Positions 1 to 64,000 of a stretch of DNA of 64,000 nt are shown here, one piece after another (positions within the stretch are counted from its first letter, which is position 1; the number at the start of each line of letters is the position of its first letter). Source of the stretch: Flavobacteriales bacterium. Its GTDB lineage: Bacteria; Bacteroidota; Bacteroidia; UBA10329. The notes beneath the pieces are model-generated. The model saw only the letters and a list, made by a program, of their open reading frames with translations, was not told where the DNA came from and made no database searches. The DNA lies in NCBI GenBank assembly GCA_044356305.1, contig JBIKWM010000002.1, forward strand, positions 132,053-196,052, written 5' to 3'. A program made the position numbers and the translations under genes.

Positions 1-1304
1 GTGTTGGCATCGCTGTAGGTGTTGATGTAGAACCGCATGCCCGTGCTGAACTCGGCATTGTGCCAGCCCTTGCCGCTGCTGATGGAACTGGACCCGCTGC
101 CGTCCACCGCAGCGCGATACAGGTTGCGCTGCATGGGCATCTCATCGGCCGCCTGATAGAAGATGTTCCTACCATCGGCATCGGCCCCGTAAAAGGCCGT
201 CACGTCCCAGTCGCCTCTGGTGAGCTGGCGCACCTCTTTCCCGTCCATATCGAACAGGTACAGGTGGTTGTATCCGCTCTTCTCGCTGCTGTGGATGAAG
301 TGCCTGCCATCGGGCAAAAAGGTGAGGTCGTCTGTGATGTCAATGTAGGTGGCGGCCTCCTCGGTCAGCACGGTGCGCAGCCTGCCGGTGGCGGCATCGG
401 CCAAAATGAGCTCCAACTTGTTCTGCAGCCTGTTCATGCGCTGCACGCACAGGGTGTTGGGGTCGTTGGTCCATTTGATGCGGGGGATGTAGAAATCGCC
501 CCCGTCCATGGTCAGTGCCAGCTCGGTGGTAGTGCCGGTGGCCAGGTCGTGGATGAAGATGGACACCAGCGCGTTGGCCTCGCCCGCCTTGGGGTATTTG
601 AATCGTTCGTTCTGCGGGTACAGCTCGCCCTTATAGGTGTCCATGCCGAACTCGGGCACCTTGCGCTCATCAAAGCCATAATAGGCCAGCTTCTTGCCGT
701 CAGGCGACCAGTGAAAGGCCTTGGTGAACGAGAATTCCTCCTCATACACCCAATCGGCCATGCCGTATATGAACTCGTTCTTCTTGCCCTTGGTGGTGAT
801 GGCCGAGACCTTGCCCGACCTCAGGTCCTCGACCCACAGGTTGTTGTCGCGCACAAAGGCCACGCGGTCAGCGCTCGGGGCCAGGTCGGCCAGGAACACA
901 TGGCCATCGGCCACCTTGCGCAGCGAGCGCGCCTTCATGTCAAACAGCATGTACTGGTAGGCCGATGAGTGGCGATACAGGGGCCGCTCCTCGGTGCCTA
1001 TCATGGCAAAGGCCATATCGGGCGTGAAACTGTATTCCTCCACCGCAGTGCCGCTCAGCTCCTTGGCGCTGATCAGGGTGCCTGTGCGCTCACCGGTGCG
1101 GTAGGAGTACTTCACTATCTGCTGGGCATCGCCATCGGCCTCCACGGCCGAATAGTGTTCGCCATCGGGCAGCGATTCGAGGCCGCGCACCACCTCGGCC
1201 GTGAAGCGGCCATTCTTCCAGATATCCTCGAGGGTGATCTGGGCGTGGGCGCAAAGGCTGGTAAGACTCAGGAAGTGTGCAGCAGCAAGCGTTCTGATGT
1301 TCAT
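1..1304 (-). CDS. Dipeptidyl-peptidase IV-like S9 family peptidase, N-terminal beta-propeller part (partial; C-terminus lies beyond window start)
   Basis: Reverse-complement from ATG at 1302-1304 gives MNIRTLAAAHFLSLTSLCAHAQ (signal peptide) then ITLEDIWKNGRF...AEVVRGLESLPDGEHYSAVE, typical DPP-IV N-terminus. The plus-strand ORF 60..968 is its antisense shadow. Confidence 0.65.
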   Translation of the reverse strand, partial: MNIRTLAAAHFLSLTSLCAHAQITLEDIWKNGRFTAEVVRGLESLPDGEHYSAVEADGDAQQIVKYSYRTGERTGTLISAKELSGTAVEEYSFTPDMAFAMIGTEERPLYRHSSAYQYMLFDMKARSLRKVADGHVFLADLAPSADRVAFVRDNNLWVEDLRSGKVSAITTKGKKNEFIYGMADWVYEEEFSFTKAFHWSPDGKKLAYYGFDERKVPEFGMDTYKGELYPQNERFKYPKAGEANALVSIFIHDLATGTTTELALTMDGGDFYIPRIKWTNDPNTLCVQRMNRLQNKLELILADAATGRLRTVLTEEAATYIDITDDLTFLPDGRHFIHSSEKSGYNHLYLFDMDGKEVRQLTRGDWDVTAFYGADADGRNIFYQAADEMPMQRNLYRAAVDGSGSSSISSGKGWHNAEFSTGMRFYINTYSDAN

Positions 1305-1391
1305 TCTCAATTTGATAAAGAGGGGCGCAAATCTATCGCAGCAAGGCGGGGCGCACGTGCCTTGCAAATGTTTAAGAATCAAAAAGAAACA

Positions 1392-1745
1392 TCAATACCT
1401 GCGCTGTCTGATCAAATCGCGGTCCACAACCGTGAGGCGTCCGGTCAGTTCCCGTGCATCGCGCATCAGCTCAATGAGCATGAGGCCGGGCTCTGTGGGT
1501 CTGAAATCGGGCACCCTGAAATAGACCACACCACCGCGGGGCCTGAACCCATGCCTGAAGATCAGCTCCCCGAAGTCGCTGTCGTGGGTAAGTATCGTAC
1601 GGCTGTCAACATCGGCCATGCCAATTATCTTTCTGTCAGATAAACCAGGTGCAATCTCTGCAACCCAGTTCACATCAAAGCCGTGTCCGCGCAACAGCGA
1701 GACACTCGGACCATCAAAATTCTCATCGGCAAGGAACACGGTCAC
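1392..1745 (-). CDS. DUF5615-family protein (PIN-like putative toxin)
   Basis: 117 aa starting MTVFLADENF..., characteristic DUF5615 N-terminus. Overlaps upstream DUF433 gene by 4 bp (ATGA). Confidence 0.6.
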   Translation of the reverse strand: MTVFLADENFDGPSVSLLRGHGFDVNWVAEIAPGLSDRKIIGMADVDSRTILTHDSDFGELIFRHGFRPRGGVVYFRVPDFRPTEPGLMLIELMRDARELTGRLTVVDRDLIRQRRY

Positions 1746-1981
1746 GCGGCCTTCGACCTCGGCTCAATCATCAGTCCGTCCTTCACACAGTCATTGAGAT
1801 AGGCGAACACAGCCTTCAGATCATCCATGCTCAGGTGCGGGTAACTTGTAAGCAGATCCTGCTCAGACCAACCATTGGCCATCCGCTCCAGAATAAACTC
1901 AACAGAGATACGGGTGCCACGCACAGTTGGCTTTCCCAGCAGTACTTCACGGTCAGATACAATGCGGTCGCGCCAGTTCAT
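1742..1981 (-). CDS. DUF433-family protein (putative antitoxin partner of DUF5615)
   Basis: 79 aa with LLGKPTVRGTRISVEFILERMANGWSEQDLLTSYPHLSMDDLKAVFAY, the DUF433 signature. Confidence 0.65.
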   Translation of the reverse strand: MNWRDRIVSDREVLLGKPTVRGTRISVEFILERMANGWSEQDLLTSYPHLSMDDLKAVFAYLNDCVKDGLMIEPRSKAA

Positions 1982-2052
1982 GATTACAAAGATAGACCAC
2001 CCTATCGGGTGCCCTGATGCGGCATTCTACCTTCGCGACCTTACACTGCCCG

Positions 2053-3468
2053 ATGCCAGAATTCGTCCCTAACCCGGCCCTTATCAATGCCCTCGGAGCC
2101 ATTGTAGGTCAGGATAATGTCCGCACTGACTCTGACACGCTGACCACGTGCGCCTCAGACATGACCGAGGACCATGTGTACATGCCACAGGTGGTGGTGA
2201 CGCCCGGCACGCCCGAAGAGGTGGCCGCGGTGCTGAGCGTGTGTGACGCTGCCAACATACCTGTCACACCGAGGGCCGGGGGCACCAGCCTGAGCGGAGG
2301 GGCACTGCCCGTTAAAGGCGGGGTGGTGGTGTGGATGAAGCGTTTCAACCGGATCATCAGCATCGATGAACTGAACCTACAGGCCACCGTAGAGCCGGGC
2401 GTGATCACGGAAGTGTTTCAGAACGCGGTGAAGGAGAAAGGCCTGTTCTACCCGCCCGACCCCAGCAGCCGCGGCACCTGCAACCTGGGCGGCAATCTGG
2501 CTCACAATGCCGGAGGGCCCAAGGCGGTGAAATATGGCGTCACGCGCGACTATGTGCTCAACCTGCAGGTGGCGCTGCCCAACGGACAGCTGATCTGGAC
2601 CGCGGCCAACGTGCTCAAGAACAGCACGGGCTACAACCTTACACAGCTCATGTGCGGCAGCGAGGGCACGCTGGGCATCATCACGCAGATCGTGTTCAAG
2701 CTCAGGCCCTACCCGAAGAAGGATGTCACCCTGCTCGTGCCCTTCAGCACCAGCGAGGAGGCCTGCCGCGCCATCAGTGCCATCTACATGGCCGGAGTGA
2801 CGCCCTCGGGTATGGAGTTCATGGAGCGCGATGCCATTGTGCTCACCATGGACTATCTGGACAAGGTGCTCTCGAAACCGGTCAGCATAGACCTGCCCGG
2901 ACACATCAACGCCCATCTGCTCATTGAATTGGATGGCAACGATGAGGAGATGTTGCTGCGCGATGCCGAGACCATCACGCAGGTGCTTGAAGGATTTGAG
3001 ACGGGCGAGGTCTATTTTGCCCAGACCGAGAGTGAGAAAGAGGCCCTGTGGCGGCTGCGCAGGAATGTGAGCCCCGGAGTGAACGCCTACTCGCTCACCA
3101 AGGCCGAGGATGTGGTGGTGCCACGCGGCAATCTGCCAGCGTTGGTAACCTCCATTAAGGACATTGGGGCGAAGTACAACTTCCGCAGCGTTTGTTACGG
3201 CCACGCGGGCGATGGCAATCTGCACATCAACATCATGAAAGAGCAACTCTCTGACGCATGGTGGGACAACGAGGTGAATCTTGGTATCACCGAGATATTC
3301 AGGCGGGTGGTTGAACTGGGCGGAACCCTGAGCGGTGAGCACGGCATAGGCATTGCCAAACGGCCTTACATGCACATCGCCATGCCCGATATCAACCTCG
3401 AACTGATGCGCGGCATCAAGCGGGTGTTCGACCCGAACGGAATCATGAACCCGGGCAAGGTGTTCTGA
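2053..3468 (+). CDS. FAD-binding oxidoreductase, GlcD/D-lactate dehydrogenase family
   Basis: FAD-binding PCMH motif RAGGTSLSGGALP; C-terminal FAD-linked oxidase domain (GEHGIGIAKRPYM). Start could alternatively be 2017. Confidence 0.75.
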   Translation: MPEFVPNPALINALGAIVGQDNVRTDSDTLTTCASDMTEDHVYMPQVVVTPGTPEEVAAVLSVCDAANIPVTPRAGGTSLSGGALPVKGGVVVWMKRFNRIISIDELNLQATVEPGVITEVFQNAVKEKGLFYPPDPSSRGTCNLGGNLAHNAGGPKAVKYGVTRDYVLNLQVALPNGQLIWTAANVLKNSTGYNLTQLMCGSEGTLGIITQIVFKLRPYPKKDVTLLVPFSTSEEACRAISAIYMAGVTPSGMEFMERDAIVLTMDYLDKVLSKPVSIDLPGHINAHLLIELDGNDEEMLLRDAETITQVLEGFETGEVYFAQTESEKEALWRLRRNVSPGVNAYSLTKAEDVVVPRGNLPALVTSIKDIGAKYNFRSVCYGHAGDGNLHINIMKEQLSDAWWDNEVNLGITEIFRRVVELGGTLSGEHGIGIAKRPYMHIAMPDINLELMRGIKRVFDPNGIMNPGKVF

Positions 3469-3545
3469 TCACCCAAAAAGACCCTGATCAGAATTACAGC
3501 AGCAGTAAAGGGAATTGGTCCATGCAATAGGCATGGTAGATCGCC

Positions 3546-4094
3546 ATGACCTTGGTTTACTTTGCGCAACATCCGACTTACAACATGGATAAGGAACTGA
3601 TAGGCGTGGTACCGGCATTCTATAGCCGCTATGCCGAGCGCATGGAAGGGCGCGACCTGCTCACTGAGCTCGAGTTCCAACGCGAGAATCTGCTGCGTCT
3701 ATTGGGCAATCTGCCCGAGGCCCGTGGGCTGCACCGCTATGCTGAGGGCAAATGGAGCCTTGTGACCGTGGTGCAGCACATGACCGATGCCGAGAGGGTG
3801 TTTGCATACCGCGCCCTGTGTTTCGCCCGGGGCGACCGCACCCCGCTTCCGGGATTTGAAGAGGACGATTACGCAGCCCAATCGAGGGCCGATGCCGTTG
3901 GTCTGCGGGCCGCACTCGAGGAGTTCAGTGCGGTGCGCGAGGCCACCATCTGCCTGTACCGCAATATGGACAAGGCCACCCTTGCCCGTGTGGGCACAGC
4001 TAACGGCAGCCCCATCAGCGTTGCCGCCATCGGAGTGTGCATTGTGGGCCACGCCATGCACCATACCGAGGTGCTTCGCGAGCGTTACCTCTGA
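3546..4094 (+). CDS. DinB family (DinB_2) metal-dependent protein
   Basis: 182 aa with VVQHMTDAERVFAYRAL and C-terminal GHAMHHTEVLRE His-rich motifs typical of DinB_2. Confidence 0.55.
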   Translation: MTLVYFAQHPTYNMDKELIGVVPAFYSRYAERMEGRDLLTELEFQRENLLRLLGNLPEARGLHRYAEGKWSLVTVVQHMTDAERVFAYRALCFARGDRTPLPGFEEDDYAAQSRADAVGLRAALEEFSAVREATICLYRNMDKATLARVGTANGSPISVAAIGVCIVGHAMHHTEVLRERYL

Positions 4095-4136
4095 GGCGTA
4101 CATTCGCGCTGCGCTAACGGAAAATGGCGCAGAACG

Positions 4137-6215
4137 ATGAGACGTACCCTACTTTCCTTAGTGCTGATGGCCGCAACATGCACGGCCAGCCTTGCCCAGA
4201 ACAACCACTGGTGCGCCACAGAACAGAACGCCCTGCGCCAGTTGGAGGCCGATCCGGGCCTGATTCAGACCATTGAACAGATGCAGCGGGATCAGGCTGC
4301 TGCTGGACACAATGGCCCCGTGCGCGGGGGTGGTATGCGCATCATCCCCGTGGTGTTCCATGTCATTCATATGGGTGGTGCCGAGAACATTTCCCGTGCT
4401 CAGATCCTGGATCAGGTGCAGACCCTTAACCTCGACTACAGCCGTACCAACCTCGACACGGCCAACACCCGCCCTATCTTCAAACCGGTGGCCGCAGGGG
4501 CCAATGTTGAGTTCCGTCTGGCCACGCTTGACCCCAACGGCAATTGCACCGATGGGGTGGTAAGGGTGATGAGCCCGCTGACCGAGAACGCAACCGATGC
4601 CGTTAAGGCCGTGAGCTATTGGCCTAGCAACAAATACTTCAATGTCTGGGTGGTCAAATCGATTGACAGCGATGGGGGAGGCGGCACCACGCTCGGCTAC
4701 GCACAGTTCCCTGGTTTCGGCAGCGCACAGACCGATGGGGTGGTGATCCGGCACGACTACACCGGCAGCATAGGCACTGCCGCACCCTTTGGTGGCGCGG
4801 GCCGCACGCTCACGCACGAGGCGGGCCACTGGCTGGGCCTTTTCCACACCTTCCAAGGTGGTTGCGCAGGCGGCTTTTTCGGTGAGGCGATAGATGACAC
4901 CCCGCCAGTTCTTGAAGCCAATTCCACATGCAGTTTCAGCACTAACACCTGCACAAACGATAATCCTGATCTGCCCGATCAGATTGAGAATTACATGGAT
5001 TACACTGGTGGAACATGCCAGAACATGTTCACAATCGGTCAGGTCGATGCCATGAACACGGTGCTCAATTCTACCCGCTCCAACATTCATAGTCAGGCCA
5101 ACCTCACTGCCACAGGAACAGCCCAGCTCATTGAGCCGCAGTGCGCTCCCGTGGCGGCCCTCACCGCATCTACATGGCTTGCCTGCACAGGCGATAATGT
5201 GACCTATACCGATGCATCGTACAACGGCACCGTCACCGACTACGACTGGCAATTGCCAGGGGCATCTCCCGCCAGCAGCACTTCGGCCAGCCCTACGGTC
5301 ACGTATAGTTCACCAGGGGTTTACAGTGCCACCCTCACAGCCGGTAATGCCAATGGCAGCGACAGCTACACCGCGCAGAATCTCATCACCATCATCCCTT
5401 CGACTGTTCAGCTCAGCACTTTTCAGGTACAGGAGGGGTTTGAGCAGGTCAACCCTGATATTGTTGTCTACAACCAAGGCAATCTTGGGTCTATGTGGGA
5501 GAGAGATGCAGCGGCCGCGACCGGCTCCTACGGTTATCGCATCGACACGCGCGATGGCAACCCGGCCGGGGTATTGGACGAGTTCGTTCTTCCATCTATG
5601 GATCTTACGCAGATGGGCAATAGCCCGTCCCTCACCTTCAAAGTGGCCTACCGGCAACGCAACAGCAACAACACCATTAGCCAAGAGCGGCTGCGGGTGT
5701 ATGTCAGCGTGAACTGTGGCCAGACATGGGCCGTGCGTTACAATAAGGTGGGTACCAGCCTCTCATCGGTGAGCGGTGCCGTGACCAACGACTGGGCACC
5801 GACCACAGCGGCCGACTGGAAAGAAGAGTCTGTTAGCATGACCAATTTTATAGGCGAGTCCCACGTCCTGGTCAAGTTCCAGAGCACGAGCGATGCCGGC
5901 AACAGCATCTACATTGACGATATCAATATCAGTGGCCCTTTAGGAATTGATGGTGCCCATGCCTATGGCGCAGCTTCCATCAGTCCTTTGCCTGTTGATG
6001 CCACAAGTACACTCACGCTGCAGTGCAAACAAGGTGGGCAGGTCCATTTGAGCGTGATTGATGCCGCTGGCCGTGTGGTAGTTCAGCGCACAGAACAAAC
6101 GGGTGTCGGGGAGCAGCGAATAGCGCTCGGTTCATTGGCCCAGATTCAAAACGGATGGTACTCCCTGCGCATCAGCGGTATAGATGGCGTAAGGGCCTTG
6201 CCTTTTGTGCGGTGA
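4137..6215 (+). CDS. Secreted M43 (pappalysin/ulilysin-like) zinc metalloprotease with PKD domain and T9SS C-terminal sorting domain
   Basis: Signal peptide MRRTLLSLVLMAATCTASLAQ. Metzincin motif HEAGHWLGLFHTF (HExxHxxGxxH). PKD-like segment. C-terminal Por_Secre_tail-like beta strands (LSVIDAAGRVVVQ...GWYSLRISG). Confidence 0.8.
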   Translation: MRRTLLSLVLMAATCTASLAQNNHWCATEQNALRQLEADPGLIQTIEQMQRDQAAAGHNGPVRGGGMRIIPVVFHVIHMGGAENISRAQILDQVQTLNLDYSRTNLDTANTRPIFKPVAAGANVEFRLATLDPNGNCTDGVVRVMSPLTENATDAVKAVSYWPSNKYFNVWVVKSIDSDGGGGTTLGYAQFPGFGSAQTDGVVIRHDYTGSIGTAAPFGGAGRTLTHEAGHWLGLFHTFQGGCAGGFFGEAIDDTPPVLEANSTCSFSTNTCTNDNPDLPDQIENYMDYTGGTCQNMFTIGQVDAMNTVLNSTRSNIHSQANLTATGTAQLIEPQCAPVAALTASTWLACTGDNVTYTDASYNGTVTDYDWQLPGASPASSTSASPTVTYSSPGVYSATLTAGNANGSDSYTAQNLITIIPSTVQLSTFQVQEGFEQVNPDIVVYNQGNLGSMWERDAAAATGSYGYRIDTRDGNPAGVLDEFVLPSMDLTQMGNSPSLTFKVAYRQRNSNNTISQERLRVYVSVNCGQTWAVRYNKVGTSLSSVSGAVTNDWAPTTAADWKEESVSMTNFIGESHVLVKFQSTSDAGNSIYIDDINISGPLGIDGAHAYGAASISPLPVDATSTLTLQCKQGGQVHLSVIDAAGRVVVQRTEQTGVGEQRIALGSLAQIQNGWYSLRISGIDGVRALPFVR

Positions 6216-6590
6216 CACCATTTAGTATTCTATCCTAACGGCACCCAATCATATAGCGCCCTTGAGGCTGAAGAAGTATCACGGTCATTTGAGGCAGACG
6301 TACTCTGCCTTAGAAATATCGTTCCGCAATGCTGGGGAGGGCAATCGACACCACCCAGTAGCGATCATTTTTGGCTCGCAGGGCTAATCAGTGTGGTGGC
6401 CCACCGTTACCTCTCGAAACAGACCACATTCACGTCCTTCATGACTGAGGGCGGTTGAGTCCTTCGCTTGTCAGTTCAATGCAGCCCGCGGTGCATGTCC
6501 GTCTATCGGATGTGCTTGGCCTGGCACAAGTGCCTCGCCTCGAGCCATTCAACGACCGGCAACCATAACCCGTTTGCCCACACCTTACCC

Positions 6591-6878
6591 TTACTCAGGT
6601 TTTATCCCATACTTCTTGAAATAGGCCGCCTTCTTCTCATTCAAGCGGGCCCGTTCTCCCTCATAGTCATTGATGTTGTTCTTATTCGCCTCAATCTTGG
6701 CCTCAAACTCTTTTATCGCTCTCAGTTCGCGCGCAGCCTCATTCTCCTGTTCAACTGACTGGGTGCTGGTGGTTGTGCCCTGCGAAGTGCCCTGCGAAGT
6801 GCCCTGCGATGTACTCTGCGCCACGCAAATGCCACTGAATGCGGCCACCAGTATGAATGTTAGCGTCTGCTTTTTCAT
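6591..6878 (-). CDS. Small secreted protein (95 aa), paralog of 18346..18663 and 18716..18994
   Basis: Signal peptide MKKQTLTFILVAAFSGICVAQ, STSQGT x3 linker, then charged helix AIKEFEAKIEANKNN. Similar architecture to the two other small secreted ORFs. Confidence 0.5.
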   Translation of the reverse strand: MKKQTLTFILVAAFSGICVAQSTSQGTSQGTSQGTTTSTQSVEQENEAARELRAIKEFEAKIEANKNNINDYEGERARLNEKKAAYFKKYGIKPE

Positions 6879-6910
6879 TTTCCGTTTATCTGATTTGATT
6901 TCAAATGTAT

Positions 6911-6938
6911 GGAAAAAGGAAAGGGGCCGAAGCCCCTC
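6911..6938 (-). terminator. Intrinsic terminator downstream of giant adhesin gene
   Basis: Hairpin aggggc-cgaa-gcccct at 6922-6937, followed on the minus strand by ttcctttttcc. Confidence 0.45.
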
Positions 6939-6961
6939 GCCCTTTCCCTTTCACTGCGCTC

Positions 6962-9900
6962 TCAACGCATCACTTGTATCAGGCTCGATGTCCCTCGCCC
7001 ATCATTGTTCAACACCTGCAGCAGGTATGTACCGCTGGCCACATCGAGGCTGATCTCCTGCCTGATGTCGCCCATCTGCGCAATGGTCTGCCTGAACAGC
7101 ACTCGGCCAGTGAGTTCGGTCACAATGAAGGTAAGCTCCTCTTTGGCCTCACCCACTGCCACGGTGAACTGACCGCCCGATGGGTTGGGATACACGCTGA
7201 TGTAGTCGAAGCCCACCTCCTCAATACCAATGTAGGAGAACTCAATGGTATCAGAGCTCGTTTCGCAACCATTCGGATCTGTGTAGATCACCCAGTAGTA
7301 TCCGCTCTCCACCGCGTCATACGACTGGTCATTGGCACCTGGAATCGGGTCACCGTTGTGGAACCACTGGTACCCGGTTGTCACTTGATCCACGGTCAGC
7401 GTGTTACCGTTGGCAGTGATAATGCCTGTGGTCACCGGCAGGTTAGTCACGACAACCGGTGCAGATGTGGCTATACAACCGTTTGCATCAACTGTGGTGA
7501 CCGTATAGTCTCCAGGGGCCGAAGCATGGGTGAATGATGCAGTGGCCTGATTCGGCAGCCACAGGTACTGTGAAGCGGTTGAAGAGGTCAACAATACAGC
7601 ATCTCCTGGGCAGATATCAGTAGGACCTTGTGGAGTAACAACAGGCACCACAGGTGTGACCACATTGAAGTTGACACCAGACAGGGCCAACGATGCGCAT
7701 ATGGCTCCTCCACCCTGCAGCAACTGGGCATTGACCGAAGCCACGGTAGTCACGCCATTCTGTATCGTTGCTGTGCTGAACGTGTTAGGATCATACACGA
7801 ACGTGTGAATTGTGTAAATGCCATTGGAATTCACAGCAAATGAAGGAGTGGTGTTGGTCTGCTGAATTATCCCTCCCTGAACCAAGAGATACAAAGTCTG
7901 GAAGCCTGTGGGGACAATTGAGTTACCCGAAGGTGTGGCGTCAAGTGTCACTGTCTGTCCAGGGGTGAGGCATGCGGGAGCAGCACTCGCGTTCAGTGTG
8001 CCCGCACTCACCGGGCAAGCATTGCTCGACACGGTCACAGTCTGGCAGAACTGGTCAGTTCCGCAGCTGTTCGTGACAGTGAGGCACACATTGTACGTGC
8101 CATCGGCCAGATACGTGTGGGTCGGGCTGGCGCTTGTTGAAGTACCGCTGTCACCGAAATCCCAAGCGTATGTGGTGGCATCTGTGCTAGCATCAGTGAA
8201 TGTCACAGTAAGCAGGTTGGCCGATGCCGTGAATGATGCAACCGGCAGATTGCCGCCTGTTGTAACAGTCGCTGTTCCGCTCACAGTTCCAGGGCAGCCT
8301 GAGGCGTCAGAGACGCTTATGAGTATATAATCACCAGGAACGGTCACATTCTGGCTATACGGACTGGCGGTGATTCCCGTGATTGGGAAAGGTCCGCCTG
8401 GGGTGCTGACCACAACATCCCATGGACCGACACCAGTCAAAGTCCCGGTAATATCCACACCAGCACCTGCGCAGATGGCGCCTCCACCACTGATATCGGC
8501 AGTCGGGCCTGAATTCACGGTCACATCAATCGTGTTCGATGTGGCCGAGCAGCCGTTTGCGTCCACGGTGGTAACGCTGTACGTGCCAGTAGCTGTGGCT
8601 GTGATGGTCTGTGTATTGCCCGATGGTGTCCAAGAATAACTGTTGGCCGTGCTCGATTGAATATCCACACTACCACCTTGACAGAAAGACACGGGGCCAA
8701 GGGCAGTAACGGTCGGAACGATGGCATCAACCACAGTCACAGTGGCACCTACCAGATCTAGCGAACCACAGAAAGTGCCGCCACCTTGGATCAACTGGCC
8801 ATTTACAAGTGCCACAGGCACAGGCAATGGAACGGATGTCGGATCAATGTCGGCAGGGTTGTACACAAGAGTGTGCAGCGTATAGGTGCCCGTTGCAGTT
8901 ACCGTGAATGTCGGTGTGGCCGACACCTGAACAATGTTGGTGCCTTGGCTCAGTGCATAGACTGTGGCAAATCCGCCAGGCACAACAGCATTGCCTCCAG
9001 GGGTGCCGGTCAGCGTAGCTGTTCCATTAACAAGGCAGGCTGTTGCGCTGCTGCTAATGGTTCCCGCAGCCGCAGTACAGCTCGCGCTGGTCACAGTCAC
9101 CGACTGGCATATCTGGTTCGTGCCGCAATTGTTCGTCACAGTAAGACACACGTTATATGTGCCCGCAGTTGTGTAAGTATGGGTCGGATTCTGTTGGGTC
9201 GATGTATTGCTGTCGCCAAAATCCCAGGCCCATGTTGTCGGAGAACCTGTGCTCGCATCGGTAAACACAACTGTCAGGTCTGTCGGGGCCGAGGTGAATG
9301 CAGCTGTAGGTCCATTCCCTGAAGTTACTATGGCTGAACCGCTGACAGTTCCTGGGCAGCTGGTGGCATCAGTAACCGAAACGATGGTGTAAGTGCCTGG
9401 CAACGTCACATTCTGAGTGAATGGGCTAGTGACAATCGGAGGTAGTGGAATATCGTTCAAACCATCATTCAGTACCACCGTCCAAGGGCCTGTTCCTGTA
9501 AATGTGCCTGTGATATCAACACCGACTCCGTTACATACCTGCCCGCCTCCGCTGATGGTGGCAGTCGGAGAAGTAGTAACAGTAACAGTTGCGCTACCTG
9601 AAACTGTACCAGGACATGACGAAGCATCGGCCACTGACACGAGGGAATAGTTCCCTGCTGCGCCAACAGCTTGGGTAAACGGACTACTGGTCACATTAAT
9701 TGTTGAGTTAGTGCTTCCATCGTTCATCACAACTGTCCATGGGCCAGTGCCTGTAGTGGTAATTGTCAGATCAACAGTCTGACCAGAACAGGCGGTACCT
9801 CCACCACTCAAGGTAGCGGTCGGGGCCGGGTTCACAGTGACAACAGTGGCTGTAGAAGTGGCAGAACAGTTGTTGAGGTCATTCACTGTTACAGTGTAAG

Positions 9901-12900
9901 ATCCAGCGGTTGTAATGGTTGCAGACTGAGCAGTTCCACCGCTCGGGCTCCAGTTATAGGTGTTGGCTGTGCTCGAGGTCAGAGTAACGCTGCCGCCTTG
10001 GCAAATTGCAATTGGACCGCCCGCTGTAACAGTAGGCACAGTCGGAGCAATGTCGTTGCTCAGGGTGAATGCCCCCGTGCCGGTCCCGAATCCTGTGACA
10101 TAAACAAAATACTGCGTTCCAGCTGTGGTGGCCGCTGTCACACTGCTCTGAAGGCCGCAGGCATCGTCATTACCGCCCACGCAGACCAAAGAGGTGCAAG
10201 GCCCTTCAAACACACCTATCTTACTATCGTAAGTAGTGCCAGTGCATGTGTTCAAGGTCACTGCGGCTCCTGTACCGAAGAACGAATACCATACCCCTGG
10301 AGCTGTATTGAGGGTCGTGGTACATGTGGCCGGGGCATCACTTGCATCTGCGCCCACTGTGGTCCCGTTCACTGGCGTTCCGCATGTAAGTGGCAATGCT
10401 CCACCGCACAGATCATTTACCGGAGCTGGGGTACAGGTCAACGTCAGTGTGAAGTCACCTGAATTGGTCCCGAATCCGGTCACGTAGATAAGGTACTCCT
10501 GTCCCACTATAGAAGTGAATGCCACACTGCTCTGAAGGCCGCAGGCGTCATCATTTCCAGCCACGCATCCCAAGGTGGCACAAGGACCGGTGAACACCCC
10601 GATCTTGGTGTCCCAAGCAGCACCCCCACAGGTTGATACTGTAACAGCATCGCCTGTTCCGGTGAATGTGTACCACACACCGGGTGACGTGTTCAATGTC
10701 GTGGTACATGTGGCCGGGGCATCTGCCGCATCAGCTCCGGTAGTTGTACCGTTTACCGATTGTCCACATGTAATTGCAATTGCCCCACCGCACAGGTCGT
10801 TGGGGATTGTATTCGATGTCACAGTCACGGGTTGGCAATCTTGGTCGGTACCACAGGTGTTTGTAACCGTGAGGCAAACTGTGTATGTCCCTGCCGCGGC
10901 ATAGGTATGTGCAGGGTTGGCCGTGTTGTCAGTGCCCCCATCACCAAAATCCCACGCATAGGTTGTTGGCCCACCGGTGCTGGCATCAGTGAAGGTGGCG
11001 TCCAAGTTATTGGTCACTGAAGTGAATGAAGCCGTTGGTGCTGTATTGACCGCTACAGTAGCTGTACCGCTTCCCGTGCCTGTACAAGTCGTTGCATCAG
11101 TAACGTTTGGTATTGTGTAAGTCCCAGCAGTGCTCACGGTCTGAGTGAACGGGCTTGTGGTGATGTTCAATGTCGAATTAGAAGTGCCATCATTCAGAGT
11201 AACTGTCCAAGGGCCTGTGCCGGTGAGGGTGATTGTCAGGTCGGTTGTCTGACCCTGACAGATGGTGGCCCCACCAGATAGTGTTGCGGTCGGGGCCGGG
11301 TTAACAGTGACTACAGTTGGAAGCGATGTAGCCTGGCAATTATTGACATCAACCGTTGTAACGGTATAAGAACCAGAAGTGGTCACCGTATTGGTCTGCC
11401 CTGTTCCACCTGTCGGGGCCCATGTGTAAGAAGCAGAAGTATTTGCCGAAAGGGTAACACTTCCACCCTGACAGAAGGTCGTTGGGCCTCCTGCAGTGAT
11501 GGTCGGGCCGATTGGCGTCATGTTATTGCTGAGTGTGAACGCTCCCGTTGCCGTACCGAAGCCGGTCACATACACGAAGTACTGGGTGCCGGCCGTGGTG
11601 TTTGCCGTCACACTGCTCTGTAGGCCCGAACCGCAACCTGTTGCATCATCATTTCCGGCTATACAGGTAAGTGCGGTGCACGGCCCTTGATAGACCCCTA
11701 TCTTACTGTCATATGTTGTGCCGGTGCAGGTGTTGAAGGTGACCGGGGCGCCCGTACCAAAGAAAGAGTACCACACACCACCTGCAGTATTGAGCGTTGT
11801 GGTACAAGGCGAGAGGGCGCCTGTCGTGGTGGAATTCACAGTGGTGCCGTTCACAGCCACTCCGCATGTGAGCGGAATTGCATTGCCACACAGGTCATTG
11901 GCAGGAGGGGGCGGTGCAACGCAGGTATTGCAGGTCACCGTGGTGGTGCGGCATGTGTTCTGGGTTCCGCACGCATTGCTAGTGCTGATATGCAGCCTAA
12001 CTGTTCCTGAGAATGTGGCCGTCCACGTGATTGGGGTGGTGCCAGAGGCAAGTACAGGCGTAGAGCTTGTCCCATCGGTGAGCACCAGCCAATCTGTTGC
12101 AATACTCGAGGTGAAGGTGTAGGTCTGACCGGCCACCACATTGTTTATCACAGCAAACTCACCAGCGAAATTGCAGGTTGAGATAGTGACTGTTGTCGGT
12201 GTGGTCGGTGCGTTGGCGGTACCGAATTGCGGAGTATGAATGCAGTCAACAGTCCCGACAACCGTCACATTCTGACAGATCTGGTTACTGCCGCAGCCAT
12301 TGGTGGCGGTCAGGCATACGTTATAAGTGCCTCCGGCCGCATAGGTGTATGTCGGGTTCTGAAGGGTCGAGGTGCCTCCGTCACCAAAGGTCCATGCCCA
12401 AGAGGTGGGAGTACCTGTGCTCGCATCCGTGAAGCTCGCGTCAAGTGCAGCCGTTGTCGATGTGAATGCCGCAACCGGGGTGCTGCCCGTGGTCACTGTG
12501 GCCGATCCGCTCGATGTGCCTGTGCAGCCGGTGGCATCGCTCACACTCGATACGGTGTACGTGCCGGCAGTGGTGACCGTGGTGGTGAATGGGCTGGTCA
12601 AAATCCCTGTGGTGGGTGTGCCGTTCAGCACAATACTCCACGGGGCCGTGCCTGTAAGGGCAACGCTCACCGTCACCCCCACTCCGTTGCACACCACACC
12701 ACCACCACTCACCGTGGCTGTTGGGGCCGTGTTCACTGTCACAGTGGTCGGGGCCGATGTCGCAGCGCAGTTGTTCAGATCATTCACTGCAACGGTGTAT
12801 GAACCGGCAGTGGTTATAGTAGCCGACTGAGCCGTGCCTCCACTTGGAGACCATGCATAGGTGTTGGCCGTGCTCGAAGTAAGAGTAACACTGCCGCCCT

Positions 12901-15205
12901 GACAGAAAGTGGTAGGCCCACCGGCAGTCACTGTAGGAGTCACCGCGGTCAAATCATTGCTCAAGGTAAATGCTCCCGTTGCAGTACCGAAGCCGGTCAC
13001 ATACACAAAGTACTGGGTGCCGGCAGTTGTAGCCGCATTCACTGTGCTCTGGAGGCCGCAGGCATCATCATTTCCACCTACACAGGTCAATGAGGCACAT
13101 GGGCCCTGAAACACCCCTATCTTGCTATCATAGGTGGTGCCAGTACATGTATTGAGACTAACTGTGGCACCTGTTCCAAAGAAAGAATACCAAACCCCGG
13201 CAGCTGTATTCAATGCGGTGGTGCACGTTGCAGGAGCGTCAGCAGCGGTGGCACCCACCGTGGTGCCGTTCACCGGAGTACCGCAAGTCAGGGGAATGGC
13301 TCCACCGCACAAGTCATTGGTAGGGGGAGATACGCAAGTGATGCTCATGGTGAATGCACCTGTATTTGCTCCGAACCCAGTAACATAAATGAAATAGGTG
13401 GTTCCTACTGCACTTGTGAAAGTCACGGTGCTCTGCAATCCGCATGCATCGTCATTTCCTGCAACACAGGTCAGCGCCCCGCATGCCCCACTGAATACCC
13501 CAAGTTTACTGTCGTAGGCCGTGCCAGTGCATGTGCTGACTGTAACAATGTCACCCGTTCCCACAAAACGGTACCATATACCCCCAGAAGTATTTAAGGT
13601 CGTAGTGCAGGTTGCTGGTGCATCGGCAAGGTCGGAACCAACCGTGGTACCGGTCACCGTCTGACCGCAGGTAACGGTTATCGCACCGCCACAAAGGTCA
13701 TTCACTATACCACCGGACACAGTCACATTCTGGCAGATCTGATTGCTGCCGCAACCGTTGGTCGCAGTAAGGCACACGTTATAGGTGCCACTCGCTGCGT
13801 AGGTGTAGGATGGGTTCTGCAGGGTCGAGGTGCCTCCGTCACCAAAAGTCCATGCCCAAGAGGTAGGGCTTCCTGTACTTGCATCAGTGAAACTCGCAGC
13901 AAGCGCAGCTGTGGTGGAGGTGAATGCCGCGGTAGGCGTGACTCCCGTAGTAACGACAGCTGAGCCACTCGATGTGCCCGTGCAGCCGTTAGCATCAGTC
14001 ACACTCGATACAGTGTAAGTAGCTGCGGCAGTTACGGTAGTGGTGAATGGGCTCGTAGCGATTCCGTTGAATGGCGTGCCATTAAGGACAATGTTCCAAG
14101 GGGCCGTTCCCGTAAGGGCCACTGAAACTGGCACTCCTACTCCGTTACATACCACGCCACCGCCACTAACTGTGGCTGTTGGGGCTGTGAACACAGTGAC
14201 CGCAGTGGCTGCCGAAGTTGCCGCACAACCATTGATGGTGCCGGCAACGGTGTAGCTTCCTGCAGCAGATACGGTAGCCGATTGGGCCGAACCACCGCTC
14301 GGGCTCCATGCATAGGTGCTTTGGAAAGAAGATGTGAGGGTGACGCTACCACCGGGGCAGAATGAAGTAGGACCGCCAGCTGTAACGGTCGGAGTAACCG
14401 CTGCCAGATCATTCGACATTGTGAAGTTGCCTGTATTGCCACCGAAACCGGTCACATAAACAAGGTAATTCGTCCCAAGAGTGGAGGTGAATGTCACGGT
14501 TGATTGAACCCCGCACGCATCATCATTACCTGCCACACATGTCAGTGCCCCGCATGTGCCCGTGAACACCGCAATCTGGCTGTCGTAATCAGTTCCAGTG
14601 CACGTTGACAGGGTTACAGAAGCTCCGGTTCCAACAAAGCTGTACCATACACCTCCGGCCCCGGTCAGCGCAGCCGATGTTCCACAAGCCGCCCCTGGGG
14701 CACCGGTTGTCGTGGCATTGATGGTTGACTCCGACACAGAAACACCGCAGGTCAATGGAATCGCATCAGCACACAGGTCATTGGCAGGGGGAGTGACAGC
14801 TCCGAACAGACAGCCTGCGCAAGCAGGTTCGGCAGCAGCCTCACCGGCACAGATACCGTCCCATTGGGTATTACAACAGAATGGGTCTAGGGCGCAAATG
14901 GCCGTCTCGCAAGCAGGGTCGCTCGGAAATCCAGCTGTGGCCTGGGTCTGGTCGCAGAATGCACTCCCACCTGTGCTCAAGCAGCCAGCACAAGCAGGTT
15001 CCGCGGCCGCACTCGCTGCACAAATTCCATCCCAAAGGGTGTTGCAACAAAACGGGTCTGCAGGACAAATGGCATTCTGACAGTTGATGTCTGATGGAAA
15101 TCCTGCCGTTCCCTGCGCCTGATCACAGAACTGGGCGAATGCACTTTGAAACCCGAATAGGGCGAATGCGATTGTCGCAATTGTCTGAATGGAGAAATTT
15201 CTCAT
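6962..15205 (-). CDS. Giant (2747 aa) T9SS-secreted adhesin-like repeat protein: two N-terminal 8-Cys modules, many PPC-like domains, PKD domains, Ig-like repeats, type-A sorting domain
   Basis: Signal peptide MRNFSIQTIATIAFALFGFQSAFAQ. Two copies of FCDQxQxTAGFPSD..CxxAICxxDPFCCNTxWDGICA..AAEPACAGCL. ~110-aa modules NDLCGGAIPLTCG...GVWYSF.GTG..VT.STC.GT.YDSKIGVF.G.C..L.CV.GNDDACGLQS.V...GFG..TGAFTLS repeated >8 times. WAWTFGDGGTST..NP.YTY PKD motifs. C-terminal VYPNPSGGQFTV...GTYLLQVLN CTD. Confidence 0.85.
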   Translation of the reverse strand: MRNFSIQTIATIAFALFGFQSAFAQFCDQAQGTAGFPSDINCQNAICPADPFCCNTLWDGICAASAAAEPACAGCLSTGGSAFCDQTQATAGFPSDPACETAICALDPFCCNTQWDGICAGEAAAEPACAGCLFGAVTPPANDLCADAIPLTCGVSVSESTINATTTGAPGAACGTSAALTGAGGVWYSFVGTGASVTLSTCTGTDYDSQIAVFTGTCGALTCVAGNDDACGVQSTVTFTSTLGTNYLVYVTGFGGNTGNFTMSNDLAAVTPTVTAGGPTSFCPGGSVTLTSSFQSTYAWSPSGGSAQSATVSAAGSYTVAGTINGCAATSAATAVTVFTAPTATVSGGGVVCNGVGVPVSVALTGTAPWNIVLNGTPFNGIATSPFTTTVTAAATYTVSSVTDANGCTGTSSGSAVVTTGVTPTAAFTSTTAALAASFTDASTGSPTSWAWTFGDGGTSTLQNPSYTYAASGTYNVCLTATNGCGSNQICQNVTVSGGIVNDLCGGAITVTCGQTVTGTTVGSDLADAPATCTTTLNTSGGIWYRFVGTGDIVTVSTCTGTAYDSKLGVFSGACGALTCVAGNDDACGLQSTVTFTSAVGTTYFIYVTGFGANTGAFTMSITCVSPPTNDLCGGAIPLTCGTPVNGTTVGATAADAPATCTTALNTAAGVWYSFFGTGATVSLNTCTGTTYDSKIGVFQGPCASLTCVGGNDDACGLQSTVNAATTAGTQYFVYVTGFGTATGAFTLSNDLTAVTPTVTAGGPTTFCQGGSVTLTSSTANTYAWSPSGGTAQSATITTAGSYTVAVNDLNNCAATSAPTTVTVNTAPTATVSGGGVVCNGVGVTVSVALTGTAPWSIVLNGTPTTGILTSPFTTTVTTAGTYTVSSVSDATGCTGTSSGSATVTTGSTPVAAFTSTTAALDASFTDASTGTPTSWAWTFGDGGTSTLQNPTYTYAAGGTYNVCLTATNGCGSNQICQNVTVVGTVDCIHTPQFGTANAPTTPTTVTISTCNFAGEFAVINNVVAGQTYTFTSSIATDWLVLTDGTSSTPVLASGTTPITWTATFSGTVRLHISTSNACGTQNTCRTTTVTCNTCVAPPPPANDLCGNAIPLTCGVAVNGTTVNSTTTGALSPCTTTLNTAGGVWYSFFGTGAPVTFNTCTGTTYDSKIGVYQGPCTALTCIAGNDDATGCGSGLQSSVTANTTAGTQYFVYVTGFGTATGAFTLSNNMTPIGPTITAGGPTTFCQGGSVTLSANTSASYTWAPTGGTGQTNTVTTSGSYTVTTVDVNNCQATSLPTVVTVNPAPTATLSGGATICQGQTTDLTITLTGTGPWTVTLNDGTSNSTLNITTSPFTQTVSTAGTYTIPNVTDATTCTGTGSGTATVAVNTAPTASFTSVTNNLDATFTDASTGGPTTYAWDFGDGGTDNTANPAHTYAAAGTYTVCLTVTNTCGTDQDCQPVTVTSNTIPNDLCGGAIAITCGQSVNGTTTGADAADAPATCTTTLNTSPGVWYTFTGTGDAVTVSTCGGAAWDTKIGVFTGPCATLGCVAGNDDACGLQSSVAFTSIVGQEYLIYVTGFGTNSGDFTLTLTCTPAPVNDLCGGALPLTCGTPVNGTTVGADASDAPATCTTTLNTAPGVWYSFFGTGAAVTLNTCTGTTYDSKIGVFEGPCTSLVCVGGNDDACGLQSSVTAATTAGTQYFVYVTGFGTGTGAFTLSNDIAPTVPTVTAGGPIAICQGGSVTLTSSTANTYNWSPSGGTAQSATITTAGSYTVTVNDLNNCSATSTATVVTVNPAPTATLSGGGTACSGQTVDLTITTTGTGPWTVVMNDGSTNSTINVTSSPFTQAVGAAGNYSLVSVADASSCPGTVSGSATVTVTTSPTATISGGGQVCNGVGVDITGTFTGTGPWTVVLNDGLNDIPLPPIVTSPFTQNVTLPGTYTIVSVTDATSCPGTVSGSAIVTSGNGPTAAFTSAPTDLTVVFTDASTGSPTTWAWDFGDSNTSTQQNPTHTYTTAGTYNVCLTVTNNCGTNQICQSVTVTSASCTAAAGTISSSATACLVNGTATLTGTPGGNAVVPGGFATVYALSQGTNIVQVSATPTFTVTATGTYTLHTLVYNPADIDPTSVPLPVPVALVNGQLIQGGGTFCGSLDLVGATVTVVDAIVPTVTALGPVSFCQGGSVDIQSSTANSYSWTPSGNTQTITATATGTYSVTTVDANGCSATSNTIDVTVNSGPTADISGGGAICAGAGVDITGTLTGVGPWDVVVSTPGGPFPITGITASPYSQNVTVPGDYILISVSDASGCPGTVSGTATVTTGGNLPVASFTASANLLTVTFTDASTDATTYAWDFGDSGTSTSASPTHTYLADGTYNVCLTVTNSCGTDQFCQTVTVSSNACPVSAGTLNASAAPACLTPGQTVTLDATPSGNSIVPTGFQTLYLLVQGGIIQQTNTTPSFAVNSNGIYTIHTFVYDPNTFSTATIQNGVTTVASVNAQLLQGGGAICASLALSGVNFNVVTPVVPVVTPQGPTDICPGDAVLLTSSTASQYLWLPNQATASFTHASAPGDYTVTTVDANGCIATSAPVVVTNLPVTTGIITANGNTLTVDQVTTGYQWFHNGDPIPGANDQSYDAVESGYYWVIYTDPNGCETSSDTIEFSYIGIEEVGFDYISVYPNPSGGQFTVAVGEAKEELTFIVTELTGRVLFRQTIAQMGDIRQEISLDVASGTYLLQVLNNDGRGTSSLIQVMR

Positions 15206-15236
15206 GTTGTCGAGATGTTGATGGGGCGCTGCCCGG

Positions 15237-15614
15237 TCATTTGAAGTTGAACTGTCGCCTCGCTGCTCGCGATTCCATTATCATGTCTCTGAATCCAATG
15301 GGATCAGCAGCTACTGCTCTTAGGTATTCTGGGCCTTCCTTGTTCACAAACTGAGGAAAGCGGGAATTGACATTCTTGATGGCCTCATCTATCGAGGCAG
15401 CGTTGCTTATATGGTCCGGAGTCTGATAATCAGCTGGTATTGGCGCGCCAAGTACCTCTTTCACATACCCTTTGATGGTCGGGATGTCCGCAAGTGCCAT
15501 GCGGCCAATCAAACCCTGCTCGGCCTGCGTGTAAGGACGCACTTTATTCGGGGCAATCCCAGCCTGTGCCCAGCAGGAAACGGTGAAATGACACAACAAA
15601 AATGTTGCGATCAT
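15237..15614 (-). CDS. Hypothetical secreted protein (~125 aa) immediately upstream of giant adhesin gene
   Basis: ORF 15237..15692. Best start at internal Met giving signal peptide MIATFLLCHFTVSCWAQA. 31-bp gap to the giant gene start. No recognisable domain. Confidence 0.4.
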   Translation of the reverse strand: MIATFLLCHFTVSCWAQAGIAPNKVRPYTQAEQGLIGRMALADIPTIKGYVKEVLGAPIPADYQTPDHISNAASIDEAIKNVNSRFPQFVNKEGPEYLRAVAADPIGFRDMIMESRAARRQFNFK

Positions 15615-15772
15615 AAGCTTGAAACCTTGGCCAAGAGCGTACACGTTTTCCTTCCCCTTTCTTTTTCCAGAAAAGCCGCCAATAATAAGCATTTAATCGA
15701 AATGAAGATGTCGGAACAGGGACCAATTGTCGGTAGCACAAAACAGATCTCCGTGCGGATTAAATTCCCAGA

Positions 15773-15802
15773 CCAAAAAAAAAGGGGGCCAGTGGCCCCC
15801 TT
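15773..15802 (-). terminator. Intrinsic terminator downstream of 826-aa PPC protein gene
   Basis: Perfect hairpin gggggccaGtggccccc at 15784-15800 with A-run 15773-15783 (T-run on minus strand). Confidence 0.55.
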
Positions 15803-15828
15803 TCCTTTCCGATCCAATGAAATCAGCC

Positions 15829-18261
15829 TTAACGGGAGATGGAGATCCGCTTAGATGCAATCAGACCATCGGCCCCAACAATATTCAGTAGGTAGGTGCC
15901 CGCAGCCAGATCTACATTCAGATTCTGGCGGATGTTGGCCCCGCCCTGAAGCTGATGCGCAATGAGTTTGCGACCACTAAGATCTGTAAGCTCTGCCTGA
16001 ACATTGCCCTGTGCACCTTTCACCTCTATCGTCAGCTCTCCAGCCGATGGGTTGGGGTAAACAGAAAGCGAAACAGCTTCAACTGAATTCAGGCCTGTCA
16101 CTATCACAGTTACCGATTGGCAGTCCTGGTCGCTTCCGCACGCGTTGGTGGCTGTGAGGCAAACGGTATAAGTGCCATTGGCGGTATAGGTATGCGATGG
16201 GCTGGTTGAAGTGCTCGACCCCCCATCACCGAAATCCCATGCATAGGAGGTGGCACCGCCAGTGCTCTGATTGGTGAAGTTAACTGTTGGGTCGGCATTC
16301 TGGAAAGTATAGCCAGCGGTCGGACTATTGCCTGTACCTATAGTAACCGAATTGCTGCGCTGACAGCCATTGCTATCTGTGACGGTCAATGTGTGGGTTC
16401 CAGATGACACAGAGATTGACTGTGTGGTCTGACCACCCGGTGACCACAGGTAACTGAATCCTGTTCCGGCAGGACCACCAATGGTCACGGGATTCCCGTT
16501 GCATGAAGTTGGGCTAGAAGGACTGATGGTGGCATCCGCTACGTACTGGTTGTCGGTGAGCTGAACAAAGAGGTCAGCAGCAGCACCTTGGTAGCCATCC
16601 ACTTGAACATAGTAGACCTGTCCAGCGGTGAGGCAGGTCACTGTCACTTCAGACGAGAACTCGGTTGTCACAAAATTCGGGTTGTCGTCATTGGCGCCCT
16701 CAATAACTGCACCACCACTGGTTATGGCGATGCAGCTTGCCGCACTGTAAACCGCTAGCTGTGTGTCATACGAACCATCGGTGCTGATGGTCACATTACC
16801 CGATGCTGGGGCGACAAATGTGAACCATACCGAATTGTCTACAATCAGGTCGCCACCACACCAGCCATCCTGCGACTCGCAGTTGTTTGTGGTGTTAGAG
16901 CCTTGTGGTGGTACAGGCTCGCCCGCCTCAGCCGTGGCCCCTGTGGTGACGAAAGGCCCATTGGCTCCGAAACTGAGCGGGATAGCCGAACAGACATCAT
17001 CATTGGTGGCCACGACAGCGCCATAAACGCATATATCAAAAGTGGTTGTGGCCGGAATTCCAATGTTGTAGTCATAGACACGCACAAAAATCGTAGCTCC
17101 CGGGGTTGCTCCGGTAAGTACTCCGGCCTCTGCTTCCCCAGACAATGTGTTGTCGAGACAACCCAACGAGGTTAACGCCCCACATGTTCCATCAAACACT
17201 TCCAGAACCGCATCGAACGAGGTTGAGCCGAGCACTTCAATGTTGGCAGCACCATTGGCAGGTACTACAAATGAGTACCATACATCGTCATCGGCAGTAC
17301 CTGCGCAGCCCGCCTGACTCTCAGTGGCTGTGGTCACATCGCCTGATACGGGCACACACGATGTGCCTACCGCAAGGCTCGTTGCACCGGCACACTCGTC
17401 ATTGCCTGTGGCACTCGGGTCGTATACGCATATATCGAAAGTTGTGGTCAGGGGTGCTCCAGTGTAGTAGTCGTACACGCGCAGATAGATGGTCTCACCT
17501 GGCACCCCTCCTGTAAAGGCAGCGGACTCCAACTCGCCTTCCAATGTACCGTCTACACATCCTACGGAAACCAGAGTGGCACAGTCGCCAGTGAAGGCTT
17601 CGACAACCGCATCAAAATTGGCAGAGCCTTGAACATCAATGGTCGCATTACCCGAAGGAGGAACAACAAAGCTGTACCACACATCGTCATCGGCCGTTCC
17701 AGAACAACCTGCCTGACTCTCTGTGGCATTGGTGACATCTCCACTGGTTGGGGTGCAATTGACCGTCACAGATAATGAAGTGGCAGTGGCACACTCATCA
17801 TTGGTGGCCATAGGAGTCTCGTATACGCACATCAGAAAATCTGTGGTGGCCGCCACATCAGCGTCAAAGTCATAAACTCTATAGAAGATTGTGGTACCAG
17901 CCACACCGGTCACTAATACTCCCTCAACTTCTCCATCAACTGTCGCATCAATACAACCAATAGATGTCAAGGCCCCACAAGACCCTTCAAAGAATTCGAG
18001 CACAGCGTCAAATGCCGTGTTACCAAGCACTTCCACTGTGGTAGAGCCGCTCGCTGGCATCACAAAACGGAACCAGATATCATCATTCGCTGTGCCTGCA
18101 CAACCCACTTGGGACTGGGTTGCCCCGGCCACATCGTAGGTGCCGGGCACACAGTCAGCGTTTACCGTCATCAAGATTGAACCTGAACAGTTGTCGTTCT
18201 GGGCCGAAGCGCCAAATGCCAAAAGGCTTAAGGAGGCAAGAAGCGTAAATCTATTTTTCAT
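15829..18261 (-). CDS. T9SS-secreted protein with four PPC (pre-peptidase C-terminal)-like domains, PKD domain and type-A sorting domain
   Basis: Start at MKNRFTLLASLSLLAFGASAQ (ATG 18259-18261). Four ~125-aa modules NDxC..A..L....C....GDV..ATESQAGC.GTADDDVWYSFVVP..G...I.V.G...FDAV.E.F.G.C..L.S.GC.D......E.......G...IY.RVYDY......TFDICVY. YAWDFGDGGSST PKD motif. CTD LSVYPNPSAGELTIEV...GTYLLNIV. Confidence 0.8.
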   Translation of the reverse strand: MKNRFTLLASLSLLAFGASAQNDNCSGSILMTVNADCVPGTYDVAGATQSQVGCAGTANDDIWFRFVMPASGSTTVEVLGNTAFDAVLEFFEGSCGALTSIGCIDATVDGEVEGVLVTGVAGTTIFYRVYDFDADVAATTDFLMCVYETPMATNDECATATSLSVTVNCTPTSGDVTNATESQAGCSGTADDDVWYSFVVPPSGNATIDVQGSANFDAVVEAFTGDCATLVSVGCVDGTLEGELESAAFTGGVPGETIYLRVYDYYTGAPLTTTFDICVYDPSATGNDECAGATSLAVGTSCVPVSGDVTTATESQAGCAGTADDDVWYSFVVPANGAANIEVLGSTSFDAVLEVFDGTCGALTSLGCLDNTLSGEAEAGVLTGATPGATIFVRVYDYNIGIPATTTFDICVYGAVVATNDDVCSAIPLSFGANGPFVTTGATAEAGEPVPPQGSNTTNNCESQDGWCGGDLIVDNSVWFTFVAPASGNVTISTDGSYDTQLAVYSAASCIAITSGGAVIEGANDDNPNFVTTEFSSEVTVTCLTAGQVYYVQVDGYQGAAADLFVQLTDNQYVADATISPSSPTSCNGNPVTIGGPAGTGFSYLWSPGGQTTQSISVSSGTHTLTVTDSNGCQRSNSVTIGTGNSPTAGYTFQNADPTVNFTNQSTGGATSYAWDFGDGGSSTSTSPSHTYTANGTYTVCLTATNACGSDQDCQSVTVIVTGLNSVEAVSLSVYPNPSAGELTIEVKGAQGNVQAELTDLSGRKLIAHQLQGGANIRQNLNVDLAAGTYLLNIVGADGLIASKRISISR

Positions 18262-18345
18262 GTATTGGTTTTTAATGGTAGTTGGGATGAAAAAGGGAAA
18301 ACCGCCCATCGGTCAGAGGGGCGGTTGATTTTGTTAAGAAACAGG

Positions 18346-18663
18346 TCATTTCTTCTCAGCCAAAACGCCCTTGATCTCACCGATGAGTTTATTCAACTCA
18401 GCTTTTGCGGCTTCGGTGGCGTTCTGATTCGCGGCCAACTTGGCCTCATATCGCTCAAGATGTTTCTGAAGGTCCTCCTTTGTCATGGCCCGGTAACGGG
18501 ACATGCGTGCATCAGATTCGTTCACCACTGTTTTGGTCACGGGACCTTGGCTCTCCACCTTGGTCGTGGTCTTTTGGGCAGGAGCTGCCGTGCTGTTGTT
18601 CTGTGCGCTTGCTGACAAGCTGAAAAGCATCAGCGCAACGGGTACGAAAAAAGTCTTCTTCAT
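18346..18663 (-). CDS. Small secreted coiled-coil protein (105 aa), LTXXQ-like (Spy/CpxP-like) candidate
   Basis: Signal peptide MKKTFFVPVALMLFSLSASAQ. S/T-rich linker. MTKEDLQKHLERYEAKLAANQ helix. Terminator-like hairpin accgccc...gggcggt at 18299-18325, downstream of this gene's stop codon. Confidence 0.5.
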   Translation of the reverse strand: MKKTFFVPVALMLFSLSASAQNNSTAAPAQKTTTKVESQGPVTKTVVNESDARMSRYRAMTKEDLQKHLERYEAKLAANQNATEAAKAELNKLIGEIKGVLAEKK

Positions 18664-18715
18664 CTCGATTTCGTTAAGGTTTGTGTGGTTCTCGGAGTTC
18701 GTTCAAGTAGGTTTA

Positions 18716-18994
18716 TCACTCATCAGACGCACGGAGGCCCTTCAGGTGGCCCAGTCTGCGTTCGTAAGCAGCACTGTCAAAATTTGCGTCATTCCTATGT
18801 TCCTCAATGTGGGCCTCCAATTGTTTGATGGCCTTATTGATCTGTTCGCGTGTCATGCCCGAATGTCGCGGCTGAGGCGATTCCTCGGTCACCGCTACCT
18901 TGGCCTCGTTTGGGGCTGCAGAGCTGCCTTCCGATTGTGCAATGGCGCAAAACGAGATAAACACAAGGCTCGAAGAAAGAATCAGTTTCCGCAT
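18716..18994 (-). CDS. Small secreted coiled-coil protein (92 aa), paralog of 18346..18663
   Basis: Signal peptide MRKLILSSSLVFISFCAIAQ. Linker. MTREQINKAIKQLEAHIEEHRND. Confidence 0.5.
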   Translation of the reverse strand: MRKLILSSSLVFISFCAIAQSEGSSAAPNEAKVAVTEESPQPRHSGMTREQINKAIKQLEAHIEEHRNDANFDSAAYERRLGHLKGLRASDE

Positions 18995-19038
18995 GAGATT
19001 CGGATTAAGCGCCCAAATGTAGGACGAATTAGAGATGA

Positions 19039-20280
19039 TCAGGAAACTACCCTTCGCAAAGAGTCAGCTTGGGCGTTGTTGCGCGAAACGACTTGCTTGA
19101 ATCTCTCAATCAGGTCGGCAGGTATGGGCTCCGACCTTGGGGGCACCTCTTTTCTGTGATCAATCTGTTTGCCATTCTTCCAGAAGCGGAAACAGACATG
19201 AGGCCCGGTTGCAAGACCGGTGCTACCGACATATCCGATAACCTCGCCCTGCCGTACACGCACACCCTTACTTATGCCGCTCCTGAACTTGGACATGTGC
19301 AGATACTGGGTCTCGTATGTCTTGTTGTGCCTGATCTTCACATAGTTCCCGTTGCCCGAGGTGTAGCGTGCCTCTGATACTGTGCCATCGCCAACGGCCA
19401 TGATTGGCGTTCCGTGCGGGGCTGCGTAATCGGTGCCGAGGTGTGGCCGTAGGGTCTTGAGCACTGGATGGAGACGTCCCTTTGAAAAGGCACTGCTGAT
19501 GCGAGAGAATTTTAGAGGGGCCTGCAGAAAAGCCTTTTTGAGGCTCTGGCCATCGCTGGCGTAGTATCCCTTCAGCCCGTCAACTTCAAAATAATGTGCA
19601 TCGTTGGCCTTGCCACCGCTCTCAAAATTGGCGGCCCTAATCCTGCCAATGCCTACGCTCTGACCTTCCACCACATCCTCCTCGTACAGGGCAAAGAACC
19701 GGTCGCCTTTCTGTATGCGGTAAAAATCAACAGTCCATGCAAAAATCTCCGATAGCTCGACCGCGAGGGCGGGGCTGTGCCCGAGTTTCTCCAACTCGGC
19801 ATAGAGCGATGACCGTATCTCACCTTCAATGAGCCGCAACTTCCGCTCTACGGGTCTTTGTACCACATAGACATTCAGGCTGTCGCGTAAATCGAACACA
19901 ACGTACTCCTTATCGCTCGACTCATAAACAAAGCACTTGGCCACTCCTTCGGCATCCTTTGAGCAGAACACCGTTAGAGGCCTGCCTGCGGCCAATTTCC
20001 GCACATCCCAAACATCCTTTGATGCTTCGGCAATCTCATGCACGGTCTTGCCCTGAACACCGTACTTCTGTAAAATCTGAGAAAGGCTCTGGTTCTTCTG
20101 GACGTGGCCTTTAATGACAGTAAAGGAGTCGGTGCTTATCCCATACTCAAGTTGAGGCTCGGCCGCGAGCGTGTCACTTACCGGCACATTGTCCGGGTCA
20201 GGGGCCAAACAGCCCTGCCACGGTACCATAAGAAACAGCATGCTCAGGACGCTGCCGCAGGCAACAAGGGCTCTCAGCAT
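19039..20280 (-). CDS. M23 family peptidoglycan DD-metalloendopeptidase
   Basis: HLGTDYAAPHGTPIMAVGDGTV ... YLHMSKF ... GYVGSTGLATGPHVCFRF (HxxxD and HxH motifs of LytM/M23). Confidence 0.8.
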   Translation of the reverse strand: MLRALVACGSVLSMLFLMVPWQGCLAPDPDNVPVSDTLAAEPQLEYGISTDSFTVIKGHVQKNQSLSQILQKYGVQGKTVHEIAEASKDVWDVRKLAAGRPLTVFCSKDAEGVAKCFVYESSDKEYVVFDLRDSLNVYVVQRPVERKLRLIEGEIRSSLYAELEKLGHSPALAVELSEIFAWTVDFYRIQKGDRFFALYEEDVVEGQSVGIGRIRAANFESGGKANDAHYFEVDGLKGYYASDGQSLKKAFLQAPLKFSRISSAFSKGRLHPVLKTLRPHLGTDYAAPHGTPIMAVGDGTVSEARYTSGNGNYVKIRHNKTYETQYLHMSKFRSGISKGVRVRQGEVIGYVGSTGLATGPHVCFRFWKNGKQIDHRKEVPPRSEPIPADLIERFKQVVSRNNAQADSLRRVVS

Positions 20281-20281
20281 A

Positions 20282-21952
20282 TCAACGCAGAAGTGTCAGA
20301 AATCCCTGTCGGCTCTGGGTAGACCCATCCAGACCAGTCAAATTGAGCAGATAGTAGTATGTTCCCTGTTCCGCCTCGGCATTGCCATTTATTCGGCCGT
20401 CCCATCCCCAGTCACTCCCAGCGGTCAAAGTTCCTTCCATCTCATGCACCTTCAGCCCCCACCTGTTGTAGATCTTCATTGCGGCAGCAGTGTAACCATA
20501 GACGAAAGGTTCCCACAACCTGTTCATATCATCACCATTCGGGGTGAACACATTCGGCACTTCCAACATGGGCATGCCCTCAATATGAATGGATTGCATG
20601 GCCGTGTCGGCACATCCGAACTCATTGGTAACGATCAGGGTCACCACATAGGTGCCGCTGTCTGGAAAAACGTACTCGGCATCTTGACCATTAAGTATGG
20701 TGTCTCCCACCATCCACTGGTAGGTCGTGGCCTGGCCCTGGGCCGAAAACGAACCATTTAGGTAGGCGGCATCAATCAAAGCAGTGGCCGTGGGCACCGG
20801 ATTCACCGTGACTGACTGTGTCACGGTGTCTGTGCAGCCATCGGCCGTTATGAGCAATAGCGCTGCATCGTATTCACCAGCTTCGGCAAATAAATGGAAA
20901 TGGTCAATGGTGGAGGCCGTGGACCCATCACCATGATCCCAAGAATAGGTGGTCCCCTGTCCGAGAGCATTGCCCGTGAAGTCAAATGCTGTGGTATCGC
21001 CCGCACAGACCGGCCCGGTATTAAAGGCAGCGGTCGGCAGCGGGTCTATCACCACATCAAAACTGTCGGTGGCCGTGCACCCTGCCATGTCTGTTATGGT
21101 CTGAACTATGGTGTAGGTGCCAGGGGCGGCATAGGTCACATCCCCAGGGTCAATCTGGTCGGAGGTCTGGCCGTTGCCCAGATCCCAGTTCACTGCCGTC
21201 ACAGCTCCCAGAGCGCTATAGGACGCATCTGCAATGTTGATGGCCTCGCCAAGGCACACCTCATCATCGCTCAATGTGGCATCGGGCAGCATGGCCAGGC
21301 AAAACCTGTGCTCGTTGTTCAAACCGCCAGTACTGGCCGTGAATCCCCAATAGACCTCAGGATTGCCCGAAAAAAGGTCATTGACAATATCTGTGTTGAG
21401 TTCAACCCTCAGGTCGCTATCCATGTAGACGGAGAATGTGTTCGTGCCGGGCGCCCAGACCACGCGCATGAGATGTTCAGCCGCATCTTCAATATTGCCT
21501 CCGCTGGCAAGGGCTGTGACAGGCCCCATCAGGTTATTGGCCGTGCCATGGTCCACCACCCCATTGCTCATCAGTGCAATGTGGTCATAGACAGGGTCCC
21601 ATCCGTTCTGATAGGTGTCGACCTCCACGGCCAGAGACGGACTGATGCCCTCATAGCCCAGCCCACCACCTGTGCTGCCGATGCTGGTGCTTATAGGTTG
21701 CAACATGAATGCGATGCCATCGGCCCCGCCATCATTGGCCCCCAGGTACACATTGAATGTGAAATCAAAAGGGTCGGTCAGGTCTATCAGGTTCTCGTTC
21801 CAGACCGAGCCCCCCTGAGTGTTGATGGCCTGGGTGAGTCGGTAACAGTTGCATGAGAGCTGCACGGCATTCCCGTTCACAACGTATTGGGCCGTGCCTA
21901 TCAACGGAAGGGAAGAGAGGAGGACAAGCAGGAGTCTTTGCATATCATTCAC
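20282..21952 (-). CDS. T9SS type-B cargo: L-type (legume-like) lectin domain + PKD domains + gliding-motility-associated C-terminal domain
   Basis: Signal peptide. N-terminal lectin-like beta-sandwich (GGADGIAFMLQP..., VYWGFTASTGGLNNEHRFC). C-terminal VPNVFTPNGDDMNRLWEPF...GTYYYLL type-B CTD. Confidence 0.7.
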   Translation of the reverse strand: MNDMQRLLLVLLSSLPLIGTAQYVVNGNAVQLSCNCYRLTQAINTQGGSVWNENLIDLTDPFDFTFNVYLGANDGGADGIAFMLQPISTSIGSTGGGLGYEGISPSLAVEVDTYQNGWDPVYDHIALMSNGVVDHGTANNLMGPVTALASGGNIEDAAEHLMRVVWAPGTNTFSVYMDSDLRVELNTDIVNDLFSGNPEVYWGFTASTGGLNNEHRFCLAMLPDATLSDDEVCLGEAINIADASYSALGAVTAVNWDLGNGQTSDQIDPGDVTYAAPGTYTIVQTITDMAGCTATDSFDVVIDPLPTAAFNTGPVCAGDTTAFDFTGNALGQGTTYSWDHGDGSTASTIDHFHLFAEAGEYDAALLLITADGCTDTVTQSVTVNPVPTATALIDAAYLNGSFSAQGQATTYQWMVGDTILNGQDAEYVFPDSGTYVVTLIVTNEFGCADTAMQSIHIEGMPMLEVPNVFTPNGDDMNRLWEPFVYGYTAAAMKIYNRWGLKVHEMEGTLTAGSDWGWDGRINGNAEAEQGTYYYLLNLTGLDGSTQSRQGFLTLLR

Positions 21953-22051
21953 TTTTCGGGTGGCTAAATTAGACCTGTCAATCCTTCAAACGTTCATTTT
22001 ACCGAGATTGGCGGGGGGTGCCGCTAGGTCCATGGGTCTACCTTTGGCCCC

Positions 22052-22708
22052 ATGTGGAGGCAGGTGAGCACACTGTTCGTCAAGGAGATGAGTCTTGAGT
22101 GGCGCAACAGATATGCCCTCAACGCCATTGCGCTCTATGTGGTGAGCACCGTCTTCGTTTGTTACCTGTCGTTCAAGCAAGTGGTTGAGGCGCCTGTTTG
22201 GAACGCCCTGTTTTGGGTGATCATGTTATTCGCATCGGTAAATGCCGTAGGCAAGAGCTTCATTACCGAGCGGTCTGGCCGCATGTTGTATTACCATCTG
22301 CTGTTCGGCCCGCAGGCGTTCATATTGGCCAAACTGCTGTACAATGCCCTGTTGCTGTTGGCGTTGGCCCTGGTCTGCTCGGGTGCATACATGCTTCTTA
22401 TAGGTGACCTCGTGCAGGACCACCTCATGTTCTATGTGGCGCTGGTGCTTGGCAGCCTGGGGTTCAGCGGCATTTTCACGCTCATGTCGGCCATAGCCGC
22501 CAAGACCGAGAACAACCTGAGCCTCATGGCCATCCTGAGTTTCCCGGTGCAGCTGCCATTCCTCATCACTCTTATCAAACTGTCAAAGAACGCAGTGGAC
22601 GGCCTCGACCGCTCCCTGAGCCTGGATCTGGTGGTGGTGCTGGTGCTGATCAACGTCATCGTTGTGGCATTGGCCTACCTGCTGTTCCCGTACCTTTGGC
22701 GCGACTGA
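22052..22708 (+). CDS. ccmB: Heme exporter permease CcmB (cytochrome c maturation system I)
   Basis: 218-aa six-TM protein directly upstream of ccmC/ccmD/ccmE homologs. Size and hydrophobicity profile fit CcmB. Confidence 0.6.
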   Translation: MWRQVSTLFVKEMSLEWRNRYALNAIALYVVSTVFVCYLSFKQVVEAPVWNALFWVIMLFASVNAVGKSFITERSGRMLYYHLLFGPQAFILAKLLYNALLLLALALVCSGAYMLLIGDLVQDHLMFYVALVLGSLGFSGIFTLMSAIAAKTENNLSLMAILSFPVQLPFLITLIKLSKNAVDGLDRSLSLDLVVVLVLINVIVVALAYLLFPYLWRD

Positions 22709-22738
22709 GCGGAATGGCCCGCCCCGCCTATCAGAGGG

Positions 22739-23434
22739 ATGTTCAAAACCGGAAACGATTCGCCTGCTCTATTCGGCCTTGCCTGGTGGAAATGGCTCGG
22801 AGCCGCCCTGGTACTCTATTCGGTGCTTGCGGGGCTGATCATCCCCGTGCCCGCACTGCCCATATTGCACGAGACTATCCGCAATCTCTTTTACCACGTC
22901 ACCCAGTGGTTCGCCATGATGTTGCTGCTCACCGTGGCCCTGTGGCACAGCATCATGCATCTGGCCAAGGGAGACAGACGGTCGGATATCATAGCGGCCG
23001 AGGCGGTTAACGTAGGGCTGTTCCAGGGCATCCTCGGCCTGCTTACAGGCATGCTGTGGGCGCGATACACCTGGGGCGCCTGGTGGGTCGGAGATGCCAA
23101 GCTGAACGGAGTGGCAGTGGCAATGCTCATTTACCTTGCATACAATGTGCTGCGCGGCAGCTTGGACGATGTGCAGAAACGGGGGCGTGTAGCCGCTGTG
23201 TTCAACATATTCGCCTATGTCATGTTCATGGTGATGGTAATGGTGATGCCACGGTTGGCTGATAGCCTGCACCCCGGCAACGGTGGCAACCCGGGCTTTG
23301 GCGGTTACGACCTCGATAATACCATGAAACTCGTGTTCTATCCGGCCGTGATAGGTTGGATTCTCATGGGCCTGTGGATAGTTGACATCAGGGTGCGGCT
23401 GGCATCCATCTTAGAGAAACGGAACAATGACTGA
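22739..23434 (+). CDS. ccmC: Heme exporter / cytochrome c assembly protein CcmC
   Basis: Trp-rich WWD-like loop TWGAWWVGDAKLN flanked by conserved His (ILHETIRN, LHPGNGG). Multi-TM. Confidence 0.75.
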   Translation: MFKTGNDSPALFGLAWWKWLGAALVLYSVLAGLIIPVPALPILHETIRNLFYHVTQWFAMMLLLTVALWHSIMHLAKGDRRSDIIAAEAVNVGLFQGILGLLTGMLWARYTWGAWWVGDAKLNGVAVAMLIYLAYNVLRGSLDDVQKRGRVAAVFNIFAYVMFMVMVMVMPRLADSLHPGNGGNPGFGGYDLDNTMKLVFYPAVIGWILMGLWIVDIRVRLASILEKRNND

Positions 23435-23648
23435 ACTGCTCAGACGTACGGCCCTGTGCCTCATCCTGCTCATGGGGCCACTTGCCCTGCACGCGCAAGA
23501 TGCCGTAGATATGGCCGACACCATGCGGGCCAACGGCAAGCTCTATGTGGTGGTGGGTGTTATGGCCATCATTTTCATCGGTCTGTTCATATACCTGCTC
23601 ATCATAGATAGGAAGCTGAGCCGCATGGAACGGGGCTCCAAGGACTGA
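23427..23648 (+). CDS. CcmD-family small membrane protein (Bacteroidota-type CcmD)
   Basis: 73 aa, single TM (VVVGVMAIIFIGLFIYLLII), overlapping the ccmC stop. Matches position and shape of the alternative CcmD family. Confidence 0.55.
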   Translation: MTELLRRTALCLILLMGPLALHAQDAVDMADTMRANGKLYVVVGVMAIIFIGLFIYLLIIDRKLSRMERGSKD

Positions 23649-23651
23649 ACC

Positions 23652-24059
23652 ATGAAGAAGACCCACATCATAGGCATAGTGGTGATAGCCGTGGCCATTG
23701 GGGCCATACTGGCCACTGTGAGCGATAGCAGCACATACGCCTCGTTTAATCAGGCAGTGGCCAATCCGGGCAGCGAGTACCACGTGGTGGGCCGATTGAA
23801 TAAGGCAAAGGAGATGGTGTACGACCCCCAGGTGAGCACCAACCTGTTTACCTTTTATATGACCGACAATGAGGGCACCGAGACCAAGGTGCATTTCAAA
23901 GGGTCAAAGCCTCAGGATTTTGAAAAGTCTGAGCAGGTTGTCCTTATCGGCAATTACAACGGTCAGGTGTTCGTGGCCGAAAAGATCCTTATGAAGTGCC
24001 CATCGAAGTACAATGATGGTCAACAGGGCGAGATGCAGGAGTTCAAGGCTCAAGGATAG
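23652..24059 (+). CDS. ccmE: Cytochrome c-type biogenesis heme chaperone CcmE, cysteine (CxxxY) variant
   Basis: N-terminal membrane anchor, OB-fold region (FYMTDNEGTETKVHFKGSKPQDF..VVLIGNY). C-terminal KCPSKY in place of the canonical HxxxY heme-binding motif. Confidence 0.7.
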   Translation: MKKTHIIGIVVIAVAIGAILATVSDSSTYASFNQAVANPGSEYHVVGRLNKAKEMVYDPQVSTNLFTFYMTDNEGTETKVHFKGSKPQDFEKSEQVVLIGNYNGQVFVAEKILMKCPSKYNDGQQGEMQEFKAQG

Positions 24060-24100
24060 AAACTGAGGTCATAATGACTGGGCCGCTGCCCATCCTCAGA

Positions 24101-26695
24101 TCAGTCTCCCTCTAAACCCAGATAGTTCTTGCGGAAAAAACGCATGTACTCTGGTACATCCTGGCGCTGATAGAACTTGGCAAAGTTGCCGACCGCTATA
24201 AGGAAACGGAACGCATCAGTCTCGTTGAGGCCGTTGAATACAGTGGAATCGGCCTTGATCAGCTCGTAATAATCGCGCGCTTTGGCCGGAGTACTGAATC
24301 CCTGCACAAATACAAGGTCCTTGTCACGGCCCATCTTCATGTCCTTCACCATCAAGGTCTCGTTGCTGTAGTTAACGGCATTGAAGTCCGAGAGGCGCGC
24401 CTTCATATCTGCCGGACGGAATCCCGGACGGTTGACCACCACCATGAAATACTGCACGGTATCGGCATTGTGGCGATAGAGGATGAGCGGTTCGGCAGGC
24501 AGCACCTCATCGGGCATCTTCTCGCCCGTCAGGTCATTCACATAGGCCAGCAGTTCCACAGCCATGGCCTTTTCCTCATCCTTCGGATATTTCTTGATGA
24601 ACTCATCCAGGGCGGCCTTGTACACATCGAGGCGTTGGGTGCGGCCTATGCACATGGCCTTCAGCAGCGCGAACTTGGGTATCAGCTTGTGCTTGTCCAC
24701 CTTTCCAACAACACTGTCTATAGTGGCCAGGGCGTCCTCAAACCGGTCTTCGCGGTAAGATGTCATTGCGCGCTCATACATCCCGCTCAGGCGGTTGCGC
24801 ATGGCCTCCATTTTCTTGAGGTGGTTGGGGTCGGTCAGTATCTTGGCATAATCGCTCTCAGGGAACTCTCGCACAATGCGCTGCTTGCAACGCTCGGCAT
24901 TGGCCATATCGTTCTTCTGTGTGTAGAGACGGTGAAGCTGATAGAGCGATTCGAGGGTCCAGATGCCTTTCGGATACTTCTGCAACAGGTCCTCATAGGT
25001 CTTTATGGACCGGTCAATGTCCGACAGTTGGTCCTTGTAGATGCCACCAAGGTCGTAATAGGCGTTCTGCACCAGGCGCAGCGAGCTGTCGCGTTGGGCC
25101 TCGGTGAGGGGCAGGCCCTTGCGGTAGAACTCTGGGTCGAGTAATACCGAATCCTTATTGGAGGCGGTGTCCGCATCGGCCGTGGTCGACATCTCAAGGC
25201 TGCGCTTGTTGCTCCTGCGCCAGTTGTCCTCCAGTTTCCTGTCGCCCCATTTGCGAAGGAAGTCGCTCACACCGAAACTGAGTGCGGTGGGGTTGTAGAA
25301 ATACCAACTGCCTGCTGCCGAACCGCTGGGGGTCTGAGCCGCGGGCTGGTTGCCGGCAGCCATGGCGGCCTGACGGTCGGCCTCGGCCTGACGGGCCGCT
25401 TCCTGCCTATCGAACTCCTTGCGGATCACATCAGCGATGAAACGGTCTATCTCATTCGGGCTCATGGCCGCTATGCGCAGCAGGCTGTCCTGCGTGCGTA
25501 TGATGTTCACATTCTTGATCAGCTCCGCGAGACTCTCCTTGCGGGTCTTCACATGGTCATATTTCTCGTGACGTTCGCTTATGACGGCCAATGAGCTGTC
25601 GTAATACAGGCCGCTCTCCTCGTACTCGGGAATATCGAACAGTATATCGGCTATGGTGAAGTAAGACTCGGCCTTCTGTGCCGTATTGCCGGTATTGGCG
25701 GCAATGGACTTCTTAAAATAGTCCATGGCCACAGGCTGGTCCTTTTCCTCGTAGGCAATCTTACCCAGGGCGAAATAGATGCGGTCAAGGAAATCAACGT
25801 TCTTCTCATCCTTGGCCATCTTCTCCAGCTCCTTCTTTATGCTGGCCAGCTCGCCCGATGTGCTGTTGGTCATCAGCGCCCTGTTGATGCGGGCGTTGAA
25901 CTCCATGTCATACGGTGTGCTCCTGCGCAGCACCTGGGTGTAGAAGTATGCCGCGCTGTCGCGGTTGTTCATCTCCTCATGCAGCTGTGCCTCAATGAAG
26001 GTGTAGCGCGTCTTCTTCCTGCGGGCCTTGGTATAGGCTATGGCCTTACGTATCTCCTCCAAAGCCTTGGGGTAGTCCTGTTTCTCAATCCAGTGGTCGG
26101 CCATCACGGCCCCATATTCTCCTTTCTTCTTCTTCGGGAATTTCTCCTCAGCCTCCAGCGCGGTGATTATCAGTTCGGCATCTTTGAACCGGGCCGATCG
26201 CGAATAGGTGCGCACCAGCCACAGGTAACCATCAATGCGGATGGGCTTGGTGGCATACTGTTTCACCACATAATTGAACACCTCGATGGCCGGCAGGTAG
26301 TCGCGCTTGTAATAGTTGGCCTGCCCTATCAGCATATACGAGTCATCTATCCAGTTGCAGTACTCCCGGCCTTTTATCAGCATAGAGTGGCGGTCTATCA
26401 CAAATGCGCCCTTTTGCAGGGCGCGGTCCATCTGTGGATAAACCGCCCTCGATTCCTCTTCGCCACCGGCAGGGAAAACGGGGATTATCCGCGTGAAATC
26501 GTCCTTATTGGCAACGCCTAGGGCAGCAACACCCTCTTTCAGGCTCTCGCGTCCGTTCCAATAGCCGTTGTAGTGCGAGGTCACATTATGATACGCGCGG
26601 TTCAAGATGCCCTTCTTCTTGGTAGAGCATCCGGCCAGCAGAAGTACCGAGGCACAGAGGGCTGCGAGAATGAGATATGGCCGCGTGGGTGTCAA
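24101..26695 (-). CDS. TPR-repeat lipoprotein, candidate SprE/PorW-type T9SS component
   Basis: 864 aa. Lipobox LLLAGCS. NRAYHNVTSHYNGYWNG N-terminal motif. Multiple TPR-like helical repeats. Size and lipoprotein character match SprE (~870 aa). Confidence 0.5.
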   Translation of the reverse strand: MTPTRPYLILAALCASVLLLAGCSTKKKGILNRAYHNVTSHYNGYWNGRESLKEGVAALGVANKDDFTRIIPVFPAGGEEESRAVYPQMDRALQKGAFVIDRHSMLIKGREYCNWIDDSYMLIGQANYYKRDYLPAIEVFNYVVKQYATKPIRIDGYLWLVRTYSRSARFKDAELIITALEAEEKFPKKKKGEYGAVMADHWIEKQDYPKALEEIRKAIAYTKARRKKTRYTFIEAQLHEEMNNRDSAAYFYTQVLRRSTPYDMEFNARINRALMTNSTSGELASIKKELEKMAKDEKNVDFLDRIYFALGKIAYEEKDQPVAMDYFKKSIAANTGNTAQKAESYFTIADILFDIPEYEESGLYYDSSLAVISERHEKYDHVKTRKESLAELIKNVNIIRTQDSLLRIAAMSPNEIDRFIADVIRKEFDRQEAARQAEADRQAAMAAGNQPAAQTPSGSAAGSWYFYNPTALSFGVSDFLRKWGDRKLEDNWRRSNKRSLEMSTTADADTASNKDSVLLDPEFYRKGLPLTEAQRDSSLRLVQNAYYDLGGIYKDQLSDIDRSIKTYEDLLQKYPKGIWTLESLYQLHRLYTQKNDMANAERCKQRIVREFPESDYAKILTDPNHLKKMEAMRNRLSGMYERAMTSYREDRFEDALATIDSVVGKVDKHKLIPKFALLKAMCIGRTQRLDVYKAALDEFIKKYPKDEEKAMAVELLAYVNDLTGEKMPDEVLPAEPLILYRHNADTVQYFMVVVNRPGFRPADMKARLSDFNAVNYSNETLMVKDMKMGRDKDLVFVQGFSTPAKARDYYELIKADSTVFNGLNETDAFRFLIAVGNFAKFYQRQDVPEYMRFFRKNYLGLEGD

Positions 26696-26747
26696 ATCGG
26701 GGCCGCCCGAACGGACGGGTCGCGAATTTATTGCTTTCGCGGGGATT

Positions 26748-27677
26748 CTAGGTGGTCTTATCGGCTTTCGACCCGCGAAGCCTCCCCCAGGCCGCCATGA
26801 GGTACAGCAACATCATCACCATGGCCAACGAGAACAGGGCCTGCAAGGGGTTGTCGCGGCCGGTTGAATCAATGCCCTCGCGAATCGTGCCGTCAGCCTG
26901 ACCGTACACCAGCACCACAGCCATGGCATTGTTGACAAAGTGCGCCACAACCGGATAGGCCAACCTCCCACCGAATGCGAAAAGATAACCCAATCCGGCA
27001 CCCAGCATCAACCTCGGGACAAAGCCGAAGAACTGCATGTGTATGGCGCTGAAAAGTGCGGCCGACACCCACACCGCCACATGCACGTTGCCCAACCGCT
27101 GCGCCAGACTGCGCTGAATCAACCTGCGGAAAATGAGCTCCTCGCCCACTGCGGGCACCACCCCGAACATTAACAGGTTGAACACCAGGTGCCACACGGT
27201 GGGCATGTGCAGGAATGCCTCGGTCAGCTTCTGGGCCTCATCCTCGCTGGCGCGCATCCAATCATGTACTGCCTCCACGGGGAACACGAGGCCCTCGTTT
27301 ATGCCGGCCAGCCAATTGACCAGCGGCAGGGCCACAGGCATCAGCACGAAACTGATGAGCAGCGGTTGGCGCTCCAGTCCGCGCCATGTGGGCAGCGGCT
27401 CGGCCCTGAGCCACAGCCACAGCAACGGGGCCGCCACCAGCAGGCCCGCCCCGCCCAACAGCTGCACCATGCGCAGGGCAGGCACCGCGGCCCCCACATC
27501 GGTGCCATTGAGCAGCTCAGGGTGCGTGAGCACGGGTATGCCCAGCCCGAAATGCACAACCATCTGCGCTATCAGTGTGGCCACCGAACCACACACGAAC
27601 ATGAGCAGCACCAGCACGGCACCCGAACGGGCCGCTGAGCGGTGCATGAACTGACGTACGGCCTCTACGGCTTGCAT
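26748..27677 (-). CDS. CPBP family intramembrane glutamic metalloprotease (CAAX protease/Abi-like)
   Basis: EELIFRRLIQ (EExxxR), FSAIHMQ (FxxxH) and HFVNNAMAV (HxxxN) motifs. Start set at the ATG complementary to 27675-27677, because the longer ORF would overlap dusB. Confidence 0.7.
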   Translation of the reverse strand: MQAVEAVRQFMHRSAARSGAVLVLLMFVCGSVATLIAQMVVHFGLGIPVLTHPELLNGTDVGAAVPALRMVQLLGGAGLLVAAPLLWLWLRAEPLPTWRGLERQPLLISFVLMPVALPLVNWLAGINEGLVFPVEAVHDWMRASEDEAQKLTEAFLHMPTVWHLVFNLLMFGVVPAVGEELIFRRLIQRSLAQRLGNVHVAVWVSAALFSAIHMQFFGFVPRLMLGAGLGYLFAFGGRLAYPVVAHFVNNAMAVVLVYGQADGTIREGIDSTGRDNPLQALFSLAMVMMLLYLMAAWGRLRGSKADKTT

Positions 27678-27741
27678 GGAGGGTATCTTTGCCGGGCCGC
27701 GAAGTTCGGGCCAATGAGGGTCCGTGGCGGCATTGCCCCTC

Positions 27742-28734
27742 ATGCCCTCCATTGGCGACATACTTCTGCCCGATTTCCCACTGCTGCTGGCTCCCATGGA
27801 GGATGTGAGCGACCCGCCTTTCCGCGCGGTGTGCAAGCGCAACGGGGCCGATGTGATGTACACCGAGTTCATTTCGAGCGAGGCCCTTATCCGCGATGCG
27901 GCCAAGAGTGTCAAGAAGCTCGACATCTTTGAATACGAAAGGCCCATCGGCATCCAGATATTCGGGAGCAACATTCCCGCCATGGCCGAGAGCACACGCA
28001 TTAGCACCGCTGCCGGGCCCGACCTGATTGACATCAACTACGGCTGCCCGGTGAAAAACGTGGCCTGCAAAGGGGCCGGGGCCGGTATATTGCAGGATGT
28101 GCCCAAAATGGTGGCTATGACCAAGGCCGTGGTCGAAAGCACCCACCTGCCCGTTACCGTAAAGACACGCCTTGGCTGGGACGACAGCACCAAGAACATC
28201 CTGGAGGTGGCCGAACGGCTGCAGGATGTAGGCATCAAGGCCCTTACCGTGCACGGCCGCACCCGCAGCCAGATGTACAAGGGCAGTGCCGATTGGACAT
28301 TGATAGGCCGCCTCAAAGAGAACCCGCGCATCACCATTCCCATTTTCGGCAATGGCGATGTGGACAGCCCCGAAAAGGCCGTGCGCATGCGCGACACCTA
28401 TGGGGTGGACGGCATCATGATCGGCCGCGCCAGCATCGGCTACCCGTGGATCTTCAACGAGGTGAAGCACTACCTGGCCACGGGCCTCAGACTGGCACCG
28501 CCTACCATTGACGACCGCGTCAACACATGCCTCGACCACCTGCGTTTCAGCCTCGAATGGAAGGGAGAGCGGGTGGGCCTTTTCGAGATGCGCGTGCATT
28601 ACGCCAATTATTTCAAGGGCTTTGAGGGGTTCAAGGAGTTCCGCACCACCTTGGTCACGGCCGATTCGGCCCAGGCCGTGACCGACACCTTAGAGCTCGT
28701 GCGCCAACATTACCAACAGGTGGTCGCCCACTGA
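27742..28734 (+). CDS. dusB: tRNA-dihydrouridine synthase
   Basis: LLLAPMEDVSDPPFR..., INYGCPVKNVACKGAGAGILQD, HGRTRSQMYKG: Dus family TIM-barrel motifs. Confidence 0.8.
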   Translation: MPSIGDILLPDFPLLLAPMEDVSDPPFRAVCKRNGADVMYTEFISSEALIRDAAKSVKKLDIFEYERPIGIQIFGSNIPAMAESTRISTAAGPDLIDINYGCPVKNVACKGAGAGILQDVPKMVAMTKAVVESTHLPVTVKTRLGWDDSTKNILEVAERLQDVGIKALTVHGRTRSQMYKGSADWTLIGRLKENPRITIPIFGNGDVDSPEKAVRMRDTYGVDGIMIGRASIGYPWIFNEVKHYLATGLRLAPPTIDDRVNTCLDHLRFSLEWKGERVGLFEMRVHYANYFKGFEGFKEFRTTLVTADSAQAVTDTLELVRQHYQQVVAH

Positions 28735-28782
28735 ACCTATCCTACATTCGGCTGTTCAATCCGCCACAATCAAAACCATAAG

Positions 28783-29319
28783 ATGAGAACATTCCTTACC
28801 CTTGCCGCCATGACCATAGCGCTTGCCTCCTCCGCCCAGACCAAGTCGTTCTACGATTTCAAGGTGCAGACTTTGGACGGGGCCGAGTTCGATTTCGCTT
28901 CGCTGAAAGGGAAAAAAGTCATGATAGTGAACACCGCCAGCAAGTGCGGCTACACCCCGCAGTACACCAACCTCGAGAAACTTTACAAGGAAAAGGGCGG
29001 AAAGGACTTCGTGATCATCGGTTTCCCGGCCAACAACTTTGCCGGTCAGGAACCGGGCAGCAACAAGGAGATCGCAGATTTCTGCCAGAAGAATTACGGG
29101 GTCACCTTCCCCATGATGGGCAAGGTGAGCGTGAAAGGCAGCGACCAGCACGCGCTTTACCAATGGCTGACACAGAAGGCCCAGAACGGGGTGGGCGATG
29201 CCAAAGTGGGTTGGAACTTCCACAAGTTCCTCATCGATGAGAACGGTAAGTGGGTCAAGTCGCTTTCGTCCAATGTGGACCCCATGAGTGCCGAGGTGCT
29301 CACCTGGCTCGGTAAATGA
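28783..29319 (+). CDS. Glutathione peroxidase (secreted/periplasmic)
   Basis: Signal peptide. VNTASKCGYTPQY, WNFHKFLIDENGKWV: GPx signature motifs. Confidence 0.85.
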   Translation: MRTFLTLAAMTIALASSAQTKSFYDFKVQTLDGAEFDFASLKGKKVMIVNTASKCGYTPQYTNLEKLYKEKGGKDFVIIGFPANNFAGQEPGSNKEIADFCQKNYGVTFPMMGKVSVKGSDQHALYQWLTQKAQNGVGDAKVGWNFHKFLIDENGKWVKSLSSNVDPMSAEVLTWLGK

Positions 29320-29332
29320 GCCTCCCCACAGC

Positions 29333-30049
29333 ATGAAGCTTGATATTCTGGCCTTTGGGGCACACCCCGATGATGTGGAGATATCGTGCAGTGGCACGTT
29401 GCTCAAGCACATCGCATTGGGCCAAACGGTGGGGGTTATAGACCTCACGCAGGGCGAGCTGGGCACCCGTGGCAACGGCACCCTGCGCATGCAGGAAGCT
29501 GACAGGTCGGCCGCCATCCTCGGGCTTTCAGTGAGGCAGAACCTCGGGCTGCGCGATGGTTTTTTCAGGGTCGATGAAGAGTCGCTCCACGCGGTCATCA
29601 GCGCAATACGGCACTTCAGGCCTGACGTAGTTCTGGCCAACGCCACCACCGACCGCCACCCCGACCACGGCCGTGCGAGCCAATTGGTGGCCGAGGCCTG
29701 CTTCCTCTCAGGGCTGCCAAAGGTGCTCACCGAGCGCGGGGGCGCACAACAGGAGGCCTGGCGCCCAAGGTTGGTGCTCCATTACATTCAGGACTACCAC
29801 CAGCGGCCCGATGTGGTGATGGACATCACACCCCATTTTGAGCGGAAACTTGAGGCTCTCAGGGCCTTTTCATCACAGTTCTTCGACCCCGCCAGCACCG
29901 AGCCCGCCACGCCCATCTCAGGCCAGGACTTCTTCGACTTTCTGCGTGGCCGCGCCAAGGAGATGGGCCGACCCATCGGGGCCGCCTATGCCGAGGGCTT
30001 CACTGCTTCGCGCCACCTCGGGGTCGAGCGGTTCGATCACCTGGTCTGA
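29333..30049 (+). CDS. LmbE/PIG-L family N-acetylglucosaminyl deacetylase, BshB1-like
   Basis: MKLDILAFGAHPDDVEISCSGT ... HPDHGRASQL (His/Asp zinc motifs of LmbE-like deacetylases). Confidence 0.65.
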   Translation: MKLDILAFGAHPDDVEISCSGTLLKHIALGQTVGVIDLTQGELGTRGNGTLRMQEADRSAAILGLSVRQNLGLRDGFFRVDEESLHAVISAIRHFRPDVVLANATTDRHPDHGRASQLVAEACFLSGLPKVLTERGGAQQEAWRPRLVLHYIQDYHQRPDVVMDITPHFERKLEALRAFSSQFFDPASTEPATPISGQDFFDFLRGRAKEMGRPIGAAYAEGFTASRHLGVERFDHLV

Positions 30050-30873
30050 ACCGCCCGGGCCGCCTCCGGCACCGCTGACAGCTCGTGCCTCAGTCCTTTG
30101 GCACCCGTCAGCTCGGCCCGTACACGGCCCACACGCAGCGGTGCCTCTATCAGCACCGGCACCCGGTTGTCATCGGCCGTGAACCACACGGTCATCTCGG
30201 CATCCTTGTCAAAAACACTCCCGGCTATCACCTCGGTCACCACGCGGTGGCACCGGTAGCGCGACCTTTTCAGCTTCACCTCCTCTAGCCCCACATAACG
30301 CACCATCAGGTCATACACCTTCTCATCCAGATACACCGACAGGCCCAGCCGCTCACCCTTTGCCAGGCTGTCCATGTCTATGCTGCGGGCGTTGTAGAAC
30401 ATGCTCACCGCATCGTACGTGCAGGCATGTATGGCTATGGTGTCCTTCACGCGCTCCACGCCATCGCGTCTGCGCCACGCCACTGCCCTCAGGGCCCTGT
30501 GGTCAAAGAAGTTGTTGTTGTACACCTTGAAACCCCCATCGTCCGTGTCGCGCAGATACTGCACAGGGCGCAGGTCCACTCTGCGCGCAAGGCTCTCAAA
30601 CCGGTCGCGCACCCTGTACACGATGTCGTAGCGCGGGGTGGTGCGCCCTATGGCCACAAAATGATACAGCGGCTGTCCGTTACGCGTCAGAGTGTCGGCC
30701 GTCAGGCTCACCGCCCCGGCATTGGCCCGTACTATTCCCCATCGGTAGCTTACCCGGTAGTACAGTTCCTCGCCAGCGCTGAACGCGGTCGGAAGCTGCG
30801 CACACACCTGCTGACCCAATGCCCTGACCGAGATGAGGGGCAACAGGGCCAGAAAGAAAAGAAGACGCATCAA
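30037..30873 (-). CDS. DUF3108 domain-containing protein
   Basis: Signal peptide MMRLLFFLALLPLISVRALGQ. YRVSYRWGIVRANAGAVSL... pattern typical of DUF3108. Converges on and overlaps the 3' end of the deacetylase gene. Confidence 0.5.
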   Translation of the reverse strand: MMRLLFFLALLPLISVRALGQQVCAQLPTAFSAGEELYYRVSYRWGIVRANAGAVSLTADTLTRNGQPLYHFVAIGRTTPRYDIVYRVRDRFESLARRVDLRPVQYLRDTDDGGFKVYNNNFFDHRALRAVAWRRRDGVERVKDTIAIHACTYDAVSMFYNARSIDMDSLAKGERLGLSVYLDEKVYDLMVRYVGLEEVKLKRSRYRCHRVVTEVIAGSVFDKDAEMTVWFTADDNRVPVLIEAPLRVGRVRAELTGAKGLRHELSAVPEAARAVQTR

Positions 30874-31763
30874 TGCAGCACAGGCCGCAATGCACGGCCA
30901 TCGGCAAATCGCAGCGAATACACACCCTGCCGAAGTCCACCAAGGTCAATGACATCTGCGCCCCCTTTCAGTTCAAACTGCGCCACGGTGCGCCCATGCA
31001 TGTCTGCAAGAGTGGCCATCCCGGCCGGGGCACCGTGCACATGCAGCACACCGTCAGTCGGGTTGGGGCCCATGCTCAGCGCCTGTGCGGCACGTGCATC
31101 ATCAATGCCCACCTGCAGCACGCAGGTCGACCCCTGCGTGGGCACATAGCTCACATCGCCCAGACCGAAACACACCAGATCATATCCGCACTCCAATATG
31201 GGCGGCACAGGCTCTATCAGACCCCCCGTGAAACCGATCCCCTCATACAGATATCCCGCATAGGACCCCTCTAGCGTAAACCGCCTGCGCATCGTCCCGC
31301 CCACCGAGAAACTGTCCACGGCCGTCACCAGAATATCAGTCCAATTGTTATTGTGGGTCAGTGGCAGATGGTCGCCCACCTGCAGGTCAAAGTCGTAGAG
31401 CAGCGTGTCTACTGTCCCGTTCCAGGTATACAGCCTACGCCCCTCCTGTCTGAGTAGGAAAGACGGCAACGGGTCGCTGAAGGTGAACGAACCGCTGCAC
31501 GATGGCGGCACCGGAGGCCCACCGAAATACTCGTAGGTCCCTATCCCCGAGCGGTACATCTTGTGGTACAGGTGGCCTCCTACAGTGCTGTCGCCTACAG
31601 GCATGTAGTTGTAATCAGAATTCAGGATGCACGGGTATGGCACTGCGCACATCGCACTTATGGTCCACACCGGACTGCCCTCAAAGTAGTCGGGTATCTG
31701 AGCCATGGCATGCGCAGACATGAGCAGCCAGGCCGAAAAGGTGACAAGCTTTTTCATCAGCAT
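30870..31763 (-). CDS. Hypothetical T9SS type-A cargo protein
   Basis: Signal peptide MLMKKLVTFSAWLLMSAHAMAQ. C-terminal MGPNPTDGVLHVHG...GVYSLRFADG sorting domain. Confidence 0.6.
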   Translation of the reverse strand: MLMKKLVTFSAWLLMSAHAMAQIPDYFEGSPVWTISAMCAVPYPCILNSDYNYMPVGDSTVGGHLYHKMYRSGIGTYEYFGGPPVPPSCSGSFTFSDPLPSFLLRQEGRRLYTWNGTVDTLLYDFDLQVGDHLPLTHNNNWTDILVTAVDSFSVGGTMRRRFTLEGSYAGYLYEGIGFTGGLIEPVPPILECGYDLVCFGLGDVSYVPTQGSTCVLQVGIDDARAAQALSMGPNPTDGVLHVHGAPAGMATLADMHGRTVAQFELKGGADVIDLGGLRQGVYSLRFADGRALRPVLH

Positions 31764-31772
31764 CTCAGATCA

Positions 31773-31940
31773 TGAATTGAACACAATGTTAAGGATGAAT
31801 GCCAGCAGCCCACCATAACCTATTACAGCCATGATGAACGACCGTGCAAAACCATGACCCCTGCTGCGCTGCACCAGGGCAGTGAGCAGCGCCAGCATCA
31901 CTACACCCACCGCCATCAGCCACCATTGCCATGCACCCAT
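31773..31940 (-). CDS. Possible small (55 aa) two-helix membrane protein
   Basis: Manual translation MGAWQWWLMAVGVVMLALLTALVQRSRGHGFARSFIMAVIGYGGLLAFILNIVFNS. Below the ORF-track length cutoff. Confidence 0.2.
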
Positions 31941-32206
31941 CCCCGACTGCGCAAATCGTACCCGACAAAACTATGAGGTATATGTTAAGCAGATCTCCCA
32001 CCGCCATTCCTCTAAGCGAACAGCCCATGGAATATCCGCACTGATTCTGAAATGACAGAAGCCGCTGTATCGATTGCCTTTATCCATGACCACCGCACTT
32101 GCGCGGTCTGCATCTCTTATGAAGTCACAGAGACTTCGAGCGTCATGTTCCGCACGGGTTATCCCGTGGAACGCATGAGCGAACGGGGGTTTATTAACCC
32201 ATTGCC

Positions 32207-33388
32207 CTAATTTTTTAGTAACCGGCTCCTTACCACCGAACCATCTCTCAATTTGACCGAAACAACATATACCCCCGAGTACAGGTGCTCAACATGGATT
32301 GTACTCTTCAAACCACTCACCTTCTGAACAGCCACCACTTTGCCCAATTGGTCTTGGATGGTGACATGTTCTATTTCAGAATTTGAGCCTGTAACATTGA
32401 ACTGTACTTGATCATTTGCTGGGTTTGGATAAAGTTCAAGGGTGTATTCCTCCGATTCTCGAATGCCGATGCTATTATCCTCACGCAATTCAACGGCATC
32501 GATGAAGTAAGAACTTGCTTCCCAACTATTGATAAGGGGTGGGTTGGAACTGACACGTTGAAAACTCAGTTCATCCTCTGAGCGGAAAACACCAATGGTC
32601 ATGAACTTCTCGCCACCATGAGCAATAAATTGCCCACTGATCTCAACCCAATTCACCCTGTCCTCCAACAAAAAACTATCCGGGCTCTCCACCTGTGGTT
32701 TGGCCACAATAAAACTATCAATAGGAAGAAAGCGGGTGGTATTCTCAGTAAACAGGGCCCCAATGTTGGCTACAGCGAAATTCACACTATCAGCAAGATT
32801 CACACGGCATTTGAACAGATAACCGTGGCCACTATTTAGGCTTTCAGGCAGTTCCATCCACAGGTATTCTCGGGCATTTGCCCAAAATGGGGTGTAGCAG
32901 GCAAAGTGGCCATAGGCTACCCCATCATATGCATCTTGATAACCATATTGATTGTTTGGCACCCCAAACTTTGGCCAATCCTCGTTGCTGCATGCATTGA
33001 AGTAATCAACTGACCCATAGGCTGAGCCCCAATACTCTGACACAGTTATCCAGCCTGGGCTAGAAGGGCATGCCGGGTCACCGTTTACATCCAATTCTAT
33101 CTCTTCAAAACTATAGTTCGGAATAATATTAGGCCCTAACTGGGCAATTGCGTTTTGTACATTAAACAATGTGACCCAAAGAAAGAAATATGTAGTGGTG
33201 GTTCTCCCCCTTTCGCTCGCGTCTCGCGAGTGAGAATTTCTCTGCCTCTGGCATTCTGAGAAAATTCTTTTCCATTGACGCGCCCGAGCGAGGCTGTGCG
33301 GTGTGCTGGCGCGTAGGGTCTTTCCCTCGCGCCTTTTATTCGGTGGTCTCCAGCCCACCCAGTGGCCAGTGTTCTCATGCCTCATCAT
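32207..33388 (-). CDS. Low-GC T9SS type-A cargo protein; 5' end runs into repeat unit, start codon uncertain (possible pseudogene)
   Basis: C-terminal ELYPNPANDQVQFNV...GVYVVSVKL sorting domain. Signal-peptide-like ...YFFLWVTLFNVQNAIAQ has no in-frame ATG/GTG. The ORF-track N-terminus MMRHENTGH... is repeat-derived. GC ~44% vs ~60% flanks. Confidence 0.55.
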   Translation of the reverse strand: MMRHENTGHWVGWRPPNKRREGKTLRASTPHSLARARQWKRIFSECQRQRNSHSRDASERGRTTTTYFFLWVTLFNVQNAIAQLGPNIIPNYSFEEIELDVNGDPACPSSPGWITVSEYWGSAYGSVDYFNACSNEDWPKFGVPNNQYGYQDAYDGVAYGHFACYTPFWANAREYLWMELPESLNSGHGYLFKCRVNLADSVNFAVANIGALFTENTTRFLPIDSFIVAKPQVESPDSFLLEDRVNWVEISGQFIAHGGEKFMTIGVFRSEDELSFQRVSSNPPLINSWEASSYFIDAVELREDNSIGIRESEEYTLELYPNPANDQVQFNVTGSNSEIEHVTIQDQLGKVVAVQKVSGLKSTIHVEHLYSGVYVVSVKLRDGSVVRSRLLKN

Positions 33389-33470
33389 CAGTTCCGTTCA
33401 CCAAAGGTCAACAATTATCTGAGTCACACACCATTCCGGCTCATCCAGATCCTTCCATTACGACCCCCTC
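33205..33470. repeat. Tandem repeat unit A copy 1 (~265 bp, hairpin-rich)
   Basis: ccccct-ttcgctcgcgtctcgcgagtgagaatttctctgcctctggcattctga...cattacgaccccctcc. ~90% identical to copies 2 and 3. Confidence 0.85.
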
Positions 33471-33736
33471 CCCCCCCTTCGCTCGCGTCTCGCGAGTGAG
33501 AATTTCTCTGCCTCTGGCATTCTGAAAAAATTCTTTTCCATTGGCGCGCCCGAGCGAGGCTGTGCGGTGTGCTGGCGCGTAGGGTCCTTCCCTCGCGCCA
33601 TTTATTCGGTGGGCTCCAGCCCACCCGGTGGCCAGTGTTCTCATGCCTGCTCATCATTCCGATTCACCAAAGGTCAACAATTATCTGATTCACACACCAT
33701 TCCAGCTCATCCAGATCCTTCCATTACGACCCCCTC
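33471..33736. repeat. Tandem repeat unit A copy 2
   Basis: Directly abuts copy 1 head-to-tail. Same internal palindromes (ctcgcgag, gagaatttctc, ggtgggctccagcccacc). Confidence 0.85.
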
Positions 33737-33900
33737 CTCACAAACAGCCAACAGCCATCTGTAAATCTGTACTCATCCATAATCCACATCAGCCTTAACA
33801 CCCGGTACCTTCCACCACACCCCTCCTCGCAAATAGCCATCAATCATTTGTATATCCGTACTCATCTGTAATTCGCATCAGCCCCTAACAGAAAACCCCG

Positions 33901-34167
33901 ACCCCCCCCTTCGCTCGCGTCTCGCGAGTGAGAATTTCTCTGCCTCTGGCATTCTGAAAAAATTCTTTTCCATTGGCGCGCCCGAGCGAGGCTGTGCGAT
34001 GTGCTGGCGCGTAGGGTCCTTCCCTCGCGCCATTTATTCGGTGGGCTCCTGCCCTCCCAGTGACCCGTGTTCTCATGCCTCATCATCAGTTCAATTCACC
34101 AAAGGTCAACAATTATCTGAGTCACACACCATTCCGGCTCATCCAGATCCTTCCATTACGACCCCCT
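33901..34167. repeat. Tandem repeat unit A copy 3
   Basis: Separated from copy 2 by a 164-bp spacer made of sub-repeat B. Confidence 0.85.
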
Positions 34168-34480
34168 CCTCGCAAATAGCCATCAATCATTTGTATATCC
34201 GTACTCATCTGTAATTCGCATCAGCCCCTAACAGAAAACCCCGACCATACCGGCCGGGGCCTTCCCTTTCACTCTCACCCTCACTTTCACTCTCACCCTA
34301 CCAAATGGCCAACAGCCAACGGCTATCAACCATTTGTATATCCGTACTCATCTGTAATTCGCATCAGCCCTAAACAGAAAACCCTCACCACACCGGCCAG
34401 GGCCTTCCCTTTCACTCTCACCCTCACTTTCACTCTAACAAATGGCCAACAGCCAACGGCTATCAACCATCTGTGTCTCC
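34168..34480. repeat. Mosaic of sub-repeats B/C (70-90 bp units)
   Basis: tcgcaaatagccatcaatcatttgtatatccgtactcatctgtaattcgcatcagcccctaacagaaaaccccgacc occurs at 33825 and 34159. ggccttccctttcactctcaccctcactttcactct...aaatggccaacagccaacggctatcaaccat occurs at 34258 and 34401. Confidence 0.8.
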
Positions 34481-34637
34481 GCCAACCCCACAAATCCCTG
34501 CCCCATCACCATAGGGCAACGGGTATTTGACGGGCCTCGGGCCATCAAAACCAGCATTATCCTCCTTTTTGGTAGCCCCTCTTCACAGAAAACTGTCGGA
34601 GGGCACCAGATTGCTGAAAGCCGCGCCATCACTGCTT

Positions 34638-34770
34638 TCGTACGATCCATAATTGCTATCGCACGATCCATAATTGCTGTCGCACGTCTCATAATTGCTG
34701 TCGTACGATCCATGATCGCTGTCGTACGTATCGCACATTGCTGTCGCTTGCTTCCCGAATGCTGTCGTTC
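34638..34770. repeat. Six degenerate 21-bp direct repeats (iteron-like) upstream of the sensor-phosphatase gene
   Basis: cgtacgatccataattgctat / cgcacgatccataattgctgt / cgcacgtctcataattgctgt / cgtacgatccatgatcgctgt / cgtacgtatcgcacattgctgt ... spaced 21 bp, ~70-200 bp upstream of 34839. Confidence 0.7.
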
Positions 34771-34838
34771 TCCGCATCTCCCCTGACACTCTACTCCGCA
34801 CAATCATTGACTCTCGCCCCGGCCCCGGCCTACATCGC

Positions 34839-37800
34839 ATGCAGCGCGTGGCGCAGCCCAAGGAGACCCATAACCTAAAGCGCAGCGGTGCCGTATCAGC
34901 GCGCTGCCCTGACCAGGCCCTCTTCATCCGCGCCTTGCGAAACCTACACGGCATAGCGGCCCTTGTGGCCGCCCTTCTGCTGGCCCCATCGGTCACCGCA
35001 CAGACATACGACATCCGCACCTTCGGCATTGACGAGGGTCTGCCGCAGGCCGAGGTCAACCACATGATCCAAGACAGCCGCGGCCACCTCGTAGTGGCCA
35101 CCAACGGGGGCGGTGCGGCCCTCTTTGACGGGTCAGGGTTTGCCGTGATAGGAATGGCCGAAGGACTGCCTGACGTCAAGGTGACCCACGTGGCCGCAGG
35201 CCCTGACGGCTCCCTTTGGCTTGCACACCCGGGGCACGGCCTGAGCAGGGGTACCGGCCAGGCCCCGCTCAGCTTCAGTGCTCTGGCCGGCCTTCCGAGC
35301 CAACAGGTGAACACCCTACTGGCCGATGGCGACAGCGTGCTCTGGGCCGGAACCTTTGGTGGGCTGTGCGCTGTGCGCGGCAAGGACCTGCGCCTACTGA
35401 CCAAGGCCGATGGTCTTCCGTCTGACGACATACGCGCCATATGCCGCGACCGGGCGGGTGCGCTCTGGGTGGGCACTTACGGGGGCGGTGTGGCCCGCCT
35501 CGACAACGGCACGTTCGTGCCCTTCGGCATCGAGGCCGGACTCACTGACGGCTTCATCTCCGATCTGTTCCTGGCCCGTGACGGCCGCATGCTGGTGGCC
35601 ACTGCCTCGGGCGTGCTGGTGTGGGACGGCCAATCGTTCGCACCCCTGCGCAATGCAGGGGCCGTGCGTGTCAATGCCATGGCCGAGGATGCACAGGGCA
35701 ACATCTGGCTCGCCACCCCCGAAGGGGCCCTCATGGTGGGCGACCTGGGCCGCGAACTGCTCTCTGACCGCAACGGACTGCCCCACCCCGAGGTGCTCAG
35801 CATCTGTATAGACCGCGAACAGAACATCTGGTTCGGCACGCGCAAGGGCCTGGCCCGGCTCGCACACAGGGCCATGGCCCACTTTGCCCCGCAGGGCCGC
35901 CCCGCCCTCGAGCCGAGCGCCTTTGGCCGGTTGCCCGATGGCACGCTGGTGCTCACCGACCGCACTGGCGGGGCGCTGCGTATTGACGGCAATGCATTTA
36001 TTCCCATTGTCAACGATGCCGATGTGGCCAGCCACCCGTTCAGCAGCCTCGCCACCGGGGCCGATGGCAGGCTATGGCTGGGCACCTCCGATTTCGGTGG
36101 TCTCTTCAGCATCAGCGATGGCAAGGTGAGCATCTATTCTGATGAGCCCGGGCTGATGGACAACAGCATCTCGGCCCTGGTCACTGGGGCCGACAGCCGC
36201 CTCATCATCGGTACCCCGGGCGGACTGAGCTATTTCGATGGCGACCGGTTTGTGCCCGGCCCGTCCGATCTGGGCCACATCACCGCCCTCACTCCCACCG
36301 TGGGGTCCGATGTGCTTGTAGGGACACTTTCGGGGGCCGTTCTGCACCTGCATGCCGACCGCGCAGACACGGTACACAGCGCCAAGGTGCCCATCACGGC
36401 CCTGGTGGCCATGCCCGATGGGCGCAAGGCCATAGGCACCGATGGCGAGGGCGTGGTGGTAATTGGCAAAGAGAGCCGTTTCGCAGTGACCGAGGCCGAT
36501 GGCCTCACCTCGCGGTTTGTGCGCAGCCTTGTGTGGGACGGCCGCCACCTGTGGGCAGGCACGGCCAAAGGCGTGTCGCGGCTTCTCCTCGGTGCCGATT
36601 CGGCCCAAGTGCTCGCCATCACCCAGGCGCACGGATTCAGCGGCAGCGAGTGTCTGCCGGGCGCACTGATGACCGATGGCGATATGCTGTGGGTGGGCAC
36701 CATCAAGGGCGTCACACGCATCAACAAATCGCTGGTCGGGCGCGATACCGTCCAGCCTGTGGTGTTCCTCACATCGGTTCAGCTATTGCTGCAGGAGGTG
36801 AACAGCGGGGCCGGCACCTCCGCCCTACCCCACAGCCTCGACCTCGGCCACGATGACAACCACCTGCGATTCAGTTTCAAGGCCATCTCCCTTACCAATC
36901 CGGAGCTTATCACCTATCGTTGGCGACTGGTGGGGTATGATGTCGAATGGAACGAGGGCAGCAGCGGGGTGGCCAATTATCCGAACCTGCCTCACGGAGA
37001 GTATGTGTTTGAAGTGGTGGCCTGCAACAGCGATGGCGTGTGTACCGAGGCTCCGGTGCAATTCAGCTTCCGCATCCGCCCTCCCTTCTGGAAAACGGTC
37101 TGGTTCTATGTCGTTGTGGCCTTTGCCGTCATGACCACCGTGGTGCTGTGGGTGCGCTGGCGCGAGCGCAGGCTGCTGGCCCTCAACCGCGAACTGGAGG
37201 ATAAGGTGGACCTGCGCACCCGCGAGCTGAAGGAACAGCGCGACCTGGTGGAGGAGAAGAACAGGCACATCACCGAAGGGATAGAGTATGCCCGCAACAT
37301 CCAGATGGCCATTCTGCCCTCGGCTTCCGAGCTCGATAGGGCGTTCAGTGAACATTTCGTGATCTACATGCCCAAAGACACCGTGGGGGGCGACTTCTAT
37401 TGGGCCTATACCAGCGGCACGGTCACATGGGCCGTGGCAGCCGACTGCACCGGACATGGTGTGGCAGGGGCATTCATGAGCATGATAGGCAGCGACCTGC
37501 TCAACCAGCTCATCATTGAGCAGGGGGCCACATCGCCTGCTGCGGTGCTGCGAGAGCTCGACCGCGGCATCAAACTGGCCTTTGCCCAGAGCGCCAAGGA
37601 GTTTGAGAACGATCAGGGCATGGACGTGGCCATGGTGCGCCTTGACCGCGCCTCCCGACACATCACATTTGCAGGGGCCATGCGGCCATTGCTGGTGGTG
37701 GGCCAAGAGGTGAACGAGACCGAGGGCGACCGGCACACCATCTCCAGTGCCGAACATGGGCCGGTCGCCTTCACCGACCGCTCCATCACTCTGGCCGAAG

Positions 37801-38015
37801 GCGAGACCGTTTATATCTATTCCGATGGGCTCTGCGACCAGTTCGGTGGGCCAAGGGGTAAGAAATTCGGGTCGAAACAGCTGCGCGAGCTGATCGCTGC
37901 CATGAACGGACAGCCCCTTGCGGCACAGCACGATGCCCTGCTCAGCGCCATCACCGCATGGAAAGGCCAAGAGCCTCAACAGGACGACATCATGATCCTC
38001 GCATTCAGACCTTGA
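34839..38015 (+). CDS. Membrane sensor: periplasmic two-component-regulator beta-propeller + Y_Y_Y domain, TM helix, cytoplasmic PP2C/SpoIIE serine phosphatase
   Basis: Repeated propeller blades (WFGT.KGL, LWVGTYGGGVARLD etc.). TM VWFYVVVAFAVMTTVVLWV. Coiled coil. SpoIIE core VGGDFYWAYT...AVAADCTGHGVAGAFMSMIG...DGLCDQFGG...QDDIMILAFR. Confidence 0.8.
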   Translation: MQRVAQPKETHNLKRSGAVSARCPDQALFIRALRNLHGIAALVAALLLAPSVTAQTYDIRTFGIDEGLPQAEVNHMIQDSRGHLVVATNGGGAALFDGSGFAVIGMAEGLPDVKVTHVAAGPDGSLWLAHPGHGLSRGTGQAPLSFSALAGLPSQQVNTLLADGDSVLWAGTFGGLCAVRGKDLRLLTKADGLPSDDIRAICRDRAGALWVGTYGGGVARLDNGTFVPFGIEAGLTDGFISDLFLARDGRMLVATASGVLVWDGQSFAPLRNAGAVRVNAMAEDAQGNIWLATPEGALMVGDLGRELLSDRNGLPHPEVLSICIDREQNIWFGTRKGLARLAHRAMAHFAPQGRPALEPSAFGRLPDGTLVLTDRTGGALRIDGNAFIPIVNDADVASHPFSSLATGADGRLWLGTSDFGGLFSISDGKVSIYSDEPGLMDNSISALVTGADSRLIIGTPGGLSYFDGDRFVPGPSDLGHITALTPTVGSDVLVGTLSGAVLHLHADRADTVHSAKVPITALVAMPDGRKAIGTDGEGVVVIGKESRFAVTEADGLTSRFVRSLVWDGRHLWAGTAKGVSRLLLGADSAQVLAITQAHGFSGSECLPGALMTDGDMLWVGTIKGVTRINKSLVGRDTVQPVVFLTSVQLLLQEVNSGAGTSALPHSLDLGHDDNHLRFSFKAISLTNPELITYRWRLVGYDVEWNEGSSGVANYPNLPHGEYVFEVVACNSDGVCTEAPVQFSFRIRPPFWKTVWFYVVVAFAVMTTVVLWVRWRERRLLALNRELEDKVDLRTRELKEQRDLVEEKNRHITEGIEYARNIQMAILPSASELDRAFSEHFVIYMPKDTVGGDFYWAYTSGTVTWAVAADCTGHGVAGAFMSMIGSDLLNQLIIEQGATSPAAVLRELDRGIKLAFAQSAKEFENDQGMDVAMVRLDRASRHITFAGAMRPLLVVGQEVNETEGDRHTISSAEHGPVAFTDRSITLAEGETVYIYSDGLCDQFGGPRGKKFGSKQLRELIAAMNGQPLAAQHDALLSAITAWKGQEPQQDDIMILAFRP

Positions 38016-38040
38016 AAAGCCGCATTACTTTCAGGCCCGC

Positions 38041-40404
38041 ATGTTCCGCCCGCTCATACTGCTCCTCTCTTTCACCGCCCTGATCGGTCAGGCATGGGCG
38101 CAGCAGGCCGAGATTGACCGGCTCAACGACCGCCTGCGGGCCGAGCTTGCCCCCAAGGGTACCAAGGCCGACACGGCCAGGGCTGAGGTGATGGTGCAAC
38201 TGGCCGAGCTCTACGTGAAGGTGGACCCCGACCGCGCACTTGACCTGTGTAAGGATGCGCTCGGTATAAGTATCCGCCACGCCAACAACCGCCTTGTGTC
38301 GCGCATCTACAACTGCACGGGCACCGTTAACCGCATCAAGGGCGACTATGAGAAGGCGATCCAGTTTCACGAACGCGCACTTGAGACTGACCGGAAGTCC
38401 GCTGACCGAATGGGCATCGCCCTGTCGCTCAACAACCTTGGCAACGCCTATCTGGGACAGGGCCGACTGAATGAGGCCAGGCAGCGCTATGCCGAATCGT
38501 TGGCCATCAGGCAGGATCTGGGCGATCAGGCTCCTATTGCCGCATCGCTCAATAACCTTGGAATGGTATACCGCAACATGGGCGACCATGACAAGGCCCT
38601 TGTCTATTACCAGAATGCCCTTAGGATATTCCAACAGCAGAATGACCAGCTCGGCACGGCCAATGCGCTGAACAACATCGGCATCGTTCAGCGCAATCAG
38701 GGAAATCTTGACCGGGCCATGGAGAGTTTCCAATCGGCACTGAAGGTGTTCGAGAAGGAGTACAATAAGGTGGGAATGGCTTTCACCCTCAACAACATTG
38801 GCAACATATACCAGCAGCAGGGCAATCAGGGGCAGGCCCTGAGCCTGTATGACCAATCGTTGAAGCTCAGTGAGGAGCTGGGCGACCGCGCCTCGGCTGC
38901 GGGCAAGTACAACAACATGGGGGCCGTTTATCACGACAAGGGCGATATGAGTTCGGCCCTCGATATGACCCAACGGGCTCTGCGCATACAACGGGAGCTG
39001 GGCGACCAGAGCGGTCAGGCCAACACGCTTAACAATCTGGGGGCCTATTACCGCGAACAGGGCGATGCCGACCGCGCGCTGGAGAGTTTCCTTGAGGCAG
39101 AGCGCATACAGAGGCGCACAGGCGACAACAACTACACCGTGGAGACCCTCACTTCCATTGGCGAACTGTATAGCAAGAAGGGCGAAGGCGGCAAGGGCCT
39201 CCGCTACCTCGAAGGGGCCATGGAGGCTGCCAAAGAGAAGCGGTCAGGACAAGAGCTGCAGCGTGTATACACCGCCATGAGCGAGGCCTATGCGCAGGCA
39301 GGCGACTTTGAACGCAGCTATAGGTACCAAAAACTCAATGCCAATCTCAAAGACTCGCTCGAAAGGACAGTGAATGTGCGCCAATTGGCAGAGATGCAGG
39401 CCAAATTTGAGACCGAGCGCAAACAGCGCGAGATAGACCAGCTGAACCGCGACCGCGAGGTGAAGGACCTTGTCATGGGCCGCCAGCGCATGGTGCGTAA
39501 CCTGATGATCGTGTTGGCGGTGCTGATAATGGCGCTGGCCGTGGTGCTGTTTCAGCGCTACAGGGCCAAGCAGCGGGCCAATGAGGAACTGGGGCGGAAA
39601 AACGAGGAGATAGAGGCCCAACGCTCCATCCTGAAAGAGAAGAACGAGGAGATAACCGATAGCATTGAGTACGCCAAGCGCATTCAGGATGCCATCCTGC
39701 CATCACTTGATGAGGTGACGCGGGTGCTGCCCCAGAGTTTCATCTATTTCCGCCCAAAGGCCATTGTTAGTGGCGATTTCTATTGGTTCAATGAGGTGAA
39801 CGGAACTGCTTTCCTCGCAGCCGTTGACTGTACCGGCCACGGGGTGCCCGGGGCTTTTATGAGTATGATAGGCAACGACCACCTCAACCAGGTGGTTCTG
39901 GTAGAGGGGTGCAAACGCCCCGATGAGATCCTCAACCGCCTGCATGCCGAGGTGCAGCACACCCTGCGCCAGCGCCACGGCCTCACTGAGACCCACGTGG
40001 GCATGGACATTGCCCTTTGCGCCATTGACCTTGAGAGCGGACTTCTGCAATTTGCCGCTGCCAATAGGTATCTGATGCTTTTCCGTGGAGAGGAACTCAC
40101 CGAACTGAAGGGCGACCATCTCAATGTGGGCGGCATCATGCACGAGGATGTGCGCAACTATACACTCCACGAGCTTCAACTCAACCCGGGCGACTGCCTT
40201 TATATGTTCAGCGATGGAGTCACTGATCAGTTCGGTGGACCAGACGACCGCAAGTTCGGTTACCGCAGATTGCGCGAGATGCTGCGCGACATACGCCACC
40301 TGCCCATGCAGGATCAGCGCGCCACTGTTGAACGCGGTCTGCTCTCATGGATGGGCCAACGTGACCAGATTGATGATTTCGTACTGATCGGGGTGCGGGT
40401 GTGA
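38041..40404 (+). CDS. Membrane sensor: TPR-repeat periplasmic domain, TM helix, PP2C/SpoIIE serine phosphatase
   Basis: Signal peptide MFRPLILLLSFTALIGQAWAQ. ~9 TPRs (LNNLGNAYLGQGRLNEA...). TM LMIVLAVLIMALAVVLF. SpoIIE core SGDFYWFNEV...AAVDCTGHGVPGAFMSMIGN...DGVTDQFGG...DDFVLIGVRV. Confidence 0.8.
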   Translation: MFRPLILLLSFTALIGQAWAQQAEIDRLNDRLRAELAPKGTKADTARAEVMVQLAELYVKVDPDRALDLCKDALGISIRHANNRLVSRIYNCTGTVNRIKGDYEKAIQFHERALETDRKSADRMGIALSLNNLGNAYLGQGRLNEARQRYAESLAIRQDLGDQAPIAASLNNLGMVYRNMGDHDKALVYYQNALRIFQQQNDQLGTANALNNIGIVQRNQGNLDRAMESFQSALKVFEKEYNKVGMAFTLNNIGNIYQQQGNQGQALSLYDQSLKLSEELGDRASAAGKYNNMGAVYHDKGDMSSALDMTQRALRIQRELGDQSGQANTLNNLGAYYREQGDADRALESFLEAERIQRRTGDNNYTVETLTSIGELYSKKGEGGKGLRYLEGAMEAAKEKRSGQELQRVYTAMSEAYAQAGDFERSYRYQKLNANLKDSLERTVNVRQLAEMQAKFETERKQREIDQLNRDREVKDLVMGRQRMVRNLMIVLAVLIMALAVVLFQRYRAKQRANEELGRKNEEIEAQRSILKEKNEEITDSIEYAKRIQDAILPSLDEVTRVLPQSFIYFRPKAIVSGDFYWFNEVNGTAFLAAVDCTGHGVPGAFMSMIGNDHLNQVVLVEGCKRPDEILNRLHAEVQHTLRQRHGLTETHVGMDIALCAIDLESGLLQFAAANRYLMLFRGEELTELKGDHLNVGGIMHEDVRNYTLHELQLNPGDCLYMFSDGVTDQFGGPDDRKFGYRRLREMLRDIRHLPMQDQRATVERGLLSWMGQRDQIDDFVLIGVRV

Positions 40405-40421
40405 TGGCACATCACATGGAC

Positions 40422-40453
40422 CGGAAAAAAGAAAACCCCGCCAAATGACGGGG
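40422..40453 (-). terminator. Intrinsic terminator downstream of tRNA-Cys (possibly bidirectional)
   Basis: Hairpin ccccg-ccaaatga-cgggg 40436-40453. On the minus strand it is followed by ttttcttttttcc. Confidence 0.5.
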
Positions 40454-40461
40454 TCTCTTAC

Positions 40462-40535
40462 TGGAGGTCACGAGCGGATTTGAACCGCTGTACGAGGTTT
40501 TGCAGACCTCTGCCTAACCGCTCGGCCACGTGACC
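40462..40535 (-). tRNA. tRNA-Cys (anticodon GCA)
   Basis: Reverse complement GGTCACGTGGCCGAGCGGTTAGGCAGAGGTCTGCAAAACCTCGTACAGCGGTTCAAATCCGCTCGTGACCTCCA. 7-bp acceptor stem, D-arm GCCGAGCGGTTAGGC, anticodon loop CTGCAAA, T-arm GGTTCAAATCC, U73 discriminator, encoded CCA. Confidence 0.85.
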
Positions 40536-40569
40536 GTTAGGGCGGCCAAAAGTAATCAAACTGCGCTGA

Positions 40570-40932
40570 TCAGGGCCTTGCCCATGTCCATTCCACCACA
40601 CTGCTCTCTAAAGGGCCATTGACAGGGGGCGAGAATTTGGTGAGCCGCACCGATATCACCTCCGCCTGACCAAAGGTGGCAACCAAGGATCCAACTATCC
40701 TATTCGCCACATTCTCAATAAGTTTAGCTCTAACTGCCATTTCGGCCCGTACCACCTCAACCACGCGCACGTAGTCAATGGCGTGCTCCAGTTCATCTGT
40801 TGATGCGGCCATGTCCATATCCACTGAGAAGCGCACATCGATGCGATAACGGCCACCGATCACCGCCTCTTCGGAAAGGCAGCCATGGTAAGCCCACAGC
40901 TCTATGCCGTTCACCTCGAGGGTCTGGGTCAT
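40570..40932 (-). CDS. folB: Dihydroneopterin aldolase
   Basis: 120 aa with GIELWAYHGCLSEEAVIGGRYRIDVRF typical of FolB. Confidence 0.75.
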   Translation of the reverse strand: MTQTLEVNGIELWAYHGCLSEEAVIGGRYRIDVRFSVDMDMAASTDELEHAIDYVRVVEVVRAEMAVRAKLIENVANRIVGSLVATFGQAEVISVRLTKFSPPVNGPLESSVVEWTWARP

Positions 40933-42455
40933 GGCAGTTTTGACAATGCTAGGGCTATCCGCTCAACGGTCTCGTCATGGCCCAATAGCACCAGCACCTC
41001 AAAAAGCACCGGCCCTCCCGCCTGCCCGGTGGTGAGTACGCGGAAAAGCTGCATCACCTGACCCGGTTTCATGCCAACGGCCCCTGCTGTGGCGTTGAAA
41101 CACTCCTCTATGGCAGCACCGTTCCATTCGCAGGTGCATAGGGCTGTATGCAGTTTCTCGAAGAATGACTTCGCCTCCGGATTCCAGCGTTTGCCTATCA
41201 CCCCCTCATCATACTCGGCAGGGCGCTCAAAAAAGAATGTGCTCAAGCCCCAGAACTCGTTGGCAAAGTGCGCTTTCTCCTTGACAAGGGCACAGATACT
41301 GGCGGCCCGGTCTTTATCGATGCTGTGCCCGTTAGCTGCCACTTGCGCCATATAGCCGGTGGCCAGCTCTGCCTCAGGGCGCTGACGCAGATACTGCTGA
41401 TTGAACCACTTGGCCTTCTCTGGGTCAAACTTGGCTCCCGACTTGCCCACGCGCTCCAACGAAAATGCATCGACCAGTTCATCGAGCGAGAATATCTCCT
41501 GATTGGTGCCAGGGTTCCAGCCCAACAATGCGAGCATGTTCACAAATGCCTCCGGGTAATAGTCGCGCTCGCGGTATCCGCTGCTCTGTTCGCCCGTGTG
41601 CGGGTCTTTCCAATTGAGAGGGAAGACCGGGAAACCGAGCCTGTCGCCATCCCGTTTGCTCAGTTTTCCGTTTCCATCTGGCCGCAACAGCAGAGGCAGG
41701 TGGGCAAACTGCGGCATGGTGGCCTCCCAACCCAGGTAGCGGTAAAGCAGCACATGCAGCGGGGCCGATGGTAGCCATTCCTCACCCCGTATTACATGGG
41801 TTATCTCCATAAGATGGTCGTCAACAATGTTGGCCAGGTGATAGGTGGGCATGCCATCGCTCTTAAACAACACCTTATCGTCCATCTGTGCGGTCTGCAC
41901 CACCACCCAACCCCGTATCAGATCGTGCACGCGCACCTCTTCCTTGCGCGGAATCTTTATCCGTATCACATAAGGATCTCCGCTATCGATGCGTCTGCGC
42001 ACCTCATCCTCGCTCAGTGTGAGGCTGTTGCGCATCGTCTGCCGGGTCACCGCGTTGTACTGTGGGCTGGCCACCTTGGCGCGGGTCAGGCGTTCGCGCA
42101 TCTCCTCCAACTCCTCGGGTGTGTCAAAGGCATAGTAGGCATGGCCTGCGGCAATCAGCTGCTCGGCATATTGGCGGTACATGGGTTTGCGCTCGCTCTG
42201 GCGATAGGGGCCGTACGGGCCACCCACCCAAGGGCTCTCAACCGGGCTGATGCCACACCACTCCAAAGCTTCGCGTATGTAGTCCTCGGCTCCGGGCACA
42301 AAACGGCCCTGATCGGTATCTTCAATGCGGAGCACGAAATCGCCACCGTTCTTCTTGGCAAACAGATAGTTGTACAGCGCGGTTCGCACACCGCCCATGT
42401 GCAACGGGCCTGTGGGGCTGGGTGCAAAGCGCACGCGGACACGTCTCTCGGTCAT
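40929..42455 (-). CDS. gltX: Glutamate--tRNA ligase
   Basis: RVRFAPSPTGPLHMGG (HIGH-type motif), KLSKR (KMSKS). 508 aa. Confidence 0.9.
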   Translation of the reverse strand: MTERRVRVRFAPSPTGPLHMGGVRTALYNYLFAKKNGGDFVLRIEDTDQGRFVPGAEDYIREALEWCGISPVESPWVGGPYGPYRQSERKPMYRQYAEQLIAAGHAYYAFDTPEELEEMRERLTRAKVASPQYNAVTRQTMRNSLTLSEDEVRRRIDSGDPYVIRIKIPRKEEVRVHDLIRGWVVVQTAQMDDKVLFKSDGMPTYHLANIVDDHLMEITHVIRGEEWLPSAPLHVLLYRYLGWEATMPQFAHLPLLLRPDGNGKLSKRDGDRLGFPVFPLNWKDPHTGEQSSGYRERDYYPEAFVNMLALLGWNPGTNQEIFSLDELVDAFSLERVGKSGAKFDPEKAKWFNQQYLRQRPEAELATGYMAQVAANGHSIDKDRAASICALVKEKAHFANEFWGLSTFFFERPAEYDEGVIGKRWNPEAKSFFEKLHTALCTCEWNGAAIEECFNATAGAVGMKPGQVMQLFRVLTTGQAGGPVLFEVLVLLGHDETVERIALALSKLP

Positions 42456-42528
42456 GGTATCGGGTTAATGAAAAGGGGGGGCAAATGTAGAAGGGGCCAC
42501 CCAAGGGAGGCAGGGCCTCGGCCCAGCT

Positions 42529-43398
42529 TCACCAATCGTAAGTGACGCCCAGCCCGAATTCGGGCCCGATGGCCACTCTGCGGCCGTAGCGGGCCATGAT
42601 CTGCGCATTGATGCCAAGACCCTTGAAACGCTGCTCGAAGCGCATACCGAACTCGGCATACTGCGCCCCATTGGCAAAAAGACCTGTGTGCATCGCCCGC
42701 TCGTAAGTGTAACCGAGCGTGTCGGTTACAGTCTGGTTGACAGCGGGGTCCACTTTTGTGATCGGCAACCTGCCACCAACAAGGACAGCGATGTGGGTCT
42801 TCTTGTTCCACGACACATCTAACACGTAGCGGATGTCAAGGTCACCTGTGTAGCCTTTGAAACGGATACGGTAACCGCCATCGATCCAACTTTCTATCAT
42901 TCCCTTTCGGTAGCCCAGCCTCAGACCAGGATGTATCACAAAGGTCGATGGGCCCGAGCGCAGAGCTGTCACAGAGTCAGTAGTGGGCACATTCGCCTCT
43001 CCGTTTAAGAAGAAACTCAGCCCGAAAGGTCTATTTACAAGATTGTAATTGACGCCCAGCATGATATTGGCAAGACCGAACACCTCGCCCTGAGCCAATG
43101 TGTCAGGGAAATAGGGCGCTGCCTGTATGGCGCTGCCTGTGCCCGCCCACGTCAAGGGCACCGAGCCCATGAAAGTCAGCCGGTCGGTAAGTCCGTATCG
43201 ACCATTTAGGTAGATGTTGACCTGATTCACCTTGCGGTGCAGCGCAACAGTGCTGCCATCGGCCCCTAATATGCTCCCATATCCCAGATAACTGAACCCT
43301 GCACCGACACGTCCACCTCCCTTGCGCACGGGCCACGGTTCCTGTGCCTGAGCCACAAAGCCGAATGAAATGAGGCAGAACAGTACAACCGCTCGCAT
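42529..43398 (-). CDS. Hypothetical outer-membrane beta-barrel protein
   Basis: Start at MRAVVLFCLISFGFVAQAQE. Alternating amphipathic beta-strands. C-terminal GVTYDW aromatic terminus. Confidence 0.5.
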   Translation of the reverse strand: MRAVVLFCLISFGFVAQAQEPWPVRKGGGRVGAGFSYLGYGSILGADGSTVALHRKVNQVNIYLNGRYGLTDRLTFMGSVPLTWAGTGSAIQAAPYFPDTLAQGEVFGLANIMLGVNYNLVNRPFGLSFFLNGEANVPTTDSVTALRSGPSTFVIHPGLRLGYRKGMIESWIDGGYRIRFKGYTGDLDIRYVLDVSWNKKTHIAVLVGGRLPITKVDPAVNQTVTDTLGYTYERAMHTGLFANGAQYAEFGMRFEQRFKGLGINAQIMARYGRRVAIGPEFGLGVTYDW

Positions 43399-43455
43399 GG
43401 CACAAATGTATCGGCTGCCGGTCGGGCTGTAAGAGCGGGTCAGCGAACCCATGTA

Positions 43456-44067
43456 TCAGTAAGACATCATCTTACTGATCTTATTCATGTGGCTCAATTT
43501 CTCGAAGAAACGCCCCAGATTGCCGGCCACCATGATGTGGTGCGAGTTGTAGCCCAACTCGCCCGCCATATTGAAATGGAACATATAGCGAATGGTGATG
43601 GAGGAGTTCTTGATGAACCAGGAACGGGCGGCCGCACTGAAAACGATGCCGTGGCCAAAGCCCTTGTCGGTGTACTCGCCACCATATCCGGCCGCGACAC
43701 CCAAACCGATGGGCTGAAAGAACCGTTTGGTGCTGTAATGACCGAAGCTGCCTTCAATGAGCACAGGAAAATGGCCATAGAAAAAGGTAGAGGGCAAGAA
43801 ACTGGTCTCGATGTGAGCCCCGACAGTCAGTGGCACATCGACCGCGAATGAGAAATCGGGGCCGATCTCTACGAAGGTGAACATGGGGTTGTAGTATGCC
43901 CCGAACGCGGGCGAAACGCCATCTTTCAGCGGATTATGGATAAGCACGATGCTCACACCCACCTCGTTGCGGAAACGGTCTGAAAATTCCAGTTTCCTTT
44001 TGCCCTGGGCTGACGCACTATTGCATATCAGCAGCAACAGGGCTAAGACCATCAGGCGTTGTCTCAT
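43456..44067 (-). CDS. Hypothetical outer-membrane beta-barrel protein (PorT/OmpA-like fold)
   Basis: Start at MRQRLMVLALLLLICNSASAQ. Gly/aromatic-rich strands (GVAAGYGGEY, GHGIVFSAAARSWF). Confidence 0.45.
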   Translation of the reverse strand: MRQRLMVLALLLLICNSASAQGKRKLEFSDRFRNEVGVSIVLIHNPLKDGVSPAFGAYYNPMFTFVEIGPDFSFAVDVPLTVGAHIETSFLPSTFFYGHFPVLIEGSFGHYSTKRFFQPIGLGVAAGYGGEYTDKGFGHGIVFSAAARSWFIKNSSITIRYMFHFNMAGELGYNSHHIMVAGNLGRFFEKLSHMNKISKMMSY

Positions 44068-44180
44068 TGGGCGTGGCTTCATCGATGAACGACCGCGTGT
44101 AACGGATTTTGTGCAAACATGTTTCCGCAAATCGCTGTTGTCGCGCTTCAAAGCCTAACGCCCTTATTTTGCACCTTGCC

Positions 44181-44948
44181 ATGGATGCCTTCTTTCTGAT
44201 AAAAAAGCTGAATTTCCTCCTTCAGCCATGGATCTGGATTCTTGGTCTGATTGTGGCTGCACTACTTGTGCGCGACCAGCGGAAAAGCCGTAGAATCTTG
44301 GCCCTGACATTGGCTATGGCAATCTTTCTTAGCAACAACTTCATTGTGGACGAGCTGCTGCGTGCTTGGGAAGTGCCCGTGCATCCTACTTCAGAATATC
44401 GGAATAAGGTGCAGACCGCCATTTTGTTAGGTGGCGGTCTATCCTATGACAAAGACGTGGACCGGGTCAACTATGGAACCAATGCCGACCGGTACATTCA
44501 GGTGTTAGAGCCATTGCGAAATGGTCTTGCAAAACGGGTGGTGGTGAGCGGTGGTGCTGCAAACCTGCTCGAGCCATGGACCTTCGAGGCAGAGATGTTG
44601 CGCAGGTTCCTGATCAATGCCGGCATAGACAGCTCCCGAATACTCACGGAGCGCAACAGCCGTACCACACACGAGAATGCTGTCTATTGCAAGGCACTGC
44701 TCGATAGTATAGAACCGGGCGGCTCATTTCTGCTGGTCACATCAGCCGTTCACATGCGCAGGGCCATGGCGTGTTTCAGCGCCCAGGGCCTCAATGTGCG
44801 GCCCTACACTGTACAGAAGATGGTTGGCCACCGCAGGTATGATTTATCCTATCTGCTGGTGCCGAGCATGGCCGCCATAGGCCGTTGGGAGCAGCTGATG
44901 CACGAGCTTTTCGGCTATGCATACTACTTCGCCACAGGCCGCGTCTGA
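44181..44948 (+). CDS. YdcF/ElyC family (DUF218) protein
   Basis: TM anchor, then DUF218 core AILLGGGLS...RVVVSGGAANLLEPWTFEAEMLRRFL...LLVTSAVHMRRA. Confidence 0.65.
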   Translation: MDAFFLIKKLNFLLQPWIWILGLIVAALLVRDQRKSRRILALTLAMAIFLSNNFIVDELLRAWEVPVHPTSEYRNKVQTAILLGGGLSYDKDVDRVNYGTNADRYIQVLEPLRNGLAKRVVVSGGAANLLEPWTFEAEMLRRFLINAGIDSSRILTERNSRTTHENAVYCKALLDSIEPGGSFLLVTSAVHMRRAMACFSAQGLNVRPYTVQKMVGHRRYDLSYLLVPSMAAIGRWEQLMHELFGYAYYFATGRV

Positions 44949-45098
44949 TCAGACAATTCGGGGGGTTCATCGATCACTCATAAGGGTTCAGATGGATTGT
45001 CCGCACCTCTATCAGGACTTAAAGCATTGATGATCAGCAACTACGGGTGTTGGGTGGGTGGCAACAGCACACTAAGCACAAAAAGCAGCCTGTGGCCC

Positions 45099-45130
45099 TT
45101 GCAGGTGTGGTGAATTTTTCCTTAATTTTG
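45099..45130 (+). promoter_or_regulatory. Bacteroidota sigma-A-type promoter (-33 TTG / -7 TAATTTTG) for glycogen-synthase-like gene
   Basis: TAATTTTG (TAnnTTTG consensus) at 45123-45130, 28 bp upstream of ATG 45159. cTTG at 45098-45101 with ~21-bp spacing. Confidence 0.35.
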
Positions 45131-45158
45131 CATGTTCTTAACCAAACCCACAGGCCAA

Positions 45159-45989
45159 ATGACGCGTAAAGAAAGAGTCCTGTTCATATCTCAAGAAATA
45201 ACCCCATACCTGCCAGAGAGCCACATTGGGAAGATCGGACGTCAATTGCCGCAGGGAATCCAAGAGCGGGGGAGAGAGATTAGGACCTTCATGCCGCGTT
45301 TCGGCTGTGTTAATGAAAGGAGAAATCAGCTGCACGAAGTGATTAGGCTGAGCGGTATGAACCTGATCATTGACGACAATGACCATCCACTTATCATCAA
45401 GGTGGCGAGCATTCAAAGTGCGCGAATGCAGGTGTATTTCATTGACAATGATGAGTATTTCCTGCGCAAGTTCACCACACACGATAAGGATAACAAGGTG
45501 TTCAAAGACAACGATGAGCGTCTCATCTTCTTCTGTCGCGGTGTTATCGAGACCGTAAAGAAGCTGAACTGGACTCCTGATGTGATTCATTGCCACGGTT
45601 GGATGACTTCGCTGATACCACTGCTCATCAAGAAAGTGTATCACGAGGATCCTGTGTTTGAGAATGCACGCGTGGTATATTCAGTCTATAACGATGGGTT
45701 CAAGGGTTCTCTCGACAAGAAACTGGCCTCGAAACTGCGCATGGACGGGATGAGCGAAGAGGATCTGGCCATGTTCACAGAGCCCACACATGCAGGTCTC
45801 ACTGGGGCTGCATTACGCTATGCCGATGCGGTGGTGAAAGGAGATGAGACCCTTGACCCGAAATTGGCCGAACTGCTCACCACCTTTGACGGCCCGTTAC
45901 TGGGTTCTCACGATCAGGAAAACTACGTTGATGCGTATTCTTCTTTCTATGACGAGGTCTTGGCCACTGAAGGCCTGCTTGCTGAATAA
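45159..45989 (+). CDS. Glycogen/starch synthase-like GT5 N-terminal-domain protein (short form)
   Basis: Start MTRKERVLFISQEITPY (typical glycogen synthase N-terminus). HCHGWMTSL motif. ~275 aa lacking the C-terminal GT1 domain. Confidence 0.65.
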   Translation: MTRKERVLFISQEITPYLPESHIGKIGRQLPQGIQERGREIRTFMPRFGCVNERRNQLHEVIRLSGMNLIIDDNDHPLIIKVASIQSARMQVYFIDNDEYFLRKFTTHDKDNKVFKDNDERLIFFCRGVIETVKKLNWTPDVIHCHGWMTSLIPLLIKKVYHEDPVFENARVVYSVYNDGFKGSLDKKLASKLRMDGMSEEDLAMFTEPTHAGLTGAALRYADAVVKGDETLDPKLAELLTTFDGPLLGSHDQENYVDAYSSFYDEVLATEGLLAE

Positions 45990-46014
45990 CTGCCTCGGTT
46001 TCCCATTTGTTGGA

Positions 46015-47370
46015 ATGACTCTTTTAACCAGCGTCCCTCGGGCCGTTTGCGCCCGCTTTGGGGCCGTGGCCATAGCCGCTATGATAGTCCTTCTGGCTGC
46101 ATCTTGCCAGAAGCCTGAGCTGGCTGGAGAGGGTCTATTACCCGAGTTCGAACACGACAACTTGTTTCAGTCAGACACCTTCACTATTGTGGCTGAGACT
46201 GAGCTTTGGGACTCCATTGATGCCACGGCAGGAGACAACATCTATCTTCTCGGAGATTTTAACGACCCGTTTTTCGGGCGCACTTCGGCAGGGTTCTACA
46301 CCCAGTTCACATATTCTTCGGTTCCGAGTTTCCCAACGGGGTCGGTTGTCGACTCAGTGGTAATGACCCTGAAGTATGCCGGAATCTATGGTAACGCTGA
46401 TAAGTTGACAGGCACTCAGAAGGTTAAGGTGTTTGAACTGAGCGAAAAGCTGACGGACTCCAAGACCTATTTCACCACCGACCAGCATACTTACCACCCG
46501 CAAGAGCTCGGCTCAAAGACATTCTGGCCCGACCTGAGCCATGATGTTGTCCTTGATGGCAACTACTACTCCCCTCACTTAAGGATAAAGCTGAACAACG
46601 ACTTCGGGCAACGTCTGCTCAACATCAACGCCTATGGTAGCGAAGCCACTTTCAAAGAGAATTTCTGGGGCTTTGCTGTGATGCCAGATAACAGCGGTGT
46701 GCCGGTGGATCAGGGTGGTATTGCCTATTTCAAGCTCAGTGATGCCGTATCGGGTGTCACCCTCTACCTGCACACAAGCTCAGACACACTGTCATTCAGT
46801 TATCCAATTAAGACCACCTGCGTGTCGCACAGTTGGTTCAGCCACGAATACGTGTCTGACCTGTTGGCCCACATCGGAAATCCTGATCTGGGACGCCACA
46901 AATTATTTGTTCAGGGCACAGCGGGTACAAGGGTTAAAATCCGTTTCCCATATCTGAGTCAGATGGCTAAGGACGGCCCGATCGCTATAAGTAAAGCTCA
47001 GCTAATCTGTCCGGTTGAGGAGTTCTCTGATGCCCGATACACTGCCTCGCCCGGACTTTTTCTACAGCGTTACATCATGCGCGTATCCTCATCGGGCAAT
47101 GCTGATAGCCTGTCCTTGGCCCTGCTTACCGATATGACTGACAATCAAGTGGGTGGTCTGGCAAATTTTAATGAGGAAGATCGACAGTATGTGCTCGACC
47201 TGCCCCTATTTGCCCAACGGGTGGTGAACGGAGACTTCGGTGCTGATACCGCCATTTACATCACCACATCAGGATATATCCAAGCCGCATACCGCTCGGT
47301 CCTTGTTGGCCCGGGAGACCCGGTGCGGCCCATGAAACTGAGGATTCTTTACACCAAGCTCGAACCCTGA
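46015..47370 (+). CDS. DUF4270-family lipoprotein
   Basis: Start MTLLTSVPRAV...LLAASCQ (lipobox). Sits in the conserved Bacteroidota glycogen synthase - DUF4270 - glmS arrangement. Confidence 0.6.
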   Translation: MTLLTSVPRAVCARFGAVAIAAMIVLLAASCQKPELAGEGLLPEFEHDNLFQSDTFTIVAETELWDSIDATAGDNIYLLGDFNDPFFGRTSAGFYTQFTYSSVPSFPTGSVVDSVVMTLKYAGIYGNADKLTGTQKVKVFELSEKLTDSKTYFTTDQHTYHPQELGSKTFWPDLSHDVVLDGNYYSPHLRIKLNNDFGQRLLNINAYGSEATFKENFWGFAVMPDNSGVPVDQGGIAYFKLSDAVSGVTLYLHTSSDTLSFSYPIKTTCVSHSWFSHEYVSDLLAHIGNPDLGRHKLFVQGTAGTRVKIRFPYLSQMAKDGPIAISKAQLICPVEEFSDARYTASPGLFLQRYIMRVSSSGNADSLSLALLTDMTDNQVGGLANFNEEDRQYVLDLPLFAQRVVNGDFGADTAIYITTSGYIQAAYRSVLVGPGDPVRPMKLRILYTKLEP

Positions 47371-47373
47371 ACC

Positions 47374-49212
47374 ATGTGCGGAATAGTAGGTTACATCGGG
47401 AAGCGCGAAGCCTATCCCATTTTGATAAAAGGCCTTAAAAGGCTTGAATACAGAGGATATGACAGCGCAGGGATATGCCTGCTGAAGGACGGACTGCATG
47501 TGCACAAATGCAAAGGCAAGGTGAGCGAGTTGGAGGCTCATGCCAAAGGCAATGACCTGAGTGCCACAATCGGCATAGGTCATACACGTTGGGCCACACA
47601 TGGCGAACCGAACGATATAAATGCCCACCCACACATTTCAGGCGATGGCAGGTTGGCATTGATTCACAACGGGATCATTGAGAACTATGCCACCCTGAAA
47701 GCTGAACTCAGCCAGCGAGGACATAGCTTTAAGAGCGACACAGATACCGAAGTGTTGACACATCTGATCGAAGAGATCAGAAAGAATGCCAAGGTCGAAC
47801 TTGCTGAGGCGGTGCGTCTCGCATTGACACAGGTAATAGGTGCGTATGCCATTGTTGTTGTGAGTCAAGATGACCCTGATGTGCTAATCGGGGCGAAGAA
47901 GGGCAGTCCGATGGTGGTTGGCATCGGTCGCGATGAGTATTATATAGCCAGTGATGCCACACCCATTGTTGAGTACACCAAAAACGTGGTGTACCTTGAA
48001 GATGAAGAGGTAGTGGAGGTTCGCCCGGGTAAGGAGCTTCGCATCCGTAGCATTCAGAACGAGGAGAAGACCCCCTATGTGCAAGAGCTGGAGATGCAGC
48101 TTGAAGCATTGGAGAAAGGAGGATATCCTCATTTCATGCTCAAAGAGATATATGAGCAGCCGCGCTCAATTGCCGACAGCATGCGTGGACGGATTCATCC
48201 TGACACGGGCACAGTGAGTCTTGGTGGCATACTTGATTACGAACAGAAAATTCTGAACGCCAAGCGCATCATCATCATCGGCTGCGGCACCTCGTGGCAT
48301 GCCGGGCTGGTGGGCGAATATTTGATTGAGGATCTGGCGCGCATTCCCGTAGAGGTGGAGTATGCCTCTGAGTTCCGCTATCGCAACCCTATTATAAACG
48401 AAGACGATGTGGTGCTTGCCATATCGCAAAGTGGCGAAACGGCTGATACCCTGGCCGCCATTGAATTGGCCAAATCAAAGGGTGCTACCATTCTCGGCAT
48501 CTGCAATGTAGTAGGCAGTAGCATTCCCCGCGCCACCCACGCTGGCAGCTACACCCATGCCGGGCCCGAGATAGGTGTGGCATCGACCAAGGCTTTCACT
48601 GCACAGGTAACGGTACTAACGCTCATCGCTCTTCGTCTGGCCCATCGCAAAGGAACCCTCACCGAGTCACGTTACCACCAGATCCTAAACGGGCTTGCCG
48701 GAATTCCGGCCATGGTGAAGGACATGCTGAAAAGCGATGCCCAGACCCGCTACATAGCCCAGACATTTAAGGATGCACGCAACTTCCTTTATCTGGGCCG
48801 TGGCTACAATTTCCCAGTGGCTCTTGAGGGTGCCCTTAAGTTGAAGGAGATTTCGTACATCCACGCAGAAGGATACCCTGCGGCCGAGATGAAGCACGGC
48901 CCCATAGCATTGATTGATGAGGAGATGCCTGTGGTGGTAATAGCCACCAAGCGCGGCAGCTATGAAAAGGTGCTCTCGAACATTCAGGAGGTGAAAGCCC
49001 GCAAAGGGCGCATCATCGCAATCGTATCCGAAGGCGATGAACACGCAGCCGCACTGGCTGACCACATCATTGAGATACCTGAGACCGAGGAGGAACTGGT
49101 GCCACTGTTGGCGTCAATCCCATTGCAACTGTTGGCCTACCATATAGCTGTACTGCGCGGCTGCAATGTCGATCAGCCTCGCAACCTGGCAAAGAGTGTC
49201 ACAGTTGAGTGA
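47374..49212 (+). CDS. glmS: Glutamine--fructose-6-phosphate aminotransferase
   Basis: N-terminal MCGIVGYIG (Ntn Cys). Two SIS domains. C-terminal ...KSVTVE. 612 aa. Confidence 0.9.
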   Translation: MCGIVGYIGKREAYPILIKGLKRLEYRGYDSAGICLLKDGLHVHKCKGKVSELEAHAKGNDLSATIGIGHTRWATHGEPNDINAHPHISGDGRLALIHNGIIENYATLKAELSQRGHSFKSDTDTEVLTHLIEEIRKNAKVELAEAVRLALTQVIGAYAIVVVSQDDPDVLIGAKKGSPMVVGIGRDEYYIASDATPIVEYTKNVVYLEDEEVVEVRPGKELRIRSIQNEEKTPYVQELEMQLEALEKGGYPHFMLKEIYEQPRSIADSMRGRIHPDTGTVSLGGILDYEQKILNAKRIIIIGCGTSWHAGLVGEYLIEDLARIPVEVEYASEFRYRNPIINEDDVVLAISQSGETADTLAAIELAKSKGATILGICNVVGSSIPRATHAGSYTHAGPEIGVASTKAFTAQVTVLTLIALRLAHRKGTLTESRYHQILNGLAGIPAMVKDMLKSDAQTRYIAQTFKDARNFLYLGRGYNFPVALEGALKLKEISYIHAEGYPAAEMKHGPIALIDEEMPVVVIATKRGSYEKVLSNIQEVKARKGRIIAIVSEGDEHAAALADHIIEIPETEEELVPLLASIPLQLLAYHIAVLRGCNVDQPRNLAKSVTVE

Positions 49213-49221
49213 CTCTCTGCA

Positions 49222-49878
49222 TCAATTCCCTCCTTCCTTTTTCTCCTCAGATTTCGGCAACGGTGTATTGGGCCGTTTCGGTTCCCGGCCCCGCTTGCCT
49301 ATCGTGCCGCCCCACAGTCCCATCTGAGGGTCGCGCGGAGGCGGTTGGGGCAGCCGTTGGAATTGGAACGGTTGTGGCTCATGTTTCTTCAGATTCCTAT
49401 TCCTTCGAGTCTGTCTGAAGTGATCCTTGCCTTTTGCCGCACCAGTACCGTTGCGGCCAGAAGTGTTGCCAAAAGCCGAAATCTCGGTATCAATAGCGTG
49501 GCGGTAACGATGATTTCCGAACCCGCTATCGGCTCTATAGCGAGGCGATCGGCCCTTACTGCTCAGAAAATGGTCAGCGCCATCGAATAGGCTACCGCGG
49601 GTGCGCTTGGTGGAAAAAGCGTCCTGGTCGCGGAACCTACCGACTCCGCGTCTGACAACAAATGCATCGGCCATGGCGCCTCGGTTCCGAACCGAAACAG
49701 GCCTCACAAAAAGGTCGGCCTTTGCCGATCCTTTATGATCACCCACCCGCACCATGAACCCTCCCTTGCGTGCCTTGGTTCGAACCCGCTCGTTGGTAAT
49801 GCCCATACTCGGGCACTCTACCTGTGCTGCCGTCACAAGTGGTGTGAAAAGACAGACGAGCATGGCAAATAGTATCAT
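49222..49878 (-). CDS. Hypothetical secreted, highly basic low-complexity protein
   Basis: Signal peptide MILFAMLVCLFTPLVTAAQ followed by an R/K/G-rich, probably disordered sequence. No domain recognised. Confidence 0.35.
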   Translation of the reverse strand: MILFAMLVCLFTPLVTAAQVECPSMGITNERVRTKARKGGFMVRVGDHKGSAKADLFVRPVSVRNRGAMADAFVVRRGVGRFRDQDAFSTKRTRGSLFDGADHFLSSKGRSPRYRADSGFGNHRYRHAIDTEISAFGNTSGRNGTGAAKGKDHFRQTRRNRNLKKHEPQPFQFQRLPQPPPRDPQMGLWGGTIGKRGREPKRPNTPLPKSEEKKEGGN

Positions 49879-49913
49879 TCCTGCTTACTTGTCAGCAACC
49901 AAGGATAATGGCA

Positions 49914-50975
49914 TCATCTCTTGATGTCGCGCTTATTCAGGTTGCGCTGAAACGCACGGGCAAAAGCCAAGTGCTGGTCAAAGGTGACGGAGAAATCATG
50001 ATAACCCGTTCCATCGGGGCGGGCGCAGAAATAAATGTAGCTGTGACGCGGGGCCGATAACACCGCATCGACCGATGTGGGCGAGGGCACACAGATAGGG
50101 CCAGGTGGCAACCCTGTGTATTTGTATGTGTTATAGGGCGATTCAATCTCCTTGTGCCAATTGAGCACCCTGCGGGCATCGAAATCTCGATTGGCATACA
50201 CTAATGTGGGGTCGGCCTGAAGCGCCATTCCCTTCCGAAGCCTGTTGAGATACACACCGGCAATGGTCGGTTTCTCGCTCTCGCGATTGGTCTCTCTCTC
50301 CACAATAGCTGCAAGGATTACGGCCTCGGTGGGCGTGAGGCCCTGCGCCTGCGATTTTCTAATCCTATCAGCATCCCAAAAAAGACGGTGCTCCTTCTCC
50401 ATGCGGTCAAAGAACCCATCGGCATCGGTGTTCCACCACATCTCGTAGGTGTTGGGCACCATCATGGTAAGTATGGTTTCTGGGTTAAGACCGTACCGGG
50501 CTGAATAGCTCGGGTCATTGAGCCTTTCCATGACGGCAACGCTGTCTGTTTCGAGCAAACGGCCTATCCGCGCAGCGAAATCCTCCTTCAACCTGATGTT
50601 GTTGAATGTCACCTTCACCGGTTCCTGAAGCCCGGCCCTGAGAATGTTGACCAACTCGTTGTTGCCCATGCCTTTGCGCAGGCGATATCTGCCCGGACGT
50701 ACATTCCGGTCATACTTCTTCAGTTGGGCCAAAAGGACGAAACGGGCGCGGTCCATCAGTAGTCCATCGGCCTCAAGCCCCGTCACAACATTATCAAAAT
50801 CAGACCCCGTGGCTATGTAAAAAAGCACCGAGGGCTTATCCGTACTGATGTTGGGCGCATACACCAGTCTGTACGCCTGCCACGCCACCAGAGCCCCAAC
50901 GGCAACTAAGGCGAGGACGGTGATCAGAGCCACACGTTTCCAATTCCTCTTTGGCTTGCCTTTCCCCTTGCCCAT
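49914..50975 (-). CDS. mltG: Endolytic murein transglycosylase MltG (YceG family)
   Basis: N-terminal TM anchor. YceG-like domain (NVRPGRYRLRKGMGNNELVNIL, YNTYKYTGLPPGPICVPS). Confidence 0.75.
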   Translation of the reverse strand: MGKGKGKPKRNWKRVALITVLALVAVGALVAWQAYRLVYAPNISTDKPSVLFYIATGSDFDNVVTGLEADGLLMDRARFVLLAQLKKYDRNVRPGRYRLRKGMGNNELVNILRAGLQEPVKVTFNNIRLKEDFAARIGRLLETDSVAVMERLNDPSYSARYGLNPETILTMMVPNTYEMWWNTDADGFFDRMEKEHRLFWDADRIRKSQAQGLTPTEAVILAAIVERETNRESEKPTIAGVYLNRLRKGMALQADPTLVYANRDFDARRVLNWHKEIESPYNTYKYTGLPPGPICVPSPTSVDAVLSAPRHSYIYFCARPDGTGYHDFSVTFDQHLAFARAFQRNLNKRDIKR

Positions 50976-51496
50976 CAGTCGTTGCGATGTGGGTTGAGCA
51001 GTTGCATGAATTCGGCATCGATAAAAGTGTTGCCCCTGCGCATCCATGCCTTACAGGTACCCACACTTTTGTAACCAGCATTGATAAAGGCCCGCAGGCT
51101 GGGCGCATTATCAACAGCAATATGGCAGTATAGCTGACGCAAAGCCAAATTGCCGAATGCCATGGTGCTGAGGCTATTGAGCACCCCCACGGCCAAGCCC
51201 TGTCCGCGCCTCTTGCTGTCAATAAGAATGCCGACCCCGGCCCTCTGATTGACGGGGCAGAAATCGAACAGGTCAATGGTGCCAAAAGCCAGGCCTTGGG
51301 CATCGACCGCCATAAGCCTGAGCTGGCGGTCAATGTAAATGTCGTGGTGCGATGTGCTGATGAAGTCGTTGATGGCCTTGCGAGAGTACGGATGAACCGA
51401 ACCGCTGAGAGGCCACACCTCGGGGTCGTTCTCCCAGAGATGTATCAGGTCGGCATCGGAAGGCTCAACGGCCCGGAGTTGGATGGGTCCTGACAT
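50975..51496 (-). CDS. GNAT family N-acetyltransferase
   Basis: 173 aa with RRGQGLAVGVLNSL (acetyl-CoA binding loop Q/RxxGxG/A). Stop overlaps the mltG start. Confidence 0.65.
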   Translation of the reverse strand: MSGPIQLRAVEPSDADLIHLWENDPEVWPLSGSVHPYSRKAINDFISTSHHDIYIDRQLRLMAVDAQGLAFGTIDLFDFCPVNQRAGVGILIDSKRRGQGLAVGVLNSLSTMAFGNLALRQLYCHIAVDNAPSLRAFINAGYKSVGTCKAWMRRGNTFIDAEFMQLLNPHRND

Positions 51497-51526
51497 CAGC
51501 CCATAAAAAAATCGTTCCTTATGACC

Positions 51527-52864
51527 TCATCGGGCCATGAAGGTCTCCACAAACTTGGTGGTGTAGTTGCCCGAGAGAAACTCTGGGCTTTCCATGATCC
51601 TGACATGAAAAGGTATAGTGGTCTTCACTCCCTCTATCACAAATTCTGAAAGGGCCCTGCGCATCTTGTGTATGGCCTCTTCGCGGGTCTGGGCAACTGT
51701 GATCAGCTTACCGATCATGCTGTCGTAGTGAGGTGGAATGGTGTAGCCCGCATACACGTGGCTATCTATTCGCACTCCGTGGCCGCCCGGTATGTGCAGC
51801 GTGGTGATGGTGCCAGGGCTCGGCCTGAAGTTGTTGTCCGGGTCCTCGGCATTGATACGGCATTCAATGGCGTGCAACTGTGGTGTATAGTTCTTGCCTG
51901 AAATGGGGATGCCGGCCGCCACTTTTATCTGTTCCTGTATCAGATCATAGTCTATCACCTCCTCGGTAATGGGATGCTCCACCTGAATACGGGTGTTCAT
52001 CTCCATGAAATAAAAGTTGCGGTGCTTGTCTACAAGGAACTCAACCGTGCCCACACCTTCATAATTGACTGCCGCAGCAGCTTTGATGGCGGCCTGGCCC
52101 ATGGCCTCGCGCAGCGCATCGGTCATGAATGGGGAGGGTGTCTCTTCGAGCAGTTTCTGGTGCCTGCGCTGAATGGAGCAGTCGCGCTCGCTCAGGTGAC
52201 ATACGGTGCCGTACTGGTCGCCCACCACCTGAATCTCAATATGGCGAGGTTCCTCTATGAACTTCTCCATATACATACCATCGTTACCAAATGCTGCGCC
52301 AGCCTCCTTGCGGGCGGTATCCCAAGCGTTCTGAAGTTCATCCTCGGCATACACTATACGCATGCCCTTGCCCCCGCCCCCGGCCGTGGCCTTGAGCATG
52401 ACCGGGTACTTTATCTTTTTGGCCACTTTACGCGCCTCATCAAGGCTTTCGAGCAACCCTCCTGAACCGGGCACGGTCGGCACCCCGGCACGCTCCATGG
52501 TCTGTTTGGCAGAGCTCTTGTCGCCCATGGCCATTATCATCTCTGGAGACGCACCGATGAACTTAATACCGTTCTCTTTGCAAATGCGCGAAAAGGTGGC
52601 GTTCTCGCTAAGAAAACCATAGCCAGGGTGAATGGCATCAGCATTGGTGATCTCGGCCGCGCTGATGATGTTGGGCATGTTCAGGTAGCTCAGCGCGCTT
52701 GTGGGTGGGCCGATGCATACCGCCTCATCAGCGAATTTCACATGCAGGCTGTCCTTGTCGGCTGTGCTGTACACGGCCACAGTACTTATGCCCATTTCGC
52801 GGCAGGTACGTAACACACGCAGTGCTATCTCGCCCCTATTTGCAATGAGTATCTTCTTGAACAT
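51527..52864 (-). CDS. accC: Acetyl-CoA carboxylase, biotin carboxylase subunit
   Basis: [29 protein letters not shown]-grasp motifs. 445 aa. Confidence 0.9.
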
Positions 52865-52946
52865 CAGTGGTGACTGGTAACGAAGAGGTAACAGCTAAAG
52901 GGATAAAACGCGGAATGGGCAGCCACGACATGGGCTGATTCCGCCC

Positions 52947-53450
52947 TCAGTTCGGCTCAATAAGGAACAGGGGCTGGTCGTATTCGACTGGCGAGGAATC
53001 GTCAGCCAACACTTTAACCAAGCGTCCATCGTATTCACTCTCAATCTCATTGAAGAGTTTCATGGCTTCGATGATGCAAAGGGTCTGACCCTTTTTCACC
53101 TCATCGCCCACCGATACAAAGGGTGGCTTGTCTGGCGATGGGCTACGGTAAAATGTTCCGATCATGGGCGAACGCTGCTGTATTCCACTGGCCTGTTCGG
53201 CCTTGGGAGCAGCGGCCGTAGGGGCTGCCACGGGCTGCGCAGGTGCCGCGGCAGCCGCTGGGGCTGCGGGGGCGGGTGCAGCCATCATTGCTGGCATCAT
53301 CATAGGCTGTGGAATAGCCACAGCCTCGGCACTTTTCTTACCGTTGCCCGTGCGTATAACCAGTTTGAAGCCCTTGGTCTCAAGTTCTACCTCGCTCACG
53401 CCAGCGCGCGACACGAACCGTATGAGTTCCTGTATCTCTTTTACGTCCAT
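52947..53450 (-). CDS. accB: Acetyl-CoA carboxylase biotin carboxyl carrier protein
   Basis: Ala/Pro-rich linker. Biotinylation motif [13 protein letters not shown]. Confidence 0.85.
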
Positions 53451-53495
53451 CTTTATTTAATGTGAGGGATGAGTAGGGGTGTAAATGTAAGTGGA

Positions 53496-54503
53496 TCAGA
53501 CTTGGGCCGGGGTGGGGTCGTAGGCCCATTTCACATAAAGCGCGCCCCATGTGAATCCACCACCGAAGGCCGATATGATGAGGTTGTCGCCACGGTGCAG
53601 CCTGTCCTCCCACTCGTGCAGGCACAATGGGATGGTTCCGTTGGTGGTGTTTCCATAGCGGTCAATGTTCTTCATCACCTTATCATCGCTCAGACCCATG
53701 CGCTCTGCAGCGGCCTGTATGATGCGCTCGTTGGCCTGATGTGGCACGAGGTAAGCGATATCCTTTGCGGACAGATGGTTGCGCTCCATCACTTTGGCAC
53801 TCACCTCGGCCATGCGGGTCACCGCAAACTTGAAAACCGCTTGACCTTCCTGATACACATAATGCTCTCTCCGGTCAACAGTCTCATGTGTGGCAGGTCT
53901 GCGGCTGCCACCGGCTTTCTGATGCAGGTGCACGGCTCCTGCACCATCGGTATGCAGGCTGTGGTCAAGCAGGCCGTAGCCTTCAGTGTTGGGTTCCAAT
54001 AAAACGGCCCCGCCACCGTCACCGAAAATGACGCACGTTTTGCGGTCGGTGTAGTCAATGATGCTCGACATCTTATCCGCTCCAACCACAACCACCTTGC
54101 GGTACTGGCCACTCTCTATGAACTTACTTGCTGTCACCAAGGCATATATGAAACCCGAGCAGGCTGCATTCAGGTCATAGCTGAAGGCATTTACTGCGCC
54201 CACCTGATCGCAGATAATATTGGCCGTGGCCGGAAACTGCATATCGGGGGTCACGGTGGCACATATCAGCAGGTCTATCTCCTTAGCATCGGTGCCGGTC
54301 TTGCGCAACAGGCCGTTAACGGCATGAACGGCCATGACCGATGTGCCCTGGTCCTCGCCTTTCAAAATACGCCTCTCGCTAATGCCGGTGCGGCTGCGTA
54401 TCCATTCATCGTTGGTCTCAACCAGACGCTCAAGCTCAGCATTTGTGAGCCGATACTCCGGTGCCCAGGCGTGTACCCCTGTTATGGCTGCGGTCATTTT
54501 CAT
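53496..54503 (-). CDS. fabH: 3-oxoacyl-ACP synthase III
   Basis: Active-site NAACSGFIYAL (Cys). C-terminal HQAN and GFGGGFTWGA motifs. Confidence 0.85.
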   Translation of the reverse strand: MKMTAAITGVHAWAPEYRLTNAELERLVETNDEWIRSRTGISERRILKGEDQGTSVMAVHAVNGLLRKTGTDAKEIDLLICATVTPDMQFPATANIICDQVGAVNAFSYDLNAACSGFIYALVTASKFIESGQYRKVVVVGADKMSSIIDYTDRKTCVIFGDGGGAVLLEPNTEGYGLLDHSLHTDGAGAVHLHQKAGGSRRPATHETVDRREHYVYQEGQAVFKFAVTRMAEVSAKVMERNHLSAKDIAYLVPHQANERIIQAAAERMGLSDDKVMKNIDRYGNTTNGTIPLCLHEWEDRLHRGDNLIISAFGGGFTWGALYVKWAYDPTPAQV

Positions 54504-54580
54504 GCGCTACGTGGTGCCATAAGCACAGAAAGCGGCCCATAGGCCGCTTCTGGATGTGAACGATGTTACAAGCAGCCCTA

Positions 54581-54769
54581 TCAAGCGGCCTGCTTCTCCA
54601 TCACCACTTTACCCTTGTAGTAAAGCTTGCCCTCATACCAATGGGCCCGGTGATACAGATGCGGTTCGCCCGTGGTGGGGCATATGGCGATAGTGGGAAG
54701 CTCGGCCTTGTAGTGGGTCCTGCGCTTATCCCTACGGGTGCTGCTCTGTCTGCGTTTAGGATGTGCCAT
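54581..54769 (-). CDS. rpmF: 50S ribosomal protein L32
   Basis: [21 protein letters not shown], 62 aa. Confidence 0.85.
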
Positions 54770-54781
54770 GACGTATCGATG

Positions 54782-55315
54782 TCAGTCTTTGAAACGGTCT
54801 TTCATTTTTCCAAGGGCGTCCCACATGGGATTGGCCTCATTTGCCTTGTTCTGCACTTCGAGCATCTGTAGCACCTCTTGGTCGCATAACCCAGTCATGC
54901 CCAGATCTTCGCACGGCACCTTGCGCAATGGCAATGAGAGTGCGATATTCTCGAACACGAACCGGGCCACATCCACCTCATGCGCTTCGGGTGAAAGGAT
55001 GATCATGTCATCATCCACGGCTTCACCGTCAACACCTTCCGCAAACTTCACATACAGCATGTGCCTGCCCATGATGGGCTGAGCGAATGCTGCCGAGCAA
55101 CGGTCGCACTGACTGTCAATCCCGCCATTCATGGTAAATGCGAGCTCGAGCATGTGCGGCCGCTTGGTAAGGATCAGATTGATCTTTACCGAGCCGGTGA
55201 AGTCGGGCGCGTGCCCCAAAGCCTCAAAGAACCGGTCGTCCGCTTCAAGCTCAAAATCGTGGTCTCCGATCTTCAGACCGGAGAACTGGATCTTGAAATC
55301 GTCCAGAACTCCCAT
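54782..55315 (-). CDS. YceD/DUF177 family protein (23S rRNA accumulation protein)
   Basis: Cys cluster CDRC...C.DL....C in a 177-aa protein directly upstream of rpmF, the classical yceD-rpmF arrangement. Confidence 0.7.
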   Translation of the reverse strand: MGVLDDFKIQFSGLKIGDHDFELEADDRFFEALGHAPDFTGSVKINLILTKRPHMLELAFTMNGGIDSQCDRCSAAFAQPIMGRHMLYVKFAEGVDGEAVDDDMIILSPEAHEVDVARFVFENIALSLPLRKVPCEDLGMTGLCDQEVLQMLEVQNKANEANPMWDALGKMKDRFKD

Positions 55316-55399
55316 TTTTTCAGAACAAGGGCCGCAAAAGTAACATTTTTTCCGAAGCGGGGAAGACCCTTTTTCCGGTCTATTTTCGGAGCCGGAGCG

Positions 55400-56875
55400 A
55401 TGGGCACTCTTACCTCAGAAAGCATGCAGAGATGGGCCATTTTCCTTGCCTTTCTGATCCTCACCGGCTTCAATATTTTCTACAAGCTCGATGGCCCCTC
55501 GGTGCGCATGTGGGACGAGAGCCGCAGCGGCATCAATGCATTGGAGATGCTGGAAACGGGCGATTTCATTGTTACCCGATTTGAGGGCGAACCTGACCTC
55601 TGGTACACAAAACCGCCCCTTGTGGCGTGGATGCAGGCGGGGTTCTTTTTGGTGCTCGGCCCCACAGAGCTGGCCCTGAGGCTGCCCTCCGCCCTTGCCG
55701 GGTTGTTCACCTGTCTTCTGCTCCTATGGTTCAGCGCCACGAGACTGGGCAGTTGGCGACCGGGATTCATAGCGGGTTTCGCCCTTGTCGGCATGAAAGG
55801 CTACATAACCCACCATGTGACCCGAACGGGCGACAGCGACAGTGTGCTCATATTCTTTGTCACCGCCTATGCGCTGACATTCTTCAATGCCCTTGAAACG
55901 GAAGGAAGGGAACGGCTGCGCTGGTTGCTGCTATCCACGCTGGAATTGGGTATTGCGGCCATGGCCAAGTCGAGTGCCGCGCTGCTCATGCTGCCGGGCG
56001 TTTTCTTCTTCACCCTTCTACAGCCACGCCCCACCTTGTTTCAGAAGCTCTTGATGCTCGTGGTGCTCACTTCGGGTGCAGGTCTGCTGTTTGTCTACTA
56101 TCTGATCAGAGAGGCTGCCGAACCTGGACTTCTTTCCCTGCTTTGGAACCTCGAGTGGGGCGGTAGGTACATGGGTGGATTCCCTCATCACCACGAGCCC
56201 TGGGACTTCTTCATACATGCCCTGTTCCGCATCGATCTGTTCCCGCATCTGTGGTGGGTGCCGCTAATCCTGTACACATTACTTCAGGTAAGAAAGGAGG
56301 CCGTGGGCAGGGCAGGCCTATACGGCCTGTTATTGGCGGCCATGTATCTTGTCATCATATCTGTCCCCGCCACCAAACTCGAATGGTACGATGCACAGAT
56401 GTGCCCATTCTTCGCCCTATCCATAGGGTGCGCTTTGCATATATTGATAGGATGGGCAGAAAGGAATGTGCCGGAGAAGAACAGCCGAACTGTTGCTGCC
56501 CTGATTGCCGTTTCTCTGCTCGGCCCCAGTTATTATCTCATCTACAGACAGAATATCAGCTGTGCCGACCCCAAGAAACTCGAATATGAGCGGGCCGGAT
56601 ATGCTGTTATGGAGTTATTGCGGCAGCGGCCCGAAATGATTGACTATTCGCTGCTGAGCCCTGGTTTCAACCAAAGTGCGCACTTTTACAAGAAACGGCT
56701 GGCAGCCGGGCACGGGGTGCAGCTGCGCAATCTCGATTCGAACCATCACACACCCGACCCAGGCCTTCCGCTGCTGATCTGCCACGACACCCTGAATCAG
56801 GCATTCAGCCCCGGCACTCGCCCACTGCTGTGGTCCACCAAATATGGCTGCCGCCTCTACGGCCCTGAACCATAG
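55400..56875 (+). CDS. Glycosyltransferase family 39 (ArnT/PMT-like) membrane protein
   Basis: Start MGTLTSESMQRWAIFLAFL. Multi-TM with DES..GINALEM...WYTKPPLVAWMQAGFF loop motifs of GT39. The longer ORF 55061.. would overlap yceD. Confidence 0.65.
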   Translation: MGTLTSESMQRWAIFLAFLILTGFNIFYKLDGPSVRMWDESRSGINALEMLETGDFIVTRFEGEPDLWYTKPPLVAWMQAGFFLVLGPTELALRLPSALAGLFTCLLLLWFSATRLGSWRPGFIAGFALVGMKGYITHHVTRTGDSDSVLIFFVTAYALTFFNALETEGRERLRWLLLSTLELGIAAMAKSSAALLMLPGVFFFTLLQPRPTLFQKLLMLVVLTSGAGLLFVYYLIREAAEPGLLSLLWNLEWGGRYMGGFPHHHEPWDFFIHALFRIDLFPHLWWVPLILYTLLQVRKEAVGRAGLYGLLLAAMYLVIISVPATKLEWYDAQMCPFFALSIGCALHILIGWAERNVPEKNSRTVAALIAVSLLGPSYYLIYRQNISCADPKKLEYERAGYAVMELLRQRPEMIDYSLLSPGFNQSAHFYKKRLAAGHGVQLRNLDSNHHTPDPGLPLLICHDTLNQAFSPGTRPLLWSTKYGCRLYGPEP

Positions 56876-56919
56876 GTGTGCGGTGGTGTTGCCCTACCTT
56901 CATCCCCAAAAACAGAAAC

Positions 56920-58554
56920 ATGACCAAAGTCGGCACACCCCTCAAACGCATTGATGACCTGAGCGGGTACGATGCCATCGTAATCGGTTCAGGGCTTGGC
57001 GGGCTTTGCAGCGGGGCCCTTCTCTCAAAACTTGGCAAGAAAGTACTGGTGCTCGAGAAGCACTACGTGCCCGGGGGATTCACCCATGTATTTAAGCGTA
57101 AGGACTACGAATGGGACGTGGGAATCCATTATATAGGCGAGGTGCACAAGGAGTTCACCTTTATCCGGCAGCTTTTTGATTACATCACCGAGGGGCGGTT
57201 GGAATGGCAGGAGATGGACCCTGTCTATGACAGGGTTATTCTCGGTGAGAACTCTTACGACTTTGAGGCCGGTGAGGAGAAGTTCGTGTCAATGCTCAAG
57301 GAGCGTTTCCCAAAAGAGCATGAAGCCATAGACCGCTATGTGCAACTGGTCAAGGAAAGCGGAAAACAGGGCAAGAACTTCTTTAAGGAGCGGGCATTCA
57401 ACCCGTTCATGTCGGCCCTATTCGGATGGTACATGCGGGGCAGCTACCACAAGTACAGCGACCGCACCACAAAGGAGGTGCTGGATGAACTGACCGATGA
57501 CCCCGAACTGAAGGCTGTTCTGGCCGGACAGTATGGCGACTACGGCCTGCCTCCGAGCGAGAGCAGCTTTGCCATGCAGGCGGTGGTGAACAAGCACTAT
57601 TGGCGTGGAGGGGCCTTCCCTGTTGGCGGCTGCGAGCGCATAGCGCAGAGCATAGCGCCCACCATAGAGGCCGCTGGCGGCCTGATCGCCCTGAGGGCCG
57701 GTGTGATGAGGATTATCACAGACGGTATGCGCGCCACCGGGGTTGAACTGGAGGACGGTCGGACAGTGATGGCGCCAATCATCATCAGCAATGCCGGTTA
57801 CCTCAACACGTTCGGGCATCTGTTGGACAATAAGGTCAGGCAAACCGCAGGCTACAGCCCGGTCACAGCACCCAGGCCATCGGTGGCACACGTGTGCCTC
57901 TACATCGGGCTGAAGCACGACCTGCGCAGTCTGGGCATCGGAAGCACCAATTATTGGGTCTACCCGCACAACGACCACGACCGGGGCGTGCGCGAGTACC
58001 TCAACGACCGCGACAGACCATTCCCCATCACCTACATCTCCTTCCCCAGCACCAAGGACCCCGAGTGGGCAAAGCGCTATCCGGGCAAGGGCACCATAGA
58101 GATGATCACACTTGCGCCCTACGAGTGGTTCTCGAAATGGGAAGATGCGCGTTGGCAGCACCGTGGCGAAGAGTACGAGGCTCTGAAGAAATACTACGCC
58201 CAGCGACTGCTCAAGGAGCTTTATCGCCAATTCCCTCAATTGGAGGGTAAGATTGATTACTACGAACTATCGACTCCGCTCAGCACCAAGGAATTTGTCA
58301 ATTACAGCAAAGGCGAGATCTACGGGCTCGATCATGGCCCGACCCGTTTCCGCAATAGGAATCTGCGCGCCCATACATCAGTGAAGGGGCTGTATCTGAC
58401 GGGGCAGGACATAGTGACCTGTGGCATCGGTGGCGCGCTGATGGGCGGCCTAATAACCGCAGCTGCCATCAGCCGCAAGATGACCATCATTGAGACCATA
58501 CGGGCTGAGGCCGAGAAGATACAGCACGCCAAGAGGGACAGATCCGCGAATTGA
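56920..58554 (+). CDS. FAD-dependent oxidoreductase, phytoene desaturase (CrtI) family
   Basis: Rossmann GxGxxG: YDAIVIGSGLGGLCSGALLSKLGKKVLVLEKH. ~540 aa CrtI-like. Confidence 0.65.
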   Translation: MTKVGTPLKRIDDLSGYDAIVIGSGLGGLCSGALLSKLGKKVLVLEKHYVPGGFTHVFKRKDYEWDVGIHYIGEVHKEFTFIRQLFDYITEGRLEWQEMDPVYDRVILGENSYDFEAGEEKFVSMLKERFPKEHEAIDRYVQLVKESGKQGKNFFKERAFNPFMSALFGWYMRGSYHKYSDRTTKEVLDELTDDPELKAVLAGQYGDYGLPPSESSFAMQAVVNKHYWRGGAFPVGGCERIAQSIAPTIEAAGGLIALRAGVMRIITDGMRATGVELEDGRTVMAPIIISNAGYLNTFGHLLDNKVRQTAGYSPVTAPRPSVAHVCLYIGLKHDLRSLGIGSTNYWVYPHNDHDRGVREYLNDRDRPFPITYISFPSTKDPEWAKRYPGKGTIEMITLAPYEWFSKWEDARWQHRGEEYEALKKYYAQRLLKELYRQFPQLEGKIDYYELSTPLSTKEFVNYSKGEIYGLDHGPTRFRNRNLRAHTSVKGLYLTGQDIVTCGIGGALMGGLITAAAISRKMTIIETIRAEAEKIQHAKRDRSAN

Positions 58555-58665
58555 TGTCTTGTCTTGGTCAGGCTTATTTTTACTTCGCAACTGATGAGGT
58601 CCTGACCTCGGTCATTTATTGCCGGTCGCAGGCCCCTTTACCTTTGGCCCTCATTCCATCCGAAC

Positions 58666-59823
58666 ATGCCCATCTATCACGCACTCGGTAACATTCCACA
58701 CAAGAGGCACACGGTCTTCAAGAAGGCCGATGGCAGCCATCACTACGAGCAACTTTTCGGCACCGTGGGGTTCGATGGCATGAGCAGCCTGCTGTACCAT
58801 CTGCAACGGCCAACACAGATCAGCGAGATCCTTGAACCTTACGATGTGGCGCCCAAAGTGGCCGTGGCGAACAACATGCATCCGCTGCGCCTGCACGGTT
58901 TCAAGGTGGCGCCCGAGGCGGATTTTCTCGACAGCCGCAAGGCGATTCTTGTCAACAGCGATGTGCGCATCGTGCTGGCCTCACCGCAGCAGAGCCTGCG
59001 CGATTACTTTTACAAGAATGCCGACTCTGACGAGATCCTGTTCGTTCATAAAGGCAGCGGCACCCTGCGCACGCTTGTGGGTAACCTTAAGTTCGCATAT
59101 GGCGACTATCTGCTCATCCCTCGGGGAATGATCTATCAGATTGATTTTGACACCAGTGATAACCGACTGTTCATAGTAGAGAGCCACCGCCCGGTGTACA
59201 CGCCCAAGCGTTACCGCAACTGGTTCGGGCAGCTGCTTGAGCATTCGCCTTTCTGCGAACGTGACATACGAAGGCCATCTGAACTGGAGACCCACGATGA
59301 GAAGGGCCGTTTTCTGGTTAAGGTAAAGAAGCAGGACATGATGCACCAGCTGGTGTATGCAACCCACCCTTTTGATGTTGTGGGCTGGGACGGCTACAAC
59401 TATCCCTACGCTTTCAGCATACACGACTTTGAGCCCATCACCGGCAGGGTGCACCAGCCACCGCCCGTACATCAGACCTTCGAGACCGATGCCTTTGTGC
59501 TCTGCTCGTTCGTGCCAAGGCTGTACGACTATCATCCTGATGCCATCCCTGCACCATACAACCACAGTAACATCGATTCTGACGAGGTGCTCTACTACGT
59601 GGATGGCGATTTCATGAGCCGCAACGACATAGGTCCCGGCCACATCTCGTTGCACCCTGCCGGCATACCCCACGGCCCGCACCCGGGCGCCATGGAGCGC
59701 AGCATCGGAAAGAAGGAGACCAATGAGTTGGCCGTGATGGTCGACACTTTCAAGCCCTTGCAGCTGACCGAGGCTGCCCTTCAGATCAATGATGGGAAGT
59801 ATTGGCGGTCTTGGATAGAATGA
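58666..59823 (+). CDS. hmgA: Homogentisate 1,2-dioxygenase
   Basis: 385 aa cupin-fold HGD (HSNIDSDEVLYYVDGDFMSR, HPAGIPHGPHPG). Confidence 0.8.
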   Translation: MPIYHALGNIPHKRHTVFKKADGSHHYEQLFGTVGFDGMSSLLYHLQRPTQISEILEPYDVAPKVAVANNMHPLRLHGFKVAPEADFLDSRKAILVNSDVRIVLASPQQSLRDYFYKNADSDEILFVHKGSGTLRTLVGNLKFAYGDYLLIPRGMIYQIDFDTSDNRLFIVESHRPVYTPKRYRNWFGQLLEHSPFCERDIRRPSELETHDEKGRFLVKVKKQDMMHQLVYATHPFDVVGWDGYNYPYAFSIHDFEPITGRVHQPPPVHQTFETDAFVLCSFVPRLYDYHPDAIPAPYNHSNIDSDEVLYYVDGDFMSRNDIGPGHISLHPAGIPHGPHPGAMERSIGKKETNELAVMVDTFKPLQLTEAALQINDGKYWRSWIE

Positions 59824-59874
59824 CCGATTCCTTCATTTCAATCTTGATTCAAAAACTTTCAATCCATCCTACAG

Positions 59875-61035
59875 ATGCAACAGACATTGAAAAGCGTTGA
59901 CTACGGCCTCGAGAAGATATTCGATGGCGCACAGGATTTCCTTCCGCTGCTGGGCACCGACTATGTAGAACTTTATGTGGGCAATGCCAAGCAGAGCGCC
60001 CATTTCTACAAGACAGCATTCGGTTTCCAGTCATTGGCCTATGCCGGCCTCGAGACCGGGGTGCGCGACCGCACCTCGTATGTCCTCAAACAGGACAAGA
60101 TCCGGCTCGTGCTGACCTCCCCGCTGACCAGCGATTCGCCCATAAATGACCATCTGCGCAAACATGGCGATGGGGTGAAGGTGATAGCACTTTGGGTGGA
60201 GGATGCCACCAAGGCATGGCAAGAGACCACTGCCCGCGGGGCCAAGAGCTATATGGAACCCACCACCGAGCGCGACAGCAACGGTGAGGTGGTGCGCTCT
60301 GGCATATACACATATGGTGAGACGGTGCACATGTTCGTGGAGCGTAAGCGTTACGATGGCCCGTTCCTTCCAGGCTACCAGGTGTGGAAGAGCGACTACA
60401 ACCCATCGCCCGTTGGCCTCAAGTTTATTGACCACATGGTGGGCAACGTGGGCTGGGGCGAGATGAACACCTGGGTGAAGTGGTATGAGGAGGTGATGGG
60501 ATTTGTCAACTTCCTCTCGTTCGATGATAAGCAGATTCATACCGAGTACTCAGCCCTGATGAGCAAGGTGATGAGCAACGGCAACGGCCGCATCAAATTC
60601 CCGATCAATGAGCCGGCCGTGGGCAAGAAAAAGAGTCAGATCGAGGAATATCTCGATTTTTACGAGGGCCCCGGCTGTCAGCACATCGCTGTGGCCACGG
60701 ACGACATCATCAGCACCGTGCGGCAGTTGCGCGAGCGTGGGGTGGAGTTCCTTTCGGCCCCGCCACAGGCCTATTACGATGAGATCCCGGCCCGGCTGGG
60801 CGCGCACATGTCCATTGTAAAGGAGGACCTGAAAGAAGTGGCCAAACTTGCCATCCTTGTCGATGCCGATGAGGAAGGTTATCTCCTACAGATCTTCACC
60901 AAACCCGTGCAGGACCGCCCCACGCTGTTCTTCGAGATCATTCAGCGCATGGGCGCACGTGGCTTCGGTGCAGGCAACTTCAAGGCGTTGTTCGAGAGCA
61001 TAGAGCGGGAGCAGGAGCTGAGAGGAACGTTGTAA
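59875..61035 (+). CDS. hpd: 4-hydroxyphenylpyruvate dioxygenase
   Basis: Two VOC domains. GPGCQHIAVATDDI...GVEFL and FFEIIQR...GFGAGNFKALFESIE C-terminus typical of HPPD. Confidence 0.85.
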   Translation: MQQTLKSVDYGLEKIFDGAQDFLPLLGTDYVELYVGNAKQSAHFYKTAFGFQSLAYAGLETGVRDRTSYVLKQDKIRLVLTSPLTSDSPINDHLRKHGDGVKVIALWVEDATKAWQETTARGAKSYMEPTTERDSNGEVVRSGIYTYGETVHMFVERKRYDGPFLPGYQVWKSDYNPSPVGLKFIDHMVGNVGWGEMNTWVKWYEEVMGFVNFLSFDDKQIHTEYSALMSKVMSNGNGRIKFPINEPAVGKKKSQIEEYLDFYEGPGCQHIAVATDDIISTVRQLRERGVEFLSAPPQAYYDEIPARLGAHMSIVKEDLKEVAKLAILVDADEEGYLLQIFTKPVQDRPTLFFEIIQRMGARGFGAGNFKALFESIEREQELRGTL

Positions 61036-61176
61036 TATTTGGCCCCGCTGGGTAGCAGATGTCTGGGCGGATGGGCCGCCCGGTAGTAGTCCGCTTGGCC
61101 CGTTTTGCAAATGGTCCATGCATCACTTTCACGCACAATGCGTTACCTTTCGCCCTTCAAACATCGATTACTGCAC

Positions 61177-62436
61177 ATGAGAAAGACACTTACCTCCGTA
61201 TTCATCCTGGCCTCTCTCTCCACGACTGCGCAGTCGCCCGTTTCCATCATCGGGCTCGACAGCACCAGCATCCAGACTGCCATCAGCAACCTCATTTTCG
61301 GTGGCTGCGTGCAGGTAAGCAACGTGACGTACACTGGCCACGCCCGTTCTTTTGGGGTGATGCTCGACCCGTCCGGTCAGTTTGGGATGGATACGGCTTT
61401 GGTTATCAGTACCGGAGTGGCAGATTCTATAGAAGGAGCAGCCACAGATTTCATCGGAAGCAACATGGGTACATCTGGCGATGCAGACCTTAGTTCAATA
61501 GCTTCCTTCTCAACCTATGATGCGGCCATTCTTGAGTTCGATTTTACCCCTGCATCTGACACCATATATGCCAGCACCTTCTTTTTCGGCTCTGAAGAAT
61601 ATCCTGAGTTCGTGAATAGTTCCTTTAACGATGTGTTCGCTTTTCACATCAGTGGACCGGGCATTTCGGGTGGTCCGCTGAACATCGCTTATTTGCCCGG
61701 AAGCACGACTCCAATTACCATTAACAACGTGAACGACCAGCTGAATAGCCAGTACTACATTGATAACCAGTCTGGTACTGTGCTGAGGTTGGATGGCCTT
61801 ACAGTGCCCGTGCAACTCGAATACCCCGTAGAACCTGGCCAGACCTATCACTTCAAAGTTGCCATAGCCGATGCCGGAGATGGCGTCTATGACTCAGGTG
61901 TATTCCTCCGCGCACAGAGTTTCTGTGGCAGTTTCTGGGTGCAGCAGGCAGAGTTTGTGCCGATGGACAATGGCGACCTGAGTTTCCAGTTCATGAACAA
62001 CGTGGCCAGTGGCAGCACTTCGTATGTGTGGGATTTCGGAGACGGCACCACCAGCACCGAGGCCAGCCCCACACACATGTATGCGCTGCCCGGCCAGTAC
62101 ACAGTGACCCTCACGGCCAGCAACGCCTGCCAGCAGGTGAGCCAGCAACAGGTGGTTAATGCAAGCCTTGTGGGGATGGATATTGCCTCGCAGCCCGGCA
62201 CCTTGCAGGTGCTGAACGGGGCCGATGGTCAGGTACGGGTCAACTACTCCGCTCCATCTGCGCACCGTCTTGGTCTGAGCGTTCTGGCCCTCGATGGTCG
62301 CGAGGTGATGAACATGCCCCTGGGCACTGCATCAGAGGTGAGCCGGTCCATTGATCTGAGCGGCCTGCCCACAGGTGTTTACCTCATCAGCCTGATGGCC
62401 GATGACCACCGCCACATGGCGCGGGTGGTGCGCTGA
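61177..62436 (+). CDS. T9SS type-A cargo with choice-of-anchor-L-like N-terminal domain and PKD domain
   Basis: Start MRKTLTSVFILASLSTTAQS. FGSEEYPEFVNSSFNDVFAFHISGPGISG / AIADAGDGVYDSGVFL motifs. YVWDFGDGTTST PKD. CTD ...GVYLISLMADD. Confidence 0.65.
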   Translation: MRKTLTSVFILASLSTTAQSPVSIIGLDSTSIQTAISNLIFGGCVQVSNVTYTGHARSFGVMLDPSGQFGMDTALVISTGVADSIEGAATDFIGSNMGTSGDADLSSIASFSTYDAAILEFDFTPASDTIYASTFFFGSEEYPEFVNSSFNDVFAFHISGPGISGGPLNIAYLPGSTTPITINNVNDQLNSQYYIDNQSGTVLRLDGLTVPVQLEYPVEPGQTYHFKVAIADAGDGVYDSGVFLRAQSFCGSFWVQQAEFVPMDNGDLSFQFMNNVASGSTSYVWDFGDGTTSTEASPTHMYALPGQYTVTLTASNACQQVSQQQVVNASLVGMDIASQPGTLQVLNGADGQVRVNYSAPSAHRLGLSVLALDGREVMNMPLGTASEVSRSIDLSGLPTGVYLISLMADDHRHMARVVR

Positions 62437-62515
62437 GCCTTTTGTCGACAAACGACATGCGCGACTGGTTAAACGCTGGACGGAGAAGTATGTCCATGAC
62501 CGAAACAGCATCGCC

Positions 62516-64000
62516 ATGTACCTTAGAATCGCCATCCTGCTCATCAGCATCAGTCCTGCTACTTTGGCAACGAACTATTATGTCGCAGCCAACGGCAATG
62601 ATCTGGTGCCGACCCCATCCATATCTACACCTTGGCAGTCACTCGCCCCATTGGCAGGAGTCACATTCATGCCTGGCGACACAGTCTTTCTGCGAAGTGG
62701 CGATACTTTCAGAGGGACATTGACCATCAATCAGGGGGGCAGCTCCTTGGCCCCATTGGTGATCACCGCATACGGATCGGGTGCCAGACCAGTCATCAGC
62801 GGTGCGGTGGAGGTGACTGGCTGGAGCAGTACAGGGGCGGTTCGTACCGCCACGTTAGGGCTTGAGGCGCACGGACTCTTTGCCAATGGCAACGAACAAC
62901 CGCTGGCCCGGTACCCAGATGATGGACAGTACCTATGGCTAGACAGTGCCCAGACCGGATACCTACACGATAATGACGTTGCAGCCCTTGACCCTTCGTA
63001 TCTTAATGGTTCGCGCCTCTGCATCCATACCGCACAATGGTGCTGGGAGATGACCGGTGTGACAACAGTTCAGGGCGATAAGGTCAATTATTCATTGGCC
63101 ACCCAGATACCGGCCATTGCAGGCTACGCCTATTTTCTGTTCGACAATGTCAATCTCATAAGTATTTCTGGCGAGTGGAAGTATGACCTCCCCGGTCAGA
63201 CCGTTCATTACATGCCCCCTGTCGGCATTGAACCTGCCGAGATGCTGATGGAGGCAAGTGTGTTCAACCACGGGATCGAATTCGCACAGAATGCCAGCCA
63301 CGTGAAAGTCATGGGTGTCGCATTTGAGAAGCAGGCCAACTCGGGTATCTACATTGGCACATCCGACAATCGAAACATAGAAGTACGCAACTGCAGTTTC
63401 GCCCATCAGAATCAGCACGGGGTCCAAGACCGTGGAAGGCACAATACCATTGCTGACTGCACCTTCAGACAGGTCAATGGAATTGCTGTGTACGTTACCG
63501 GTACAGGCGGTGCGACTGAGGTGCATCACAACACATTCAAGCGAATTGGCGAGTATCGTAATCGCGGAATCGGCACCCAGGTAAACCTCTCAGCCATCAA
63601 GGCTGCCTTTGTTGACAGTTGCCATATACATCACAATGACATCGATACCACAGGTTACTGTGGTATCTCGGCCGATGGTGGCCATCACACCATTGAGCGC
63701 AATATTGTCCGCCATGCCATGCGGCTCAACAACGATGGGGCGGCACTTAAGAGTTACGGGCCACTGACGCACCATACTGTGTTCAGGAACAACTTCGTGA
63801 GCGAATCAGACGGAAACACGGAGGGTACTGCAAATGGGAATTTCTTCACCCCGGGCATCTACTTCGATTTTCAGGTAAACAATTGTGAGATCAGCAACAA
63901 CACGGTCTTTGACATGGGCGGGGGCAGAGGGGTTTTCCTTAATAGCGGCACGAGCGACAATCTTGTGAGCGGCAACATTATTCACGGTGGCGATTACCTG
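62516..64000 (+). CDS. Right-handed parallel beta-helix repeat protein (partial, continues past window end)
   Basis: Start MYLRIAILLISISPATLATNYYVAANGND...PGDTVFLRSGDTF. Repeated N..H/I.N.F beta-helix rungs. Open reading frame runs to position 64000. Confidence 0.6.
   Translation, partial: MYLRIAILLISISPATLATNYYVAANGNDLVPTPSISTPWQSLAPLAGVTFMPGDTVFLRSGDTFRGTLTINQGGSSLAPLVITAYGSGARPVISGAVEVTGWSSTGAVRTATLGLEAHGLFANGNEQPLARYPDDGQYLWLDSAQTGYLHDNDVAALDPSYLNGSRLCIHTAQWCWEMTGVTTVQGDKVNYSLATQIPAIAGYAYFLFDNVNLISISGEWKYDLPGQTVHYMPPVGIEPAEMLMEASVFNHGIEFAQNASHVKVMGVAFEKQANSGIYIGTSDNRNIEVRNCSFAHQNQHGVQDRGRHNTIADCTFRQVNGIAVYVTGTGGATEVHHNTFKRIGEYRNRGIGTQVNLSAIKAAFVDSCHIHHNDIDTTGYCGISADGGHHTIERNIVRHAMRLNNDGAALKSYGPLTHHTVFRNNFVSESDGNTEGTANGNFFTPGIYFDFQVNNCEISNNTVFDMGGGRGVFLNSGTSDNLVSGNIIHGGDYL

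What the first reader, a model, noticed from the sequence alone, without database searches (positions are those of the whole stretch)
33205..34167. Three ~265-bp hairpin-rich tandem units of unknown nature
Three copies (33205-33470, 33471-33736, 33901-34167) share ~90% identity. Copies 1 and 2 abut head-to-tail. Each unit carries several perfect palindromes (ctcgcgag; gagaa-t-ttctc; ggtgggct-cc-agcccacc; ggcgcg...cgcgcc), so it is predicted to fold strongly. The differences between copies include indels that break any common reading frame, so the arginine-rich ORFs the track finds on both strands (MMRHENTGH..., MCWRVGSFPRA...) are almost certainly not genes. The array sits between a low-GC cargo gene and two sensor-phosphatase genes. 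It could be a tandem set of structured non-coding RNA genes, a MITE/REP-like dispersed element caught in local amplification, or a recombination or phase-variation substrate. CRISPR, integron attC, DGR and IS explanations do not fit.
Basis: seen in the sequence. Interest (0 to 1): 0.75.

Follow-up and report, generated by a model that had tools for sequence, protein, structure and literature searches.

The report
Mosaic hairpin-rich intergenic repeat array
The three 266-bp units are real, non-coding copies of the largest module of a small lineage-specific family of hairpin-rich intergenic repeats, comparable to the BOX, BIME and SPRITE repeats of other bacteria, that was amplified locally between two genes; it is a fairly ordinary kind of bacterial repeat rather than a new system.

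Summary
There are three 266-bp units (33205-33470, 33471-33736, 33901-34167), about 95% identical, and the first two abut head to tail. They are part of a larger 1.3-kb mosaic array, A1-A2-B1-B'-A3-B'-C1-B''-C2. It fills the gap between a low-GC T9SS cargo gene (minus strand) and a SpoIIE sensor-phosphatase gene (plus strand).

The C modules are strong Rho-independent terminators on the minus strand. Independent metagenome assemblies reproduce the array. One of them has only two A units.

The family is not unique to this spot. At a second locus in related strains, next to a 309-aa gene and rhlE, there is an A copy 81-83% identical followed by B/C units. Other samples have there a 193-nt relative (A') that shares only a ~75-nt end module. 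Two decayed fragments also exist.

No reading frame shows synonymous bias. Two hairpins are kept through compensatory changes. There is no Rfam hit, no Bacteroidetes promoter consensus, no TIR or TSD, and no transposase, RT or integrase among 30 ORFs scanned plus flanking genes known from precomputed Pfam marks.

Best reading: a lineage-specific modular intergenic repeat family, amplified here by unequal recombination. It is a new member of a known kind, of modest interest.

The parts
33205..33470 (.). A1, a 266-bp A module. It abuts the 5' end of the T9SS cargo gene. The only in-frame ATG of that ORF (33388, minus strand) lies inside it.
33471..33736 (.). A2, head-to-tail with A1. A C8 tract lies at the junction (33470-33477).
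33737..33819 (.). B1 module (~83 bp), about 80% identical to the other B modules.
33820..33903 (.). B' module (84 bp), 100% identical to 34163-34246. Its 3' end on the + strand (33890-33903) is half of the C-type terminator hairpin, cut off by A3.
33904..34162 (.). A3, the third A module (homology runs 33901-34168). It is flanked on both sides by identical B' modules. A C8 tract lies at 33902-33909.
34163..34246 (.). Second copy of B'.
34233..34266 (-). Terminator hairpin at the B'/C1 junction. It has a 14-bp stem followed by UUUUCUGUU on the minus strand, dG -26.5 kcal/mol, z -4.3.
34247..34375 (.). C1 plus B'' modules, the 143-bp period B/C repeat.
34376..34409 (-). Terminator hairpin of C2, dG -23.1 kcal/mol, z -5.3.
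34410..34460 (.). Remainder of C2, the end of the mosaic array.
32148..32188 (+). Decayed fragment resembling the 3' part of the A' element. It matches 30 of 41 positions, and 0 of 1000 shuffles score as well. It lies just 3' of the cargo gene's stop codon.
32207..33180 (-). T9SS-sorted cargo gene (Por_Secre_tail), GC about 47%. The signal-peptide h-region is present, but there is no start codon outside A1.

Best explanation
The three units are copies of the largest module (A, 266 bp) of a lineage-specific, modular, hairpin-rich family of intergenic repeats in an uncultivated Bacteroidota chromosome. The family has at least three module types. A has a conserved ~75-nt end module followed by a variable hairpin-rich body. 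B is about 84 bp. C carries a strong Rho-independent terminator that reads on the minus strand. Modules occur in different combinations and copy numbers at different intergenic loci and in different strains. This is the pattern of the BOX, BIME and SPRITE repeats of other bacteria. At this locus the array grew by tandem duplication or unequal recombination of [B-A] blocks (inferred). The units do not encode protein (shown). Their hairpins are kept by selection or by the copying mechanism (weakly shown). Their likely effects are on neighbouring transcription (inferred): the C modules terminate or insulate, and the A hairpins could stabilise or block transcripts. As a side effect, A1 has replaced the start-codon region of the adjacent cargo gene. 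How new loci are seeded is unknown. It could be trans-mobilisation by an unlinked enzyme or ectopic recombination.
For: The repeats are real and reproduced in independent assemblies. Mosaic architecture: B and C repeats are interleaved, an 84-bp B' module that is 100% identical flanks A3, and there is a higher-order ~343-432-bp periodicity. Dispersal: L011 carries an A copy 81-83% identical, followed by B and 2.9 copies of a 109-bp B/C unit, next to an unrelated 309-aa gene. At the same gene in other samples, L013, L015 and L012 carry one C unit plus a 193-nt A' element. A' shares only the ~53-75-nt end module with A (nhmmer E of 4e-9 to 2e-8). Decayed fragments lie at window 32148-32188 and at L016 5736-5781. 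Non-coding: at most 6 of 19 changed codons are synonymous in any frame; the differences fall 11/8/6 over the three positions of an arbitrary codon register, with no clear excess at one position; differences among the local copies are nearly all non-synonymous; and one copy has a stop in the mini-ORF. Hairpin maintenance: the end hairpin is CTC[GCG]TCT[CGC]GAG in A and CTC[CGCA]TCAA[TGCG]GAG in A'; stem h1 has two double compensatory changes and one G-U in L011. C hairpins have dG of -23 to -26 kcal/mol and z of -4.3 to -5.3, with a U tract, and sit right after the 309-aa gene's stop in L011, L013 and L015. Short-read contigs break at the array edges, as expected for repeats. A copy-number difference (three versus two A units) and a mosaic proximal unit are seen in L010, L004 and L005.
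Against: Only two clear loci and two weak fragments were recovered, and all come from a narrow group of closely related metagenome populations. The copy number in the genome is unknown. Within the 64-kb window there is no second array. Exact 20-22-mer scans of the GTDB species genomes and of the JGI contig collection found only chance hits, but those collections evidently lack the source samples. No TIR, TSD or partner transposase was found, so mobility is not shown. The second locus could have arisen by ectopic recombination. The hairpin GGTGGGCT..AGCCCACC is broken by uncompensated changes in A1 and in the A3 lineage. No expression data exist, so the regulatory effects are inference. The two-unit allele (L010) could be a short-read collapse.
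Confidence: 0.55

Rival explanations
1. The A units are tandem genes for a structured, trans- or cis-acting non-coding RNA of about 190-270 nt, read on the + strand. The conserved ~75-nt module with its hairpin would be the functional core.
For: The + strand folds better than shuffles: z -3.76 for A2 and -2.7 for A'. There are compensatory changes in two stems, and the G-U pairs favour the + strand. The 53-nt core is conserved between otherwise unrelated A and A' bodies.
Against: There is no Rfam match even at E<=10. There is no Bacteroidetes TAnnTTTG promoter and no convincing sigma-70-type promoter. The A unit has no terminator at its + strand 3' end. The relation to neighbouring genes is inconsistent: upstream of a SpoIIE gene here, but 3' of rhlE after its terminator in L013. 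One hairpin decays without compensation. The body is swapped wholesale between A and A'.
Confidence: 0.12
2. The units are non-autonomous elements mobilised as single-stranded DNA hairpins by an unlinked Y1 transposase, either an IS200/IS605-derived PATE or a REPIN with a RAYT. The head-to-tail copies would result from site-specific insertion next to the C-run.
For: Every A and A' left end starts with a C5-8 run followed within 3-5 nt by a subterminal hairpin. A' ends with a hairpin followed by G5. The hairpin is kept by structure rather than sequence. G-T wobbles are strand-specific. There are no TIRs or TSDs, as expected for this transposition mode.
Against: No Y1 transposase, TnpB or RAYT turned up among 30 ORFs scanned against Pfam, which cover roughly half the window, or in the precomputed Pfam marks for flanking genes; the genome outside the window is unavailable. 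The left and right hairpins are unrelated in sequence. A, unlike A', has no hairpin at its right end. The 84-bp identical B' flanks point to homologous recombination or duplication rather than transposition.
Confidence: 0.12
3. The array is a recombination or phase-variation substrate that switches expression or the identity of the adjacent T9SS cargo gene. This would work through copy-number change, poly-C slippage, or cassette exchange between repeat-flanked cargo genes.
For: There are three A units in the window against two in L010. The proximal unit in L004, L005 and L010 is a mosaic of A2-like, A3-like and A1-like segments. C8 tracts lie at two junctions. The cargo gene is bracketed by family sequences (A1 at its 5' end, an A' fragment at its 3' end), has low GC, and has homologues in other contexts (L003, L016). 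Its only in-frame ATG lies in A1.
Against: The tract next to the gene is only G5/C5. No invertase or recombinase was found among the ORFs scanned. The differences between samples can be strain differences or short-read assembly chimeras. The same family at locus 2 sits between converging genes, where no such switch makes sense.
Confidence: 0.1
4. The units are protein-coding: small Arg-rich proteins, or a repeated N-terminal extension or leader of the cargo protein.
For: The same ORFs are open in all three copies, and A1's ORF is in frame with the cargo gene. NCBI's annotation calls the fused 393-aa product.
Against: No frame shows synonymous bias. Differences among copies are almost all non-synonymous. 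Three overlapping frames are open at once, which is a composition effect. No homologue was found among 5.8 billion clusters or 1.84 billion representatives other than translations of other repeat copies. One copy has a stop in the mini-ORF.
Confidence: 0.03

Closest known systems
BOX elements of Streptococcus pneumoniae and S. suis (boxA, a variable number of boxB, then boxC)
   Same: Both are composite intergenic repeats built from modules. An internal module is present in variable tandem number. Different end modules are combined with shared inner modules. Both have extensive predicted secondary structure, vary between strains, and sometimes modify adjacent genes (PMC3049150).
   Different: No sequence relationship is expected and none was tested (different phylum, GC 56% against AT-rich). 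The A module (266 bp) is much larger than the box modules. BOX ends pair with each other as TIRs, and A ends do not. Only a few copies are known here, against more than 100 for BOX.
[quoted passage not shown]
   Same: The C module is a repeated element whose core is a long GC-rich stem (14 bp) followed by a U-rich tract. It sits directly 3' of a gene (PMC3049150).
   Different: C occurs in tandem and is fused to B and A modules rather than standing as a solitary element. There is no sequence similarity.
REP/BIME mosaic elements of enterobacteria, and REPINs with RAYT transposases
   Same: Both are mosaics of palindromic units and other short motifs in extragenic DNA, often between converging genes, with copy-number variation and effects on termination and mRNA stability (established knowledge; also summarised in PMC3049150).
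   Different: REP units are 20-40-nt imperfect palindromes with a conserved 5' tetranucleotide, arranged in alternating orientation. Here the modules are 84-266 bp, all in one orientation, and no RAYT is known.
Bacterial MITEs, for example Correia elements and the P. gingivalis 'BrickBuilt' MITE with an internal minisatellite (PMC4596501)
   Same: Both are small, non-coding, structured and dispersed, and they can carry internal tandem repeats and affect neighbouring genes.
   Different: A has no terminal inverted repeats and no target-site duplications. It is not AT-rich. No partner IS is known.
Rickettsia palindromic elements (RPE)
   Same: Both are hairpin-forming repeats that can become part of an annotated ORF in frame. 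Here A1 is fused in frame to the cargo gene (established knowledge).
   Different: RPEs insert inside genes and are translated as internal segments. Here the repeat replaces the 5' end, and translation of the fusion is unproven.

Membership tests
MITE | Terminal inverted repeats | tested here: not met
   The ends of A are CCCCCCCTTCGCTCGCG... and ...CCATTACGACCCCCTCC, which are not complementary. A' has only C5/G5 termini and unrelated subterminal hairpins.
MITE | Target-site duplications flanking each copy | tested here: not met
   The flanks of A1, A3 and A' were read directly. No short direct duplication was found. A3 is flanked instead by an 84-bp identical B' module.
MITE | Many dispersed copies in one genome, and a partner IS with matching ends | not testable with these tools
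   Only the 64-kb window and short contigs of related strains could be read. Two loci and two fragments were found.
REP/BIME (REPIN) | Unit is a 20-40-nt imperfect palindrome with a conserved 5' tetranucleotide, often in inverted pairs | tested here: not met
   Modules are 84-266 bp, all in the same orientation, and hold several different hairpins.
REP/BIME (REPIN) | An associated RAYT (Y1 transposase) gene in the genome | not testable with these tools
   None was found among 30 ORFs scanned against Pfam or in the precomputed Pfam marks for flanking genes; some ORFs, including the 2747-aa one, were not checked. The rest of the genome is unavailable.
BOX-like modular repeat (by architecture, not homology) | Composite of distinct modules, with an internal module in variable tandem copy number between loci and strains | tested here: met
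   Window: A-A-B-B'-A-B'-C-B''-C. L011: A-B-(B/C)x2.9. L013/L015: A'-C.
BOX-like modular repeat (by architecture, not homology) | Sequence homology to boxA, boxB or boxC | not tested
   No BOX models were available. Homology is not expected across phyla.
Rho-independent terminator (C module) | GC-rich stem-loop immediately followed by a U tract, located 3' of a gene | tested here: met
   The stem is 14 bp, dG is -22.6 to -26.5 kcal/mol for the window and L011 copies (z -4.3 to -5.3; the L013 copy is weaker, dG -18.5, z -1.45), and UUUUCUGUU follows. It lies about 60 nt after the stop of the 309-aa gene in L011, L013 and L015. In the window no minus-strand gene lies upstream of it.
Known RNA families (Rfam 15) | Covariance-model match at or near the gathering score | tested here: not met
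   The only hit at gathering score is tRNA-Cys at 40462-40535. At E<=10 on 33000-34900 there are only two chance miRNA/snoRNA hits.
   Units abut without spacers. No cas, intI or RT gene was found among 30 window ORFs scanned, none of them adjacent to the array.
Protein-coding gene | Excess of synonymous change, or homologues in protein databases | tested here: not met
   The only hits are translations of other repeat copies (P0006, P0014).

The most novel reading that the evidence does not exclude
The A and A' elements could be genes of an undescribed structured RNA class in uncultivated Bacteroidota. On this reading, the conserved ~75-nt module (C-run, structure-conserved hairpin, invariant GAGTGAGAATTTC.CTGCCTCTGGCATTCTGAAAAA core) is a protein-binding scaffold and the swappable body carries specificity. 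Such an RNA might be a guide or partner for an unlinked mobile-element enzyme. That would explain both the dispersal and the tandem copies.
Probability: 0.08. Interest if true: 0.6.

Novelty: new member of a known kind. Interest (0 to 1): 0.28.

Why it matters
Modular hairpin repeats break short-read assemblies. Here both Logan contigs stop at the array edges. They also mislead gene callers. NCBI calls a 393-aa fusion that starts inside unit 1, JGI calls a 320-aa protein without a signal peptide, and small ORFs are called inside the repeats. Knowing that this is a repeat family with terminator modules improves annotation of these uncultivated Bacteroidota. It also flags a strain-variable hotspot around a T9SS cargo gene. 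If the family proved abundant and mobile, it would be one of the few BOX/BIME-type systems described in this phylum, though not a new principle.

Tried and rejected
(1) Rfam, at gathering score and at E<=10, gave nothing relevant.

(2) An exact 22-mer scan of the GTDB species genomes found one hit in a Planctomycetota MAG. It is only a 25-nt chance hairpin match.

(3) An exact 20-mer scan of the JGI metagenome contigs found three hits, all chance. In hindsight the chosen 20-mer is not conserved in the diverged copy L011, and the collection lacks the source samples, so this negative says little.

(4) Four viral-contig scans with motifs conserved between the diverged copies found nothing.

(5) blastn against plasmids and phages found no match.

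(6) Protein-space fishing with the ORF translations gave the following. The minus frame in register with the cargo gene gave no candidate. The + frame searched with phmmer found P0006, which led to locus 2. A search with P0006 returned only itself. The mini-ORF alignment returned only P0014, the 29-aa ORF of A'.

(7) A scan for Bacteroidetes promoters (TAnnTTTG) found none in the array. The sigma-70 scan gave two weak sites, no more than in shuffles.

(8) TIR and TSD inspection found none.

(9) The coding hypothesis is rejected.

(10) Assembly artefact is rejected for the units themselves, because independent assemblies reproduce them. It is not fully excluded for the exact copy number.

(11) Looking up the sample accession in the literature found nothing. 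The organism is inferred to be Bacteroidota only from T9SS/CHU_C/DUF4270-type genes.
Full report
**Observation**

The three units exist as described. TRF reports a 266-bp period with 2.0 copies, 95% matches and no indels at 33206-33737. The repeat finder and blastn add the third copy at about 33901-34168.

The listed palindromes are present. Unit 2 folds better than dinucleotide shuffles, more so on the + strand (z -3.76) than on the - strand (z -2.09). blastn of the units and a self-comparison of the whole window find no other copy in the 64 kb. The only other internal repeats are domain repeats inside a 2747-aa ORF.

**The units are part of a larger mosaic**

The whole 33205-34460 stretch is repetitive. 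On the + strand the order is A1, A2, B1 (83 bp), B' (84 bp), A3, B' again (100% identical to the first B'), C1, B'' and C2. Each of A2 and A3 is followed on the + strand by a B-type module, so the higher-order unit is a [B-A] block of about 343-432 bp.

The C modules contain a 14-bp GC-rich stem followed by UUUUCUGUU on the minus strand. Their dG is -23 to -26.5 kcal/mol and their z-scores are -4.3 to -5.3, so they are good Rho-independent terminators. At 33890-33903 only the 3' half of that hairpin remains, joined directly to the end of A3. The breakpoint of that duplication therefore lies in the hairpin loop. The + strand of the array is strongly C-rich, with GC skew of -0.25 to -0.33.

**Context**

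The array fills the gap between two diverging genes. One is a T9SS-sorted cargo gene on the minus strand (Por_Secre_tail, GC about 47%). The other is a Y_Y_Y/SpoIIE sensor phosphatase on the plus strand, followed by a TPR-SpoIIE gene.

Thirty ORFs, covering roughly half the window, were scanned against Pfam. Genes flanking the array are known instead from the precomputed Pfam marks on the contig look-ups. All identified products are ordinary chromosomal ones: fatty-acid synthesis, GlmS, YceG, cytochrome c maturation and other T9SS cargo proteins. No transposase, integrase, reverse transcriptase or cas gene turned up. The T9SS, CHU_C and DUF4270 genes point to Bacteroidota (inference).

Reading the minus strand, the cargo ORF has a signal-peptide h-region and cleavage site (..TTTTYFFLWVTLFNVQNAIAQ). 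It has no start codon between that region and the A1 boundary. The only in-frame ATG lies 73 codons upstream, inside A1. NCBI's annotation calls this 393-aa fusion. JGI calls a 320-aa product from an internal TTG that lacks the signal peptide. A1 has thus replaced the gene's start region.

**Independent assemblies**

Short-read contigs from SRR11638223 stop exactly at the array edges: L002 ends at 33241 and L001 starts at 34628. L017, from another JGI sample, reproduces A3 and everything downstream at 98.3% identity.

L010 spans the whole intergenic region but has two A units instead of three. The unit next to the gene, which is identical in L004, L005 and L010, is a mosaic of A2-like, A3-like and A1-like segments. 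This suggests a copy-number difference produced by unequal recombination. A de Bruijn-graph collapse cannot be excluded. L003, a 93.6% relative, has a different N-terminus for the cargo gene and another T9SS gene directly upstream, with no A unit.

**Dispersal**

DNA scans of the public collections were uninformative. Translating the + strand ORF and searching 1.84 billion representative proteins found P0006. This is an 84-aa 'protein' that is simply the translation of another copy. Its contig, L011, carries an A copy that is 81-83% identical over about 158 nt. It is followed by a B module and 2.9 copies of a 109-bp B/C unit, and it abuts the 3' end of an unrelated 309-aa gene.

In other samples the same gene (L013, L015, L012) is followed by one C unit and then a 193-nt element, A'. 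After A' come the terminator and 3' end of the converging rhlE helicase gene. A' shares only a ~53-75-nt end module with A (CCCCC, a hairpin, then GAGTGAGAATTTC.CTGCCTCTGGCATTCTGAAAAA...CCATTGG; nhmmer E of 4e-9 to 2e-8). The rest of A' is a different hairpin-rich sequence, with z of -2.7 and -3.2 on the two strands.

Two decayed fragments are also significant against shuffles. Window 32148-32188 matches 30 of 41 positions of the A' 3' part and lies just 3' of the cargo gene's stop. L016 5736-5781 matches 34 of 45 positions of the A middle, in another intergenic region. The A unit therefore belongs to a dispersed, diverging, modular family. It is not a unique local duplication.

**Coding or not**

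The copies align without frame-breaking gaps, and the same ORFs are open in all three. The conclusion still holds.

- Between A2 and the L011 copy (81% identity over 132 gap-free nt), no frame has more than 6 synonymous changes among 19 changed codons. The differences fall 11/8/6 over the three positions of an arbitrary codon register, with no clear excess at one position.
- Differences among the local copies are almost all non-synonymous.
- One copy has a stop in the mini-ORF.
- Protein searches return only translations of other repeat copies.

**Structure conservation**

Two stems show coordinated change. The end hairpin is CTC[GCG]-TCT-[CGC]GAG in A and CTC[CGCA]-TCAA-[TGCG]GAG in A'. Stem h1 (GGCGCG.AGGG/CCCT.CGCGCC) has two double compensatory changes and one G-C to G-U change in L011, and the G-U pair works only on the + strand.

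Against this, the most striking palindrome (GGTGGGCT..AGCCCACC) is perfect only in A2 and L011. It carries uncompensated mismatches in A1 and in the A3 lineage. Twelve of 29 variable columns among the seven close copies fall in the 50-column stretch around it. With so few independent sequences, this shows that hairpins matter at the DNA or RNA level. It is not proof of a functional RNA. There is no Rfam match, no Bacteroidetes TAnnTTTG promoter in the array, and no more sigma-70-like sites than in shuffles.

**Interpretation**

The best-supported reading (about 0.55) is a lineage-specific family of mosaic intergenic repeats, amplified here by tandem duplication or unequal recombination of [B-A] blocks. 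The C modules act as terminators or insulators. They sit right after the stop of the 309-aa gene at locus 2. The A modules are structured, non-coding passengers that can alter neighbouring genes, as A1 has done to the cargo gene's start.

In architecture this is what BOX elements are in streptococci (boxA, a variable number of boxB, boxC, and alternative end modules in S. suis). It also matches SPRITE (a repeated terminator-like element) and BIMEs in enterobacteria (PMC3049150). It is not a classical MITE, because TIRs and TSDs were looked for and not found. It is not REP-like in unit size or orientation. One candidate route is as ssDNA hairpins by a Y1 transposase, which the C-run plus subterminal-hairpin ends would fit.

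The rival readings remain possible at lower probability: tandem ncRNA genes (about 0.12), a Y1-mobilised element (about 0.12), a phase-variation or cassette-exchange substrate for the cargo gene (about 0.10), and coding (about 0.03).

**Verdict**

This is a real feature, correctly spotted. It is a new member of a known kind. Interest is modest (0.28). It matters mainly for annotation and assembly, and as a possible strain-variable hotspot. The small residual chance is that the conserved end module marks an undescribed RNA.

Noticed in passing
window 34626-34746: A 21-bp tandem repeat (CCATAATTGCTGTCGTACGAT, 5.7 copies) lies 95-215 nt upstream of the SpoIIE sensor-phosphatase start at 34839. 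The related strain in L017 has 6.7 copies. The repeat has an iteron-like or operator-like periodicity of two helical turns. Spurious heptad-repeat ORFs are called over it on both strands.
   Followed up: partly
window 32207-33388 (minus strand): The T9SS cargo gene has no start codon of its own. Its signal-peptide h-region is preceded directly by repeat unit A1, which holds the only in-frame ATG. NCBI annotates a 393-aa fusion and JGI a 320-aa product without a signal peptide. It may be a 5'-truncated pseudogene.
   Followed up: partly
window 32148-32188; L002-L005 equivalents: A decayed fragment of the A'-type element lies just 3' of the cargo gene's stop, so the low-GC cargo gene is bracketed by repeat-family sequences. 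Homologues of the gene sit in different contexts: L003 has another T9SS gene upstream, and L016 sits next to a DUF2281-PIN toxin-antitoxin pair. This suggests cassette-like exchange.
   Followed up: partly
window 33470-33477 and 33902-33909: C8 homopolymer tracts lie at the A1/A2 and B'/A3 junctions. They are potential slipped-strand sites. The tract next to the cargo gene is only C5.
   Followed up: no
window 6962-15205 (minus strand): A 2747-aa ORF has many internal ~65-72% identical repeats of roughly 150-1200 nt, probably a giant repetitive surface or T9SS cargo protein. The neighbouring ORFs at 15829-18309 and 20282-21952 are also T9SS cargo proteins (GBD_T9SS_assoc/PKD/Por_Secre_tail, and lectin/PKD/CHU_C).
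   Followed up: no
window 34839-40404; L012; L018: There are several paralogous TPR- or Y_Y_Y-SpoIIE (RsbU-like) phosphatase genes in tandem: two here and three in L018. Both repeat-bearing loci have such a gene nearby. This may be a coincidence in a genome rich in these genes.
   Followed up: no
L013 1387-1440 / L015 688-745: A bidirectional terminator (GGCCGTCTCTGCAATGGAGTCGGCC flanked by A and T tracts) lies between the A' element and the rhlE stop codon. A' therefore lies outside the helicase transcript.
   Followed up: no
window 40462-40535: tRNA-Cys (GCA) on the minus strand is the only Rfam or ARAGORN hit in the window. It is about 6 kb from the array, and no integrase was found near it.
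   Followed up: yes

What the first reader, a model, noticed from the sequence alone, without database searches (positions are those of the whole stretch)
32207..33388. Low-GC T9SS cargo gene with its N-terminus embedded in the repeat unit
Coding GC is ~42-48% over 32220-33180 against ~60% for the neighbours, and codons are AT-biased. This makes it a candidate horizontally acquired gene. It has a clear T9SS sorting domain and a signal-peptide-like segment (YFFLWVTLFNVQNAIAQ), but there is no in-frame ATG, GTG or usable TTG upstream of that segment. The only open continuation runs 83 codons into repeat unit A copy 1. Either the repeat inserted into and decapitated the gene (pseudogene), or the repeat supplies an unusual 5' end, or there is a sequencing frameshift.
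Basis: partly seen in the sequence, partly recalled or inferred. Interest (0 to 1): 0.6.

Follow-up and report, generated by a model that had tools for sequence, protein, structure and literature searches.

The report
Beheaded low-GC secreted-protein gene
This is a foreign-looking gene for a surface or secreted sugar-binding-type protein that has lost its start codon where it abuts a block of repeated DNA; the long "N-terminus" read from the repeat is almost certainly not real protein, so this is an ordinary truncated gene copy.

Summary
Window 32207-33388 (-) is a 393-codon ORF with a type A T9SS sorting domain. Its genuine part (32207-33202) is the lowest-GC 990-nt stretch in the window: 44.7% against a mean of 55.6%. 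The only in-frame starts are ATG 33388/33385 and GTG 33358 inside repeat A1, and TTG 33169 inside the hydrophobic core.

All aligned homologues (20) carry an ordinary 16-30 aa signal peptide ending in an invariant Gln. None has the 62-residue extension, so the repeat begins where the start codon and n-region should be. The same junction occurs in three other metagenome assemblies, so it is not a sequencing error.

The same locus in another sample carries a deeply diverged allele (domain dS about 2.6). That allele has an intact MRH... start overlapping an upstream T9SS gene. Low-GC cassettes of this kind occur in two flanking contexts.

Repeat A is local to this array and varies in copy number (2 or 3 units). 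It contains REP-like and terminator-like hairpins.

Best reading: a recently 5'-truncated, probably non-exported copy of a horizontally exchanged T9SS cargo cassette. The ORF is otherwise intact, so a working fusion with a long basic extension cannot be excluded. Interest is low to moderate.

The parts
32207..33388 (-). Mechanical ORF of 393 codons. This is the version held from NCBI as P0041. JGI calls the 320-aa TTG version instead (P0001, P0039, P0040).
33203..33388 (-). Sixty-two-codon 'N-terminal extension' lying wholly inside repeat A1. It is very basic (16 K/R, 5 D/E), has no homologues, and is judged not to be genuine protein sequence.
33143..33202 (-). Signal-peptide remnant TTTTYFFLWVTLFNVQNAIA: h-region and AxA c-region, lacking the initiator and n-region. 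Cleavage would expose Gln83 (33140-33142), an invariant column in the family.
   Evidence: Q-rule, PMC5837995
33167..33169 (-). In-frame TTG (codon 74), used as the start in the JGI gene calls. It lies inside the hydrophobic core, so its product would have no signal peptide.
32453..33142 (-). Cargo domain, a beta-jelly-roll (CBM4/CBM16/galactose-binding-like). It belongs to a Bacteroidota family with no Pfam model that matches it.
32231..32434 (-). Type A T9SS C-terminal sorting domain. Its 3' part is the stretch shared with the paralogous allele and is where flanks are exchanged.
32182..33202 (-). Extent of the low-GC cassette remnant. Similarity to the L009 and L091 contexts ends at about 32182, roughly 25 nt past the stop codon.
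33203..33471 (-). Repeat A copy 1, abutting the gene.
33469..33737 (-). Repeat A copy 2. The L091 contig has two A units where the window has three; its gene-proximal unit is a hybrid.
33904..34169 (-). Repeat A copy 3.
33308..33333 (+). Hairpin GGCGCG-N14-CGCGCC followed by TTTTATT, terminator-like on the + strand. It recurs at 33574-33599 and 34006-34031. Homologous sequence lies immediately 3' of homologous cargo genes in L011 and L004-L006.
33216..33230 (+). REP-like hairpin CTCGCG-TCT-CGCGAG, also at 33482-33496 and 33914-33928. The surrounding 50 nt are 82% identical to inverted copies that flank a RAYT remnant in L007.

Best explanation
The gene is a recently 5'-truncated copy of a low-GC T9SS cargo cassette: a jelly-roll, CBM-like domain followed by a type A C-terminal sorting domain.

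The cassette sits in a strain-variable spot of a roughly 56% GC Bacteroidota chromosome. A locally amplified, REP-like repeat array now begins exactly where the initiator codon and the positively charged n-region of the signal peptide should be. The h-region, the AxA cleavage site and the mature protein remain intact.

The 62 extra codons are read-through into a stop-poor repeat, not ancestral protein.

As encoded, the protein has no canonical Sec signal peptide. It therefore most likely cannot reach the periplasm and the T9SS, and is a young pseudogene or silent cassette.

Shown here: the truncation relative to homologues, the reality of the junction, the compositional anomaly, and allele and context variability. 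Inferred: loss of export and function, and the order of events (rearrangement or insertion at the 5' end, then unequal crossing-over changing the repeat copy number).
For: All 20 aligned homologues have 16-30 aa signal peptides ending A/G/S-Q. The alignment places a gap of about 60 residues opposite the extension. No hit in 5.8 billion proteins covers more than 84% of the query, and none covers the N-terminus. A tblastn of the 62 aa against 89 fetched loci hits only the same allele.

The junction sequence ...GCGAGCGAAAGGGGGAGAACCACCACTACATATTTC... is identical in three other contigs from different samples.

L003 is the same locus: 60/60 identity in all but two windows (59/60) from 32306 to 30086. 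It holds a diverged allele with start ATGAGGCAT overlapping the stop of an upstream T9SS gene. L009 shows that partner to be a 1061-aa beta-helix T9SS protein.

The domain has been under long-term purifying selection (dN/dS 0.09, dS 2.6). GC is extreme for the window.

Differences between repeat copies show no synonymous bias in the extension's frame: 2-4 synonymous against 4-7 non-synonymous, similar in all three frames.

The Bacteroidetes -7 box TAnnTTTG sits just upstream of several genes in the window, including the downstream operon at 31966. None lies on the minus strand in 33197-34838.
Against: The remaining ORF is fully intact and keeps every invariant family residue. Copies from four samples differ by only one to three substitutions in 996 nt, so no decay is visible and selection since the truncation cannot be measured.

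The frame from ATG 33388 is open into the gene, and the h- and c-regions are preserved. Export with a long n-region is therefore physically conceivable.

The repeat ORF begins MMRH, and the nearest intact allele begins MRH (a shared GATGAGGCAT). This could mean the true start survives upstream of an in-frame insertion.

The absence of a promoter rests on one short consensus whose total count in the window is no higher than chance.
Confidence: 0.6

Rival explanations
1. Functional fusion. Translation starts at ATG 33388 or 33385 in repeat A1. The 62-residue, strongly basic segment acts as an unusually long n-region. The preserved h-region and AIA|Q site still direct Sec export and cleavage, so normal mature cargo is delivered to the T9SS. 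Array copy number (2 or 3 units) might modulate expression.
For: The frame is open with two ATGs. The h- and c-regions and the invariant Gln are intact. The extension has net charge about +11, which suits the positive-inside rule. The ORF shows no decay in four samples. The version held from NCBI is the 393-aa product.
Against: No homologue has such an extension. The repeat is open in several frames on both strands, so an open frame is not informative. There is no coding signature between copies. Pfam reported only Por_Secre_tail for the 393-aa ORF, with no match in the extension. The twin-arginine motif was checked by eye only and is absent. The sigma-70-like -10 element overlaps the ATGs themselves, and no Bacteroidetes -7 box lies upstream.
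Confidence: 0.2
2. In-frame insertion. This variant concerns mechanism and is compatible with either functional outcome. The original start, ATG(ATG)AGGCAT (MRH), survives at 33377-33388. A composite element of about 174 nt (core hairpin module plus REP-like module) inserted into the n-region after codon 4. The block of upstream sequence, start and insert was then tandemly duplicated through G-run microhomology to give A2 and A3.
For: The 10-nt identity GATGAGGCAT matches the start of the nearest intact allele, and MAFFT aligns MRH with MRH. The only parts of repeat A with relatives elsewhere (L004-L006, L011, L007) lie downstream of that ATG. The insert length is a multiple of three. Copy boundaries sit in G-runs.
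Against: Ten nucleotides may match by chance. The 5' third of repeat A has no similarity to the region upstream of allele 2, which there is coding sequence of another gene. The candidate direct repeat GAGAAC at both ends would restore the wrong frame (read from the sequence). No intact allele 1 was found for comparison.
Confidence: 0.25
3. Assembly or sequencing artefact. A frameshift or a mis-join in a repeat hides the true start.
For: The junction lies next to tandem repeats and a G5 run, a typical place for assembly trouble. L001 and L002 end inside the array.
Against: Base-for-base identical junctions occur in the window, L001, L002 and L091, from different samples. L091 spans the whole array from the 21-nt repeats into the gene. 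No ATG exists in any frame between 33230 and 33170.
Confidence: 0.03
4. The 320-aa TTG-initiated product, as in the JGI annotation, is the real and functional protein.
For: TTG 33169 is the only in-frame start close to the mature protein. JGI gene calls use it in four contigs.
Against: It would begin MFNVQNAIAQ..., with no hydrophobic core. A T9SS cargo cannot then cross the inner membrane (established knowledge of T9SS). No homologue starts there.
Confidence: 0.04

Closest known systems
Type A T9SS cargo proteins of Bacteroidota (Sec signal peptide + functional domain + TIGR04183/PF18962 C-terminal domain)
   Same: The C-terminal domain scores above both curated cut-offs and is modelled as a beta-sandwich. 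The family has an invariant Gln after the signal-peptide cleavage site, as in the Bacteroidetes Q-rule (PMC5837995). The window holds several other T9SS cargo genes.
   Different: This copy lacks the initiator and n-region of the signal peptide. Its jelly-roll cargo domain is not matched by any Pfam or NCBIfam model.
CBM4 / CBM16 / galactose-binding-domain-like beta-jelly-rolls
   Same: The AlphaFold2 model (pLDDT 92.6) matches CBM4 of CbhA (3k4z, E=9e-7), CBM16 (2zey, TM 0.61 on the target), the Epf adhesin domain and the sugar-binding domains of GH2 enzymes.
   Different: Sequence identity is only 9-13%. No ligand or binding residues can be inferred, so the resemblance is of fold only.
REP / BIME elements and their RAYT transposases
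   Same: Each repeat A unit carries two GC-rich hairpins. The 3' 50 nt are 82% identical to an inverted pair in L007. That pair flanks a fragment matching NF047646, REP-associated tyrosine transposase, at E=6e-5. This is the classic RAYT-between-inverted-REPs layout (PMC3116915).
   Different: The unit is 266 nt, tandem and direct. It occurs only in this one intergenic region of the 64 kb. No RAYT motif was found in the window. A 23-mer of the unit is absent from 185,579 representative genomes.
5'-truncated gene remnants at rearrangement or insertion junctions, whose ORFs gene callers extend into neighbouring sequence
   Same: The start is lost at a repeat boundary. Two annotation sources disagree on the length (393 aa against 320 aa).
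   Different: There are no further disabling mutations. The remnant keeps the complete h-region, cleavage site and mature protein.
Extended signal peptide regions (ESPR) of autotransporters
   Same: They offer a conceptual precedent for export with a long N-terminal extension ahead of the h-region (own knowledge).
   Different: Pfam reported no family other than Por_Secre_tail for the 393-aa ORF. The phylum and secretion system differ, and the extension here is repeat DNA without homologues.

Membership tests
T9SS type A cargo | C-terminal sorting domain matching PF18962 / TIGR04183 above the curated cut-off | tested here: met
   45.3 bits against 27; 45.9 bits against 23. The AlphaFold2 model shows a C-terminal beta-sandwich at residues 252-328.
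T9SS type A cargo | N-terminal Sec/SPI signal peptide (initiator, basic n-region, h-region, AxA site) to reach the periplasm | tested here: not met
   The h-region and the AIA|Q site are present. The only in-frame starts lie at least 52 residues upstream of the h-region, in the repeat, or inside the h-region itself. All homologues have a 16-30 aa signal peptide. No signal-peptide predictor was available.
T9SS type A cargo | Host encodes a T9SS | tested here: inconclusive
   The window holds other cargo with type A and type B (CHU_C) C-terminal domains. The core machinery genes were not looked for and may lie outside the window.
T9SS type A cargo | Demonstrated secretion and removal of the C-terminal domain | not testable with these tools
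   This needs proteomics or genetics.
Pseudogene (5'-truncated) | Loss of the ancestral start relative to homologues | tested here: met
Pseudogene (5'-truncated) | Further disabling mutations or relaxed selection | tested here: not met
   The ORF is intact and retains all invariant residues. Only one to three substitutions separate copies from four samples, too few for a dN/dS estimate.
Pseudogene (5'-truncated) | Absence of a promoter or of expression | tested here: inconclusive
   No TAnnTTTG lies on the minus strand in 33197-34838. A sigma-70-like match overlaps the ATGs. No expression data are available.
Horizontally acquired or exchanged cassette | Composition deviating from the host | tested here: met
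   It is the lowest 990-nt GC window of the 64 kb, at z about -3.1. Its GC3 of 0.45 compares with 0.50-0.79 for other ORFs. Family genes are usually only about 2% below their flanks, against 11% here.
Horizontally acquired or exchanged cassette | Presence, absence or replacement between close relatives, and occurrence in different contexts | tested here: met
   L003 is the same locus with a different allele. L009 and L091 show a different downstream context.
Horizontally acquired or exchanged cassette | Adjacent mobility genes (integrase, transposase) | tested here: not met
   No mobility-gene family was among the hits for the 20 larger ORFs scanned between 15.8 and 51 kb; five of them had no hit. 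A DUF2281/PIN toxin-antitoxin pair flanks the paralogous cassette in L009.
REP/BIME (RAYT-mobilised) repeats | Short GC-rich imperfect palindromes in intergenic DNA | tested here: met
REP/BIME (RAYT-mobilised) repeats | Many dispersed copies per genome | tested here: not met
   The hairpins and units occur only in 33203-34169 within the 64 kb. The rest of the genome was not available.
REP/BIME (RAYT-mobilised) repeats | A cognate RAYT gene flanked by inverted REPs | tested here: inconclusive
   This layout was seen only in an unrelated AT-rich contig, L007. No RAYT motif was found in the window.
Integron gene cassette / attC | attC with R''/R' core sites (RYYYAAC ... GTTRRRY) 3' of the cassette, and an integron integrase | tested here: not met
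   The core-site consensus is absent from the element (read by eye). No integrase is nearby. There is no Rfam match.

The most novel reading that the evidence does not exclude
The repeat unit is a portable 5' module. It would supply a start codon and a long, basic N-terminal extension (in effect an extended signal peptide) to a T9SS cargo cassette that arrives without its own start. Unequal crossing-over in the array (2 or 3 units between strains) would tune or switch expression. Together with flank exchange through the conserved sequence coding for the C-terminal domain, this would amount to a cassette-swapping system for surface proteins.
Probability: 0.1. Interest if true: 0.55.

Novelty: new member of a known kind. 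Interest (0 to 1): 0.3.

Why it matters
The main value is for annotation. The 393-aa protein held in public databases carries 62 residues of translated repeat DNA, and the 320-aa alternative lacks a signal peptide. Neither should be used as a family representative.

Biologically, the locus illustrates how T9SS cargo repertoires vary between strains. The cassettes are low-GC. Deeply diverged alleles occupy one site. The conserved sequence coding for the C-terminal domain acts as a recombination handle. Repeat arrays mark the variable boundary.

The cargo family itself is large (at least 565 loci in Bacteroidota representative genomes), confidently modelled as a CBM-like jelly-roll, and has no family model. 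A Pfam or NCBIfam entry would be easy to build.

Tried and rejected
- Rfam scan of 31500-35500 at E<=1: no match, so repeat A is not a known RNA family.
- Scan of representative genomes for a 23-mer of the repeat: nothing. The metagenome scan for a 20-mer found only two AT-rich contigs with a REP-like hairpin.
- Copies of the repeat, or an inverted copy of the gene's 5' end, elsewhere in the window (testing a shufflon or invertible-promoter idea): none.
- Remnants of the upstream partner gene (the beta-helix T9SS protein of L009 or L004) in the array: none.
- RAYT motif in the six-frame translation of the window: none.
- Integrase or transposase within about 13 kb: none. An integron attC reading was rejected because there are no core sites.
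- Twin-arginine or lipoprotein signal in the extension: no RRxFLK next to the h-region and no lipobox Cys (by eye).
- Target-site duplication GAGAAC at the two ends of the putative insert: removing it restores the wrong frame, so it is treated as chance.
- Coding signature in the extension from differences between copies: too few changes and no frame preference.
- dN/dS since the truncation: only one to three substitutions, so uninformative.
- Pfam on the L007 fragment: no hit. NCBIfam gave the RAYT match.
- Exact look-up of the DUF3108 neighbour and of the 393-aa product: not on record. The source organism was not identified beyond Bacteroidota.

Full report
**Observation.** The ORF at 32207..33388 on the minus strand (393 codons) ends in a type A T9SS sorting domain. 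PF18962 scores 45.3 bits against a cut-off of 27, and TIGR04183 scores 45.9 against 23. Across the gene, 300-nt windows have 43.7-48.7% GC, while the flanking genes have 57-67%. The part supported by homology (32207-33196) has GC 44.7% and GC3 44.8%. It is the lowest of all 990-nt windows in the 64 kb (mean 55.7%, sd 3.5%). Its GC3 is lower than that of all 44 other ORFs of at least 100 aa.

In frame, the only ATG/GTG/TTG codons upstream of the mature protein are ATG 33388, ATG 33385, GTG 33358 and TTG 33169. The last lies inside the hydrophobic core YFFLWVTLF. Three copies of a unit of about 266 nt occupy 33203-33471, 33469-33737 and 33904-34169. Sixty-two codons of the ORF lie in copy A1.

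**Where the ancestral start was.** A search of 5.8 billion proteins returned 38 relatives. None covers more than 84% of the query. In an alignment of 20 relatives, every one has a 16-30 residue signal peptide ending A/G/S-Gln, followed by NL(I/V)PNxSFE. The Gln is invariant, as expected from the Bacteroidetes Q-rule for signal peptidase I substrates (PMC5837995). The window's sequence TTTTYFFLWVTLFNVQNAIA|Q aligns with the h- and c-regions of those signal peptides. The 62 residues before it face a gap in all homologues.

A tblastn of those 62 residues against all 89 fetched loci finds only the same allele. The repeat boundary (33203|33202) therefore falls within a few codons of where the initiator and n-region should be.

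**The junction is real.** The identical junction sequence occurs in JGI contigs L001, L002 and L091, which come from different samples. L091 spans from the 21-nt repeats through the array into the gene. L090 matches from 33188 but starts below the junction. Gene callers disagree: JGI uses the TTG (320 aa), while the version held from NCBI is the 393-aa ORF.

**A variable, low-GC cassette.** Contig L003 is the same locus, at 60/60 identity in all but two windows (59/60) from 32306 to 30086. Upstream of the C-terminal domain it is only about 70% identical. Its allele (P0002, 72% amino-acid identity) has a normal start, ATGAGGCAT... (MRHLVRY...), overlapping the stop of an upstream T9SS gene. Between the two alleles the cargo domain has dS about 2.6 and dN/dS 0.09, while the C-terminal domain has dS 0.08. 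These are old, selected paralogues or alleles joined by recombination in the sequence coding for the C-terminal domain.

L009 carries that second allele behind a 1061-aa beta-helix T9SS protein. It is followed by a DUF2281/PIN pair and then host genes of about 57% GC. The cassette gene there is 41% GC.

L091 carries the truncated allele and the array, but with the L009-type downstream flank. All four flank combinations therefore exist, switching inside a 73-nt stretch identical in all of them.

The family has at least 565 loci in GTDB representative genomes. The best 80 kept are almost all Bacteroidota MAGs, many of them labelled Flavobacteriales, with a median flank GC of 37%. Family genes are normally about 2% below their flanks, against 11% here. 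Horizontal origin from a lower-GC lineage is a reasonable inference.

**What the protein is.** An AlphaFold2 model built on 36 sequences is confident (pLDDT 92.6). It matches CBM4, CBM16, the Epf adhesin domain and the sugar-binding domains of GH2 enzymes. The protein is a jelly-roll, carbohydrate-binding-like domain plus the beta-sandwich C-terminal domain. No Pfam or NCBIfam model matches the jelly-roll.

**What the repeat is.** The repeat occurs nowhere else in the window, and one 23-mer of it is absent from 185,579 representative genomes. It matches no Rfam family. It is a mosaic.
- A central module of about 85 nt contains GGCGCG-N14-CGCGCC followed by TTTTATT. On the + strand it reads as an intrinsic terminator. 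Related sequence lies immediately 3' of the homologous genes in L011 (97% over 36 nt) and L004-L006 (77% over 70 nt), there in the sense orientation.
- The last 50 nt carry the hairpin CTCGCG-AGA-CGCGAG. They are 82% identical to an inverted pair in L007. That pair flanks a fragment matching the REP-associated tyrosine transposase model NF047646 at E=6e-5, which is the REP/RAYT layout (PMC3116915).

Copy number differs between strains. L091 has two A units, and the one next to the gene is a hybrid of A2, A3 and A1. L001 and L002 show the same hybrid. The array is thus a local, recombining cluster of REP-like and terminator-like palindromes, not a gene.

**Is the extension translated?** The repeat is open in several frames on both strands, so an open frame carries little weight. 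Differences between the three copies show no synonymous excess in the extension's frame. The sigma-70-like match in the unit has its -10 element on the ATGs themselves. The Bacteroidetes -7 box TAnnTTTG lies just upstream of several genes in the window, for example at 22039, 31966, 42482 and 58639. It is absent from the minus strand of 33197-34838. This is weak evidence, because the motif's total count in the window equals chance.

Against a dead gene, the ORF keeps all invariant residues. Copies from four samples differ by only one to three substitutions in 996 nt, so neither decay nor selection since the truncation can be seen.

**A possible insertion scenario.** The repeat ORF starts ATGATGAGGCAT (MMRH) and the intact allele starts ATGAGGCAT (MRH). 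MAFFT aligns them. All parts of the unit with relatives elsewhere lie downstream of that ATG. An in-frame insertion of about 174 nt after codon 4, followed by tandem duplication through G-run microhomology, is therefore possible. However, ten nucleotides may match by chance. The 5' third of the unit resembles nothing upstream of allele 2. A candidate 6-nt direct repeat would restore the wrong frame.

**Verdict.** The best explanation, at confidence 0.6, is a recently 5'-truncated copy of a horizontally exchanged low-GC T9SS cargo cassette. Its apparent N-terminus is read-through into a repeat array, and as encoded it is probably not exported. A working fusion with a long basic n-region is given 0.2. 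A sequencing artefact is effectively excluded. No recombinase, integrase or transposase family was among the hits for the ORFs scanned around the locus, from about 15.8 to 51 kb. No inverted copy of the gene's 5' end exists in the window. The finding is an ordinary kind of event in an uncharacterised family, and interest is low to moderate.

Noticed in passing
window 32235-32310 (3' end of the C-terminal-domain coding sequence); loci L001, L003, L009, L091: All four combinations of upstream part (repeat array + allele 1, or beta-helix gene + allele 2) and downstream flank (56-aa/297-aa/DUF3108, or DUF2281/PIN) exist. They switch inside a 73-nt stretch identical in all. L001 and L009 come from one sample, and L003 and L091 from samples with neighbouring JGI numbers. 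This looks like reciprocal homologous exchange, possibly a chromosomal inversion, between two paralogous cargo loci through the conserved coding sequence of the C-terminal domain.
   Followed up: partly
window 33203-34169; L091 599-1296: Repeat A copy number is polymorphic. The window has three units and L091 has two. In L091 the unit next to the gene is a hybrid of A2, A3 and A1, which indicates unequal crossing-over or gene conversion within the array.
   Followed up: yes
window 34610-34768: A 21-nt tandem repeat (ATTGCTGTCGCACGATCCATA, 6-7 units) reads on the minus strand as a heptad peptide repeat (GSYDSNY)n in a small ORF ending ...SSDGAAFSNLVPSDSFL. L091 has one more unit, an in-frame change. 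Whether it codes is unknown.
   Followed up: partly
window 33731-34481: A second repeat family of 56-166 nt (units at 33731-33794, 33820-33903, 34163-34246, 34179-34344 and 34322-34481) is interleaved with repeat A. It includes CTCACC-like hexamer runs. The whole 1.6-kb divergent intergenic region is built of repeats.
   Followed up: no
L007 179-537 (and L008 4004-4054): In an AT-rich metagenome contig, a degenerate C-terminal fragment of a REP-associated tyrosine transposase (YIHQNPVRAGL; NF047646, E=6e-5) is flanked by inverted hairpin sequences. These are 82% identical to the 3' 50 nt of repeat A, although the host has a very different GC content.
   Followed up: partly
L011 3464-3524; L004 7583-7650: A terminator-like hairpin element homologous to the centre of repeat A sits directly 3' of the two closest non-allelic homologues of the cargo gene. 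The element may therefore travel with cassettes of this family.
   Followed up: partly
window 30870-31763 (-) and 31770-31940 (-): Downstream are a 56-aa hydrophobic ORF and a 297-aa protein with a weak T9SS C-terminal-domain match (20.5 bits, below the cut-off), followed by DUF3108. The group has its own TAnnTTTG box at 31966-31973 and is conserved at near-100% identity in L003.
   Followed up: no
window 6962-21952: Further T9SS cargo genes lie here. One is a 2747-aa ORF with a C-terminal-domain-like end. An 826-aa protein has GBD_T9SS_assoc, PKD and Por_Secre_tail domains. A 556-aa legume-lectin/PKD protein has a type B CHU_C domain. The region is rich in secreted proteins.
   Followed up: no
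L004 19-7499: A related organism has a tandem set of four low-GC (44-45%) T9SS genes: a 1420-aa beta-helix/PKD protein, then proteins of 321, 370 and 334 aa, two of them members of this family and the last two with overlapping stop and start. The set lies next to a RidA gene of 51% GC. This is a plausible picture of the intact ancestral arrangement.
   Followed up: partly

What the first reader, a model, noticed from the sequence alone, without database searches (positions are those of the whole stretch)
33737..34480. Mosaic of shorter nested direct repeats flanking the 265-bp units
A 76-bp unit (tcgcaaatagccatcaatcatttgtatatccgtactcatctgtaattcgcatcagcccctaacagaaaaccccgacc) occurs identically at 33825 and 34159, with a diverged copy at 33737. 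An ~85-bp unit (accggcc.gggccttccctttcactctcaccctcactttcactct...aaatggccaacagccaacggctatcaaccat) occurs at 34246 and 34390, with a further partial copy at 34300. Together they make a >1.2-kb ORF-poor region of layered duplications. This pattern suggests repeated slipped-strand or unequal-crossover events rather than one insertion.
Basis: seen in the sequence. Interest (0 to 1): 0.5.

Follow-up and report, generated by a model that had tools for sequence, protein, structure and literature searches.

The report
Modular terminator-bearing intergenic repeat array
The nested repeats are real. They are a strain-variable stack of a few reusable non-coding modules, one carrying a terminator-like hairpin and one a conserved folded element, sitting between two diverging genes of an uncultured Bacteroidota-like bacterium; this kind of modular repeat is known from other bacteria.

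Summary
The 1.63-kb gap at 33206-34838 lies between a minus-strand T9SS-cargo gene and a plus-strand SpoIIE-type phosphatase gene, and it is built from a few modules.

- **U:** a 266-nt unit, three copies, about 95% alike.
- **X:** a 77-nt unit with two identical copies, one at 94% and one at 79%.
- **M:** a 137-143-nt module, two intact copies. Read on the minus strand it is heptad repeats, a purine-rich hexamer run, then a GC-rich hairpin followed by a U-tract.

An independent assembly of a 98.5%-identical strain reproduces 33866-34838. It differs there by five SNPs and one extra unit of a neighbouring 21-nt tandem repeat. Another strain carries a recombinant U.

The same modules occur at a second locus, directly after the stop codon of an unrelated gene, in one or three tandem copies. 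The U core also occurs at a third locus in a more distant relative, with compensatory changes in one hairpin.

They belong to a small lineage-specific family of structured intergenic modules, most like pneumococcal BOX and SPRITE repeats. Nothing matches in Rfam, phage records or plasmid records. Interest is modest.

The parts
32207..33205 (-). T9SS-cargo gene (Por_Secre_tail C-terminal domain), 44.8% GC. Its reading frame runs on, open, into U1, giving a 393-aa ORF that ends at 33388.
   Evidence: Pfam hit, translation, GC. Family members are 320-346 aa and start with a signal peptide of about 22 aa. NCBI annotates 393 aa and JGI 320 aa.
33206..33471 (-). U1, a 266-nt unit. On the minus strand it reads: conserved block GGAATGGTGTGTGACTCAGATAATTGTTGACCTTTGGTGAA, ATGATGAGGCAT, hairpin H1 (33342-33360), hairpin H2 (33308-33333), S part with hairpin H3 (33216-33230).
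33472..33737 (-). U2, second 266-nt unit, in tandem with U1.
33738..33826 (-). A: old, degenerate copy of X plus a decayed hairpin region, 79% identical to X.
33827..33903 (-). B: X copy identical to 34170-34246. It keeps only the 3' arm and the U-tract of the terminator hairpin; the 5' arm is replaced by the end of U3.
33904..34169 (-). U3, third 266-nt unit. An orthologous copy in strain L048 differs by 4 SNPs.
34170..34333 (-). Module Ma. On the minus strand it reads: heptad hairpin (34303-34333), purine-rich GTGAGA/GTGAAA run, terminator-like hairpin (34233-34265) with UUUUCUGUU, then the conserved X flank (34170-34246).
   Evidence: (z = -5.8)
34334..34470 (-). Module Mb, second intact copy, about 90% identical to Ma. 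Heptad hairpin at 34440-34470, terminator-like hairpin at 34376-34408, X copy at 34322-34384 (overlaps the heptad end of Ma).
   Evidence: (z = -6.8)
34626..34746 (.). 21-nt tandem repeat, 5.7 copies, 93-213 nt upstream of the ATG of the phosphatase gene. Strain L048 has one more unit.
34839..38015 (+). Right-hand flanking gene: sensor (Reg_prop, Y_Y_Y) fused to a SpoIIE/RsbU-type phosphatase. It is transcribed away from the array.

Best explanation
The region is an array of a few reusable non-coding modules from a small lineage-specific family of structured intergenic repeats. It has grown, shrunk and been reshuffled by unequal recombination and slippage between its own copies.

**Order on the minus strand,** the strand of the T9SS gene, starting from the phosphatase-gene side:
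1. Two intact M modules. Each is a heptad-repeat block, a hexamer purine run, a GC-rich 14-bp hairpin with a U-tract, and a conserved flank (X) of about 55 nt.
2. U3.
3. An X copy whose hairpin has been cut by U3.
4. A decayed X.
5. U2.
6. U1, fused in frame to the T9SS-cargo gene.

**Inferred function of M.** M acts as a Rho-independent terminator or insulator for minus-strand transcription. At a second locus it sits immediately after a gene on that same strand.

**Inferred function of U.** U is a structured non-coding unit with a conserved upstream block, a closing stem, hairpins H1 and H2, and an S part with hairpin H3. It is either the promoter and leader of the gene that follows, or a small RNA.

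**Shown:** the anatomy, the strand asymmetry of the hairpins, conservation of the architecture between strains, polymorphism, the other loci, and compensatory changes in H2 and H3.

**Inferred:** termination activity, transcription of U, and the recombination mechanism.
For: **Anatomy and identities:**

**Hairpins are strand-specific.**
- The minus-strand M modules fold with z = -5.8 and -6.8 into a 5' hairpin, a single-stranded purine run and a terminator hairpin. The plus strand gives only z = -2.8.
- Four of the 14 stem pairs are G-U, which would be A-C on the other strand.
- The consensus scan flags minus-strand terminator-like sites at 34253-34241 and 34455-34443.

**Second locus** (L049 = L052, L050, L051).
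- The M module starts 3 nt after the stop codon of a same-strand 309-aa gene.
- It is present three times, followed by X and U, in one variant. In the other variant it is present once, followed by other sequence and an S-like element.
- The two variants are 99.7-100% identical up to the hairpin.
- The hairpin-plus-X core is 94% identical to the window, while U is 76-84% identical.

**Third context.** The U core lies between a T9SS homologue and a RidA gene in L045-L047, E = 1.9e-10.

**Structure support.**
- H2 has 3 of 10 pairs with changes on both sides.
- Across the whole U core 93% of cells are paired.
- The covariation score is 0.140 against 0.086 in shuffles, reached by 2 of 500 shuffles.
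- H3 reads CTCGCG/CGCGAG in the window and CTCCGCA/TGCGGAG in L051.

**Not coding.**
- Among U1-U3 there are 7 nonsynonymous and 4 synonymous differences.
- Against L049 there are 6 and 1, plus a 1-nt indel.
- L045 stops early.
- No family member carries the 57-aa extension.

**Recombination and stability:**. The architecture is conserved in a 98.5%-identical strain.
Against: - In the window no minus-strand gene precedes the two intact M modules, so there they have nothing obvious to terminate.
- The M hairpin shows only one-sided changes, and its pair statistics do not beat shuffles.
- Covariation in U rests on three lineages and on an alignment fitted to the model.
- I could not show that loci 2 and 3 lie in the same genome as the window, so dispersal within one genome is not proven.
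- Scans of public genome, metagenome and viral collections with exact U and X patterns found nothing. The metagenome collection did not return even the JGI contigs L043 and L044, which contain the U pattern, so those negatives are weak and the family is only known to be rare.
- No promoter could be placed convincingly.
- No transcript data are available.
Confidence: 0.55

Rival explanations
1. Purely neutral local segmental duplications of functionless intergenic DNA by slippage or unequal crossover. There would be no element family and no role.
For: - Nested periods of 266, 343/432 and 143 nt with microhomology at the junctions.
- Hairpins H1 in U1 and U3 carry disruptive, uncompensated changes.
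- Substitutions among the U copies look neutral.
- No hits in public scans.
Against: - The same M, X and U modules occur after an unrelated gene at a second locus, and the U core occurs at a third.
- The M-X core is more conserved (94%) than U (76-84%) between loci.
- There are compensatory changes in H2 and H3.
- The architecture is identical in a strain whose flanking gene has a synonymous divergence of about 3%. However, the SNP-poor tract also extends about 400 nt into that gene, so recent recombination could explain this.
Confidence: 0.2
2. Tandem small-RNA genes. Each U, and possibly each M, would be an independent minus-strand transcript. The array would be a multi-copy sRNA locus.
For: - In L051 the S-like element is followed by its own bidirectional terminator-like hairpin and then a convergent gene, so it does not lead into a coding gene.
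- In L045 the U core is antisense to both neighbouring genes.
- M has the shape 5' hairpin, single-stranded run, terminator.
- H2 and H3 covary.
- One A-to-G change in the S stem keeps pairing only as a G-U on the minus strand.
Against: - There is no convincing promoter.
- There is no Rfam match.
- U2 and U3 lack an intact terminator after them.
- The heptad hairpin and the purine run of M are not conserved at locus 2.
- There are too few sequences for a firm covariation test.
Confidence: 0.15
3. Non-autonomous mobile elements (MITE or IS200/IS605-derived) that inserted repeatedly here. One such insertion would have entered the signal-peptide region of the T9SS gene.
For: - There are 171 nt, in frame and free of stops, between an ATGAGGCAT and the hydrophobic core of the signal peptide. 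The same ATGAGGCAT is the start of the 72%-identical allele in L042.
- U has subterminal hairpins.
- The modules are seen in several contexts.
Against: - No terminal inverted repeats were found (0 inverted pairs).
- There is no consistent target-site duplication. The GAGAAC repeats are out of register with the frame (sequence).
- There is no transposase in the window.
- There are no matches in the plasmid, phage or viral collections.
- The similarity to the L042 upstream sequence is marginal: 8 to 36 of 500 shuffles score as well.
Confidence: 0.06
4. Assembly artefact, or decayed or hidden protein-coding sequence.
For: - Short-read contigs break in the region.
- Several ORFs of 50-120 aa cross the units.
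- NCBI annotates the 393-aa fusion ORF.
Against: - An independent contig reproduces 33866-34838.
- tblastn of 44 family and neighbour proteins gives nothing better than E = 0.003.
- Frames are not conserved between loci.
- Outside low-complexity proteins, protein searches returned a single homologue, P0057, an 84-aa ORF called across the L049 repeat copy.
Confidence: 0.04

Closest known systems
BOX elements of Streptococcus pneumoniae (boxA, a variable number of tandem boxB, boxC) and E. coli BIMEs
   Same: - A composite intergenic repeat built from distinct modules.
- One module occurs in variable tandem number between loci and strains.
- Stable stem-loops are predicted if the element is transcribed.
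- It may affect neighbouring gene expression.
The BOX description is from PMC3049150. The BIME comparison is from my own knowledge.
   Different: - Only three contexts are known here, against more than 100 copies per genome.
- The modules are much longer (77-266 nt against about 45-60 nt).
- No terminal inverted repeats were found.
- The host is high-GC and Bacteroidota-like.
- There is no sequence similarity to BOX or BIMEs.
- One unit is fused to the 5' end of a gene.
[quoted passage not shown]
   Same: A repeated intergenic element whose core is a long duplex followed by a U-rich tract. It is thought able to act as a terminator (PMC3049150). M has a 14-bp stem with a U-tract and sits just after a gene at locus 2.
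   Different: - M occurs in tandem arrays.
- M carries extra heptad and hexamer sub-repeats and a conserved 55-nt 3' flank.
- M is GC-rich, not AT-rich.
- Genome-wide enrichment at gene 3' ends could not be tested.
Variable-number tandem repeats and contingency loci upstream of surface-protein genes
   Same: Copy number differs between strains: the 21-nt array and M at locus 2. The array lies upstream of a secreted or surface (T9SS) cargo gene that itself varies between strains.
   Different: Apart from the 21-nt array, the units are hundreds of nucleotides long and are not simple-sequence tracts. No on/off frame or promoter-spacing logic is evident.

Membership tests
Modular interspersed intergenic repeats (BOX/BIME type) | Composite of distinct modules, with one module in variable tandem number | tested here: met
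   U, X and M modules are present. M occurs twice in the window and once or three times at locus 2.
Modular interspersed intergenic repeats (BOX/BIME type) | Many copies dispersed through one genome | tested here: inconclusive
   Three contexts were found on separate metagenome contigs. There is no other copy in the 64-kb window or in the 711 kb of held loci.
Modular interspersed intergenic repeats (BOX/BIME type) | Intergenic location and a stable predicted fold | tested here: met
   All copies are intergenic. Fold z-scores range from -2 to -6.8.
MITE | Terminal inverted repeats and target-site duplication | tested here: not met
   0 inverted-repeat pairs in 32500-35500. Unit ends are direct G-runs. 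The 77-nt flanks of U3 are copies of X, not a short duplication.
Rho-independent terminator (SPRITE-like repeat) | GC-rich stem followed directly by a U-tract on the transcribed strand | tested here: met
   On the minus strand, GGAAGGCCCCGGCC-GGUAU-GGUCGGGGUUUUCU followed by GUU at 34265-34233, and the variant at 34408-34376.
Rho-independent terminator (SPRITE-like repeat) | Position just downstream of a gene on the same strand | tested here: inconclusive
   Met at locus 2, where the module starts 3 nt and the hairpin about 47 nt after the stop codon. Not met in the window, where only a doubtful 51-aa minus-strand ORF at 34738-34583 lies upstream.
Rho-independent terminator (SPRITE-like repeat) | Termination of transcription | not testable with these tools
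   Needs Term-seq or RNA-seq, or a reporter assay.
Any Rfam RNA family | Covariance-model score at or near the gathering threshold | tested here: not met
   The only hit above gathering score in the window is a tRNA at 40465-40535. Nothing meaningful appears at E <= 10 in 33000-35000, or at E <= 5 in L049, L051 and L047.
CRISPR array | Short (23-50 nt) identical repeats separated by unique spacers, usually with cas genes | tested here: not met
   The units are 77-266 nt and abut one another with no unique spacers. None of the 17 larger ORFs of the window scanned against Pfam or NCBIfam matched a Cas family; the remaining ORFs were not scanned.
Protein-coding sequence or pseudogene remnant | A conserved reading frame with an excess of synonymous change, or detectable homology to proteins | tested here: not met
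   Nonsynonymous to synonymous counts are 7:4 and 6:1, with frame-breaking indels. No significant protein homology.

The most novel reading that the evidence does not exclude
The U unit may contain a previously undescribed structured RNA of an uncultured Bacteroidota-like lineage. It would be a junction of about 95 nt, made of a closing stem, H1 (GGGUGGGCUGGAGCCCACC), GAAUAA, and H2 with a conserved AAAGA loop. It is often followed by an S element of about 80 nt, which has a 50-nt near-invariant stretch and a covarying hairpin H3. In the window it is present in three tandem copies, with one copy fused to a T9SS-cargo gene. Its role would be a cis-acting leader or a trans-acting sRNA. The M modules would be the cognate terminators, and copy number would be tuned by recombination.
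Probability: 0.25. Interest if true: 0.55.

Novelty: new member of a known kind. Interest (0 to 1): 0.3.

Why it matters
The result shows that what looks like layered junk duplication is a recombining set of structured modules shared by several loci. That explains why short-read assemblies of this organism break here. It also explains why the adjacent T9SS-cargo gene is annotated inconsistently, as 393 aa by NCBI and 320 aa by JGI.

If the U core and S element are transcribed, they would be a new RNA motif family in a poorly known Bacteroidota-like lineage. They would also be an example of repeat-driven remodelling of the 5' end of a secreted-protein gene. Otherwise this is an ordinary case of modular intergenic repeats, useful at most as a strain-typing marker.

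Tried and rejected
**Exact-pattern scans.** Scans for U (TCGCGTCTCGCGAGTGAGAATTTC and TCACTCGCGAGACGCGAGCGAA) and for X (GTACTCATCNNTAATNCNCATCAGCC) found nothing in genome contigs, metagenome contigs or viral contigs. The metagenome collection did not return even L043 and L044, which contain the U pattern, so these negatives are weak.

**Orthologous locus in GTDB species representatives.** The best relatives of the phosphatase are 21-36% identical, so there is no usable synteny.

**Six-frame concatenated protein query.** It hit 8000 candidates and returned nothing. It was probably swamped by low-complexity words. A clean 116-aa frame then found P0057 and L049.

**Exact look-ups of small ORFs in the repeats.** None is on record.

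**X and the 3' part of U as ancient homologues.** The alignment score is no better than shuffles.

**The repeats as decayed T9SS paralogue coding sequence.** tblastn found nothing convincing. There is only a marginal collinear similarity between the U upstream block and the 3' end of the upstream paralogue in L042.

**The 171 nt as an insertion flanked by GAGAAC duplications.** The two copies are out of register with the frame, so clean excision would frameshift.

**Purifying selection inferred from zero SNPs in 34170-34600 between strains.** The SNP-free tract continues about 400 nt into the coding gene, so a recent recombination tract explains it equally well.

**Other readings rejected on anatomy:** an integron attC array, a CRISPR array, an invertible promoter, and a tmRNA or tRNA attachment-site remnant.

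**Model searches.** CM and nhmmer searches of all held loci found no copies beyond L043-L052 and L045-L047.

**Plasmid and phage collections.** No match.

Full report
**1. What is in the sequence**

The gap at 33206-34838 lies between two genes. On the left is a minus-strand gene with a T9SS C-terminal sorting domain, at 32207 to about 33205. On the right is a plus-strand Reg_prop/Y_Y_Y/SpoIIE phosphatase gene at 34839-38015.

The gap has 53.5% GC, against 55.6% for the window and 44.8% for the T9SS gene. Its plus strand is strongly C-rich.

Self-comparison resolves it into modules:
- **U1, U2, U3:** 33206-33471, 33472-33737 and 33904-34169. Each is 266 nt, and they are about 95% alike.
- **A:** 33738-33826, a 79% copy of X with a decayed tail.
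- **B and B2:** 33827-33903 and 34170-34246, identical 77-mers (X).
- **Two longer modules of period 143 nt,** 34170-34333 and 34334-34470. X is joined to a TCACTC-type hexamer run and to AAATGGCCAACAGCCAACGGCTATCAACCAT, which is itself four heptads of RGCCAWC type.
- **A 21-nt tandem repeat,** 5.7 copies, at 34626-34746.

Shuffles give none of these matches. The 'partial copy at 34300' is simply the 3' part of the first 85-nt unit.

**2. It is not an artefact, and it is polymorphic**

The window comes from a 296-kb contig that is present in NCBI and in JGI/IMG.

A contig from another JGI sample, L048, has a phosphatase gene 98.5% identical overall. It reproduces 33866-34838, that is end of B, U3, B2 and both long modules. 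It differs by five SNPs and has one extra 21-nt unit.

U3 differs from its orthologue by about 1.5%, whereas U1, U2 and U3 differ from each other by about 5%. The U duplications therefore predate the split of these strains.

Contigs L043 and L044, from two further samples, run from the T9SS gene through a single U into A. Their U is a U2|U3|U1 mosaic of the window's diagnostic SNPs, and it contains 21- and 31-mers that do not exist in the window. It is a real recombinant haplotype and not a walk through a repeat graph.

Other short-read contigs stop inside the repeats.

**3. Reading the modules on the minus strand**

On the strand of the T9SS gene, each long module folds as follows (z = -5.8 and -6.8, against -2.8 for the plus strand):
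- a 15-17-bp hairpin made of the heptads;
- an unpaired purine run of about 30 nt;
- a 14-bp GC-rich hairpin, GGAAGGCCCCGGCC-GGUAU-GGUCGGGGUUUUCU, followed by GUU.

Four of the 14 pairs are G-U, so the stem is strong only on the minus strand. The consensus scan flags minus-strand terminator-like sites there.

Copy b differs from copy a by a C-G to U-A change and one mismatch. B retains only the 3' arm and the U-tract, because the end of U3 replaces the 5' arm. A is decayed. Across eight copies the stem is 87% paired, with only one-sided changes of the G-C/G-U/A-U kind. This is not statistically distinguishable from shuffles.

**4. The U unit**

On the minus strand U reads, in order:
- a block that is nearly invariant between lineages, GGAATGGTGTGTGACTCAGATAATTGTTGACCTTTGGTGAA;
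- ATGATGAGGCAT;
- H1, GGGTGGGCTGGAGCCCACC;
- GAATAA;
- H2, GGCGCGAGGGAAAGACCCTACGCGCC;
- an S part, CAATGGAAAAGAATTTTCTCAGAATGCCAGAGGCAGAGAAATTCTCACTC, then H3 (CTCGCG-AGA-CGCGAG), then CGAAAGGGGG.

*The fusion ORF.* In U1 the frame from ATG 33388 stays open into the T9SS gene, giving a 393-aa ORF. NCBI annotates it that way, and JGI aa from an internal TTG.

Thirty-eight family members were found. They are 320-346 aa long and begin with MR.. and a signal peptide of about 22 aa. None covers the first 60 residues of the window ORF. The hydrophobic core of the window protein's signal peptide, YFFLWVTLF...AIAQ, begins right at the U1 boundary, and no in-frame start codon lies between. In this strain the gene therefore either carries a 57-aa basic extension or has lost its own start.

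The 72%-identical allele in L042 starts with the same ATGAGGCAT and overlaps the stop codon of an upstream T9SS paralogue. Similarity of that upstream sequence to U is only marginal. I leave this point open.

*U is not protein-coding.* Differences among U1-U3 are 7 nonsynonymous to 4 synonymous. Against L049 they are 6 to 1, with a frame-breaking 1-nt indel. In L045 the corresponding frame stops after 33 codons.

**5. The modules occur elsewhere**

A protein search with one open frame of the X-M region found an 84-aa 'hypothetical protein', P0057, on contig L049.

*Locus 2.* The contigs are L049 = L052, L050 and L051, and they come from JGI samples that include the one that yielded L044. A 309-aa gene is followed on its own strand, 3 nt after the stop codon, by an M module.

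In one variant there are three tandem M copies of about 121 nt, then X, then the 5' part of U, where the contig ends. In the other variant there is one M, then 118 nt of other sequence, then an S-like element 85% identical to the window's, then a bidirectional terminator-like hairpin and a convergent gene. The two variants are 99.7-100% identical up to GGTCGGGGTTT and diverge exactly there.

The hairpin-plus-X core is 94% identical to the window, while U is 76-84% identical. The hexamer purine run is absent at locus 2, so it is a local expansion. The TPR-SpoIIE gene upstream in L050 is only 32% identical to the window's, so this is a different locus.

*Locus 3.* An HMM of the U 5' part also hits L045, L046 and L047 (E = 1.9e-10). 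The hit lies in the spacer between a 61%-identical T9SS homologue and a RidA gene, antisense to both.

**6. Structure evidence**

RNAalifold and a covariance-model alignment of the U core give 29 pairs:
- 93% of cells are paired.
- Three pairs have changes on both sides, and all three are in H2. They are G-C to C-G twice and C-G to A-U once.
- The covariation score is 0.140 against 0.086 in shuffles, reached by 2 of 500 shuffles.
- Sliding the partners drops pairing to 30-43%.

The closing stem is GAGGC/GCCUC in the window, GGGCUAUG/CAUAGCCU in L045 and GAGUUUGC/GCAGCCUC in L049. H3 keeps its shape with three swapped pairs between the window and L051.

This amounts to only three lineages, and the alignment is fitted to the model. 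I rate it as suggestive.

Nothing in Rfam matches. The model finds no more copies in 711 kb of held sequence. Plasmid and phage records have nothing similar.

**7. Interpretation**

The simplest account is a lineage-specific family of structured intergenic modules that recombine with one another. Unequal crossover between copies fits all of the following:
- the nested periods;
- the different ages of the copy pairs;
- junctions at G/C-run microhomology;
- the recombinant U;
- the one-versus-three M copies at locus 2;
- the heptad, hexamer and 21-nt copy-number differences.

The position of M at locus 2 and its strand-specific stem and U-tract point to a terminator or insulator role. That role is inferred, not shown. 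The role of U, as leader or sRNA, is open.

The closest described kinds are the modular BOX elements, with variable tandem boxB, and the terminator-like SPRITE repeat of pneumococci (PMC3049150). BIMEs are also close (my own knowledge). There is no sequence relationship to any of these.

Several defining features could not be tested. These are high copy number within one genome, and termination activity. The MITE features, terminal inverted repeats and target duplications, are absent.

**8. Verdict**

This is a new member of a known kind, and interest is modest. The most novel reading still open is that the U core and S element form a new structured RNA family, with a probability of about 0.25.

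Noticed in passing
window 34626-34746: A 21-nt tandem repeat (consensus CCATAATTGCTGTCGTACGAT, 5.7 copies) lies 93-213 nt upstream of the ATG of the phosphatase gene. Strain L048 has exactly one more unit. The repeat is in frame in a 51-aa minus-strand ORF (34738-34583, heptapeptide DSNYGSC repeats), which JGI called as a 58-aa gene in L048. Whether it is a real peptide or a regulatory VNTR is unknown.
   Followed up: partly
window 32207-33388: The T9SS-cargo gene has 44.8% GC against 55.6% for the window. It is strain-variable: L042 carries a 72%-identical allele, and its contig aligns to the window at 94% overall from 33018 leftward, while the downstream 297-aa protein is identical. The 5' 190 nt cannot be aligned between the alleles. 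In the window-type strains no proper start codon precedes the signal peptide, and the gene is annotated as 393 aa (NCBI) or 320 aa (JGI).
   Followed up: partly
window 34150-35251 compared with L048: This tract of about 1.1 kb spans the M modules and the first 413 nt of the phosphatase gene. It has one SNP and one 21-nt indel between strains, while the rest of the gene has 37 SNPs (26 synonymous). It may be a recent recombination tract.
   Followed up: partly
L051 1285-1432 (also the end of L050): An S-like element of about 80 nt with hairpin CTCCGCA-TTGA-TGCGGAG is followed by AAAAGGCCG...CGGCCCTTTTCATTT and then a convergent ORF. The layout looks like a stand-alone small RNA gene.
   Followed up: partly
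window 6962-15205 (minus strand): A giant 2747-aa ORF has internal domain repeats spaced about 1.4-1.5 kb apart, 60-80% identical at the DNA level. It accounts for most of the other repeat families in the window.
   Followed up: no
window 34839-38015 and 38041-40404: Two adjacent genes each end in a SpoIIE/RsbU-type phosphatase domain. One has a Reg_prop/Y_Y_Y sensor and the other has TPR repeats. Locus 2 (L050) also has a TPR-SpoIIE paralogue, 32% identical, two genes upstream of its M module.
   Followed up: partly
L045 19-7499: In a more distant relative, the T9SS homologue is the last of four consecutive same-strand T9SS-cargo genes with overlapping or closely spaced stop and start codons. 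L042 likewise shows an upstream paralogue overlapping the start by ATGA. The window strain lacks such an upstream paralogue and has the repeat array there instead.
   Followed up: partly
window 40465-40535 (minus strand): A tRNA gene is the only Rfam hit above gathering score in the 64-kb window. It lies about 6 kb from the array, and no link to it was seen.
   Followed up: no
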